Shown here: one piece after another, positions 1-64,000 of the stretch
Layout: every line of letters begins with the position of its first letter
Numbering within the stretch: position 1 is the first letter of the stretch
NCBI GenBank assembly: GCA_009103225.1
Contig: RHPI01002533.1
Span: forward strand, 523,368-587,367
Reading direction: 5' to 3'
Origin: Chlorokybus atmophyticus
Lineage: Eukaryota; Plantae; Mesostigma and Chlorokybus algae
DNA length: 64,000 bases
The notes under the pieces: generated by a model
The model's input: only the letters and a program-made list of their open reading frames with translations
What the model was told of the DNA's origin: nothing
Databases searched by the model: none
Made by a program: the position numbers and the translations under genes

Positions 1-281
1 GCTCAGATAAGGTACCTATTGATAAGGTACCTATCGAAAGATACCTATCATAAGGTACCTAACGAGATTGTGATTACATTTTATCAAATGTCACACTACA
101 TAGGCTTGAGTAAGCGTTTCTACACCCATTGAGACTTTTTTAAGCTATGATAAAGCATCATAGCCTTTGATTAGCGAGGCACCGTAGAAAAGAGGTATAA
201 ATAAGCATAATTAAAAACTAATTCATACAGAATGTGTTATTTTGTAGCAATAATACCCCTATTATTATTGCTCCCGTTACA
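1..281 (-). mobile_element. Partial 3' LTR of a Ty3/Gypsy chromovirus (runs off the window edge), preceded by a polypurine tract
   Basis: The minus strand reads AAGTGGGGGGGGA (PPT, about 282-294) directly followed by TGTAAC at 281, downstream of the integrase-chromodomain ORF. Confidence 0.7.
6..63. repeat. Four imperfect ~14-15-nt tandem copies of GATAAGGTACCTAT within the LTR
   Basis: gataaggtacctatt / gataaggtacctatc / gaaagatacctatc / ataaggtacctaac read directly at 6-63. Confidence 0.85.
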
Positions 282-428
282 TCCCCCCCCACTTAGGTTT
301 TTAACGTCCTCGTTGAACTCAAGTTGATCAGGCCTAATTTCAAGTAATTGTAACCAATAACATAGCAGGAAATGACAGGGTGGTAATGAAACTGCACTGC
401 CAGTCTGTCATCAACCAAGCCCACAATT

Positions 429-915
429 TCACGGGTCGGGATGTGTGTCCCAATAAGCTCGAAGCAACTTGCGGCAGTGCGTAAGATGCCTGTCGGGCTC
501 CCAACTGTTATGTTCCGGGCTATACCCTTTCCATTTCACCAAATAGCGGGTTGCGCGTCCCCGACTATTCAGCTTATGGTTAAAAATAGTTTCCACCTCG
601 TATTCGAGCTCGCTGTTCACCTCAACCGGTGGTGGTGGAGGCTGTGTTCTATCGTCTGAGCGGTATGGTTTTAACAAGTTCACGTGGAACACGTTGTGTA
701 TACGCACACTTGGGGGCAATTGCAGTCGATAAGCGTGCGTACCAACTTTATCAGTGATACAGAAAGGACCTAGCCATCGGGGCAGCAACTTGCGAGCACC
801 CGTACCTTTGATGGTCATGTTCTTTGCGTTAAGCAAAACTCTATCGCCGACATGGAAAGTGGCCATTCTTCGATGTGTATCAGCATAAGCTTTTTGCCTG
901 TCATTGTGCTTGCCA
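429..915 (-). pseudogene. Ty3/Gypsy integrase C-terminus (GPY/F, SH3-like) plus chromodomain, 5'-truncated
   Basis: DRQKAYAD..F.VGDRVLL..KLLPRWLGPF.I....AYRLQLP...IHNVFHV.LLKPY, then the chromodomain EYEVETI..H....RYLVKWKGY...NSWEP. Confidence 0.92.
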
Positions 916-920
916 GTGCA

Positions 921-1400
921 TGTCACAGTTGGTCACTGTACGGCTTGCCTGTTGCATGCCTGTGACATACCTGTGACTTGCCAGCTGCTTATCTGGGTCG
1001 CTTGACCCGGGTCTGCAAGTTCCGAACCAAGCTGTTTCCAAACCCTCCCTCTCTGGCTTCGGCCTAGAGATCGGGACTTGGTTATGACAGTTTTGGGGAA
1101 GTTGTGCGGTGAGCGTCATGGCAGCCGTGCATGACTCACATACCTATAAGTGCGCATTCTGTTCCCAAACTCTATGAGCCAAAAAGCCTCCCCCTCTGGC
1201 TTCAGCCTGGAGATTAGGACTTGGTTGAGGACAACACCGGGTTGGGACATTTTGATCCCATTCAGACTTTAGATCAAGCCTTCCTGGTTTTGGGATTGGT
1301 TTGGACTTCGTTTGGGACTTGAGCAACTTGGGGTCATTTTTTTCCTCTCGTTGAACCTGGTCCGTTGGTGAGGTTCTCACCATCCCATTTTGCCTGTTTT
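921..1400 (+). mobile_element. Putative 5' LTR/leader of Gypsy element B, containing a 41-nt imperfect direct repeat
   Basis: Begins TGTCAC where the chromovirus integrase is cut. 1043-1083 and 1186-1226 match at 35/41 nt. It lies directly upstream of a gag. No second LTR or TSD was found. Confidence 0.35.
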
Positions 1401-1409
1401 TGCAGACAA

Positions 1410-3018
1410 ATGGAAGAGAACTCGGTGCCCACCTCGAAGAGGAAAAGCTCGCAAAAAGAGCAATTATCCCGTGAGGAGGAGTTTCCATCCATGGAGGATA
1501 TTGCCAACCCGGATGATGCACCTAATGAGTCTCATGCTGCTAAGGATGTGGATGCCTTGGTGGAACCAGACGGGCCACCACCACCACCACCACCATCATT
1601 CGTGCAGCCTGAAATCTCAATTTGCCTTACGAAACAGGAGCTGATGGACCACTTTCTTAGCATCTATGATGAGGAGCCTCGTGAGGCGATTGTCTCGCTC
1701 ATCAACTTTCTCTTTCATGTGGCGGAAACGATCTCAAAGCTCACCACCTTTATGGGGTGAGATTGGGAGGGATCGATGGGTGAAGGCAAACGTGTTCTGA
1801 ATATGATCGAGCGCCTTTAACGCTCTGACAGTGGTCCACCTGTTCAGGCGCTCGCTCGTCCTGCCGAGTTTGTTCCCAGCAAGCAAGCGACAATTTTCGA
1901 CTGACTCGTGAAGCTGAAGAGACACTATGTCAACTCCCTTCACAATTCTGAGGAGGGGAAGTTGCGTGTAGTTGAGTTGCTCATTTCAAACGATGCTCTG
2001 GTCGAGTGGTACCGTCTTAAGCAACGTGATACGAACCTCGGGCGGGAAGTAAATCAATTGTGCTCTTTCATGGAGCAGCGCTATGGCGGTGCGGATCCTG
2101 CCCAGGTTGCTTGCAACCAGCTGCACAATCTGCGTCAGCACGGGCGCTTGGTCTAGCTGTATATCCAGGACTTCCAGTCTTTTGTCAGCAAGATCAATGC
2201 TGGCAAACTGCCCAGCAGTAATGCTGGTCAGCTGGATATGTTCAGGCGTGGCTTGGACACAGATCCCGTGCAGCATGTGACCGTCAACCCCGCGAGTTTG
2301 CAAGAGTGTCTCGACGGATTTGCCAATGCTGATGCAGATGGTTGCTGTTGTGGACAGTGGGAAGCGCTCGCATGCAAACATGCAAACATCAGCCAAAGAG
2401 GCAGCTCCGGCTTCAGCTGCAAAGCGCCCGGCCACTAACAACAAACCTTTTGTTAAAAAGGCCAAAATATCTCAGCCTGCTGGCCCCTACAGCGCGGCTA
2501 AATCCACCATCACTTGCAATTCCTGCAAGAAGACAGGTCATGTGGAGGCCAAGTGCTATGCAAAGCAGAATGCACAGAAGGCCAGCAGCAGAAGGACAAG
2601 AAATAGGAATTGTTCGTGGTTGGTAGCTTAGTCGAGCAGAACGACGTTAAAACCTTTGTACTTCCTAATAAAGTTTCCTCTCTTTGTGATGTATCAGATG
2701 TATGGACTTATATGAGCACACCACCTGTGTTGACAAATGCAAACGGTCGTGTTTTAATCAATGCTCCATTCTCTGAATTGGTAGCTGCTGTTAAGCACTT
2801 ACACGAGTTGCAATTACAACATGCTGTCACTGCATGTGTAGTTATCGAGCAAATACGTGCACCCTTTGTAAGGGTAAACGTAAGGTGACGTTAACCGCAC
2901 TTGTACTCGCACGTGTTGCTCGCGACAATGTTCCGCTTCTCTCTGCTATGCAACTGAAACGTTGCATGCGTAAACGTGAGGAAGTATATTTGATGCACTT
3001 ACGCCAGGTAGAGACACC
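1410..3018 (+). pseudogene. Gypsy element B: gag + CCHC zinc knuckle + degenerate Dam-like domain + PR-RT linker (protease missing)
   Basis: FMEQRYGGADP..ACNQLHNLRQ aligns with FLVERYGGMDP..ARNKLTNLRQ of element C. The knuckle reads CNSCKKTGHVEAKC. RVLINAPFSEL follows, then TCTLCKGKRKVTL..LLSAMQLKRCMRK..YLMHL, matching the linker of element D. Stops and frameshifts are present. Confidence 0.75.
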
Positions 3019-4100
3019 TGTTGAACCACTATTGCTACCACTACCACTACTGCTACTACTACCTTAAGTACTACTGCTAGTACTACCCTTGTACTGAGCT
3101 GCGGCTCCTGCACCGCCCGCTCCAGCTCCGCCGCCGCCATTCCTTCTCCGCTGCCGCTGCCGTCGCCTGGCCTGGTCTGGCCTAGCCTGGCCTGACCTGG
3201 CCGCCCTAAGGCAAGGAGGGTGGTTAGATGGCATGCGGTTGCGCGTAGTACAACGTTGGACTGCAACCAAGCTCACCTACTGTTAGCCGTTGCCGCCGCC
3301 GCCGCCGCCCACAACGCTCTGTTCAACTTGAAGCCGTTGAGCGTTTGAATAACTTGGGCAGCCCAAGTTATTCAAACGCGTTGTCGAAACGTGACTCGCA
3401 ACATTATCGTATTATTATAATGGTACGAAAGTCCCATTGTTGCAATGGCACTATCGTACCATTTGTATGGTACGATAGTGCTTTTGCGACAATTCGTACC
3501 ATTGACATAGTACGGCGGCTGCATTGTAGCAGCGTCTCGACTTGGCGGCCGGTACCACCGTCCCGACTTGCCAACCTTTAGGGACCGGCGGTCACTTGCT
3601 TATCATACTTGATATACAGTAAGTAGGTCGCCGCCGCGTTAAGTGCACGACCGGCGATCGACCGTCACTTAATAACCGCGATAAGGTCACCTGCTAGGGA
3701 CTAACGGTGACTGGCTTGCCAACGTAGGCAGGCCGTCGCGCATACTGTTCGACGGTCAGGGTACAACCGACGGTCGGCCGTCATGTATGTGACCGAAACG
3801 TGACTTATTTGCTATACAGATAGGTCGCCATCGCGCAAATGGGATGACCGACAATCGGCCGTCACCTTAAAGTGCGGTGTTGCCGTCACAGGCAGGCCGC
3901 CATCGATTGCATTTATCGGTCGACCGCTTGACGTCGGTATATATTGCTTGATAGTAACAGCCGTCCTAAAAAGTCCCTTTATTGACGAATCCGTTACGTC
4001 AGGTAGGGTCAGGCACCCGTCAGTCCCTCAATCCCTTATCAGTCACTGTGTAAAATTTGCGACGCTGTCCCCGTCTCACGCTTTGTAGATTGTTTCAACA
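3019..4100 (-). mobile_element. 1082-bp LTR, probably the 3' LTR of minus-strand element C, inserted into element B
   Basis: Termini TGTTGAA...TTCAACA form a 7-bp inverted repeat. On the minus strand it is preceded by GGGGGGGGCACTG (PPT-like, 4101-4113). It contains internal imperfect repeats and perfect hairpins. The flanks (ACACC / CAGTG) are not a TSD, so it is not a clean solo LTR. Confidence 0.65.
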
Positions 4101-4113
4101 CAGTGCCCCCCCC

Positions 4114-4535
4114 NNNNNNNNNNNNNNNNNNNNNNNNNNNNNNNNNNNNNNNNNNNNNNNNNNNNNNNNNNNNNNNNNNNNNNNNNNNNNNNNNNNNNNN
4201 NNNNNNNNNNNNNNNNNNNNNNNNNNNNNNNNNNNNNNNNNNNNNNNNNNNNNNNNNNNNNNNNNNNNNNNNNNNNNNNNNNNNNNNNNNNNNNNNNNNN
4301 NNNNNNNNNNNNNNNNNNNNNNNNNNNNNNNNNNNNNNNNNNNNNNNNNNNNNNNNNNNNNNNNNNNNNNNNNNNNNNNNNNNNNNNNNNNNNNNNNNNN
4401 NNNNNNNNNNNNNNNNNNNNNNNNNNNNNNNNNNNNNNNNNNNNNNNNNNNNNNNNNNNNNNNNNNNNNNNNNNNNNNNNNNNNNNNNNNNNNNNNNNNN
4501 NNNNNNNNNNNNNNNNNNNNNNNNNNNNNNNNNNN
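4114..4535. other. Assembly gap (N run)
   Basis: Contiguous N characters. Confidence 0.99.
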
Positions 4536-5685
4536 CCCGAGTATGCTGTAGCCACGGTCCATGATACTTGGGCACCATGACAACCACACTCAGTGTTGTA
4601 TGTTTACTTTGTAACTTACACAATGTGCGCAAAACTTCTGTTAGCACGTTAAACTCTACATGCACTAGCACACAAGCATTGTCATCCACTTTTTCAATAT
4701 CAAAAAGTGGCAGCTTACACTAGAGACAATTCATCAAAAACCGGTTTGCTGTATGTAACACTAGCAACTGGCCAGCAGATGAAGGTACATCAGTCACGTC
4801 GTAACCTATTTACCTTCTTGGCCTTGCCCTTCCCCTTGGTTGGGCAGTTCTTCGCAATGTAACTTGGCTGATGGCACACGTAGCAGGCGCGTGCTGCAAT
4901 AGGCGTCGCACCACTCGCAGGTGCGTATGAGGTCTTGGCCTTTTTCGCCGCATGCGCATTGAGTGGAGGGAACCGCTTCCCCCCTCCTCCATGTGGCTTG
5001 ACTAAAGCCACCACCTGTGACTTGTTCTGCACAGCCGCAGCATTGTTGTTGAACAGATACACACTCAACCTCTGCAAGGTTGCGAGGTCCGCTGGAACTC
5101 ATGGTTGCCCCGTCGACGTGTTGTACTGCAATTGGTCGCGCAAGCGCGCATCCAAGCTGCGCTTGTACAGATCAAACTGCTCAGCCTTGTCCATGGGCAT
5201 GAGCTCACTGTTGACACGGCCAACAAGTGCCTGGAACTCCTGCAAGTACACTGAAGCCGCCCGACCATTCTGTCGCAGATTGGTAAGCTTGTTGCGAGCA
5301 GTAGTAGCCGGGTCCATGCCACCATAGCGCTCCACCAAGAACCGAAACAATGCCTCCACAGTCTTGGAAGCACCATCCTCTGTTTGACGTGCCCACTCGG
5401 CCAAAGCGTCAGGTGGCATGAGCAACTCAGCAACAGATGTATGCTCATTAACTGGTTGCTGAAGTGCAGCCAAGTAGTGCTTCACATTCACCACCCAATC
5501 ATGAATGTTCACAGCCCCATTGGGCTTGAACTTCTCGGGCTTGTTCAGCGTTGTGACGGGTAGGCCAACTGATGTCCCTGCTACAGTTGTGGTAGCCCCG
5601 GCCACCTGCTGGTGTAATGCCACCAACTCGGACTGCATAGCATCGAGGCGTTCAGTCAAGCGCTTTTCTCGAGTTAACTTCATCG
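4536..5685 (-). pseudogene. Gypsy element C: gag + zinc knuckle + degenerate Dam-like domain
   Basis: [45 protein letters not shown] (retrotransposon Gag), knuckle CYVCHQPSYIAKNC, then VLVHVEFNVLTEVLRTL..TLSVVVMVPKY..PW running into the gap. Confidence 0.8.
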
Positions 5686-7765
5686 TAGTACCCATCGACA
5701 TAGTTGGTGTTGATGTGATATTTGGCCAAGAATGGCACGACCAAGTGTCTATGACATTAGATACTGCTGCACGGTTGTGCACAGTAAAGAAAGGGCGTAA
5801 GCGCATCACTTTGTCCGTGCGGAGGTCGCATAGCTTGGAATACAAGCAAACGGACCCTGCGTTAATTACGGCGCTTCAAGTGAAGCGTGCGTTACGTAAA
5901 AACACACCTGCTTTTCTAATGCACTTAACGTCGAGTGATGATGTAATGCCTGGCAATACAGAAGGTGTGACGGACATCATTGAGAAATTTCAGGATGTGT
6001 TCTCAGATGAGTTGCCGGGCTTGCCCTCTGATCGAGGTGTCGGACACACAATACCTTTAATTCCTGATAGTGAGCCTCCAGTTCGGCCTATATATAGGTT
6101 GAGCCCTCGTGAGAGGGGGGAAATGGAAACACAGATGAAAGAGTTATTGGAAAAGGGATTGATTGAACCAAGTTCTTCACCCTTTGGCGCACCGATATTG
6201 TTTGTTATGAAAAAGAATGGGAAAATGCGCATGTGTGTGGATTATCGTGCTTTAAACAAGATCACGGTAAAGAACAGATACCCGTTGCCAAGGATTGATG
6301 ATGTGTTTGACAAGTTGTCAGGGAATGTGTAACAATTGGGGCCCGACCACTAGGCTATGGTAGTAAAAGACACTTCAATGAGTGAGGTCTGTCACAGTTT
6401 ATCCCAATTCGTGACATTCCTCCCCAATTTTACCCATGAGTTCCTCATAATCCAATAAGGCACTAGCCCACGTCGCCGTGTTCGCGGCCGTACCACGATT
6501 GGTCTGCCCGCGGCCTGTTGGATCCGGCCCACGAACAGCCCTGACCGACCGAACGGCCATCCTTACCGCATGACCCGCCATTTCAGCGCGACCGCTCACG
6601 CGGCCTTAGGTTGAACTGGCTCGGCGCGCAGGTCGTAATCCCGCGCCCAGCCTAGGGCAAGCCGCCCCACATGATTTTGTTTTTGCCTTGGATCTGCCTC
6701 AGTCCCCCACGGGAATTGAACCTGAGACGCCAAGCTACGTTACCATTGTAACAATTGGGGCCCGACCACTAGGCTATGGTATTAAAAGACACTCCCATGT
6801 GTGAGGTCTGTCACAATTTATCCCAATTCGTGACAGAATGCGTACTTTAGTACGCTAAACTTAACAAGCGGCTAGCATCAAATCCGTATTCATCCTTCGG
6901 ATGTCTATAAGACAGCATTCAGGACACCTACGGGCCAATATCAATACAAAGTGTTACTTTTCGGCTTGACTAATGCACCTACTGTGTTTCAGAAGGAAAT
7001 GAATAAAACTTTTGGTGATATGCTTGGTCAACATGTTATGATATACTTGGATGACATCATTGTCTGCAGTAAAACAAAGGAAGAACGTAGGCAACACTTG
7101 GAAGCGGTGTTTGCAAGATTGCGCAAGCTACTTTGTTGGCAAATCTCACCAAGTGTGATTTTTGTACAACAGAGTTGCCCTTTCTTAGTCACATTGTGAG
7201 TGGTGCGGGTATCAAACCTGACCCTCGCAAAGTGCAGATTGTAAAAGAGTGGCCCCAGCCTCAGAATGTCCATCAACTAAGGTCGAGAGTTGGCAAACTA
7301 CTTTCGCAAGTTCATGATGGGGTACTCGACAGTTGTCATGCATTTGACCAAACTGCTGCGTAAAGATGCCCCGTTCATTTGGACAACAACACAAGAAGCT
7401 GCTATGCAGAAGGTGAAGTTGGTTATAACATCGGCGCCGGTGTGAGCACTGCCATATTGGGACAAACACTTCACAGTGGTCAGTGACGCATCAACACTTG
7501 GGTGTGGTGCGGTACCGTTGCAAGATGGTAGACCTTGTGCTTATGAGAGTAGGTAGTTCATTCCTGCAAAGGTGAACTACACTACGACAGTCTCAAGAGC
7601 ACGAACTATTGGGTATAGTTCCTGCTCTTGAGACATGGAGATGTTACTCAAAGGGTGTTCACTTCAATGTTGTGACTGATCACAACTCGTTGGTGTATTT
7701 CTCAACGCAGCAAAACAGCAAGCGCGCTGGAATGAGTTTTTGTCCAGGTTCACCTTTGAACATAA
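5675..7765 (+). pseudogene. Gypsy element D pol: protease C-terminal half, reverse transcriptase, RNase H (split by a TRIM; stops and frameshifts)
   Basis: [15 protein letters not shown] (PR). [51 protein letters not shown] and YLDD (RT). DAS..G.GAV..Q.GRP.AYES and TDH (RH). Confidence 0.93.
6328..6835 (-). mobile_element. TRIM (terminal-repeat retrotransposon in miniature): 508 bp, 89-bp LTRs, 5-bp TSD GAATG
   Basis: LTRs 6328-6416 and 6747-6835 (TG...CA, 5 mismatches). TSD GAATG at 6323-6327 and 6836-6840. PPT GGGGAGGAA abuts 6416 on the minus strand, and a TGG-starting PBS-like site abuts 6747. Removing it rejoins the RT sequence LSGN|AYF. Confidence 0.93.
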
Positions 7766-7769
7766 CCCC

Positions 7770-8940
7770 ACCCAGGATTACATTTTAGTTGAATGGGAAA
7801 ATGCTTTACGTTGCGGCAAGCCAATGTTAACAGCAGCTGCAAGGGGCTAGCCTAGGTATAGACCAATTTTGGTAATAATGGTTTGCAAAGCTACATGGTT
7901 ATGCTTTCGCAGCAGCATGACATAAAGGTGGCTATCAGCGCCACGGTATTTCACCGCCAACCCAATAATAAATGCAGCCACCGTTCGTCATAAAACAAAG
8001 TAAAGTTGTGAACATCATGTTGTAACGGTTATTCCAAGATACATGATTCAATATTGCATCAGCGTTTAAAACAGGTAGTGTACGCAAATATCGTTATATT
8101 GAGGGTAATGCACACCCGTATGGTGTATAAACACATCATGTCAATAGCCTGTTTGAAATGTATATGGTATCCATTGGATACATCAAAACCATATTATGTC
8201 TCCATATAACATTAACTTGTGCAATCCCATTTTATACATAACATGCGCAATGTCAATTTTTAAGGCATGGATTGTATTGAACTTCAAGAGTTTTTACCAT
8301 AGCAATGACAATATATGTTTTAAACCCTATTACTCACGTTCAAAGTGTGTCAACTAATGAGAAACCAATTGTAAATAGTACGCTATTATACTCGCATATG
8401 TAATATGTGCAAGTGGTATCGCCCAAGTGGTTTTTGAAAACAATATGCACCCCGTCACCGCTTGGCTTAACTTAGCAAATAAAACTGATAACGCCACATT
8501 ATTGATATACATAACGTAGTATAAGTGATGACATATTCAAGTGTGTGGCGCTTTCTCGTGCAACTTGATCATGTCACGACATTGTCCATGCCGTGGTACC
8601 ACCATGTTATCATGCAAACTTCTAGAGCAAGAATTGAATTAGTGCAGAACGCTTAGCAGAAACACTGCCAAGCACTCCAATAAGTGTACAGAAGCTTTTA
8701 CGCTTCATATGTGTATGACATCTCTCATGTATGTGCACCCTTGAGGTGCAAATGATGACATTACTGCCGATCATGACCGGTCTGCCATATAGTATAGGTG
8801 CATGTGGGCAGTACAATTGCTATTAGTACTATAGTACACGCTGATTGCATGCGTGTAGCAATCGTACTGTGCTGCTGTTATGCCACTGCTGAACAGACAT
8901 GGCTATGCATTCATGTAAATTTGCGAACAATCGATGAGGA
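7770..8940. other. AT-rich non-coding island of unknown origin
   Basis: Visibly lower GC than the flanking genes, no credible ORF, and it abruptly replaces the Gypsy pol. Confidence 0.4.
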
Positions 8941-8944
8941 GCAC

Positions 8945-9266
<322 letters not shown>

Positions 9267-9320
9267 NGACAGTGCTAACCTACAACAAACCCTAGTGTAC
9301 AACAGCACCCGCATGCTTCT

Positions 9321-10870
9321 CTACAGCCGTGACTGCATGCCACCAGATACAACAAGCGTTTCTCCTGTAATGTACGATGCGTCGTCTGAACACAAAAATG
9401 CAGCAGCACCAGCCATCTCCTCAGCCAGTCCCAACCTTCCCAACAGAGTAGATGCCTCACGCTCAACCCGCTGTACATCGCGCGAGCAACAGTGTTCAGG
9501 GCACCAAGCTTGCCGTGCATAGCAACCACTTGAGTCTCAAGTGCAAAGCAAGTTGCAACACACCTGCTTCTCATCGCTGACGAGGGCAGCGGCAAACTTG
9601 GTCTTCACGATGCCAGGCGCGAGACAGTTCACTCGCGTGTTGGGTGCAAGTTCTTCAGCCAGCGCCTGCAGAGCAGAGCAGTGGTGTCATGGCAATCCAC
9701 GCCGTTATTACAAAGACTGCATCGGGTAGCAACACACCTTGGTCAGGCCCAGCAGCGCCGTCTTGCTGACAGCATACATGCCAAGCGGGGCTGACGGGGA
9801 GTAGCCGGTGACACTGGATACCAAGAGAATGGACGCTCGCTCGCTGAGATGGTTAGCAGCGTCCTGCAAAGTGATTATGTGAGACTCAGCTGATTGACAA
9901 TTGCAAAGCAAGAAGGCAACAAGCCCTGCAGTCTAGCTGCTTGAGCAAAATGTACTGAGAGCGACTGAGTGCGCAAGTGAGTAGTCAACCATATGCTGTT
10001 CACCCTGATCAGAAGAACGGCAGCCTTGATGTTGACTTCAAGGATCTTGTCGATAGCGTTCTCAGACATCTGCAATATTGGTCCAGACGCTGGATTGACC
10101 GCTGCATTGGACACGAGGATATCGATCTTTCCATATGTCTGCAAGCATAGTGCAACGGAGTTTGGTTGAAGAGTTTGCACGCTGGTGAGGAGGAAGCACC
10201 CGCAGCGAGTCTAAACCTAGGTGACTAAAACAAGTGACTTTCTCACACCTCAACAGCAGTCGCTATGAGTTGCTTGCGCTGGTCAGCAGAAGCCACATGA
10301 CACACTTCGCCGGTGACTTCAATGCCCTCTTTGCGCAGTAGCGTGACAGTTTCATCGACAGCAGCCTGAGAAATCAGTTCATGAGGGACAGGGCGTTGCT
10401 GGTCAGCTGCACAACTTGCTGTTACAGCGACATGGACAAGCTGTGCAACCGTGTCTCAGCTACTAGTTTTTACAATATGATACATATCAAGCGGGCATGC
10501 TCTTGAGATGGAGGCATTGCTCGCTGTTGGTACGTGGTGGACTTAGCATGCACAGTCGTGCATGCAGCTTACAACTGAAAACGACGCAAGCCATTGCGTA
10601 AGCGCAGATATGCTTCCAGGACGCAACATCAAACTGTACGCAAACAATATTACGTGCTGTGCAGCATGCATGTGCGCTGCACAGACCACTTGCATTGGAG
10701 AACAGCTATTGCGTTCGCACCTGCTTTCGTGAGGACACAACCACCTTTGCTCCCTCCTGCCCGAGTCGCCGGGAAATAGCAAGCCCAATACCCGCAGTGG
10801 AAGCGGTCACGACGGCAACCCGGCCCTCCATCCGCCGCCCGCCGGCGGCAGCGCCGCCCACCCCACCCAT
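9321..10870 (-). CDS. Short-chain dehydrogenase/reductase, DHRS4 / plant SDRa (IBR1)-like, multi-exon, probably peroxisomal
   Basis: MEGRVAVVTASTAGIGLAI..RL.QEGAKVVVSSRKQ; GKIDILVSNAAVNP; catalytic YAVSK; RVNCLAPG; ASYITGETLVVSGGMQSRL* with an SRL PTS1-type terminus. The start is at 10870 or 10831. Confidence 0.9.
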
Positions 10871-11083
10871 GTCGCTCACATGCACAACTCTGTGCTTTGC
10901 TGCTGCGTTATGCCCAGCGGAATGCACCGACACTGCGCGAGCGTATTGTCAGCACAGTGCGCATTCGACTCCATGTGCAATGCTTGTGCACCGACACTGC
11001 TAACAGTCGATGGACAGCAGCGCAGCCAGTTCAGAGACTCCTCAGCGGCGGCGGTGGCGGCGGGTTGGCTGTGTAGGTGAGCG

Positions 11084-14000
11084 ATGGGAGCGAAGCGGAA
11101 GCGCAAGCTTCAGGCAGCTAGGCAACCCCCCTCTCAATCAGCGCCTGCCTTGACTTCCGTCGGGCTGGACGCGGAGGATGTGCTGGCGACGGATTTGCGA
11201 CAAGGGGAGTTTGACACAGGCGGGTAAGCAAGCAAGCTGACAACCAACAACAGAAATTCGTGCATGCAATAGCATCATGAGAAGAAACTCTATGACTTGT
11301 TCGTTTGTTCCATCTTCTAGGTCCTACGTGTTTACACTACTGTCGCCCAAGCAAGACGAGATCAGAGTCAGAGTAGCGTGGTAAAGCCACCTTTCTACTT
11401 GGCGCGAGCTGCATGTTCGTACTCATTCACTCGTTGGTTCATTGGGCCTTACTTATTCATTACTTATGTGCATGCTGTCGCGCTCGCATGCTAAGTGGAT
11501 ACAGGTAGTGTCGTAGTGCAATTGGCATGCAAACGTGTTACTTCAATGGTTAGCGAGACAGATAGCTGTTGATGAGCAGTTGTTGTTACAGCACAGCAAT
11601 TACAAGTTTACGCTTTTTTTGCGCCGTACTGGTGCCATGCATGTCCGTACTGTTTAGTGTGCTGAGCTCTGCTTTGTTCCTGCCGTGCAGCGCGGACTCC
11701 AATGCATTGGTGCTGCCTGCGGCCAAAAGCACTACTCACAGAGAGTCTGAGGTCAGTTGAAGTTGTAGCAGCACATGTCAATAATTTGCGTGAGATGCAC
11801 GCACCCATGTCACACAACTCAGATCAAGGTCCTTCGTAGTTGCAAGCCAACGTGATTACTTGGTGTCCAACCTAGTGCGTGCGCAGAAACCGAATGCGCC
11901 ACTGAAGCTTAGCAAGAAGGCAGCCCGCAAACTGCGTAAACTTCAGGTTAGTCAGCTGTGCTGGTACTGCGTTACATCCACCAGTGACTACGCTGTGGCG
12001 TATGTGCTCACGCCACTTGGTGTGCACTGCAGGAAGAAGGCGAGCGCAGAAAGCTGCGAGCGGAGGCATACAGCCTGCTATCGTATCCGACCTAGTTTAT
12101 CCCTCACATGCACAGTCTCATTAGTCATGCACAACACCATATGCAGTATTTGTGGTGCTAGGGCACTTAAATCGCCTGCACGAGAGGAGATCGCTGCATG
12201 CGTGTGTGCGTGCGTGCGAGCATTTGGTGTTGGGCAGACTTGAGGTCGCACGTGTTGTACAACTTGGCATTTACTCGATTGTCTTACACCATTCTGGCTC
12301 GGGCACACAGTATACAAGTACGTATACCTTGACCGTGGACTTGCAGCACTCACAGCTTGACGCAGGAGCAGCAGCAGCTGTTGAAGCCGAGCTCCAGACG
12401 TGGACAGGTTCGCATCCTAGTCATGTTACTTTACATTATTGTTTAGTTGTAGCGCACTCACTGTGTCGAGCACACCATGTGTTTGTAAAGCGGCTCAGTT
12501 GTAGGCAAGTTGAGTTCTCAAGCATGTGCTGGACAGAGTACGTGTATGGTTAGACTCGAGCCTGTTTCCGTTCGATAGCCAACATATGATGTCCCTTTTG
12601 TGCAGGAAGACACCGTGAAGGAAAAGCTGCGGCACGCGCTGAAACTGGAACGTGCTGGCGTTCCTGTACCAAACACGCTTCTGACTCGCAAGCGCACGAG
12701 CTCTCCGGATCGTGATGAGACAGCACAAAATGACAGGGCGCCAAGTACAGAAGTGGACATCCAATGCACTGCTGACACCCAACAGGTGTCAAGCCCACCT
12801 AACAAACTACTCGCAATTGGCGCACCCTCAAATGGACAAACGGGAAACGGGTTGGGCCACCAGGAGCGTGCAGCCAAGAAGCAGAAGTCTGAAACTGATA
12901 TCAATGTTCCCGCGAGCACAGTTCGGATGGTGAAGTGTGCGCAGGATCAATCTGAGCGATTGGCAGTAGCTGTTAACCCATCTGCACAAGTAGAAGCCCA
13001 GGTTACACCGCAGCGCAAACGTTGGCGGCAAAACCGCAAGAAGAAGGCTGCTGCTGCAGGAAGCGAAGCCTATGTGGCGCCAGTTGTGAAGCACGAGCAA
13101 GAAGAGGACCATATGGAAGTGCAGGTTGCTCCTGCCGCTAATGTTGCGCCCGTTCAACGTGTCAAGCAGGAGGACACTGCTCAGGTGGCACGTCCCGCAC
13201 AAGGTAGTCATGCCCTTGCTTGCATGCTGATTGGCACTGACCAGTTAGACATTGATGCCCCATAGCTTGTGGCAATTGTGTGTGTGGCTTTATGTATTTT
13301 GGGCAGTTGCCTAGTAAAACATGCGATTGTCTCGCATCTCATCTGCTGTGCTGTCTCTGTAGGCCCGGCCGTGCGCAAGCCTGTATATGTCAAGCATGTG
13401 CAACGTCCTGCTGAGATAGAGGAGGCGCGTGCTGGGCTTCCTATCATTGCGCAGGAGCAGGAGATAATGGAGACTGTCAACGACAATCCCATATCCATTA
13501 TCTGTGGCGAGACCGGCTCCGGCAAAACAACACAAGTGCCGCAATTTCTATATGAAGCTGGTTATGGAAGCCGCGATTGCGAAGCTCATCCAGGCATCGT
13601 AGGTGTTACGCAGGTCAGTACTTAACACATATCCATGTTTGGCAAAGTGCATGGTCATCCATTGTGTACCTCCATGAGTTTGACTTATTGTGGTTGATAC
13701 ACCTGTTGTCATTTATCTGTTGCTTGTGTGGCTTGCAGCCTCGTCGGGTTGCGGTTCTGGCTACTGCGCGGCGTGTTGCGCATGAGCTTGGTCTGCATCT
13801 GGGCAAGGAAGTTGGGTTTCAAGTCCGCCATGACCGCCGACTGGGCCCGGATGCCAGTATCAAATTCATGACGGATGGCATCCTACTGCGAGAAGCTCAG
13901 GCATGGACTTGAAGTTTCCATTGTTTTGATTGGGTTTCAAGTCCGCTCACCGTCATGTTGATTCTCATTGAATGTCGTTGCAGTCAGACCTGCTGCTGAG

Positions 14001-17000
14001 GCGGTATTCTGTGATCATTATCGACGAGGCGCATGAACGGTCTCTGAACACTGATATCCTGATTGGCTTGCTGTCTCGCATTGTCCCACTGCGACAGGTA
14101 ATCAAAATGATTGATACGTTGACATTCCTCCTTTGCATGTCATCATGCTCGTTGCGATACAGGTTTGATTTGGTGCTCTGCAGACCTTGTACAAAGAGCA
14201 GTTGGCAAAGTGCTCCCCTGGTCGTATACCTGAAATACGCCCACTGCGACTGGTCATCATGAGTGCCACATTGCGAGTAGAGGACTTTGTGCAGAACCAG
14301 CGCCTGTGTCCAATCCCTCCACCTGTTTTACGTATCCCTGCCAGGCAGTACCCCGTTACTGTGCACTTCAACCGCAGAACCGAACTGCACGACTACATTG
14401 GAGCTGCTTTCAAAAAGGTGTGCTGCCATTCTTGCTGATAGTACTTGGGTGGGCCATAGGCTGGGTAACTGCGCGCAAGCTCCTGGTTTCCGTGCACGTT
14501 GTGGCTGCTTTGAAGCAATGTCCGGTTAATTGCATTGCAGGTTTCTCAAATACACCAGAAGTTGCCGGATGGTGGCGTCCTGGTGTTTGTCACGGGGCAG
14601 CATGAGGTCGAAAGTTTGTGCCGACGCCTTCGCCGCGCCTTTCCTTATGGCAACAACAGGAAGGGTGCAGCCAACGTTGCTGAAGACAAAACGGTGGTTG
14701 ACGCGGAGACTCTGGTTGCCGCTGACGGTGATGAAGACGTTTATGATAGGCAAAATCACTTTGATCTTGACAGAGGGGATGAAGACGATGATGAGGCTGC
14801 ATACGGCACAGACAATGAGGATGCCATTGATGATGACGCAACAGTTTCAACAGACGATGACGAGGTCAAGGATGCAACTGAGAATGCGAAACCCACAGAG
14901 ACACTTCACGTTGAAGACATGGCCAAAAAGGGGACTGACAAAGAGCCGGGTTCGCTACATGTCCTGCCGTTGTACGCCCTGCTGCCTGCTGCCAAGCAAC
15001 TACAAGTATTTGCGCCTTCACCTGCCAATGCACGCCTCATCGTTGTTGCCACCAACGTCGCAGAAACATCCATCACTATCCCTGGCATCAGGTATTGTTC
15101 CGTTCTGTTCATGGCGAGGCTTCTTGCATGGCCGGTGCTGAGCGGAAGGTGCTCTGGATCTGCGTTTGAAATGGTCATCACTATGTGTGCACAAGAAGGA
15201 ATACGTTATCATTGCAGGTACGTTGTTGACACTGGGCGGGCCAAGCAGCTCAACTGCGATCAACGGACCGGCATGACAACATTCAAGGTGGACTGGATTA
15301 GCAAAGCCAGTGCCGACCAGCGCGCTGGTCGCGCCGGGCGAACAGGCCCGGGCCACTGTTACAGGCTGTACTCCTCCGCGCACTACACGAACAACTTTGC
15401 TCCATTCGCGCCTCCTGAGGTTGAGCGCATTGCCATCGACTCTGTTGTCTTGCAAATGAAAGCCATGGGCATTGAGAAGGTGAGTCATATACACAGCAGT
15501 TTGCACTTGGGTGAGGCCTTCATGGCATTCTGCGATAGCTTGTGTGACAATGCTATATGTGCATGTTAGCAATAAGCACTGGACGTGTGTGACAACTAAC
15601 ACATGAATGAAGGTGGTCAATTTCCCATTCCCCACTCCACCAGAGCGCTCAGCCCTTGCAGCAGCAGAGTCTACACTCCAAGCCTTGGGAGCCCTGAGCG
15701 CCGCTGCATCGATGCTCACTCCTTTAGGGAAAAGCATGGCCGCTTTTCCCGTCAGTCCACGCCATGCTCGCCTGCTTTTGGCAGCCACAGAAGGTGCAGA
15801 AGTGGGAAGCGCACAGCATTTGGAGTTGCTGTCACTCGCTGTCGGTGTGGCAGCAGCACTGAGCGTGGAGAACCCGTTTCTGAGGGACATACAGGTGCTT
15901 TTTGAATGCATCTTTGTTTGCGCTTTATGTCAAGGTCCCTGTGTGAGAGCAAAAGCCTAAACACGCACGTATTGCGGGTGATATGTCTGGCAACATACTG
16001 AATGCAAACTTTGCAGGTGAAGCCAAAGACAAAAGCTTTAGGCGAGGGCAATGATGAAGAAGCGAATGGCACAGAAAAGGAGAAAGAAGAGGCCAAGAAG
16101 CAGAGTGATCGTGCAAGACAAGCGCACAACAAGTTCATGAACCACAACAGCGATGCATTGTCGGTGCTGAATGCGCTGCGCGCTTACGAGGCTGCAGGGG
16201 CTACTACGGAATTCTGCCAACGGAACTTTCTGCACGCCAAAACCATGCACGAAATGCATATGCTGCGGCAGCAGCTTGCGCGCATCGCAGTGCAGCAGTT
16301 TGCGAGCACATCAAGCGCCACTGCTTCAGCTCAAGAAGCATTGTGCTCCATTCCTGTGCCAAAGCGTGCGCAAGAGGCTGTGTTGCAAAGAGCTATATGT
16401 GCGGGGTGGGTCGACAGAGTGGCGAAGCGCTTGAGGGTGCATGAGCGACGCACGGATGATGTGGAGCATCGGCGAGCAGTGCGCTATCTGTCTGTGGCAA
16501 GCGCGGACACGGTTTACTTGCATCCTTCCTCTGCGCTGGCCAAAGCATGCCCTGAGTTTGTCGCCTACAACGAGCTGGTTCAGACATCCAGGCCTTACAT
16601 GAAGACAGTGACGAGCGTGTCACCCAACTCGTTGTCACACTTGGCTCCAACCCTGTGCTCATTCTCTCAGCCATTACCAGAACCATCAGCCTGGTACGAC
16701 GGCGCATCAGATGAAGTTAAGTGTTGGGTGAGCGTCACGTTTGGTAGACATAACTGGGAGCTTCCCCTGCACGCGATTACGCATCCCGATGCTGCCCAGC
16801 GCACAACCATATTCGCGGTGGCATTGTTATCGGGCTCAGTGTTGCCTTCAATACAGCACATCGCTCAGCATTATGCTTTGCAACCGAATGCTATGCTACA
16901 GGCTGCAGCGGCAACACAACCAAGAGTGGCAGAGTTGCTGCATGCGCTGGAAAAGGCACCAAGAGTAGCGGGGGTTGTAGCATTGAGTCAAAGATGGACT

Positions 17001-17135
17001 GCAGACAGGAGGTTTCTCTTTCCCCAGCTGGCGGCATGGCTCAAACCCAATCAACGCGCAGGGCTGACTGCGGTGTGGCCCAAGTTGTTGGAGGAGGCTG
17101 CAGCCAGAGCAGCTGAGCTTGCTAGAACTTGCTAG
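11084..17135 (+). CDS. DHX37: DEAH-box RNA helicase DHX37/Dhr1 (40S ribosome biogenesis), multi-exon
   Basis: N-terminal [16 protein letters not shown]..., [106 protein letters not shown], then HA2 and OB-fold. The 5'-most exons are less certain. Confidence 0.92.
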
Positions 17136-18129
17136 AAATTGCATGATTCCCCTTGGAGTATTGGTGTGGTTTGTGTGCATGATGAATGTGCACAACGAAC
17201 GTGCATGATGTTGAGATTCCTGGCAAGGCAGCGGCAGATTGTGTGCGCTGCTCAACTGTTGTGGTGTTTTTATGCCAACATGTTGCCGGGTGACACAATT
17301 GACAAAAGGCACACTAATGCATACTGCCATAGCATGGTAGCATCACCGACTGTGGCTGGATGATGGATGATCTGCGGAGTATGAGCTGTTATTACAGCAC
17401 CGTCACTTATTTGATTTTGTCCACGCCAGTACTGAGCTCTCGCAAGTGGAATAGCAGCACGCCAATTACCCTGGATGGTCCCTACAGTCGTCCCTTCTCG
17501 AACACCATTGAAATTCAAAAACCTGCGGGTGACTGTAGGAGGCAAAGCGCACCACCTGCAGTGCATTGGCAGCTCAAACGATGCCTTGATGGGTCCAACT
17601 TGCGTGTGCGGCAAAACTGTGCTCCCAGCATTACCCGCGGGTTTGCCGGGTGAGTCACCACACGGCAGTGACCGCTCCCAGATATCGCGCTGCTGCAGCA
17701 GTATGTTCTGACGGCAGGCGATATCGAGCAATGATGGTAGCGGATATGAAATGGCAAACGTCGCTGCGGTACAGGCAGTGTGACTCACTGTGTGAGACGG
17801 AGTGCAGGGGATGGTTGCGGCAACGGCGGCGGCGACGGCGACGGCGACGGTGGCAACGAGATATGCTACGTGTGCTGGGTAGAGTGGTGAGCCCGGCTGG
17901 CCGAGGTGGGTGGATGCCAGCATGGTTGAGAAGCTCCCTGGCTTGGTTTGCGTGCTGGCTGCAACAGACGCGAGCGTGAGCATAGGCTCTTCCGGCATGA
18001 TTATGCGCGTGGTTGGTTTTGACCTTGGCTGCGTCGAATTACTCAATTGACTGCGTTCTTTTACGCTCATGCAGACCGTTGTTGTGTTAAGGTACAAAAT
18101 GGTCTGGGCTCAGCCATGCTGCCCGTGCG

Positions 18130-18697
18130 TTGCAATCAACGCTGACGGCAGCAGAGCTAACCCGACCTCCAACGGGCAGTAAAACTCAGCAGGCGGATGA
18201 TCAGATCGGCAGCAGCGAGTCTATCGAGCCTTCCAGCACATCGGCTCCCACGTCTGTGCCCATTTCAGCGCAACCCAGTGTAGCTCCGCCAGACGCAAGC
18301 ACTGAGCCGCCGGTTGACACTCAGCAGCGGGTATCACGCATGCAGGAGTACTTGAGCAGGTGGGATGGTCGCACCACATTGACAAGTCCGTTAGCCTGTA
18401 CTTGTGCATGTGACTGGTACCTGCATATGCGCTTGCGCGCGAGCGCGTGCGCACAATAGCACCTACACAGGAGTGTGTGCGGTCACTGACTTTGTGTGTT
18501 CATGCCTCTATTTGCTTGGCAGGTACACAGAAGAGCATGGCGCAGGGCAATACTTGCCGCCGCCTGAGACTTTGCACCGTCTGTACGGTGGCCACTTGTC
18601 AACTGCAACCAAGGTTGTTGCGCAGTTTGCCAAGGAGTTGCCTTCAGAGCTGCAAAGACAGTCTGAATTAATGGAAGAGGAGGCAGCAGAGCCGTGA
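18130..18697 (+). CDS. Possible exons of an unidentified protein
   Basis: Two open blocks (P/S/T-rich ...RVSRMQEYLS and YTEEHGAGQYLPPPETLHRLYGG...) are joined by a plausible GT-AG intron. No family was recognised and the upstream exons are unresolved. Confidence 0.3.
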
Positions 18698-19415
18698 GGC
18701 TATGCATCACATTAGGCAGGCAGCAACCTGATGGCTCTGCTATCGATTGTTTCAATTAGTTGACGGTTACAACATGACACGCGTGGCGCTTACCGTCATG
18801 TTGGAGCACGGACATATCCCCAAGTGTGCTCTCATTGCACCAGCTGGAGAGCATGCTTTGTGTACATTAGCAGGTTCGTTTAAGTGTGTAGGTTGCTGTA
18901 TGGTGTAGATAGGCATAAGAGTGTGTGCAGACGGCTGGCATGCTTCAAGTGCAGCCAGCTGACTGTGCAACATCTCTCTTAAGAGTAGATTGGTTCTGTT
19001 ACTGACTGCGACCATATGTGTACAGTGCTACATTTTGTTGATTCTGCAGACTTAGGTTATTTGGTTTGGGTTGTTCCATGGTGAGCAGAGAGTTCACCGC
19101 ATCATGTACATTGAAGTGCATGCGCCCGACTAAGGCACTGTCTTTGATGGTGCATGCTTTGACAAAACACACGTTTGCCCTGCCATATACAGCACAAGCC
19201 ACTGCAGCTCAGTGAAGTACTGCCTGTCTCACTCCATTAGGGCAATGTGACATTATGTGCTCATGCCAGTGTCGCACATAATTCAGCCTCGTGACTCGAG
19301 ACAATTCCACCACAGTAGCATAGATGCACGCACGTGCATGCTACAACTGCACAAACCATATACACTTGCAGGTTGCAGCTTTTTACATCAAAACACTGTT
19401 GTTGAAACACATCAA

Positions 19416-20266
19416 TTATTCAAACTTTTTCAACACAGCGAGGTCCGCTAGCATGGCCTCAATCTCGTTATCCTTCATTTTCTTGGCCAGGCTCGGCACC
19501 AGCGCCTTCGCCTCTTCCACAGAGTCTGGCGCAAGGTTCCCAATGGCCGCCTTCTCAAAATTGTGCAATTCTCTGCTAGATAGCTTCATCCAAACCTACA
19601 GCACCGTGACCGTATGGTTGAGTACAATGCTTCTGCACAGTTTGACTTGCAAGGAACAAGCAGGTGTAACAAGACAAGTACCTGATTTGCGGTTTCTTTG
19701 TTGGAGTAAGCGCTGAATTGCTTAACATAATCCAGAGATTTCGTCAACGTTTGCGGTATCTACGTCACAGCAGACAATACAACATCTGAGTACGTGCACA
19801 AGCTCTTCACTGCATGCACAGTCTCATTGTATCATGCATTGTGCCAGTGCCACTGGTGTCATGCAAAGTCGCATGCTGCTGGTAAGGCAATGCTATGCTA
19901 CTGTAACACTGCAAAGTACTTGACATAGCACGTCCGTCACACAGTGTTAGGTATACTATATTATCAATTGTGCACACAAACCTACTGTTTGACATATATG
20001 CACACATGTGCACACATGCGCGTGTGCAGCTGCATGCGTGCTATGATGTGGGAGTCAGAAGACGCATGCCGTGCGCACGACACGACAAGCTCTTTCACCT
20101 GTTGTTCGGACTCGGCGTTCGTGTCCCTGAGATGTTCAACCCTCTTCGACAGCAGGAAGTTGACTTCGGCGTTCATGAGGCAGCGGGCGTTCTGGAACAA
20201 CTTCGGGAGCTTCAGCTCCGCGGCGTCCTCCTCCTCCTCCGCAGGGACATGAGTCCTGCCTGCCAT
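19416..20266 (-). CDS. RPB4: RNA polymerase II subunit RPB4 (3 exons)
   Basis: EEEEDAAELKL..FQNARCLMNAEV; KSLDYVKQFS; HNFEKAAIGNLAPDSVEEAKALVPSL..IEAML.DL..LKKFE*. Confidence 0.92.
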
Positions 20267-20634
20267 GCTGTGCCACAGCGCAGAGCTGGGCAGAATTGGA
20301 TCAACTCTGAGCTCTGCAGCCAATCCTTGCCACTGACATGGTGATGCAGGGCCACGACACCTCGCCCGACCACCTCACCGCCACCGCATCCTGCCGCCGC
20401 CGCCGCTGCCGCCTTATAAGCTTCGAGAATGCAACATTTTCAGCCCTAATTCATCTCGATATCGAGCACTTCCAAATCTATCTACGCAAGTCTGATATCG
20501 CAGCGATTCCAGCCGCCGCCTTAGGGTTGCCGCTGCCTCTGTAGTGGGCCTCTCTGTCGTCGTCGCCGCCGCCGTCGGCGCAGCGGGTGTTGGGGTCGGC
20601 GCCGCTGGCACAGCGCTACATACAGTCGGCGACA

Positions 20635-21559
20635 ATGGTAAGGCCGCCTGCTGCGTGATTTGTGCTTGGCGGCGGGGTTTGCCGTGTGTGTGTGGTGAGC
20701 TGAGATCAGGGTTTCCAGCTGCGTGCGTTGCGAGCGACTGTGGTGTTGAGTGTGTTGTTTGCACGGGACCTAGCAATTGGGATTGTCTGTTTTGGCCATC
20801 AAGTGTTGTGGCTTTGCTGGTCCGTCGCTTTCGTTCAGCACTTTCTCCACCAACCTCGTCTGATTTTGATCAGGCAAAGGCTCTGTTCAAAGAATGTGTG
20901 CAAGTAGCTCTATCTTGTTACTCTACATTTTGAATACAAAGTCGGTGTTGACGGCGCGGTACAGACTTGCCAAAAGCTCGTGAACTAGGCGCATGTGTTG
21001 CTCATATCACCTGTGAGTCGGTTGATTAGGTTATACGGCGAATTCCGCTGTTTTGCATACTTATGTATGTATCCGCAGTTGACACCTGATGTTTGTTCAT
21101 TTACCGCAGCCGAAGCAGATCAGCGAAATCAAGGATTTTCTGTTGACGGCCCGCCGAAAGGATGCGCGGTCAGTCAAGATCAAGAAGACCGGCGATGTGA
21201 CCAAGTTCAAGGTCCGCTGCTCAAAGTACCTTTACACCCTGTGCGTCACAGACTCCGACAAAGCTGACAAGCTCAAGCAATCCTTGCCCCCTGGTAAGCT
21301 GCGTGTTCATGCACCTGTAAGAAGTATGCTTTGATGGAGGGCATACAGGTGCATCTGCCGAGCACAACATTCATCTCCGCCATTGCAATTCACTTGGTCA
21401 AGTGCCGTCTCAGTTGAAGTTGCACAGGCGTCGTTAGAGCTGCGCACTATGTTAGCAGATTATTTTCTGGCACTGCTGTTCCATCCATTTCGTCAGTCAT
21501 TGTGCTGCGTATGCTTACCATTGGTGATGGGTGCAGGTCTTCAAGTTCAGGACATTTAA
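20635..21559 (+). CDS. RPL38: 60S ribosomal protein L38 (eL38); first exon is the ATG only
   Basis: ATG|gtaagg (20635-20637). Exon 21110-21293 reads [26 protein letters not shown]...[27 protein letters not shown]. Exon 21537-21559 reads GLQVQDI*. Confidence 0.96.
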
Positions 21560-22169
21560 ACTCGCATTGGGTGGTGCAGTTCATGCGCTTTGGCATGGAA
21601 CCTCATGATTGCAATGTGCTTGGTTCATGACAAGGACTGAGTTGTGCTTGATTGTGAACACAGTAAGTATTTTGCTGCTCGCTGATTATATGGCCGGTAC
21701 AGTTGTTCGCACCCAAAACAGCTATTGTGCGCCCCCACAATCATTGCGGTGCTGCATTTACAGTTCCATTTGGCGGTAAAGGTGAGATAGTGCCATCAAC
21801 AAGATCTTCGCCAGACTCAACATGCACAGTAGATCGTCATGGCTATTGCACTCGCGCTCAACAGGCTGTCACTGACCCTGCCAGCAAGCACTCTTCCAAA
21901 CTCACATGCTGATTGGTAGCTGTCACCAGCACTGCATTTCACGTGTCACCAAAAACGGGTAGGCTTGCATTCAGACAAGTTTGCCCCAGCTGGGCCCTGT
22001 CACAAGGGTCAACTTGTTTACGACACTGTTCTTAGCACAATATGGATTGTGCTAAGCACACAGTCACATGCACAGCATTGCATATTTTCTACACTGTCAC
22101 AAACAGGGTGCGGTATCAAAACTCGCTCTTCATATATAATGTCAGACGGCCACAAGGTCGCAGCGGCAC

Positions 22170-23320
22170 AGCCATAATGCTAACACAACAACACAACTCC
22201 ACCACACACAACGCGAAGACAAGACACATGACAACACAACTACGAACGCTAGTGTGCATTAGCTACTTAGGCCTCACACCAAGAGCACTGCCACATCGGA
22301 CAGGGTCGTCATAAGAGCACGTCGCGGTGGCGGCCAACCCAGAACTGCACACACGACCGTCGTCGCTCACTCCAATAGAGCCACTCCTTGAGCTTGCTGT
22401 AGTGCACAAGCAATTTGCTACCTATACATGGACACGAACCCGGACATACGTGTCGTATGCCCCCGATGCTGAACTACACGGCGCGTGCAGTTAGTAATCA
22501 GCTCGCGGAAAGAAGCTGCCAGGGTATCAAATGTCTCCACTGCTAAAGGAAAGAACTTGTCTCCCGCCGCGTGGTCACCGTACTTCCTACACTTCGCCAA
22601 CTCCGCTGCACGCGCTCCTCCTCCCGACTGAGCGCTGCATGTGGTCAAAGTGGTGTCATGTAGTAGGCGACGGTTGTGGCCTGGCTCCAAAGCCACCAGG
22701 TCCAATCGGCGTCCCTGGACCTATCCGGGCAGGATCAGCATGAAACCAGATTGCTCCCTGCTGACTGAGTACCCCGCCTCCCGTAGAGCATGATACACCT
22801 CATCACGCAGGGCGTCGTGCGTGCCGTGCGCTGAGGACCAGAAGAGCAATAGGTGAATGCCACGACCATCCGGCAAGGCCGCACCACAGGCGCAGAGCCA
22901 TACATGAGCTAGCATAGGGTGAGGTAGGCCTAGCAACAAGCGCACCGCCGTACGAAAAACAGGGCTGGTCAAGCGCAATGAAGGATACAACGGCATCGCC
23001 AGCAGCCATGCACCTGCTCCCAACCCCGATGCCAACTACAAGACGTGCGATAAAGTGCTTTGTTGCCTCAGTCACCAAAAGTTGCACGAGTAAGCCTGTC
23101 CTACGCCTGTGATGTCCTGTTGAAGCGACCGTTACTGCACGTGCGCCGGTGTCGAGAACGGCTGGATGGTGTGCTGCACTGTCGGGAAGCAAGGGCAGGG
23201 CTAAACAGATGTCGAACTGAAAGCGTAAGGTGCCGGACGCCACGGTATCACTGGCGTCGGTAAAGGGAACAGAGCCAGCCACAGGAGCGAAGCGGCGTCG
23301 TAGTAGTGCTGCAGCTACAG
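22170..23320 (-). pseudogene. CRE/Zepp-like non-LTR retrotransposon, copy 1: 3' fragment (zinc finger + restriction-like endonuclease) with GT-rich tail
   Basis: GAGAWL..P....L....FRTAVRLLLGLP, C.CG, HDALRDEV, REQSGF, RMDL, D.T, A..AE..K..KY, FFPLAVETF; clearly homologous to the ORF at 26443-27747. Confidence 0.85.
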
Positions 23321-26300
23321 TGGGAGGTTGGAACCACCTATGAGGCGGCGCGGCATGCAGCCGCCTAGTGCAGATGGTGGAGGAGGGCCAGGTGCAGCTG
23401 GGAGCGGTGCAACCTCATCCCCAGGGCGAGCAGTGCGTGAGCATGGGAGGGATAGGGGTGGTGGACGGCGCGGGGGAGGACAGCGGGAGACGACTTCACA
23501 AGGTGAGCTCTTAGAGCGGAGGTTGTACAGGGCCGTTAGGCCAGGTGCAGGTAGCAGTGACCGCCCCACGCCAATGGACGATGGCGACTCGCCCAGCCAC
23601 CCACGCAAGCGTGCCCGCCTTCGACAAGCACGCCGCTCTGTCCGCTCACGCTCAGGCTCTCCGCAGTGCAGCAGCGACCTTGGCATGGCGTCCGGCCCTT
23701 CCTACAGCTCCTCCTCGTCCGATGAAGATCAGCAGCAGACGCCCCTGGCAGCACCCGTCACGCAACGACGGCAGCGCCCCAGCACCTAGCTCCCCTGGCG
23801 ACGGTGGAGGCGGCGACCGCCCCGACCTCCCCGACGACACCGCTAGCGCCCGCTACTGCCATTACTGAGACGACGACGGAGCCGCAGGCTCCGGAGCCAG
23901 CGGGCAAAACTGTGCTCCCAGCATTANNNNNNNNNNNNNNNNNNNNNNNNNNNNNNNNNNNNNNNNNNNNNNNNNNNNNNNNNNNNNNNNNNNNNNNNNN
24001 NNNNNNNNNNNNNNNNNNNNNNNNNNNNNNNNNNNNNNNNNNNNNNNNNNNNNNNNNNNNNNNNNNNNNNNNNNNNNNNNNNNNNNNNNNNNNNNNNNNN
24101 NNNNNNNNNNNNNNNNNNNNNNNNNNNNNNNNNNNNNNNNNNNNNNNNNNNNNNNNNNNNNNNNNNNNNNNNNNNNNNNNNNNNNNNNNNNNNNNNNNNN
24201 NNNNNNNNNNNNNNNNNNNNNNNNNNNNNNNNNNNNNNNNNNNNNNNNNNNNNNNNNNNNNNNNNNNNNNNNNNNNNNNNNNNNNNNNNNNNNNNNNNNN
24301 NNNNNNNNNNNNNNNNNNNNNNNNNNNNNNNNNNNNNNNNNNNNNNNNNNNNNNNNNNNNNNNNNNNNNNNNNNNNNNNNNNNNNNNNNNNNNNNNNNNN
24401 NNNGCAGCGGCGGCGCCGCTGGCCCGCCATACGTTGGATCCCGGACCCGATCGTGCGGCCTGCGACGAGGCGCCTCGGGCCACTCAAGCATGTCCCGCGG
24501 TCCCTGCTGCAGCGCCACCAACACCTGCCAGGCTGCCGGCGGCTGCCGATGAGCCGAATTCGTCATCGTCTCCAGCGGCTGTGCCTGCTGCGCGCCGAGG
24601 CGGCCGAGGCCCCAGGGCGCGCCTGGATGCGCCACCTTTTGGATCTGGCGACCCGTCGATACCCTCTCCCGATCGAGGTGGTGGCCGCTGCGACTTGTGC
24701 AGCCGCATTTGCGCCACTGCAGCAGGATTGGCCGCCCACACCCGAGCTTGCTAAGCCCGCCGAGATTCTGCTGCGCGCGCGCAGGCAGCCGTTCCTGCTG
24801 CCTCAGCACGCCACATGCCGCCTGTTCCGCCCTCGGCTACGGCCTGGCAGTGGCTACGTGGCCGCGACTTAACCGCGGACCTCCTACCTAACGGCGCCTA
24901 AAACTTGTTGCATGTGCCTTACGGCGCGCGCATTGATGTGTCACGCTGTGCGGCGCTGGCTTTAGTGCGCATCCTGGCGTCTCCAGCCGAATTGGACGGC
25001 TGGAACTTGTGGCTGCTTTTGCCACGACTTCTACTGACGGCATGCCACGATCAAGACCAGCGACGCGTCAAAGCTACCGTCCGTGACCGTTGCCGGCGAT
25101 TTGATTCAGGCGACTGGGAAGGATTGAAGGCCGATCGTATCGCGGCTGCGGCTGCAGCAGCAACACACCGCATATCGACGGAAGCGGCGGTCAATCGTCG
25201 CCCATTAGACTGAAATGTTCGCCGTGCCATTGCACTCGCCCACGCAGGCCAGCTGAACAGAGCTGCCGCGGCACTGACTCCGTCCTCGCCAGCACCGGCC
25301 AACGACGCAATAGTGGCTGCTTTGTGCCGTCTCCATCCGGTCCCAGCTGCTCCTGTACCTGCTTGGGTGCCTGATTTTGTGCCGGCCGAAGTGGTCGAAT
25401 TTTCCGCCACTAATTTGAGGGACAGCCTGCTCACGGCGCGCCGTCTCACTGCTCCTGGTCTGTCCGGGTGGACGTACAAACACATGCGTAACATCCTGCT
25501 AGCGGGCGCCACGCACACGTCGACGTGGCATCAATATTATAACGTCTATCAGCTGCTGGTGACCGGGTTGGTCCCGGCGTCGGTGGCGTCCGCTCTAGCC
25601 ACGTCATCTTTATCAGCCCTTTGCAAAGACCCGGCTTCGGCTGCTGCGGGTGTCCGTCCGATCGCAGTGGGAGATGTCCTGCAGCGCCTAGTGGCACGCT
25701 TCTTGCTGGCTCAAGACCGCCCGGCGTTGGCTGGTTTTTTCAAGCCATGGCAGTATGACGTGGCCACAAGATCTGGAGCAGCTCGTGGCGCACGGCCTAT
25801 GCGTCTGGTCCGAGGCGCATCGAGACAATGTCATCTTGCGGTTGGATAGTTCCAATGCTTTCAACACCGCTGACCGCGCAGTAATGTTCGCGGAGCTCCG
25901 AGATTATCCCTTCGCGGGTTACATTCCGTTTGTCAGATTGTAGTACGGCACCCCGTCCAGCCTGTGGAATCGGCGTGGCGCGGACGTCATTGCCAGCCTA
26001 TATATTCGACGGGAACCAGACAAGGGGATCCATCGGCGGGTGTTCTTTATGCTTTGGTGCACACCCGCGTGGTGGCCCATGTGCTGCCAAATTACCGCTG
26101 TGCACGCGCTGTCGTGTTCGCTGATGACACTTTCCTGGTCGCCCCCCCTGACGAGGTGACAGCAGCATCACGTGCGCTCACGGCGGAGATGGCGTCCGTG
26201 GGCCTCCACATCGCCCTCCACAAATCGGCCGCTTATAGCGCTGACGCAGCCGCCTTGCGATTGCTCGAGGTGGAGGCCAGCGTCGCGCGTTGCAATAATG

Positions 26301-27760
26301 GCCTCGTAGCCCTGGGTGTGCCGCTTGGTACGGTATCTTTTACGGAGGCGCATTGCCAGAAGACCTTGCAGGCTTTTGTGGACAATCTGCCGGCCATTCA
26401 GGCCTTGCCGGACACACAAGTGGCGGTGCTACTGCTAACTAAGTGCGTGGCGGCACGCCCAGGCTACCTCATACGTACGGTCGCCCCATCACGGCCTTCC
26501 GGTCGGCTTTGGCATCTTTTGACGGCGCGCTTCAAGGTGTGGTCCGAGCCCTGATGAAGTCGCCCGCGTGGCCGGCAGCGTCGCACCGTGCTGAGCGCGT
26601 GATGGCCCGGATCTTGCTGCCCATCCGATCGGGCGGTCTAGGGTTGCGCTGCAACTACCTGCATGCACCCGCGGCTTACGTCGGCGGATGGGCCGCAGCG
26701 GCATGCCAGCTGCGCCGCCGTTTCACCGCCCCTGCATCACCGCCTTTCGTCCACGCCATCGACAACGCCGACGTCGGCGTTTTGCCTTTTCAGCGCGATT
26801 TGAGAGCTGCAACGCAGCCGCTGCCATCATCACGCCACACAATTCCGCCTTTTTCGGCATTGGCGCGCGCGGAAGCGCGGAAGCTGCAGGAGGACATCTC
26901 CGCCACCGTCGACGCCGCGTTGGTCGACCAATTCAATGCCACCCCGACTACCGCCGACAGGGCGCGGCGCCAATCAGCTTCGGGTGTCGGTGCTGACGCG
27001 TGGCTGTCGTCCTTGCCACTTTTCTCGGCACTACGCATTTCCGCCGACATCTTCCGGACCGCGCTCAGGACGCTGCTAAAACTGCCGCACCCACTGTTGG
27101 TCAACGTCGAGCACTGCTTATGCGGGGGGCCGCTCACGGCCGAGGGCGCGCACCTACTCCGCTGCCCCTTGGGGAGGTGCCGCACGGCAACGCATGACGC
27201 GTTGCGCGATGAGGTATATGGTGTGATGCGTGACGCAGGGTTTTTGGTCAGTAGGGAGCAGAGCGGTTTTATGCCGATACTGCCGGGTGAGACGAGGGGG
27301 AGGCGGGTGGACTTGGTGGCCTCCGAACCCGGTCGAGATACGCGCATGCTCTTGGATGTCACAATCACCGCATGCGGCGAGCAACAGGGAGGCGCAGCGA
27401 AGGCGGCGAAGCAGGTGAAGCGGCGGAAACACAACGATCACCTTGCCGCCGACACTTTCCATCCCCTCGCCGCCGAGACGCACTGCACCCTGGGCCAGAG
27501 TTTTCACGACGTCATTGACACATGCGCTAGGAGGGCACTGGCTGCATGTGACCTGCCATTGCGCAGGCTATCGGGCTACTTGGCTCTGTACCGGCAGCGC
27601 GTGTCATGCGCGCTGCAGCGCGCCCAGGGCATCACCATCCTTGAGCTGGGGGTGGCAGTCGTAGCGGCAGTACCAGGCCGGGGTCCGGTCCAGACGGCGG
27701 CGCCAACAGCGGAAGCGGACGCTGTACTGGCAGCTGCGGCAGTGTAGTTGTGTAGGCGTG
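23320..27760 (+). mobile_element. CRE/Zepp-like RLE non-LTR retrotransposon, copy 2: near full length but decayed (N-terminal Zn finger, RT, CCHC, RLE)
   Basis: CDLC....AGLAAHTRAC; APGLSGW; GVRPIAVGDVLQRL; LDSSNAFN; GTRQGDP; VFADD; LPIRSGGLG; CLCG..HLLRC...HD; RRVDL; LDVT; FHPLAAET. Frameshifts and stops are present, with an N gap at 23927-24403. Confidence 0.9.
23927..24403. other. Assembly gap (N run)
   Basis: Contiguous N characters. Confidence 0.99.
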
Positions 27761-29450
27761 CTTGCATGCCGCTGACATGCATGTGAGTATGCTTGTGCGA
27801 CAATAGGCAGGGATGACAGTATTTCGCTTGGTGTGACGATTTTGCTGTTAGTAGAGAGTAGTATGTGTGCTACAGCACACCCACCGAAGAAGGCGGCTAG
27901 CGCTACAAGGGCCGTTTGCCACAGCCACACGCCTGCCATCGACACTGGCAACGAAAACTGCATGCGCACCTGCGAGACGTGTGCAATTGCCAACCCCTTC
28001 AAGTCAAAAGGTCACAAAATGCGTGCTCAATGGCTAAGTCAAAAGCGCTCAACTGCGCTTGAAAAGTAGCGGTTGGGACAACTGTACGCATTAAATAGGA
28101 AGCTCTCATCGCCAAGCACCTCGATAACATGTATATGGCCATGCTGTTGTACAACAGCATGGCCATATGTGTGTCCCCGAGCTCTCGCAGCAAAGGAAGC
28201 AACTGCATGGTAGCATGTAACCTGCTCTCACAAAATGCAGACACGAAAGCCTTTCGTGTCGCTGAGCAGCAGAGCCAGTCGGGACCCCCAATGCCGACCC
28301 CTCCGTCGTCCGTCGCACCCGAGATGGTAGCTGCAAGGCCCCCAACGCCTCCGAAGAGCTGCCAACATACGTCTTGGGGAGGGTAGTCTGTGGGCCCACA
28401 GCTCTCAACTCCGAACGCGTCCTCGCGTGCCGCGACGACAGCAGCCGGTGGCCCAAACAGGAAAAGGTCGTCCGTTAAGGGGGGAGCAATGACCGATGAG
28501 TGGCGCACAATAGCACGGGACACTGCACGGGTATGCACCAACGCATAGAGAAAGCAGGATTGTGGGTCACCATGCCTGATACCTATCGCTGAAGCAATGG
28601 CCACCACCCTGGTTCGACAGAGGTACAGCAAGCTAGACGGGTGTGCATACAGCATCCTGACGAAGGGGATGTAGTGCTGAAAGGGAGAAGAGCGAAACTC
28701 CTCAAAGAGCACTGCGCGATCCACCGTGTTGAAGGCATTGGCGACGTCCATTTGAAGCAGCAGGAAGTCTGCATGTGCCTGCACCATCGCTCGCACGCCG
28801 TGTGCCACGATCGCAGCTCCAGACTTTGTTGCCACAGCATACTATAGAGGCTCAAAGGACTCCGCCATTTGTGTGTGGTCAAAGGCAAACAAGGCGCGCG
28901 CCACCCAAGGCGATAGGCCTCACACCTGCAGTCTCAACCATAGGGTCCTTCCGCAGAGCCAACAACATGGACAAAGCCATGGCAGAAGCCGCAATACGTG
29001 TAGGAACTTGGCCAGCCGCCATGAAGCCGCACACCCGCAACAGCAGTAACCGAGCAGAGGAGTGGGTGGTACCGTCGAAGAACAGCTCGCACGGATGCTC
29101 GTATGTTCAGCCTGAAGGTCCCCTTGCTGCTCGTCGCTGAAAAAACGCCAACGCATTGCGGAACAGGTTGAAGTCCAACTCCACAGCCACCTCAAGATTA
29201 AATGAAGCCATCCACGACGGGATCTCCAAAGAGGCCTGAGGATGTAGTCGCCGTAACTCGTCTATTGTGGCATCTGAATCTGCGGCGGGCATACTCGGTG
29301 ACAATGCAGCTGGTGCACGACTGAGCTGTCTTGCTTTGGTGAGCATGCGGGCACGACGCAACCGATACTGCACAGAGTCGGGTGGGCCACTGTCGCGCCG
29401 TGTTCTTGCCCTCGCAGCCAGCGTTGCTGCTGCCTGATGCTCAATGAGTA
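27760..29450 (-). pseudogene. CRE/Zepp-like retrotransposon, copy 3: RT-region fragment, tail-to-tail with copy 2
   Basis: AARGPSG; QMDVANAFNTVDRA; IPFVRMLY; GIRHGDP; TDDLFLFG; ALGVP.G; FSLPVSMAGV (equivalent to LPIRSGGLG). Confidence 0.85.
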
Positions 29451-29599
29451 GAAACTGCTATACTCTAGCCTCAAAGTGCCTGCACATGTTAAGTAGCTAA
29501 CGTACCGCCTGTCCACTAGCGCCTCCACGTGGCAAAGATGACAATACCAAACGTGGAAACATCAGCCATAACACCCATCATGTCTCATCTGCTGGGTGG

Positions 29600-31250
29600 T
29601 TACAGATGCGCTGCAATGCCATGAAAAGCCTGCTCATGTTGCTACCACGCTGCAATTTCAGATGTTTATTGAATTAATTCATTAATTCACATGAGTAAGC
29701 AATCAAGCTCGTGCTAAGCTAGGCTTATTGCCTACACCAATCCATGGTTACAACAAGCTGCTCGGTGTGCAACTTGATGTCAGTTGAGGCCATTGTTGCG
29801 TTTATAGCAGATGCAGATTTTCAAGCTCCATCGCAAAACATACGCTATTTCAAAAACAATTCACGACACCAACACCAGACGAATGGCACCATTTGCCGAT
29901 ATGCAATTGTTACCAACATCAAGACAAGGATTGCGCAGGAAACAGCTCAAATAAAGCATTCTAATGCACGTCTAGGTGGACCATGATTACGTATACCAAC
30001 TCGAGCTCCCTTACTTCATACATTTTATATATGCTGGAATTGGTTGGCATGCCCTTTTAATTGCCATTGGCAAGGAGACTGATGTCTTTTAAACTAATGC
30101 CTTTAAATCACATACTAAATGCAATTGATGTTGCTATTGGCTGCAAATTATTGTTATTTCACAACCGTTAGCGATAATGGTGACGGCATGCTGCAGTATT
30201 TACCATGAAGGCTTGCTGAAAGAAAGGTAGGATTGTGATAAGGCAACAAAATATACTCATATGATTACTTATTGGTCTTCTATATGGCCATGGTGCCTGA
30301 AGCTATACCGGAGTCACTTGTTAAACGATAACACAATGTAATGTTGATGAAACATAATGCGCATATAAATCCAAAGGCAAGAGAATTGAAATATATTAAA
30401 CTATAATTCACTATTTGACTAATCATCAATCATTTTAAATTTACATTGTATGTGATAATGCGTGTGATTTCATTGATATGTAGAAACATGATCATAGAGG
30501 TAACTTTGGGATTATTGGCATTATTTGTAAATCGTTATTAGTTTAGGTTTAACAATTGCGCATTGGTGATATTTTATTTACCACGATTGTATTATTTATT
30601 CTTTATGCAAGCATGGGTATATAATACATACAATGAAGTGGCAACTACATGTCATGCAAAGACTTCGAGGGCTTATAGCAGCGATGTGCACGTTGACAGT
30701 GAGAACGTTAATGTGAATCAAGACTATTTAATATACTTTTCTTACAAGCTAAAACTTGTAACTTGTTATATAAGAAGAGGGCTGTTTAGATTAGAAATCA
30801 ACTGCTATAACCAAGTTGCGATTCAAGCGTATGAATGTGATTATAATAAGTAAAACTATATCCACCTACATCTTTTGCATACAAATAAACATGAGATTTG
30901 TACATGCATTGCACTATTCGTTGCATTCAATCGATACCAATGCACGTAATGAATCTTCGCTTATCATATCGAAATCTCTTCTGACCAAGAGGACGAGACC
31001 CCGCAGTAGGAGATCTTAACATCATCATTTTTCTCTTACACGAAGGGTGCATCATAAATTGCGTTGATGTGCATGTTTTATACGCATTATTTTGTTACTA
31101 GATAAGCAAATAGTTTACAAATGTAACATGTCACAGCATCACATAGTATCTCACGGTATAAAGTTGCGTGTTGTTTGTAACGCAACTTCGATGTAAGAGC
31201 ATAATCCTTACATTAAGGACACAGACCCTTTTTGTAAAAGATAAATAGTA
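29600..31250. other. AT-rich non-coding island of unknown origin
   Basis: Markedly AT-richer than host introns, with no credible ORF. Confidence 0.4.
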
Positions 31251-31914
31251 GGATATAAAGGTGTCTCTTAGACGAGGTCATACTGTAGTACGCAATCACG
31301 ATACGCCGTTTCGTACTGAACGATACGCCATTTGCGACCGTCACTATGACGGCGTCACATCATGTGACTCATGCCTTTATAACAAATTGCCACATCATTC
31401 GTGTGGCCGAGACAACCCTGAGCAGCGTGACTTAACCCTGAGGGGCTGTTTACAGTTGAGGTTAAAGCTCCGCGATTAGCGGACGTGGCGGTGCACATTT
31501 TGCTAACCGCCAAATACACCGTTTACAATAGGCGATTAGGCCGTCGGTTAGCGTCCAGGCGCTTAACCTTGACGCCAGCGTGGCACAATACCATGCAGTG
31601 CTTGGTTTATATTTTTTAAATCACCTCTCCAGGGGCTTCAAGAAAAGTTAAGACGAGCGCGGGTGTGAAGCTCTCGTCTGGTAGGTCCACAGTCGCGGCG
31701 ACGGTAATAATGGTTATGGATGCGCCGTTTTTGCTGTAGTTAACATGATCTAAATCTTGACAAATCAAAAAAACCGGCAAATTGCACTCACAGCTAACCT
31801 AACTATGACCGCCCTGATTTGAATGCTCCGGCCTGATTCAAGGTAACCTCTACCAATGTGGCAAGGTTAGGCGCTGACCTTAGCGCCGGTAACCTTGGAT
31901 GTGAACAGCCCCTC

Positions 31915-31998
31915 GCAGTCAGGCGGCCCGAGCAGCTGCTGTGGGGAAAGTATAAACTCACCAATGTCTATGGTTTTTCGTGCATGTCGACGGCGACG
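31915..31998 (+). repeat. Left arm of a diverged inverted repeat shared with 47497-47595
   Basis: GCAGTCAGGCGGCCCGAGCAGCT (31915-31937) matches the reverse complement of 47573-47595 at 22/23. Collinear TGGTTT..CATGTCGAC follows, and GTCGACGGCGACG is also shared. Confidence 0.6.
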
Positions 31999-32145
31999 GA
32001 AGGTGATCGGTCTCACGGTGTCGATGACGATGTAGGTCGATCTGTCTAATCACGTCGATGTGGACAAGCGCAGACGAATTTTGTTGAGACCGCTTGTGAC
32101 GACGCCGACTCATGTGTCAATGTGTGAAGGGGGGATTAGGCCAAG

Positions 32146-32184
32146 TTAGGGTTTTTGAGGGTTTCCCGCCGGTATTTTCCCGCC
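32146..32184 (+). promoter_or_regulatory. Telo-box-like motif plus two tandem E2F-like sites
   Basis: TTAGGGTTT at 32146-32154; TTTCCCGCC at 32162-32170 and 32176-32184 (E2F consensus TTTSSCGC). Confidence 0.4.
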
Positions 32185-32809
32185 AGGGCCACTTCTGGTG
32201 ACCCAAGTTGTAGGCGGTGGGGTTGGTGGCGGCGGCGGCGGCGGTGGAGTTGAACGCGGCAGGTGTTGAGAGTATTCCTACATACGATCAGCATCGACCC
32301 TCCACACAGGAGTAGAAGGTCGTAAGGACGAGCACTAGGTCCGGACTTAGCAAGATGGCATCGTCGGACCAAACTCCGGACTCCAGACTAGAGCCTTACT
32401 AACTGCTTCGTATCTCCGCGTATACTTACTCATCTTAGGCGTGTAAGAGCTTGTTGGAAAGCTCTGGTTGTAAGGAAGACAACACAGCTTAGAGCGCGTC
32501 AAAAGGCTGAGTATAGCTTACGCAGTGCTTGCAAACGTAGACGTGTGTGTAACTGGCTGGTATAAGAACCAGTGGTCAACTTGTAATAGATGAATGTGAT
32601 GTGACTTGTGTATGCTCTGGTGGCAGTAGCTCTGTAATTGTGTGTCTATGCTTGCCTCAGCTACATGTGCATGCTAGTCCTTCAACAGGTTATGGGCCCA
32701 CACTACGCTTGAGGAGTGTGAGACTAGCTTGTGTGCATAGTAGTTCTACACTACGGTAGCTTGTTGGTAGCAGAGCCTTGGGTGTCCACTGCAAGAAAGG
32801 CAGGCTCGA

Positions 32810-35800
32810 CAGAATTGGAGGCGACCTACGACAAGGGGCAGATTGCAAATCTGGACACCGACAACTACAGCACATGGTGCGTAGAGATGAAGGCCTTGCT
32901 CATCCACAAGAAGGTGTGGAAGTATGTCGATCCGAAGGCACCAACACCAACACCAGGAGCGAACACTGTGTGGTCAGAGCATTCAGCAGAAGCACACTCT
33001 TTGCTTGTGTTGAACTGCAAACCGCATCACTTTCCCATGCTCATTGCATGTGAAGATGGTAGACAAGCTTGGGAAAAGCTATCAGCCGTTTTCAGAGCCA
33101 AGAACAACGCCAGAAAACTGCAGCTACGCAAGCAGCTGAGCGCACTCAGGAAGGAGGCAGTAGAACCCATCGCAAAATATGTTGCGCGCGCGAGAGAGCT
33201 GTGGGCGGACCTCATCAACGTCGGCCACAACATGGGGGAGACGGAGGTTGTGCTGGCTGTTGTTGCAGGGCTACCAGCAGAGTACGAGGTCGTTGCAACA
33301 CTGCTGGAGACATCGTCATCGGAGCTGACGCTGGACGATGTACTACCGAAGCTGCTCACCGTGAAGCTGAGGGTGATGAAGAAGGACGAGCAAGCTGATG
33401 CCGTGACTTTCTACACCAACAAGCACGGGAAGAAGAGCAACCATGAAGAGAAGAACAAGGGCAACAAGCCGGGCAATCCTCGTCACAAAGATCTCACATG
33501 CCACTGGTGTGGTTGGAAGGGGCACATTGTGAAGGATTGTAGGAAGAAACAACAGGGGCAACGAGCACGAACACAAGGAGAAACATGTCGCCTTCACTGC
33601 ATCCAGTTCGAGGGCGGGCACAGCTTTCTGGGTGGTGGACTCTGGCTGCGATCGTCATCTCACACCAAACAAGGAGGTGATGGAGGGCTACAAGAAGCTG
33701 ACGTCCACAATCAAGGTGGCGGGCTTTGGTGGCTGAGGGAGTTGGCAACGTACGACTCCAGTGCAAGGTTGGTAACACACTACGCGAGGTGTTGTTACGC
33801 AACGTCCTGCATGTTCCTAAGGCTATTGCGAGTCTATTCTCTGTGAGGGTTGCGGAGCGCTTAGGCGCGGAGATCCTATTTCGGAAGGGTGGCTGCACAG
33901 TCATTCTTGATGGGGTCGTGCACATGGTTGGAATCGCTGATCCGGGAGGGCTCTACCACGTGGAGCAGTACCCTAAGGACATTGACATTCAAGCCATGGT
34001 GGTGAAGGACAAGGAGTCGCCAACATTGTGGCATCGAAGGTTCGGGCATCTCAGCTACGTCAACCTCACTCGCCTTGTCGCTGAGAAGATGGTCAAGGGC
34101 ATCCATCTCAGCACAGAAGAACTCAAGACAGCATCAGGTGCACTTTGTGAACCATGTCTGGTTGCAAAGCAGCATGCTATGCCATTCCCATCATCCTCTT
34201 CTAGCAGTCAGCATCCTTGCGAGCTTGTGCACATGGATGTCTGTGGCCCTATGCGCATTGTGGCGAAGGGAGGGGCCAGGTACTTTGCTACATTCCTCGA
34301 CGACTACAGCAAGCTGTCCATCATCTTTCCATTGACGCTCAAGTCAGAAGTTGCTGGAGCTGCGCGCACAGTTGTGGCCTTGTTAGAGAGGCAGTCTAGC
34401 AACAAGATGAAGGCAATGAGGAGTGACCAAGGAGGGGAGTACATCAACAAGGAGTTGAAGGAGTTCTTCACCAGGAAGGGCATACGCCACGAGACAACGG
34501 CACCCTACACCCCGCAGCAAAATGGAGCAGCTGAACGCCTCAACAGGACACTCTTGGAGCGTGTTCGAGCCATGCTCAACGACACAAAGATGGAAGACAG
34601 TTCGTGGAAGGAGGCGGTACTTACTGCCAACTACATCCGCAATAGGTCTCCGGTGAGCTCAGAGCAGAAGACTCCGTGGGAGCACTTCTATGGAGCTACA
34701 CCAGATGTGAGTGGTATGCGTTGTTGACATACACACGTGCAAGTGTCCCACGCGGGCAGCTTGTCCTTCAACATCAGCTCCTCCATTACTCACGCACACC
34801 GCTTGCTCGCACGCAAGCCTTCACCTTTTTTTCTCATGCCTCCATGCTTCTCATGGATGATCTTGAAGTCATTCACTTCCACAGCAACTTGAGCCTCATG
34901 GTTGACCACCAACCTTGCTCCTTGCTGTACATACATGTTGCCTTCATGCACCCGCTGCATCTGTCCTCGTTGACAGTGCCTCCGCCTCTGGTATCAGCCC
35001 ATGACTCCTCTAGTCAACTTGCTTTCCACCACTTGCAGCTCCCACGGGCTCCGCAATCGCAACCTACTTGTGCCTCCTTGTTGCTCATGACCTTGTGGTA
35101 TCTTGAAACTCCATCCTCAACCACCCTTGTCAATGCAGCAACCTTGCGCACACCATGGCCATCTTCATGTCCACGTCCACATGCTTCTGCGTACAGCCTC
35201 CAAGCTTCACGCCTCCAGGATGCTCCATGTCCAGCTTCCAAGTGATCACGCTTCCAGGATGCTCATCACGCTTCCTCGCATGCACCTTCAGCCAAGCACT
35301 CCACATGCTTCAACCAAAGTACCAAGCACTTTACCGTGCTTCACCAAGGACTGCCCTCGCTCCCCTTCTCGGAAGGTCCATCAAACACTCCACCGTGCTC
35401 GACCTCAAGGGTTGCCATCTGCTCCCCTTCCTTCCACCAAGCACATCAACGTGCTTACCACGGGTTGCCTCTCGCATTCCTTAAAGCGCTTCACCACGCT
35501 CCACCAAGTATTCCTCGCACTCAGCAACACGAGCTGACATCTTCAGCTCCCACGTATCAAGGACGCCTCCTCTTCCAAGTACTTCACGTACTCTTCTTCA
35601 CTCACCAGAAGATCTCCATCATCTCCTCCTCTTGGCCCATGTACTTCCGCATTTCCTTGTGGGCCAGTAGTAGCTCCATCTTCACACTCCAAGTGTTGCA
35701 GTCGTCAACGTCCAGTAGTCCAATCGCGATCTTCAAGCTGTCCATGCTAGTGGCCTTGGTTGGTTGCCCTCTCTGCTCACAGACCTCACAACCCCACACT

Positions 35801-38288
35801 ACCACAAAGCAACTACAGCTATACATACAATTGTAACACACTCCATCAACCTACACAAGCATGTGTGGGCCTATAACCTGTTGACATACACACGTGCAAG
35901 TGACATGCCAACAACAACAACAACAACATGAGCATGACTGCTACTGCCGCCATAGCATCCGCACACATGCTACATCGTGACCTCTTATCTTCATTGCAAC
36001 AAGTCTGGGCTTTATACCCCGCCAGTCTCTACACACGTCTACATTGGCAAGCACCGCGTGCGCTATACTCAGCCAATTGCTGTTCTGTAAGCTACTCTGT
36101 CTAGCGCACAACCAGAGCTTTCCAACAAGCTAAGCCACGATTGCTAAGCTTACGTATTCGCAAAGCTACGCGATTTCTCCCAAGGCTCTACCAAGCAGTT
36201 TGGTCCGGAGTCCGTCATGACTCGACCGTCTTGCTAAGTCTGAAGTCCACGCGCTTCTTCCTGGTACCTTCGACCCTCGACTCCTGTATGAAGGGCAAGC
36301 TGATCGGATACAAGCATCACCCATGTAATACCTTCAACATGCGTGTGTTTGGATGCACGGCATATGCACTAGTGCCTAAACAGCTCAGGCACAAGCTGGA
36401 GCCGGTCAGCAAGAAGGGCATCTTCGTTGGCTATGAACCGGGTTCCAAGGCTTACAGGATCTTGCTCGAGGATACTCAAGAGATCATTGTGAGCAGTGAG
36501 GTGGTTTTCCACGAGGGATTATCACAACCAGAAGCAGGCTTCTTTCCTGAAGATGAAGCACAGCCGGAGCATCCTGAAACAATGAAGGCTACAGGCAAGG
36601 CCATCATCAACAACAAGGGTGAGCAGGACTTAGCTGTAGCAGGCCAAGAGGAGCCATACCAACAGCAGAAGCACGCAGCTCGGAGATACCCAGTGAGGGA
36701 GAGAAAAGCACCTGATTTTTTACACAAGGCACACGTCGTCAGTGTGCAGAATGAGGAGCCAAGCACCTACGAGGAGGCATTGTTAGCACCAGATGCGGAG
36801 CAATGGCAGCGTGCTATGGACGAGGAGATTGCGTCACTCCATGCCAACAACACTTTGTCACTGGAGCAGTTACCGCAAGGAGTGAAGACCATTCCACTGA
36901 AATGGGTCTTCAAGGTGAAGCGTGATGATCAGGGCAACATTGAGCGCTACAAGGCAAGACTGGTGGCAAAGGGCTTCTTGCAGCAGGAAGGTGTGGACTT
37001 TAACGAAGTGTTTGCACTTGCAAGTAAGCATACCACCTTCCGTGCACTGCTAGCTGTGGTTGGTGCTGAAGACCTAGAGCTGCATCACCTGGATGTGAAG
37101 ACTGCCTTCCTCTATGGAGAGCTGGAGGAGGAGATCTTCATCGAGCAACTACCTGGATATGAGGAAGGGGAGAGAGGCACAGCGTGCAAGCTGATCAAGG
37201 CACTGTACGGGCTGCGATAGGCACCGCGTATGTGGCACATCAAGCTCACCAAGGAGCTGGAGGCACTTGGCTTCACCGCATCCTCTGCAGACCCTGGGCT
37301 CTTCATCCATGCAGACAACAAGGTCTGGCTGCTCGTGTATGTTGATGACATCATCATCACCGCCAGGCAGGTGCACCACTTGCAGGAGACGAAACTTGCT
37401 CTACAGCAAGCATTCTCAGTTCGTGATCTTGGAGAGGCCAAGTGGTTCCTTGGCATGGTGATTGAGCGCGACAGGGCGGCTCGCACAATCAAGATCAGTC
37501 AGGAGCAGATGGTGAGAAGACTCGTCACCAAGTTTGGGCTCTCTGAAGCGAAGACCAAGACCACACCGTTGGCACTTGGCACTGCCCTCATCAAGGCAAA
37601 GGATGAGGAGGTACTCGACAAGGCTCGGTATCCATATGGTGAGCTGGTAGGCAGCATGCTCTATTTGGCAGTGTGCACACGTCCCGATGTTGCATAAGTT
37701 GTGGGAGTACTTGCTCGCTACATGTCTGCACCGAGCATGGAGCACTCGAGAGCAGCAAAGGGGGCACTACGCTATGTTGCTGGGAGCGCAACAGTTGGCA
37801 TCAAGTTTGGGAGCGGGAGCACTGAGTTGGAGGGCTACTGCGACTCGGACTTTGCTGGTGACCTCAACAGCAGGAGGTCCACTACAGGCTACGTCTTCAA
37901 GCTGAACGGAGGCGTGGTGAGCTGGAACAGCAGGCTGCAGCCAACAACAGCAGCATCTACATCAGAGGCTGAGTACATGGCAGCGGCAGCAGCAGTGAAG
38001 GAGGCACTCTGGCTTCGCAAGCTCATGGCAGACTTGGAGCACCCCATGGCGTGCATCGTCATCAACTGTGACAACCAAGGAGCCATCAAGTTGTTGAAGC
38101 ACCCTATCGCCTCGGCAAGGACGAAGCACACTAATGTCATGCATTACTTTGTGCGTGACAGAGTCACAAGGAAGGAAGTGGAGTTTCAGTACTGCAACAC
38201 CGAACGCATGCTGGCGGACTTCATGACAAAGCCATTGTCACCGCTCAAGTTCAAAACTTGTTGCGCAGGACTTGGCATCTATGTTTGA
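32810..38288 (+). pseudogene. Copia gag-PR-IN-RT-RH polyprotein, inactivated
   Basis: NYSTW..MKALL; knuckle CHWCGWKGHIVKDC; PR VDSGC; GAG-pre-integrase WHRRFGH; IN HMDVCGP, RSDQGGEY, PQQNGAAER; RT KARLVAKGF, LVYVDD; RH DSDFAGD, EAEY. There is a frameshift near 33590, stops at 37218-37220 and 37695-37697, and a nested insertion. Confidence 0.95.
34722..36339 (-). mobile_element. Non-autonomous Copia relative nested antisense in the host integrase, TSD TGCGT
   Basis: TSD TGCGT at 34717-34721 and 36340-36344. 5' LTR 35879-36339; PBS GGTTATAGGCCCA; gag remnant LDVDDCNTWSVKMELLLAHK; PPT CGCGTGGGA; 3' LTR reduced to 24 nt (34722-34745). Confidence 0.9.
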
Positions 38289-39353
38289 CTACAGGAGCAA
38301 GCGTTGGAGGTCAAGCTGCTCGCGTGGGAGTGTTGAGAGTCATTCCTACATACGATCAGCATCGACCCTCCACACAGGAGTAGAAGGTCGTAAGGACGAG
38401 CACTAGGTCCGGACTTAGCAAGATGGCGTCGTCGGACCAGACTCCGGACTTCAGACTGGAGCCTTACTAACTGCTTCGTATCTCCGCGTATACTTACTCA
38501 TATTAAACGTGTAAGAGCTTGTTGGAAAGCTCTGGTTGTAAGAAAGACAACACAGCTTAGAGCGCGTCAAAAGGCTGAGTATAGCTTACGCAGTGCTTGC
38601 AAACGTAGACGCGTGTGTAACTGGTTGGTATAAGAACCAGCGGACAACTTGTAATAGATGAATGTGATGTGACCTGTGTATGCTCTGGTGGCGGTAGCTC
38701 TGTATCTGTGAGTCTATGCTTGCCTCAGCTACATGTGCATGCTAGTCCTTCAACAGCAGGACGTAGGGGCGGGGGCGGCAATGTTGCCCGCACTACGCAG
38801 GCAGATATGTGCACATTGAGTGGATTCTTGGCTTGTGGCCTGGCAAATTCCATGTCAGCTGGTTTGCAGAGTCTGATGAGTGTTTTGCGTTATGGTGCAT
38901 CCAGTCGGTCTGCGGCCAGTGCATGCATCAGTGTGTAGCGCTCATGTGATTTAGGAAAGTTGCATGATCACCGCAGCTGGCATGTTAATTTGCATTTGTT
39001 CAATTTGTGTTAGGGTGTCGATGACTCAACATGTTTTGCACTCGAGCCAGAGACGTTGTGGGATTTACAGGCCAGTTGAGCATGCGTATGTGAACTGATT
39101 GCACGCATGACTTACAGTTCTTCATGCGTGCATGTGCATTGTCGAGCATTTCCAGAAGAGGGATTTCACCATGCACTGAGTGTTACTTGTATAACAAGTG
39201 CACAGCATCGTGCATTATGGGTAGTTCTATATGTGTACACGTGCATGAACAAGCACTTCCACAACAGATATTCACCATGCTGATGAGTAGCCCAACCAGT
39301 TACCCATCATGTAGAGGTGGCATTAATTAATACATACAAGTGCACGGTGTTCG

Positions 39354-40065
39354 TCACCACGATAGGGGTTCACTATGCACTGAGTAGCCTAAGAACTGAA
39401 GCATTTTCCTGCCTAGTTACTCTGAATAGGCTGGGGGTATGCATTCCACTAGTGTGCTTTCAGCTTGTATCCAGTGGATGCCTAGAGCTTTGCGCCACCC
39501 TGCTGTTGTTCCACGTGAGCCTGCCTGCCCATACACGGGGTACATCTGAGTCTGATGGCCAGTTTTGCTGAGTTGCTGTCTGTGTCCGGTGTCCAGACAA
39601 ACAGCGAAGGCTCTTCTGCCTGTGCTCACACGTTATGTCCAGTTGAAGAAGGGGCTTGGTCTCGAACAATCTGTGTCTGAAGGTGGGGAGTGCGAACATT
39701 GTGCCGCAAAGCGTGACAGTGGCTTCCATGTGATCTGCAGCTCCAGGTATGTTCTCAAGTATATATGGCTTGTTGGTCTCATGTAAGCGCACGCGCAGTG
39801 AGTGAAGTGATGTGCTGTGGTTCCATTCAATGCCATGTTCTCTCCTTTGTGATGCCGGTATGCAAGTGGCAAATGCTTAACAGGGTGGTAATGCCCAGAT
39901 CACATCGTATTGTGACAGGTCCACATTGAGCGCATCACCGAGGATGAAAGGGAACGGGTATTCCTGCTGTTCGAGTATATCCACACCAGTCTCATCGAAT
40001 CCGGCGCGATCGAGTCCCATGCTGGCACCACCACCGCCGCAGCAGAGGTTAAGCAACTTTGGTCT
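39354..40065 (-). pseudogene. C5 cytosine DNA methyltransferase, compact bacteriophage/bacterial type, inactivated
   Basis: Motifs in order: [18 protein letters not shown]; II GVDI; III GDAL; IV IWALPPC(*); VI KPYILENIPGA; VIII FRHRLFE; IX-X WRKALGIHW...ECIPPAYSE. Stops at 39877-39879 and 39417-39419 plus a frameshift. No intron within the catalytic region. Confidence 0.88.
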
Positions 40066-40229
40066 GTGTGGTGTGCCATCTTGTGTCTTGTGAGTGTGTG
40101 TGGACAGCAGGGGTGGTGAGGCACTCCACAGTGGGATGAACGGCAGCGGTGGAATTGTCTTCTTATTGGTAGGTACGCGGGTCCCACCTATGCGGATGCA
40201 TGATGTTATGCCCTTATGTCTGAGGCACA

Positions 40230-40445
40230 CCACGATGTTGTGCTTCTCTATCTTCAGGTGTTGGCCATCACCATCTTCGAAGCGCACACTGTGTCGAGCT
40301 GCACAAAATCAGGTAAGTTAAGTTTGTTGTTGTATCGTGGTCACACAGTGCAAACGACACCTTGAACAGCTTGTCTTGGTTCTGGTTGTATTTGTAAATG
40401 CAACCTGGTTACCATTGCTGGTCGGCAGCCCAAGAAAACCATGAC
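40230..40445 (-). pseudogene. Tudor-like domain fragments upstream of the methyltransferase
   Basis: WFSWAADQQW*PGCIYKYNQNQDK followed, across an intron-like segment, by [22 protein letters not shown]. The second block is in frame with the MTase ORF (39877-40287). Confidence 0.45.
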
Positions 40446-40760
40446 GGAACAGTTCATTAAGCAGCAGCAGCATCACCACCTGCATGACCGAGCTGCCGAT
40501 ACGCGTCTGCGCTATCTTCTGGTTCCTTTAAGGGAATGCAGTTGATAACCCATGCATGCCTGACTTGTGCATGGCAGTGTAACAAAGCGAAGGCTAATGA
40601 TGCTTACCTCATCATCGATGCTGGGCCTTGATGCTGCCGCCGCCTCCAGCGAGCGCCAATTGATGCTTCCACGCCCACAGCGAGGTAGCGTAGGCTGCAT
40701 TGAGGTTGCGAGTCATGAACATGAACCTGTCCATGCTGGCGGGTGCAATCGTGCGGATCT

Positions 40761-43700
40761 TTACTTACCGATGCCGCTGAGTTGGGCATTGGTTGTGCGT
40801 ATGAGCCAGGGAGGATGTAAGCGGATGCATGCGGTGCAGCCGCAGCTTGGCCCACATGCACTCCCGTTCTTGCGGCACTTGCAGCGTCGTGACTGACATT
40901 GGTCCTTTTTGCATTTGCAGCCGTGCATCAGCAGTTGTGCACGTGCTCTGGTGTCGCGGATGTTGTCTTCGGTATCCATCTGCGCTTTGTATAGCCCGTC
41001 AACAAGGGTGTAGCCATACTCCTTCAGCGGGGGTTGGGTGACAGCAGCCTGGCACATCTGGGACCACATGCGGACCACCCACATGACTCGCTTTGCATGC
41101 AGCAACAGCGCTGAGGTAGGCGGCATTTCATCCTTGTACTCTGCACCCTTCTCCCAAATGCTCTCTTTGACCACATGCAGCCATTTCTGCAAGCTAACGT
41201 GGTCGTCCTTGGGTGCTGGGCCACCATTGACGTCAGTAAACACACTCTCTCCGCTGCTGTGAGCTGGGAATACGTTTTTGTGCTTGCTGTAATAGGCGCA
41301 GCCAATGAGTCGCAGCAGCAGGGTAGTGGCCGAATGCTCGTCCAGGCAGTCAACCTGGGTGATAAAGGCGCACTCCCGGGTAAGCACATCAGCCCAAAAG
41401 AACTGCTTGCTGATGCCGGCAAAGTAGCTGGTGTAGTCACATCTAGTACTAGCAAAGAAGAGCATGATGAATAGCGACCTCTGTTGTGCAGGAATAAAAC
41501 GCAGTTGCGGAAGCTGGCCCAAGTGGTCAAATAGCTTGCTGAGATCAATGATGGGCGGTCGGCTGCTGTGGTTGAGACTAGTGGCAACTTGTATGTACAC
41601 TTGCTTGCTGCCAGGTCCCCACTGCTCCATGACGGCGAGACCAATGATGGAGGCATCGGTATCCCGGGAGTAGATCAGAATTTGGCTGTGTGCGCAACGC
41701 AGCGCGTGCAGCCAGACTCGAGAGTCACTCTTGGCGTGGTTGCACTCAAACAGGTCAGTCGCTCCAAAGACAATTGGTCCACCATTGTTGCTGACAACTC
41801 TGGCCTTGTCTTTCCATTCCGCTGCATCACTGCCTCCTGCCATAATAAAAGTCTAACCTGGCCTTAGGTGCTGGGCGACCATTTCTGGCAAGAAATTGGT
41901 CATCAGCTCGCACAAGCTTCGTTTCAAGCTATGGTCAGACAGAAGATCACGCCACGAGCGCGGCGTCTCAAAGGTCAGGGTGAGTGCTTGCCCACTGCGC
42001 GCTGATGCACCGTCACGTGACTGTTGCAAGCTGAACTTCACTCCCGTAGCATGTGCTGGATCGTCAAAAAGCAAATGCAGCTCCTTCACCGAGGGGTTGT
42101 ACATGCGCGGCAGAATTGAGCTGCGGAGGGTCTGTACCAGATAGTCTTGCTTGTTGCCAACGCCGCTGCTTGGGCCCTTGTTGATCATGAACATTCCCTC
42201 CGCTATCACCACCTCCACCCCAGCTGGGTAACGCGTCAGCTAAACCCCCTCACAGGATGCGCACAGCTTAGTCAAGAACTTAGCTTTGTCTCCCTTGCGC
42301 ATGCTGCCATCTTCGGCAAACAGAGCCAGCGGTATCTCCTGGTACTGAGCCATGCATGTTTCTTGGGTGGCATTGCTTTTGCAAAGCTTCTTAAATGTGA
42401 GAGTCTTTGTCTTGGTCATGCGCGCCAGCATTTTGGTTGACCTCTGCACCTGTTTCTTGACTTGCATCGTCTTGAGACCAAACCTTCTCCCAACATTGGT
42501 TGCTGTCATCTCCTTGCAGTGTATAACCTTGGCATATAAAAGGAACTGGAGGCCAATGTCGTAGTGTCGTGCAAGGTCTTGAGCAGCTCCTGGGTTGGCT
42601 TCTCGGGCATTGACTAAATGCAGGAGCTGCTCCTCATGACTGGTGCCCAGAACATCAGCATTGGTTACTATGCTCAACATTGATCTCACATTGATGCCGG
42701 TCTTGTCGCTGGCAATGGCGAGGAGGTGTGGCCATGGCATTGGGTTCTTGTCGTAGTGGACTCAGCATAGACAGCACTCTCTTGACGACCAGAGCACAAT
42801 ATGGAAGGTACAACGTCTTGCGCATCATGTAGTCTGCATTAGGCCGGCATAGCGTGGACTTGAGGTCTTTGTTTATCAGTGTTTCGTGTGCTTCGTCACC
42901 AGCCACATTGCTGCACGGTTTGCCTGTAAGACTGACTGTGAACGCTCCTGCATGCAGGTGCTCAAGGACTTCTTCGGGCCAAGTCAGGATATCAGCTAAG
43001 TGCTGTGTGATGAGACGCTAATAATGCGGACGGTCCCATGCAAATGCCAGTGGACCAAGTGCCTTGTATGAAGCAATGCGCAGCCTCCAATTGCTAGTTC
43101 GGATGGCAAAATACAGGCCAAGGTAAGCTGCAGCGTCACGTGTTGTATAGTTCCACCACATAGCCCATGTAGCATCCTCCTGCGCACGCCTGCGTCCACA
43201 GCCCATGAACTTCATGTAGTGCCGTTCGTCCGGCACTGTCATATCTTCAATGCTAGGCACCTCAACTCTACCCCAAATGTCTGTGCAGTCTTTGTGGAAG
43301 CAAATCAACTGATAGTGATAAATTGCTTCCCATGTTTGCACCAGGTATGCGTGCATTCGTTTCCAGTTGCTTCCTTCTGCTATTATGTTGCGTGCTGTGG
43401 AGGCTGGTATTCCTGCTGCAATAGCCATGGCATCCAAGCCCGCATCCCAATACACCTTGAAGATGACGGGAAGCAGATTGTACAAGGCGTGCCAGTCGCC
43501 TGGCATTGGCAACACCCACTCCCAATAACCTGATTCTGTGTTCTTCAGATGTATCATCAGACTGAAAGTCTTATGATCTCCCACCACCACAATCTTATGC
43601 TTAGTGGCATCAATTCGCAGTCGTTGTTTGAGCTCGAGGAGAGCTAACTTCAAGACGTCTGGCTTGTCAGGGTTATAAGGAAGCAATGGCATGTACATGA

Positions 43701-44826
43701 CTCTGCTGGGTGGCTTATCTTCTGTAGGGCACAAGTTGGCGACCACATTCTTCAGGGAGTTGGTGTCGAAGCCTGGCATGTCTGCACGCTTTATGACAGT
43801 GTTGTGCAGGACCTTCTTGAAGTGATTAATTGCCTCCTGCTGGTGCGCCTGCAGCTCCGTGATTAAATCTGAAGGTGGAGGGTACACATAAGGCCGCGCT
43901 CCCGGAGAAGGCAGTTGTAACGCAGCTGGGTCTGGCATCTCCATCTGGGCCTCCTTGCGCATGCGCGCCCAATTGGCAGATACTGGTTCCTCAGCAATGC
44001 TAGTTGTCCCACTCGGTGCTGGCACAACAACTTGTGTAGTCGTGCAATGCAGATCTTTGTCAGCGCCACCGTTGTATCTCAGCTGGCCGTAAACTCTGAA
44101 GTCCCAGTTGTCTATGCTTGCAATGATAAACTCACTGTCATCAGCCTGCAGCGGACATGTGGCTTCCTGCAGCGCCTTGCAGCGAGACATGATGGCGCGT
44201 TCCAACATGCTAGCGCTAGTGCATACGCCGACACGGTTCAGCAACCAGATCAGCTGACTGGATGTGCTCATTGCGTCCACGCAGTCCGCGATCGCCACAT
44301 GCATGCATGAATACGCATGCGAGTTGCGGGTATATACTGCACTACTCAGCAGGTACGCACACCTCAGCAAGTTTGCGCGCTCCCACGCCTTGGGTTCGTC
44401 CACTTGTTTAATTTTCACGCTGCATAGTGCCTTGAACAGGCGCTGCAAGTCGGGGTGACTATTGTCCAGCTCCTTCGTTTCATTCAAGAAGCGAATGGCA
44501 GCACATGTGGACTTATTCAACCGGCAGTGCCTTGCAGCCTCCTGCTTCATCAACCCCGCGAGGTATGCCAGTGTTTTGTCGCTCAGTTCGCTTGCATCCG
44601 GTACAGCTTTATCCACACTGTCCGCACAGTTCTCCAACATGCACACAGCAGGGTCAACCCACGATGGCAAGATTAGAGACCCATGCCTCCGATGCCCAGT
44701 GATCACCACGACCGCTTCGCCCAGCACGCGCTTGATAGTGCGTAGCAGGTTTGATGATGCGAGTACTTGTACAGCCTGGCTAGCTCGCCCAGACGCACCG
44801 GTGTGTTGTGTTGCAGTAGGTGCCAT
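40761..44826 (-). mobile_element. AcademX-type DNA transposon ORF (DDE transposase + XPG/PIN-like nuclease + Cys8 finger), decayed
   Basis: SIDNWDF, VVGDHKT, PGDWH, LGPLAFAWDRPHY, DEAHETLINKD; DGSMRKGDKA; IAEGM, LLFDD, HAKSDSRVWLHA, YSRDTD, CDYTSYFAGISK, PPTSALLLHAKR; CKCKKDQCQSRRCKCRKNGSACGPSCGCTAC. About 1300 codons, broken by three TAG stops and frameshifts. Exact TIR/TSD not found. Confidence 0.8.
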
Positions 44827-44909
44827 GCAACGTACGTCACGCGATCGTTCCGCTCATCAATACATTGTCCCGTGATTGCTCGCAGTGCCTCATGATGGTG
44901 CTCTAATCG

Positions 44910-47290
44910 CTACAGCTGCTTGCACCATGACGGACTAGCGTTGTCGCTGCCCTGTCCGAGAGCATCAGACACCTCTTGCAAGCGCTCCACCTTATCGTGC
45001 AGGGCATTGGCATTCGCCTGTGCTATGGGAGCCATGTGCTCTGCCTCTGTCAGCCTCAGGACGGTGGCATCGTATATATTCACTCGGTCATTCAAGTCAG
45101 CTTGCACACACTTTCATACCACCAACTTAGTCAGCTAACACGCACAGATGCAATATCGCCGTCTCATCATCTCGACACAATCACCACTTACCTCTAGCTA
45201 TGATTGCAAGTCTTCATTGCATGTGGCGAGGTCTTGCAGCTGGCTTTGGCACGCTCTCCACAGACAGTCCCACTCGCTGCGTTTGTCAGCATGCAGGTCT
45301 TGCGCGTCAGCCCATCTCATATGCTCAGCTTCCAATTGTTGCACCACAGTGTGCGCTTTGTCATGCGCTGCACGAAGCTGACCTCGCAGCTCATTCACCT
45401 CCTCCTGCATGTTCTGCCTAGCGCGTTCAGATGCCTGTGTAGTGATCTCCACACTGTCATCTTGCTCGCGTGCGCTGCGCCATCCCAGCGATCTTTGCCG
45501 CCATGACTTGATGGCGATCGCTAGCACTCTGCAACTGATCGTGCAACACTTCCTGTTGCAGCCGCAGTACCTGCACCTCTGCACGCCACTTTTTGTCACA
45601 GTCCTCGAGCTCACGCCGCTGCTGACTTGATGCAGCTTGCATCGCAGATAGCTGGGATTGCAGTGCTTGCTGTGTTGTCAATCCAGCCTGCAGCGAACAT
45701 TGCCGAGCTTGCTGTGTCGACAATGCAGTCTGTAGATTTGAGGTTAGACTGTTCACCATGTCCAACAGCTTTGTCCGGTCCTCTTTCCATGCAGCCATTA
45801 CATCCTAACACACGCAAGTACCACCCCCAGCATGCAGCTCACTACATGCATACACATGCAACATTTTGTGAGCTAACAAATTGAACTTGTCAGCATTCCG
45901 CACAAACCTGCACCGTGCACAAGCTGTCGTCATCATTCTCAATGTTGAACGGCACAGCACCATCACCAGTATCTTCTGCACAACATAACACACAAGAGTT
46001 GCACAACATCCTTCAAATGCGTCTCGCTCACAGACACGGCACACCAGCTCCCTATCTTACTTATGCTGAGGTGCATACATTGGTTGTGTGTGCACAAACA
46101 CACATACCAACCCTTAGGTGCCTTGCAACAACACAACCCAAATCCATACTCAACCGCTGCATGGATAATACCCTTCTTATATTCACGTCGTGCATTACCA
46201 AGCCACAGTGATTGCAAAGCACATTAGCATCAAATCTATCATTGTCAAGGATTGTAACTAATGGGGCGAACAAAAAGAGCTTGCGGACCTGCACCGGGCC
46301 AGAGTCCGGCCTCCTTAGCAGGCTGGTTATTGCTGCCTCCATTCCAAGCTGTGTCTTCCTCCTTGTCCGCCATTCTGGCTGAAAGGGTATTCAAGTGATA
46401 GCATGATTGGCTGTTGTGACTTATGGAAAGAGCGCCCCGACTGGCGCCTGTTATTGCAATCAGATGGCGTGACGCAAGGTCGCATCAACAGCTGCTGCCC
46501 AATATTGGGATCCACATTCTCTGCGTCATAACCACGCATGGCCTGTGTGGACAAGTGGGAGACTCACATGTCAGAGCAGGTGGGCCCACAACACATGCAG
46601 GCATGGATAGGTAAGAGAGTAACAAAAAAGACCGTGTTCCCATACCAACAGCCTCAGCATCATGCAAACTGACTAACTGCATGACTCACCAAGACCGCTG
46701 GCCTTGTGATATATGCATTGGTCTCCACCCTGGCTCCTGGTGGCACAAATTGAGGATGAATACCCTGCACGCAAGCCACAATATCAGGCAATTGCTCGCA
46801 CTCCACCTCAACCAGTTGCTCATATGCAAGCAACTCTGTCGTCATGTCAAGCAGCCAACACGCATGTTGCACTCACCGGTAGCATTACCAGGTGCCGCCG
46901 GTCTGGGGCAACACGCCATGTGCGCCCGGAAGTCAATGCTTGCATATACACTTCTCTATTTGGCACCCCGTCCGAGATAGTGAGGTCAGTGCGTAGACTA
47001 AGGATAATCTCGGCCTGTTTGCTACGGGTACTGCGTGCACTGTCTGCCTTCTGTGTCTTCCGCTTCTTCTTTACCTTTTCAGAAGGCGTAGGAGAGGAAC
47101 TCGTCTGTCCCTCAACTAAAAAATCATGCTCGTCAGCACCAGGGACAGCCGCCTGGGACTGTCTCAGCGGCATGCCCGCCCCATTTTCCCCACCTCCTGC
47201 CAGCTGTGCACCATCAAACAAAGGGCTTCCGTGCAACTGCGACCCCGCATTGTAAAAACCCCCATCACTATCTTGTTCACGCTCGCTCAT
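44910..47290 (-). pseudogene. Intron-containing accessory gene upstream of the Academ ORF (disordered N-terminus with a basic NLS-like stretch, coiled-coil C-terminus), apparently decayed
   Basis: MSEREQDSDGG...KVKKKRKTQK; later blocks QQALQSQLSAMQ...EEVNELRGQLRAAH...QLQDLATCNEDLQ. There are GT/AG boundaries but the frames are broken. Confidence 0.45.
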
Positions 47291-47496
47291 TGCCGCTGCG
47301 TCGGCGGCGCCAAGCCGCCCAACCACCCGCCCCAACCCCCCGGCCACACCGACACACAAGACACACCGAGACTACATTGCTCACTTTTTGAATTTCACCC
47401 ATCCCGCTTAAACGGTTGCAACAAGCGAGTAATAACACTCATGTCGACGTCGACCAGCAAGGACCCCTCAATTTGTGTCCAGGTCGACTGAAGCCG

Positions 47497-47595
47497 CGTC
47501 GCCGTCGACCCACAACGACTGTCGACATGGACAGAAACCACGCGCCAATGTCAAGACAAATGAGTTAATGAAAGCTGCTCGGGCCGCCTGGCTGC
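47497..47595 (-). repeat. Right arm of the diverged inverted repeat shared with 31915-31998
   Basis: See the left arm. Confidence 0.6.
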
Positions 47596-48133
47596 TCAGT
47601 CTGAGTGAGTCGCTGGGGTCGAAGACTTCGCCTCTAGGAGCGGAGAGATCGCCGCGAAACCCCACACCTAAAGGCACATGAGCTACAGGCACACGGCCAG
47701 GCACATATGCAGGGCGCCGCCTTCTAGCAATTCCTCCAGTCTCGCTGACCGTTAAATTAGTTACCTGTGGCGGGATGTACAAGATGTCGAAGGCACAGCA
47801 TGCGCAGTATGCAGCGATCTTTAGTCGGCGGGGCGGCGGCTGAGGCGGCGGGGCTGTCGTGGCACAGGTCGGTGGCACCCTCACGGAATAGGTAAGTGCC
47901 ACCTGTGGTATGGTTATGGACCATAGGAGAATATGCCTGTCTGTGCGACTACGCTACAATATCGCATCGCTATCAGTCAGTCTTCGACCTCCATGGCCTG
48001 CTGCCCAGCGTAGACGCACGGCGCATTGAGCGTTCGGGTACATAGGACTTTTTTCCACAGAGTGTTATAGAAGTCCTGCTGCGGGAAAGGTTGTTCACTT
48101 TCTGTTGCGTACTCAAGCGGCGGAGTTGGCACT

Positions 48134-48631
48134 ATGGAGGAAGCGCAGGAAGTCACCATGTCGGCAAGCATTCGAACTATGCCGGGCGTCGGTCCTAAAA
48201 CGGCGGCGATCCTGGAAGGTGCGGGGATATACCGCATCACGCAGCTCAAGAAGTTCAACGCTCAAGACAGAATGCTTCAAACCGCTATCGATTCGATGAA
48301 ACAGACAACCATCAGGTCGCAAGCTGACTGGAAGAGGTTGGCTACACGCTGCATCAACATAGTCAAGCGCGCACAAGGCGCTCAACCCATCGTGCCCCAA
48401 GAGTTCAGGTGTCCTATAACGCTCGATTGGTTCGAAGACCCTGTCATGACGATGTATGGGCACTCGTACTCGCGGAAGGCATTTGAGAAGAACCGGGCTC
48501 TGCGGAATTTGGATCCAAACACGAATTATGAGCTCGGCAACACGCAACCAATTGAAAACGTGGCCCTGAGAAAGGTTGTTGAGTATTACAGGGAGCAGCA
48601 TGAGCGCTGGCGCACTGAACATCCAGAGTAA
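48134..48631 (+). CDS. Intronless helix-hairpin-helix + U-box protein (165 aa, or 156 aa from MSASIR)
   Basis: IRTMPGVGPKTAAILEGAGIYRITQLK (HhH GxG motif); PQEFRCPITLDWFEDPVMTMYGHSYSRKAF...DPNT...ENVALRKVVEYY (U-box). The ORF is intact. Confidence 0.8.
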   Translation: MEEAQEVTMSASIRTMPGVGPKTAAILEGAGIYRITQLKKFNAQDRMLQTAIDSMKQTTIRSQADWKRLATRCINIVKRAQGAQPIVPQEFRCPITLDWFEDPVMTMYGHSYSRKAFEKNRALRNLDPNTNYELGNTQPIENVALRKVVEYYREQHERWRTEHPE

Positions 48632-48654
48632 CCTTGCACAAGTATGTGCAAGGT
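48631..48654 (+). terminator. Perfect 10-bp hairpin starting at the last base of the U-box stop codon
   Basis: ACCTTGCACA-AGTA-TGTGCAAGGT. Its function is inferred only. Confidence 0.3.
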
Positions 48655-49969
48655 CATCAACCCTGACAGTGGTGTCTGGTGATGCCTGTTACAACAAGGT
48701 TGTCATCACTGTGTCATTTTCACCATGGTGTGGTATGGTGGTTGTCACGCTGTAGGACATTGCTGTGCCACTCTGAAGGACACTCTATATCCTTGCGCAT
48801 GGCCAGCGTTCTGTGCAGTTGCTAGCTGTCTATCACTTGATTGCAGTCAGTCTTGTTGCATGCAACTTGCTGGTGCCTATGTGCAGGACATCTGAAGACA
48901 TTGTTGGCGGTGCGACTTGCTGAGCTCTGCAATGGAACAGTAGTGCATCACATGTAGTTCTGGCATGGGATTCAGTTTGTATATCATGTAACTCGATGTT
49001 TTGTACAATTGAGTGCTGCCTCCTGGTGTGACGTGGCTGCCTGTATTGCATCATGTGCATGTACTGCTTACTCTGCATTTGTCTCATCACCTTAGCAGGC
49101 AACAATGGTGTGTTGGCTTGTCATTTTGTCAGCAGGGCTACCTCAGCTGGCGAGCGGTCACTGTACCAGGACACTCAGTTCCGACCCAAGAATAAGCATA
49201 CACAAGTCTTCATTCAGCTAATATATTTATGGGTTACAAGTTATCAGACTATCGTAATGAGTGATGGGCTCTGTCTCACACACTAACATAACCAACACAT
49301 GCAAGAATCCACGAGCAGTCTGGTTGCCAGTGTATATAAGGGGTATGGTACGGTGGCAGCATGCATGTGGACAATGCGAATGGCATGCATCAGCACAAGC
49401 ATACACACGCTTTACACATCAAATTTAACCACCGGGCTAGTTCTATGGCTGTTTGCTACACTATACCAATGCTAGCCCGCCCCGTTAGACATACAAGCAT
49501 GCATTCAGTTATGTGTAGCGTGCAACACTGGCATGCACTAACTGCGCTGGATAAAGATCTTATTTGCAAGCAATGCAACAGCTATACAAACGATTCAACA
49601 ACAAACTCCACGCTCTGCTTGCAAAGAATGCGCCAAGTGCTATCATGTTGGGCCACCTTTCAGTCTAATTGCCATTTCAGGGATCTAGCATGAAGTACGG
49701 TAACAGGGTGCCCGCAGCAGACCTGTCTTTGCCCCGCCCCCAGCGCGGGCCCTATTTTGCAGCAGACTGCGCTTGAATTCATTCCATGAACCATTGCTAA
49801 CTGATACAATGCCAGTGGCGCATTGTTATCAACACTGGCAATGACGCTTGCTGGCGTTGTCATGCAGCTGCATGAGGCTCTGTCCACTGAAGGTGTCCCT
49901 TGTATGTGCCTTGTGTGCTACTTGTGCTAATGGCCCCGACTGCTATACCATATGCCAGCTAAGGGATGC

Positions 49970-52900
49970 TTACGGATCCAGCACCAGGCGATTGGCACCC
50001 TTCTGCATGTACGCAACCGTAAATCAGGCAAGGATGGTTCCATCCAGCAGCACCTCTTGCCGTCAAGTAACTTACCATCTCGTTCACTTCAAAGGTTCCA
50101 GGTGTGCCGGCATTACTAGGCATGCCCCACATGCTGCTATTGTTAATGTGACTGCGTTTGTCAACCTTTTCATCTTTATACAGCTGACACAGTGCCAGAG
50201 CTTCAGACAGCATGCTGCACGCAGGCTGTATGCAAAGTTGCACGCACTGCACTGAAGTCATACCTTCAACTTCAGGCTCATTATTCTTTGCAAGTCTCGC
50301 ATCATCTCCACTTGCCCAAGATTTGGTTTCTCAACCTCCTTCTCAAGAAACCGCAATTGTTAAACGGTGCAACTATACGTATGCAAATGTCTCAAACAGA
50401 GACAGACGGCAGCTTGATGCACACCTTCAAGGCGCGCTGCCGTTCTCGCAAGATCTTGGCGCGCTCTTCCTGCGCTGCAATCTTTGCCTCGTACTTTTCA
50501 CGCAAGCTTGCCGCCAGTGACATGCCCCTACCATCTCTTTGTTGCTTATCTTCAGTAACTGCACAAAAAAGTCACCCCTGTCAGCAACACAGGTGTACCA
50601 CTGATATAGTTGTCGCAGTTCGACAACACAAAGCTTGGCCACTTGCCTCTGCCGAGAGCAATGTCGATAATGGTGGTCTCAGCAGCAAGCTTGTGATAGC
50701 GGCTTTCTTCGTTTGCACACTCAGTCCGCAATGTGCCAACCTCCTGATCAAGCTTGCCGCGCTTTCTGCACACACAGCGCAGGAATGCGGTTGTTGAAGC
50801 ACAGACCTTATATTCCGAGTGCGAATGCTGAAAGATACCCAACTGTTTATGTGCGTTGTTTCACACAAATTGCTGTTGCTCACCCAATGTGCGCTCAGTG
50901 ACTCAGTCTGAATGAGTGTAAGGCTGATGTTTGACAGCGTGGATGCACCATCCTCAACCTTGCATTACACCCAGTTCTACTACTGTGCTTATCGCGGCTG
51001 CATGCTGACTAACCAGCAACACCGCTTACCCCTCAATGGCGCGTGCCTGCTCTTCATGTGCTTTCTTCTTCTCCTCATAGTCAGCTTCAAACTCCTGATG
51101 GCGCTGCCGTGCGCCGCGCAGCTCCTTCACCTGCGGCGCCAGCTGCGCCTTGCGCTCGCGTGTCTTGGCCGCCATGTCCTGCACATTTCAAACGTTCAGA
51201 AAAGACACTATGACTGTAAGGTACTGAAGCTATGCAAACAAGCATAGTCTCAACTTGCGACAATCACAGGGTAATTGTAAGTTTGCAAGTCCGCAACTGG
51301 TTCATTGCACTATTGTGTCTCTGTGTTTGTGAGTGAAACATATAAGTCACTGTGTGTATAAGTATGGTCGCAATACGTAAGCTTATGTGCGTTCTTGATT
51401 GCACACCCGTGCACATAACCTTCTGTACACTACCTGAGAGGTGCGGGCAAAGTCGTCAGCAGTGCGTATCTGGCTTGCGTCAATGGACTTGCCGCCAGGT
51501 CCCAACAGATCCAGCTGTTCAATGATACCCGCAAGCTGAGCCTGTTGAAGCAGAGCACTACTCTCAATCTCCTTGTGACGAGTACGAAGCACAGACGCCA
51601 ATATGATGTCAAGTGCATCTGACCGAAAAGCAATATGGATATACCTGCTGCTGTTGCAGCATGTGTTCTTTGTGTGCAAGCTCCCCGTACTGCCCGCGCA
51701 TACGGTCCAGCTCGGCCTTCATCTGGCGGTATGTTCCAGTCAACTCCTGCAGTGCTGCGCTGTTTTCGCCCTGACACACACGCACACACCAACTGAGTAA
51801 TCAATAACACAGCCAGAGTAACTATGCATGAGCACAACTGCAAGGGTGATACCAACGCGAGTGTTGAAAAGGCAAACCAGCTTGAAGTTGATGGAAACAT
51901 GCTACCATTAGTCTGAGAGATATGCATGTGACTGGCTTGATGCCACCTACCTGCCGATTGGATGCATGCAGAGCGCGAGCAGACCTTTCATCCACTTCCG
52001 TCCATAGCTGAGACATTGTCGGCATCAGCATTATGGCATGAAGAGTTACCAGCGCTCCGCTCATTGGCGCTGGTGTTGGTATCCTCACCTCTTCTTTGAG
52101 GCGAGAGACTTCTTCCAGGCGAGCAAAGGCGGCCTCCTTCTTGCGCGCGACCAGGGCAGCCATCTGCGCCTGTTGCCGCACAACCTCTGCCTTCCCGCCA
52201 TCATTATTACTGTTGCTGGTGCGGCGAACGTCCGTTAGGCTGTTGATTGCAGCATTCATTGCGTTCAGCTCAGCCTGCAGTCAGAGATATGCTGTGGGTT
52301 GTGGTGGCTTGCCATGATGACTTGCACGCACACATGCTCGCATAGCCATAGCCATAGCCATTGCCGTGATCATTTAGGGGGGTACCATTCCTTGACATGT
52401 ATGCAATGCAGACTTTCATGGTGACAAGATCAACAAATTGCGCGTTGAGTACTGGCATATATGCAGGAGCCAAGACTGCTATGGGTGACGGAGTTTGGCA
52501 ATGGCAATGTGTGTGTGGATGGTATTGTACGTGGTCTAGCAACTGCAGAGCACGTGAACCTGAAGCTGTGCGAGGTCGCTCTCTGAGGATACTGGATCGT
52601 CCATCACCTGCTGCAGGGCCTGCAACCTGGCCTCTTTCCTCTCCACCTCCTGCCAGCCATAGAGCAAGTACTTGTGTAAGTTAAGCACTCCAGCTCTCTG
52701 TTGTGTACATGCGCTCTGCCGGTCTTACTCTCGGGAGCTTGTCCAGAGCGGTGTAGCGCAGCAGGTCAGTGTCATGTGCGAGGCGGGTAAGGAGGGCGCT
52801 GGCATTGCCGGATGAAGACGAGTCCGCGCGAGCCTCACGTAGCCGCGCCGCCGCCCTGTGATTTGCAACCTCCGCACGCTGCAATGCTGCCGACTGCGCC

Positions 52901-54894
52901 GCATGCTGCTCGCGCAGCTGCACTTCCGCCTCCTGTTGATGACAACAATGTCTGTGTGTGCATCCTGTTCGGAAGCTGACTACAGGACAACAACAATATC
53001 TGTGATGACTGGTGAACATTGTTGCCAAGTAAGCACCTGCTCTTTCCTGAGCTGCACAGCCACTTCTTGAGCTTTGTCCAAGTTTGGCGCATCAGCGGCC
53101 TGCAGCTTTGCTCTTGTCTTTGCTATCCGCTCTGTGAGCTTCTCCCTTTCCTCTTCAAGTAGTGAGATTTGTTTCTGCACCATGTTCACAAGTTGGTTGT
53201 GGTTCTTGGTGCACACAAGGGAGGCACAAGTGCCAACACTAATAGAAAGCGAAGAAAGCACACGTTGCCAGAGGCACCTTGATTTCGGCCGGGTCGCGAG
53301 ACGTCTTGCGGACGGTTTCAAAGTTATTGTACGCCTCTTTGAACTGCTCTTGCAGCATCGCAATGGCTTCTCGAGCGTCCGCTATCTCCTGTTGATGAAA
53401 ATGCCGTCAGTGTAAGTTGTCATCATGGCTGCCAATGTGAGGCGCTCATGCAAACCTGGCTCTCATACACCAAAACTTTACCGGGTCCATGCACAGCTCT
53501 GGGGGTATCTCCACGTCCACAAGGAACCGTCCCATGTACGCTCGCTTCTCAAGATCTGGCAGCTGTTCGATATGCATCATTGTCAGTTTCTACATGCATG
53601 CAAATCAACCATGCTGACAGTACAGCAGTAGGTGAGAAATACAATGGCGTGTGTGACCTGTGGGAGCGCCCATGACAGAATTTGGTAGATGGTGTCCTGT
53701 TGACCTTCTGCCAGAGCCTGCCTGAACAGTGCACTGCAGACGCACAGCCAGTTAGCAAAGCAAGTCACCACTGGAGCTGCAGTCAGACATACGCAACTGC
53801 ATGAAGTCAGGTGTTGTCTGGGGAGCGCATGGATAGTATGTGTGCAATGTTTATGTTTACACCAAAGAGTCTGCAAAACTAGCACTGCACATGCACGCAA
53901 TTGCATGTCCGCAATTGCATGTCCGCAAATGATGCTACGCAAAGAGTTCATGTTCGTGGTCGCATACAGCAAGCGACGCACCCGTCCATGTGCGGTGGCT
54001 GGTACTCGAGCATGTGAAGAAACTCGTGCATGCGGGCAGCAGTCTGCTCCGGCACCTCATCGCGCAAGTCCACTTTCTGCAAGGCAACCAAATTGGGATG
54101 CCCCATGCTTTCATGCTGGCGCAAAATCGCATGGCACAGGCGCATCATCCATTGTGTCAGCAGCGCACTGTTACCTGTACTTGGCTGATGGTGGCGAACA
54201 CGTCGTTCAACAACTGCTTGAGCTCCTCCGGGGTCTTGTTGCTGGCATTGATTGCGTTGTGGGTACATATGCCACTCAACACTGATAAATGCAGACGCGC
54301 ATGTTGTCTAGAAGTACTCAGTTGTGCGTATGTATGTGAATATGATTACGCTGCACACGGAAACAGCTGCTTGCACACCAACACACAGAGTATCAGCTGT
54401 GCACACAGTGCGCACGCTCTTATGCAAAGCGTCACACTAGTGTATGCATCGCTGTGGAACTCAGATTGTCAATGTAAAGGGCAGCAGGTTGCCGACCAAG
54501 CATATAAGGTGTTCACAGCAATTGCAGCTGCCAAGCAATATAACTGTAAGCATGGTCATTGTTAATGTCGAATACCCATTGCACTATACAGGATCATGGC
54601 AAACAAGGCCGCAGCTTGCATTCACACAAACTGGCGCACACACATCTTGCACATACGCACACTCAAAGCTGGTGTTCTTTATAATTTGACTGAAAGGTAT
54701 GTGATGTGCACTGCTTCCGACGTTGATCAAGCACGATAGTGCTTGGTCAATCATTCACGCAACGCTCAATTTGGCATCAACAGTCTCACCACAAGATCCA
54801 TGTTTGCAAATAGCTACCTGAACGTCACAAGAGTGAAATCCAAGCTGAACGGCGGTGCATTTAGCCTCTCCACTATGCCCTGGATTTCCGCCAT
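49970..54894 (-). CDS. IFT81: Intraflagellar transport protein 81 (IFT-B), multi-exon
   Basis: MAEIQGIVERLNAPPFSLDFTLVTF; KVDLRDEVPEQTAARM.EFL; LFRQAL..G....IYQILSW; LEKRAYMGRFL; ISLLEEEREKL; C-terminal GANRLVLDP*. Confidence 0.88.
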
Positions 54895-55383
54895 TTGGTC
54901 TGCTCCCGCTCAATGCTGGGCGTCACCCAAGACGCTGCCAATCCGTTCAACTGAGCGTATTTTCGCACAAACGCCGTCAACTCGAACGGGTACGCAAAAC
55001 GCTGACCATAACGACTACAGGCAACATCATCCTGCTATTATCAGCTCCTCCAGCTTGGCTCACTCTGCGTTCAGCCTGGCCAACTGGTAGCAGACTAATG
55101 CACACGCTCGCTGGCCTCACAGTAGCAACCCCCAAGTAAAGTACTGTTGCCGACAGCTCGAGGGTTTTGAAGCCGAACGCTGGAGTGTGTCTGTCTGCCT
55201 CTTACAGCTCTTCTTGCTTGCGCGCAAGGCTTGCGCTGCAAGCACTGCGCTGCCAGGCTCAAGGCCTTTGCTGCAAGCTTTGAGCAGCAAGCAGTGCAGA
55301 CAACTGTTGCTGCTTCAGCGTCACGTGTTGTCTGCGTCACACCTGTTTGTCCGACACATCACGGGTTTGGTGTATGGATGTTG

Positions 55384-55432
55384 GGCGTGACGCTCAGCGT
55401 ACGGCGTGACGCTCAGCCATTCTGGCGGGAAA
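55384..55432. promoter_or_regulatory. 15-nt direct repeat plus an E2F-like site in the IFT81/RAD17 divergent intergenic region
   Basis: GGCGTGACGCTCAGC at 55384-55398 and 55403-55417; GGCGGGAAA (reverse of TTTCCCGCC) at 55424-55432. Confidence 0.35.
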
Positions 55433-55773
55433 GCCACAGCGGCGGTGGCGGCGACGGCGGTGACGGAGAACGTGGCGGATGTAGCGAAACGAGGTGTTGG
55501 TGCGCGTGTGGGTGAGGAAGCGGTATAGGGGAGTGCAGGAGAACTGACTTTGACGAAGCAGATTGGAGTCATAGCGTCTTGGCGTCGGCGCAGGGCTGCG
55601 AGCACGATGTCCTAGCCAGCAGGGCGTTGATCGTCTGTCCTGGCCCTGCCTCGCCTTGCCTTGCATGGCCATGTCAAGTTATGTTGTGTAGCTTTAACAA
55701 TCGGCTGACCGCGAGGCGGTGCCATGTGGTAATGGTGGTCAGATGACCCTGGGACGTGGGGCTTCGGGCAGTC

Positions 55774-58700
55774 ATGCCGCGAAAGAAAAGGGTTGTGGAG
55801 GAGTTGTCCGATGATGAGGAAGAGCGGGAGGCGGATGTATTGTTGATTGAAGCTGCGGCTGCCACGGCTGCTGCAGGACGCCGTCGCCGTGGAGCAGCTG
55901 ACCATGCAGTATCGCAGCGTACATCTGCTCGCAACGGTGGAGCACCACTGCAGGTTTGCATGCCTGGCTGTTGTGGCACATGAGAACGCAATGTGTTAGA
56001 TAACTACGGACAACGCATGCAGCTTGCCACTGCAGCTGTAACTGCCTGCACTGTGCGAGTCAGCGTGCTTGGATCACACAGTGTGATGCCAGCACCCAAC
56101 ATTGCTTGGCTTACAGGTAGCTTGTTGAATCAGCTAGTGCAATTCATAAAACACCAAGTGAATTTGGTCGAGGGGTGGCACACGTTGAGTGGCAGTCTGT
56201 TGACATGCAACTCGTACGTATTCACTGTCGCAATGTGCGTGTTGGATCAGTGTGGGCGCATTGGCTTGCGTTGTGGACCTTACACCCGTCTTTGGCACTG
56301 CAGCTGCAGAATGTGGCCTGCTCGCCTTCTGCGTCGCAAGAAATGTCGTCACAAAGTGCGTACTTTGCAGCTGCCTTGTGCAAGTTTGTACAAACCAATG
56401 AGGCCTATGCAACATATCCTTGTTCTAACACTCACAGACCAGCGGGAGCAGCAAAGAAAGCTGCGCTTCTGCCTATTGCCTTTGGCCAAGGGGTGCAGCC
56501 AAGACAACGAAGTCAGCGAGTTGCATTCACCCTCAGGTAGTTGTTCGTGGTGCAAAGATCCTGCATATCTGAGTGTCAACAACAAGACTCTCTGCTTACA
56601 GGCGCACGACCAGCAGAGGCATGGACGGGAATATTTGCTCCAAAATCTGAGAATGAGCTGGCTGTGCAGAAGAAGAAGGTGAGAGACGATGTGTTTATGT
56701 GCAAATACTTTGCAATTCTGTAAGGTTTGTTTGTTGGCGCAATAGTTCTTGATTCGCACGCTTTGCAGGTGCAAGAAGTGCGTGACTGGCTTGAGACCCA
56801 GCACTCGAGCAGGCGCCAGGTAACTTCAAAGTGTACGCTGCAGATGCGTTGGTACCATGCAGTAGGTTGGTGCGTTACGGACCTTTTCACACAGCAAATT
56901 GGTGTTGCAGGGAGGGGTGCTGCTTCTAAGTGGACCCGTAGGAGCAGGCAAATCGGTATGCATGCTTGGATGCTATGGCATTTGGAAGTGTGATCTGCTG
57001 TTGTTGACACTGACAGTAGTGCAGGCTGTAGTGCGCGTCCTCGCACGCCACTTGGGTTTTGACATCTGCGAGTGGAACACTCCAGTTCCGATGTTGTGGA
57101 GTGACTACATTCACAATTCTACCCCTGGTATGGCGTTCTTGCACCACATCGTCCCAGAAGTTGCACATGCTGTTGGTTTGTGCCACCAGGTTGCTCACTA
57201 CTTCCATGCCTTGTCGGCAGGAGTTAGCTATGCTTCCAAGCTGGACGAGTTTGCAGAATTCCTTGGACATGTTTCCAAATTCCCAACCTTGAAGCTTGCG
57301 ACAACATCGTTGGTGGATACTGCTGTCAGCTCACCGGCAAACTCAACACCAGTCACCCCTGACACCGCCCAGCCTATAAAAAAGCTTGTTCTCATCGATG
57401 ATCTGCCTTATGCAAATGACAGCACAGCAGCGCGTAAACTTTTCAGCATGCTTCGCGGGTTGGCTCTGGCTGCTAGCTTCCCAACAATAGTGATAATGTC
57501 CGATGACAGCGTGAGCAGCAGTGGCACAAGCAGAGAAACGTTCCAGCGCACAATGGCACGCGACTGTCAAGCCGCACTGCTTGCTGGGGGTGCTACAAAG
57601 GTTGGTCATGCTCGTCCTTCAAGAATGCTGCACATCCAGCTTTGCAACTGTGCTGCAGCTGATTGCGTGTTTGTGACAGATAGCTTTTAACCCTATGACA
57701 ACAGCAGCTGTTGCAAAGGCAATCAAGCGCATCGCTGTGCACACGGACTTGCAGTTACCAGATGAAGCATTGGAGCAGCTGGCTGAGTCGAGTGGAGGTG
57801 ACCTGCGTCATGCTATCGCTACCCTGCAATTCAGTTACTCGACTTCCACACCAGTTACGAGTACAAGAGGCAGCTCGAGGGCTCTGCCAAGGAAGCGAAG
57901 GAGGAAACAGGAGCGTTGGTCTGATGGCTTTGACAAGGCCAACAGGAAACACGACTTCATAGCTGCTGGTCGGGATGACGTGTTGTCGACATTCCATGCA
58001 GTTGGCAAGCTTTTATACAATAAGCGCCTTGATGAGCATGGGGCTGTTGTCCGCAGTGGTAAGTGCACTGGCTGCTCCTTTTGTGGTTTGATGGGATCCT
58101 ACTGCGTGCGTTGCCATAGTTGGTATTGAATTCTGTTGTCATGCAGCCCTTGTGCCTGAGGCCTGTTCGCAAGCATCCCAAGAGTCTCCCAATGCTGTGT
58201 CTCCCCAATACGTGAGAAGGCGGCTGGAGATGAGACAAGAACCTGAGGCAGTGTTGGCTGAAGCCCATCTGGATGGAAGCTCTGCTACTGCGTTCCTTCA
58301 TGAGAACAGTAAGTGTCAAACCAGCAGTTTGCTCCATGGTGCTCCAAACAATTGCCTGTGCTTGGCAGCTGGGTGGTACAATGCTGATAGGAAGCAAAAT
58401 GATTAGGTCACTGCTGTGATGATAGGCTTTCAGCAGCATGTATCGCTGACTGGTCTTGAGTCGTGCCTCACTATGGGCTTCCGCGCAGTGTTGCACTTTT
58501 TCCATGATGATGCCATGGAGGAAGCAGCAGACGCGCTGAGTTGTATCAGTGATGCGGACATGCTGTTGAGGGCACCCCGACGTGCCATTGGACGCATTGA
58601 CCTTCGCGACCTGGAGCCAGGTCAGGTGGCTGCAGCAGCTGCAGCCTCAGTAGCATCACGGGGGCTGCTGTTTCATAATACCCGACCTTCTGAGTCACGC

Positions 58701-59224
58701 TGGTTGCCCATACGTGGACCCATGTCCGCTGGCATGGAGGTTGCCACACGCAGAAATATGGTAGGACCATTGCAATGTTGCACGAAGCATGAAGTAGTAC
58801 AATGTGTCACTTTGCCGCTGCGCTGTTTGTGATGCAGGTCACACGAGTAGACAACTAACTTGATGCCATCTGTGCCCAGGATGAGTTACGAGAGGCCTTT
58901 GCAGCCATGGTGCACTGCGGAGCAAGCTCACACTGCGCCACAGAACCTTTTGTTCTGGAGCTTTTGCCATTGCTGCGCAGATATCATCGAGCAAGCCTAG
59001 GCTTCCATCACACCCCTGTACATATACCTGTGCCACTCTGGCGGACTGTGCGCAATCGTCCTGGTGTGCATGACGGCGCAAGTGATGATGGCGGTGACAT
59101 AGGCGCACTCAACGAGAGTCCTGGCACAATTGCAGGCAGCATGAAGCTGGGACACCTAAGTCAGTTGCTGCAGGACTCGACACTGACTGATGTGATTGAG
59201 GATGATATTGAAGATGCTGGATAG
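55774..59224 (+). CDS. RAD17: Cell-cycle checkpoint clamp loader RAD17 (Rad24), multi-exon
   Basis: WTGIFAPKSENELAVQKKKVQEVRDWL; Walker A LLSGPVGAGKS; ICEWNTP; KKLVLIDDLP; SSGGDLRHAIATLQF; GRDD.LS.FHAVGKLLYNKR; acidic terminus DVIEDDIEDAG*. Confidence 0.9.
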
Positions 59225-59589
59225 CATTGGCAGTCTGCTTGCGTGCGTGCATGCGCTTGTGCACACGCACCCTGTTAATATTGTTTGTGTTCGCGCATGC
59301 AGCTTCTGCGTAGTCTGATACGAAGGCAGTGTTTGTGGTGACATGCAGGTCGAGTACAATGCAGCGCAGCTCCTAGCGCAGCTTGCTCAACCTGGCATTT
59401 GCTTGCAGCCAGTCTCTTTGCCAACAGACACTGATAGGCAGAGCAGTGTGGCTTGCAATGCTGCAGGGGTGATGGCTGTTTTAAGTTCTTGTCGCCTCTA
59501 AGTGACCTGCGTGCGATTACTTGCATGAGCTGGTGCAGAGTGCTTGGATGCAGACACCGCATGTTGCACGTCAATGGCAGCACGCGCAG

Positions 59590-59750
59590 TGTGCGTGTCT
59601 TGTTATAAGCACTGGCCGCCACCCGTCCTGTCTATGTCTATAAGCCAGATCACCACACAGACTAGCTGTGTGCGTGTCTTGACATAAGCACTGGCCGCCA
59701 CCCGTCCTGTCTATGTCTATAAGCTAGATCACCACATAGACTAGCTGTGT
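59590..59750. repeat. 79-bp tandem duplication (2 copies)
   Basis: Units start at 59591 and 59670 and differ at about 4 positions. Confidence 0.9.
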
Positions 59751-60368
59751 AGGACACGTTGTTTGTCAAGTACTTGATGGCTAGAAGGGCCTCCCGTCGT
59801 ACACACTGAGAGGAGATGATGGCATTTGCGTTCCAGGCCAGAGCGATCCAGGAAAGAGCTAAAGGTACGTACATGTAGGCATGAAGCCCCGGTCACGTAC
59901 ACTGCTGCCTGCTGGATTGCAATAGCAGAGTCTGTCTCTGTCTCTCAGACACACACAAGAAAAAGAAGAAAAAATGCGCTTGTCTTTGCTGTCCAAGCAT
60001 CTGACATGCCTGACAACGTACGCCATGGCAGTTTAGCAACGTGTAGCTGCTCCTGCATTGATGTGCCTCAAGGGCTGTGACAACGGTTGTCACCGCGGAT
60101 CACAAGTTTGAGGGCTCTCATCGCCCGGCGCTACCAGTGAGCGCAAGCATATGGTGCATACAACAGCAGAACTTGTCGTCAAGGCTTGGGGACTTTGTGC
60201 CTCACCAGCAGAAAGCGTCTTGTGTCTCTGTTGCTGGCCTTCTCCAATATCTCATCCCTGCAGGTCGCCCTCTTGCATTGCTCCATTGTAGTTGTTGGTC
60301 ACCACCCAGCTAAGGGACGCCACCAAGCAAGCAAGGAACCAAGCTGGAAAGCAGCCAGCTCTCTAGCA

Positions 60369-61953
<1,585 letters not shown>

Positions 61954-64000
61954 GACTGGTGTCACCATATGTGTACCGCTGGCTCGCTGTTAGTTTGAGG
62001 TTGCTTGATGGCGACCAAGAAGGTTGCAAGGACGTCTGTTTGCAGGAGGGACCAGTTGTGTACATGAAGCTTGTGCGTGGCCATAGGGAAACACATGTAT
62101 ATATGCCTGGCAGATGTGTCGCATGTTTCTGCACCTGTTACATGCCAATACCGCAACACAAATGTTTGTCAAATGCACGTGCATAACCTATCAAGTACAT
62201 TACACAATGCCTGCGCTGGAAGTCAGTTTTGATGACGAAAATTCAATACATGAGCATTGACATGACTTCAGCTGGTGTACGTATGTAGATGTACATACTT
62301 CATTCCGTGAGATTATTTTGCATGAGGACGACTGTTGTGCCTGCAGGTTTTTAGTGCAACCAGTAGTGCCTACCTGCATACCTGTATTCATGCAGATGTA
62401 TTGAAACTGAAAACATAATCATCATCGCTTCTGCATATGAGCAACCCCAACCCCACCACCCAACCCCACCACCAGCACCTGCCAACTGCCAGCACCACCG
62501 AACTGCCAATGACACCAATCTACCAGCAGAACAGCTCCCACCCGAACGGCCCTGCGCGTGTGGTGCTTACGTAGGCAGCACACAGCGAGGGTTAGGGTAG
62601 ACTGGCAGCCAGGGCCGCGGCATGAGCGGCGAGATGCACAGAGTGGCGGGGAAGAGGGAGAGCGAAAGGGAGGGAGTCGTCGTCATTGTGATTGCCATGC
62701 TGCCCGTTGACACCAGCGACTAACAGCAGCCCGTATGGGCAGGTAATGATAAACGTGTGCATGTACATGCATGTCTAAGGGGAAGGCTAGTAGCTGGTAG
62801 TTTAGTGCAGTAGATCACGGTGGTGACAACGGTGAAATGTATACTAGTGTGCATGTAATGCTTGAGTGGTTGTGATACATTGCATGCGTGTGCCTATAGC
62901 ACGTCATATATCCTGTACACTCACCTTGTTACTACATGCGCGACCACCGGGCTACCTACTTTACTCCTACACCTACATCTACGCCCCCCTGTTAGTCATG
63001 CATGCATTAGTTGCAATCGTTTACCTGCACCAGCGTAGCCACGTGGTTAGCGGCCCATTTGCAGCAGCACCAGCGGTCACAACAGCAGCAGGACTTGGAC
63101 TCCCCCTCCCTCCTCCCTTCCCTACACCCTCCCTCCTCCCGCCGTCTTGACGCTCTGCCGTCCGCTTGCCCGCAACTGCGTCGCTGCAGCCAGGGTTAGG
63201 GTTCGCGCCCATTGGCAGCATGCAGTCTCATGCACGGCATGTAGCACACTGCTGTCGCTGCGCTGCTGTGTGGTGCGCACTATATGCACATCCATCCCAT
63301 GACCAAGGACACTGATTAAAGAGTTGTGTTTGATGGTCACTTTCAATGTTAGATAACATTCGACGTGACAATCTATCTATGTATACATCAATCTCCATAA
63401 CTACTCTAGGCATGCAATAAGTACACCTCCATCTTTGGGCGCAAATGTGACATCATGCAGTTCAACAGGAAGCCCTAAATAATGTACCAGGGAAATTGCC
63501 TCAACTTATACATGCCCATGCGCATAGGTATGGGCCCAACTGCAATGAACCAAAATTGCCATAAAAGTGTTAAGTCCACTACGAACAATTCGTGCCACTA
63601 TGGTAGTATAAAATCCGTGAACGAAACGCTCACCAACAATGTTGAGTTTAAGCACGCGCCATGCAGCATGACGGTACCCAAGGCACGTTGCGAAACCTGG
63701 TTTACAAAGGGTTCTATTGCATTTGCTAGAAGCGTCTTTGGATGACCTCACATACCCACAAACACCAAATGCAATTGAGACACAAGTCAATCATGATGAG
63801 TCTAATCACAATGTAAGACGCCTGCAGCAAGTGACTTTTGTCCACTCCTAATGGTTGTTGAAAGTTACGTGTTAACACAACCGCGATAACCGTAGCTGCA
63901 GCAGCACCATCATTCTCACCTTGATGTTGTTCAACATGTCAACATGTCAGCATGTCAACCCAAGACCGTTGTATCCCAACGAGTCAACATCAGTCATGAA

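Follow-up and report, generated by a model that had tools for sequence, protein, structure and literature searches.

The DNA analysed here (hereafter the window) is a stretch of 64,000 nucleotides from Chlorokybus atmophyticus contig RHPI01002533.1. Its minus strand contains a transposase pseudogene that runs from 44826 to 40761 (∼1350 codons, interrupted by three TAG stops and a single frameshift). A second pseudogene, for a minimal phage/bacterial-type C5 cytosine DNA methyltransferase (hereafter the methylase), begins ∼0.5–0.7 kb downstream on the same strand, with no gene between the two (Table 1). The region is rich in transposons: a Copia element with its target site duplication (TSD) occupies 32264–38755, and RT and gag fragments occur elsewhere. 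The transposase–methylase arrangement is present in one copy only in the window, and this copy is inactive in every domain.

Table 1. Features of the transposase–methylase copy in window coordinates.
Feature	Position	Strand	Evidence and remarks
Transposase ORF pieces	43018–44826 (602 aa), 42655–42906, 42240–42740, 41853–42218, 40761–41843 (360 aa)	−	
Transposase open piece 1: N-terminal region and most of the DDE-type core	43018–44826 (602 aa)	−	DUF6589
Motifs of piece 1	SIDNWD 44101–44118; VVVGDHKT 43567–43590; PGDWH 43489–43503	−	
Rest of the transposase core, then frameshift, then linker region	42243–43017	−	GDEAHE 42883–42900; TAG 42240–42242 at end
FEN/XPG-like (PIN-fold) 5' nuclease domain	40926–42218	−	AF2 and Foldseek; cut by TAG 41853–41855
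Nuclease motifs	IAEGMF 42189–42206; LLFDDP 42057–42074; SRDTDAS 41649–41669; TRCDY 41433–41447	−	
Cys-rich CXC (Tesmin/TSO1-like) finger, CKCKKDQCQSRRCKCRKNGSACGPSCGCTAC	40827–40919	−	Pfam TCR, E 5e-4
19-aa tail after the finger (IRLHPPWLIRTTNAQLSGI), then donor TCG/GTAAGT	40761–40826	−	Unspliced stop TAA 40761–40763
Predicted GT–AG intron, 470 nt, phase 1	40299–40768	−	Sequence-based prediction
Linker exon: 78 open codons without ATG, methyltransferase frame	40063–40298	−	Codon log-likelihood
Minimal phage/bacterial-type C5 cytosine DNA methyltransferase pseudogene	39354–40062	−	tblastn, phrog_363
Methylase motifs	I (LCCGGGG) 40027–40056; IV (PPC) 39880–39891; VI (ENIPG) 39742–39759; VIII (FRHRLFE) 39661–39681; X (IPPAY) 39426–39446	−	

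The in-frame TAG stops of the transposase lie at 43018–43020, 42240–42242 and 41853–41855 (minus strand). The first of these closes piece 1 where Gln is found in relatives, and alignment to intact homologues places the frameshift between 42757 and 42689. Two intact homologues, P0005 and P0014, are colinear with the window over 44382 to 40815 in only two frames (E 1e-119 and 1e-109), and colinear intact homologues are about 1250–1530 aa long. The initial annotation, made from the sequence alone, had described a ∼1300-codon minus-strand ORF with DDE-like motifs; this is borne out, as all quoted motifs were located and the pieces follow the order of the intact homologues.

The transposase core contains conserved D/D/E-containing motifs and matches DUF6589 (Pfam; E 1.7e-7 for the window copy and 1e-8 to 1e-14 for most intact relatives), and 874 proteins are homologous to the piece at 43018–44826 at E ≤ 1e-3. 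For an AF2 model of the core (pLDDT 75.8), the top 10 PDB matches are to the Hermes hAT transposase, but they are weak (E 0.02–0.4). The DDE-type core shares one colinear ORF with the nuclease block, for which the Pfam search gives no match. The homologous region of P0014 (P0014:740–1230) was modelled with AF2 (pLDDT 89.5), and Foldseek matches the model to XRN2/XRN1 (6e-7), EXO1 (1e-4), Rad2/XPG (1e-3) and FEN1. The modelled fold thus confirms the XPG/PIN-type nuclease that had been proposed. In P0014:740–1230 numbering, the window nuclease retains five of the invariant Asp residues and carries K74F, R81D, E174K and G267R at residues that are invariant in 18 relatives. The Cys8 finger of the initial annotation corresponds to a CXC block whose cysteines are kept in at least 90% of 20 aligned sequences; its Pfam TCR match is weak and falls under the gathering score. 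P0005, P0014 and P0020 end in the same CXC block. A tail of 38–80 aa, mostly acidic, follows the finger in 12/12 relatives with a scored finger and is missing in the window copy.

Because a DDE-type core is combined in one protein with a nuclease of FEN/XPG fold and, at the C-terminus, a CXC finger, the assignment to the Academ type is well supported; it is made from architecture, and the comparison with Academ is by description, not by sequence. As described in PMC10045372, the AcademX lineage of the Academ superfamily (Kapitonov & Jurka 2010; Kojima 2020) encodes one very large protein that combines a DDE-type transposase with an XPG/FEN-type nuclease and carries a Cys-rich finger at its C-terminus, and has TSDs of 3–4 bp. 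The window gene has parts of these three types. Its relatives are multi-copy elements of 6.4–6.8 kb with short terminal inverted repeats (TIRs) starting with CAGTC and 4-bp TSDs; these TSDs fit the AcademX range, and the elements come near the 5.6-kb mean length of bivalve Academ elements (PMC10294476). The TIRs and TSDs of the relatives lend further support to the Academ-type claim of the initial annotation. The window copy differs from AcademX in that it has, instead of the acidic C-terminal tail, a putative extra exon for a C5 methyltransferase. The best matches to its transposase family are found in the streptophyte algae Chlorokybus and Klebsormidium. A literature search found no paper tying DUF6589 to Academ.

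The methylase motifs are in canonical order (i.e. I, IV, VI, VIII and X). Three lesions disable the gene: (i) a TAA at 39877–39879 (PPC-stop-AF), which replaces the Gln of the PCQ motif; (ii) a frameshift between 39658 and 39557; and (iii) a TAA at 39417–39419, at a conserved Tyr. The original stop was probably at 39354–39356. In tblastn, Mycobacterium phage Pukovnik gp82 (228 aa) matches the pseudogene over residues 2–134 and 161–213 (E 1e-33), phrog_363 (‘DNA methyltransferase’) matches it with E 9.5e-14, and 22 database homologues show 33–47% identity over up to 213 aligned columns. The prokaryotic and phage enzymes that resemble it end to end are 204–237 aa long. The cytosine methyltransferase with motifs I–X that had been claimed is therefore real, but it is of a minimal, ∼225-aa phage/bacterial type and is not a eukaryotic DNMT. 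The suggested comparison with the Pfam DNA_methylase family gave a divided result: the broken window pieces alone have no match in Pfam or NCBIfam, but two phage homologues (Pukovnik gp82 and Francesca gp232) pass PF00145 with 29–33 bits against a 22-bit cut-off.

The small C5 methylases of actinobacteriophages (Pukovnik gp82, Rhodococcus phage Francesca gp232 and PHROG 363) have the same motif order as the window copy and share with it the YPFxF, RHRxFE and IPPAY signatures and the above identity over essentially the full length. Unlike these enzymes, the window methylase has a start-less N-terminal extension of 78 codons and a host-like base composition, lies in a eukaryotic transposon context and is a pseudogene. 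To our knowledge, no member of this small phage subfamily has been characterised.

The two reading frames may once have been joined by splicing. A perfect donor (G/GTAAGT) lies 5 nt ahead of the transposase stop, and the intron predicted from it has a branch-like TTAAC ∼20 nt ahead of its 3' splice site, a U-rich tract, the acceptor TTTTGTGCAG/CTC and stop codons in all three frames. Splicing from 40768 to 40298 would fuse the transposase and methylase frames in phase via the 78-codon linker. Among 27 stop-free in-frame GT–AG joins compared, this is the only one with a consensus donor (GTAAGT), and it has the best acceptor. GTAAGT occurs 20 times and YYYYNYNCAG 87 times over 128 kb (both strands); the chance probability of a donor no more than 12 nt from the end of the ORF is ∼0.002, that of an acceptor inside the open stretch ∼0.17 and that of the right phase 1/3, i.e. 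∼1e-4 jointly. Host acceptors in the window are alike (TTGCAG/G and TTTGCAG/G). At 470 nt, the predicted intron has 3.6 times the length of the homology-verified host introns (122–133 nt; n = 3). The linker is open and ATG-less with p ∼0.03 and has a codon log-likelihood of +6.9 in the methylase frame versus −5.7 in both other frames; prokaryotic methylase relatives have no linker, and their start codon is no more than 8 residues ahead of motif I. From these sequence signals we infer that the intron at 40768–40299 was used.

The initial annotation had pictured the methylase as a second, downstream gene within one transposon. The frame of the methylase is also free of stops between 40527 and 40321, with an ATG at 40485 that could have served as its start, and its sole interruption before the linker is a TAA/TGA at 40320–40309. 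Accessory ORFs are, moreover, frequent in DNA transposons. We nevertheless consider a two-gene element improbable: the stretch 40527–40321, which lies shortly before the acceptor, lacks coding-like codon usage (−1.9; linker, +6.9), the model would require either a 48-nt intron or two additional stops inside 12 nt, and the GTAAGT at the transposase stop would be left unexplained.

The ends of the element bear on whether the methylase belongs to it at all. In one related family of nine copies, the TIRs are CAGTCATTCCGCAACC and CAGTTGTTCCGCAACC, and matching 4-bp TSDs are present in 8/9 copies, with one offset by one base; the TIR of a second related family is CAGTCGTTCCGCCAAC. The window copy yielded neither a TIR nor a TSD: there is no convincing occurrence of the family TIR motif, whose only matches, at 38902(+) and 46443(−), are at chance level and have no TSD. 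A TIR between 40450 and 40760, which the initial annotation had raised as a possible true end, found no support, and this interval looks intronic. The only strong inverted repeat (14/14 nt, 40280–40293 and 45345–45358) encloses the transposase alone, with ∼0.5 kb between the ORF and either arm, and the methylase would fall outside it. Two related families have their 3' terminus ∼650 bp past the CXC finger, and the equivalent position here is near 40170–40300.

This repeat and spacing would fit chance neighbours, i.e. a methylase that is the relic of an independent gene acquired horizontally (from phage, bacteria or virus), or the cargo of another, unrecognised element, beside a dead Academ copy. 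The location of the nearest methylase relatives in phage contigs, the surrounding transposon graveyard and the length of the predicted intron point the same way, as do the relatives in other organisms: a methylase of this type was found at 0/27 related loci with flanks of up to 10 kb, and a methylase fusion in none of ∼180 related proteins. At these loci and in these proteins, the lack of co-occurrence of methylase and Academ-like genes speaks against methylase carriage, although some transposase relatives have acquired extra domains (OTU and NADAR). Chance neighbourhood would, however, make the GTAAGT that ends a 1350-codon ORF, the in-phase consensus acceptor and the coding-like ATG-less extension all coincidences. 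No TSD accompanies the inverted repeat, whose 5' arm falls within a coiled-coil ORF and whose 3' arm falls within the open linker, and the base composition of the methylase is already host-like. We regard this explanation as rather unlikely.

Composition and decay were also compared. The GC3 of the methylase (0.51–0.57) matches that of the transposase (0.60), so the methylase is no newly imported gene. The initial annotation had stated that both genes decayed in the same way. Both are indeed pseudogenes, and their densities of disabling lesions (three in 0.9 kb for the methylase versus four in 4.1 kb for the transposase) do not differ significantly (binomial p ∼0.12), but the decay pattern (CpG o/e 0.57–0.65, TpG+CpA o/e ∼1.5) is generic and similar in the neighbouring Copia element. 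A further possibility is a one-off host-level chimera, in which a transposase remnant and a nearby methylase were exonised here only, in a SETMAR-like manner, and later died, so that the methylase was never transposon-borne. It would draw on the same splice evidence as a transposon-borne fusion, and the single copy in the window and the lack of a related element with a methylase agree with it; from this single copy, the two are inseparable. Comparable lesion densities in two dead halves are, however, unexpected for a retained host gene, and the surroundings showed no host-type regulatory or conserved context, which makes a host chimera very unlikely in our view.

We somewhat favour the reading that the locus is a dead AcademX-like copy whose transposase gained a 3' exon for a small C5 methylase of phage/bacterial ancestry. 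That the element carried its own methyltransferase, as first suggested, agrees with the shared strand, the gene-free spacing, the in-phase GT–AG intron, the coding-like linker and the missing acidic tail. Against it stand the single copy, the negative survey of related loci and proteins, and an inverted repeat that leaves the methylase outside. On balance, its membership of the element is plausible, if unproven, and slightly more probable than the contrary.

Algal transposons that encode a C5 cytosine methyltransferase have been described among retrotransposons, i.e. SymbioLINE-Dnmt and SymbioDIRS-Dnmt3 in Symbiodinium and a case in Klebsormidium nitens (de Mendoza et al. 2018, PMC5890265), and a charophyte lineage is involved there as well. 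SymbioDIRS-Dnmt3 falls within eukaryotic Dnmt3, a Dnmt3 was likewise acquired in the Klebsormidium case, and these retrotransposons have many copies, some of them active (PMC5890265). By contrast, the window element is a cut-and-paste DNA transposon, known from one dead copy, with a minimal phage/bacterial-type enzyme that was possibly fused to the transposase. Captured enzymes that act on epigenetic marks are also known in DNA transposons: TET/JBP dioxygenases in fungal elements, SET in HarbingerS/MuDR and VANC in Vandal (PMC12730594), a list in which C5 methyltransferase is not mentioned. The window element would resemble the TET/JBP-bearing transposons in having captured such an enzyme, but its enzyme type writes 5mC whereas theirs oxidises it, and it belongs to another superfamily and another host kingdom.

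In an active ancestor, the product would have been a transposase–methylase fusion protein, with the methylase inside the mobile unit and moving with it. Excision and integration of the element would fall to the transposase, with 4-bp target duplications as in the relatives, and the tethered methylase could place 5mC on DNA bound in the transpososome (element ends or target). Such deposition might, for example, mark or shield the element or modulate the reuse of its ends. The roles suggested in the initial annotation, i.e. methylation of the element's own copies or TIRs or a change in host silencing, are speculative. If other copies confirm the arrangement, this would be the first DNA transposon that we found described in the literature with its own C5 methylase.

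The minus-strand transposase pseudogene is broken into five ORF pieces (44826 to 40761). An exhaustive HMMER search recovers 874 homologues of the large ORF at E ≤ 1e-3; it was needed because the 602-aa and 360-aa ORFs gave no match in word-indexed protein searches. The best database relatives come from two streptophyte algae, Chlorokybus atmophyticus (identities of 42% and 54%) and Klebsormidium nitens, which makes a streptophyte alga the probable source of the window. Two intact homologous proteins, P0005 (1527 aa; residues 262–1469, E 1e-119) and the crinoid P0014 (1256 aa; residues 52–1219, E 1e-109), are colinear with 44382 to 40815 in two reading frames only, which makes the transposase gene almost complete in length. 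It is disabled by three in-frame TAG stops (43018–20, 42240–42 and 41853–55) that replace Gln or Trp of the relatives and by a single frameshift (between 42757 and 42689), and it also has nuclease missense changes (K74F, R81D, E174K and G267R) at positions that are invariant across 18 relatives. Upstream on the same strand, coiled-coil-like ORFs with apparent GT-AG introns (44910–45798) end 84 nt before the transposase ATG; they may belong either to a host gene or to the element. Neither these ORFs nor a CxxC-like motif at 46181–46249 could be accepted as the transposase N-terminus, as they have no significant similarity to the N-termini of the relatives.

The core matches the Pfam family DUF6589 (window E 1.7e-7), as does every long relative tested. 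The ten best PDB matches of its AF2 model (pLDDT 75.8) are all to the Hermes hAT transposase, with the P-element transposase next in rank; at E 0.02–0.4 these matches are a hint rather than proof. Pfam finds no nuclease in the C-terminal half, and the AF2 model of that half (pLDDT 89.5) matches XRN2/XRN1 (6e-7), EXO1 (1e-4), Rad2/XPG (1e-3) and FEN1. The XPG/PIN block proposed in the initial annotation is therefore, by these model matches, genuine at the fold level. Some long relatives contain additional N-terminal domains, i.e. an OTU cysteine protease (P0007 and P0016) or NADAR (P0023), so domain capture occurs repeatedly in this transposase family.

A scan of metagenome-labelled contigs yielded 23 related loci. 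One family is represented by nine full copies, which are 99.4–99.8% identical over 6.39 kb, with CAGTCATTCCGCAACC at one end, GGTTGCGGAACAACTG at the other and CAGTCATTCCGCAACC as the terminal inverted repeat (TIR). Target site duplications (TSDs) of 4 bp are clean in eight of the nine copies (TGTA, CTAA, AATA, GTGG, GTAG, AAGT, ACTA and AGTG) and offset by one base in the ninth. A second related family (L005; 8150-21, 14902-21) has the TIRs CAGTCGTTCCGCCAACGTAA / CAGTCGATCCGCCAAGGTAA, and the two families have in common the terminal motif CAGTCGTTCCGCC and, at the 3' end, a subterminal TCACGTGAAATTT. These 4-bp TSDs agree with the 3–4-bp TSDs of AcademX (PMC10045372). Together with the single-protein transposase-plus-XPG architecture, they make the Academ/AcademX assignment well supported, as the initial annotation had suspected, on the grounds of architecture and the behaviour of relatives.

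The second pseudogene, METHYLTRANSFERASE at 40062 to 39354 on the minus strand, corresponds to a minimal C5 methyltransferase. Its N-terminal piece matches phrog_363 'DNA methyltransferase' (E 9.5e-14) and 322 phage records, mainly from actinophages; an IMG/VR scan with the methylase piece gave no match, which speaks neither for nor against a giant-virus origin. The alignment with Pukovnik gp82 (228 aa) covers its residues 2–134 at 44% identity and 161–213 at 38% (E 1e-33). The 22 database homologues are 136–237 aa long (21 of them 197–237 aa) and 33–47% identical to the window methylase across as many as 213 aligned columns. None of them starts more than eight residues before motif I, and the two best are located in phage contigs. 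Profile searches bore out the C5 methylase call for the phage homologues gp82 and Francesca gp232, which pass PF00145, but not for the broken pieces in the window, which reach no Pfam match. Judged by these similarities, the methylase is of the phage-type minimal C5 class. It carries (i) a TAA in place of the PPCQ Gln (39877–79), (ii) a frameshift between 39658 and 39557, and (iii) a TAA at a conserved Tyr (39417–19), past which homology extends up to the stop at 39354–56. Both pseudogenes of the initial observation are thus confirmed.

Several sequence features at the junction suggest that the two pseudogenes were parts of one spliced gene. The transposase ORF ends in ...ATC G|GTAAGTAA, with a perfect GTAAGT donor 5 nt before the stop. 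The candidate acceptor, ...CTTAACTTACCTGATTTTGTGCAG|CTC, lies 470 nt downstream, has a CAG, a U-rich tract and a YTRAY branch-like site ∼20 nt upstream, and directly follows the last two stops in the methylase frame. Splicing 40768 to 40298 would be phase-compatible and would lead stop-free from the transposase end through 78 codons into the methylase. Among 27 stop-free in-frame GT-AG combinations, this pair alone has consensus signals at both ends; two-intron models across 40299–40768 exist, none with good signals. On both strands of the window GTAAGT occurs 20 times and the acceptor pattern 87 times, and the joint chance of the splice signals is about 1e-4 or less by a post hoc estimate. 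The 78 linker codons are free of ATG, and prokaryotic relatives have nothing that corresponds to them. Under a codon model trained on the transposase, they score +6.9 in the methylase frame (−5.7 in other frames) and the methylase N-terminal part scores +8.6, versus −1.9 in the methylase frame for the 69 codons immediately upstream of the acceptor. An out-of-frame ATG after a frameshift (about 40079) was given up as the methylase start in favour of this open upstream frame. In addition, only 19 residues follow the CXC finger in the window protein, versus 38–80, mostly acidic, in 12 relatives with a scored finger. The acceptors of three introns in the host DHX37 gene are similar (TTGCAG|G, TTTGCAG|G), and their donors are GTATTG, GTGAGT and GTGCTT; these introns are just 122–133 nt long, against which 470 nt would be an unusual length. 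A stand-alone methylase gene could instead begin at ATG 40485, which shares the methylase frame, but that frame is broken by TAA/TGA at 40320–40309 and such a gene gives no account of the GTAAGT donor; we consider it improbable.

That the methylase belonged with the transposase, in one gene or one element, is the likeliest interpretation; given sequence signals in one dead copy, it has a little better than an even chance of being correct, to which a two-gene version would add a small share. Several observations count against linkage. No phage-type methylase occurs at any of 27 related loci with flanks of up to 10 kb (tblastn, E ≤ 0.1), and none is found among the ∼180 related proteins examined. 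Two related families have defined ends, and their 3' terminus is ∼650 bp past the CXC finger, equivalent here to a point near 40170–40300, i.e. before the methylase. Generic inverted-repeat searches of the window also found a perfect 14-nt inverted repeat (40280–40293 / 45345–45358; AAGCGCACACTGTG / CACAGTGTGCGCTT), ∼0.5 kb on each side of the transposase ORF, which would enclose the transposase alone. It has an estimated chance expectation of ∼0.02–0.1. Because it lacks a TSD and both arms lie within open frames (the 5' arm within a coiled-coil ORF), it is probably a coincidence rather than a remnant of termini. Matches in the window to the TIR motif learned from the relatives do not exceed chance level. 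None of these observations decisively contradicts membership of the methylase in the transposase gene or element.

The shared style of decay is not diagnostic. Every stop in the two pseudogenes is a TAG or TAA that replaces a Gln, Trp or Tyr codon, and CpG depletion with TpG/CpA excess extends across the whole transposon-rich region, the Copia element included, the pattern that deamination of methylated cytosines would leave. Three lesions in 0.9 kb of linker and methylase versus four in 4.1 kb of transposase is not a significant difference, and the idea of a more decayed, hence older, methylase was dropped. GC3 is similar in the methylase (0.51–0.57) and the transposase (0.60); the methylase is therefore either a long resident or came with the element.

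The window is eukaryotic and transposon-rich, and contains a host helicase gene whose introns were placed by homology to DHX37 structures (see table). The Copia element lies 0.6 kb downstream of the methylase; before it inserted, the sequence ran from 38761 into 32258. Self-comparison of the window finds no second copy of the transposase–methylase region, the Copia LTRs being the sole repeat. A run of 321 consecutive C at 8946–9266 (TRF, 100% matches) explains a GC-skew dip at 8–10 kb; it probably reflects an artefact of assembly or basecalling, or else an extreme homopolymer. A 79-bp tandem repeat (2.1 copies, 95% matches) lies at 59589–59750.

Coordinates of features in the window and of the young related family
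Feature	Coordinates	Strand	Details
Copia LTR retrotransposon, complete	32264–38755		LTRs 32263–32688 / 38330–38756, 95.8% identical; TG...CA ends; intact 5-bp TSD GCAGG
gag-like retroelement fragment	5099–5845	minus	
RVT_1-like retroelement fragments	5505–6332 and 25964–26554	plus	
Host DHX37/Dhr1-type DEAH helicase gene	∼12600–17135	plus	PDB 6o16, E 2e-55 and 5e-37
Helicase introns (three)	15092–15217, 15480–15612, 15895–16016		126, 133 and 122 nt
CXC finger	40827–40919	minus	C-terminal end of the transposase protein
Young multi-copy AcademX-like family	L009 8522–14906		also L010–L015, L019, L021–L023; contigs WLWD01

Transposons in plants and algae are silenced chiefly by cytosine methylation. 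DNMT capture by retrotransposons has been described in Symbiodinium and Klebsormidium (dinoflagellates and a charophyte), in a paper that notes DNMT-encoding DNA transposons solely for marine viruses (PMC5890265). Among the epigenetic enzymes carried by transposons, a survey from 2025 names VANC, SET and TET/JBP without any C5 methylase, and it reports that fungal DNA transposons captured TET/JBP, enzymes that oppose methylation (PMC12730594). An Academ element with a methylase is not described in the literature we could search, where absence is not proof, and we found no description there of a cut-and-paste transposon with a C5 methylase, the marine-virus remark aside.

We tentatively propose, at somewhat short of even chances, an AcademX-type lineage in early-diverging streptophyte algae in which a spliced 3' exon fuses the transposase to a minimal C5 methylase derived from phage. 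If true, a single dead copy would record phage-to-alga gene transfer, with the methylase 'eukaryotised' by gain of an intron and a linker. The fusion would be the DNA-transposon counterpart of DNMT-bearing retrotransposons and the mirror image of TET-bearing fungal transposons. A transposase-tethered methylase may mark DNA at the transpososome, which would suggest 5mC writing exactly there, at element ends or target. The range of Academ elements would be extended to streptophyte algae, and this would be the first eukaryotic nuclear cut-and-paste DNA transposon known to carry a DNA cytosine methylase of its own.
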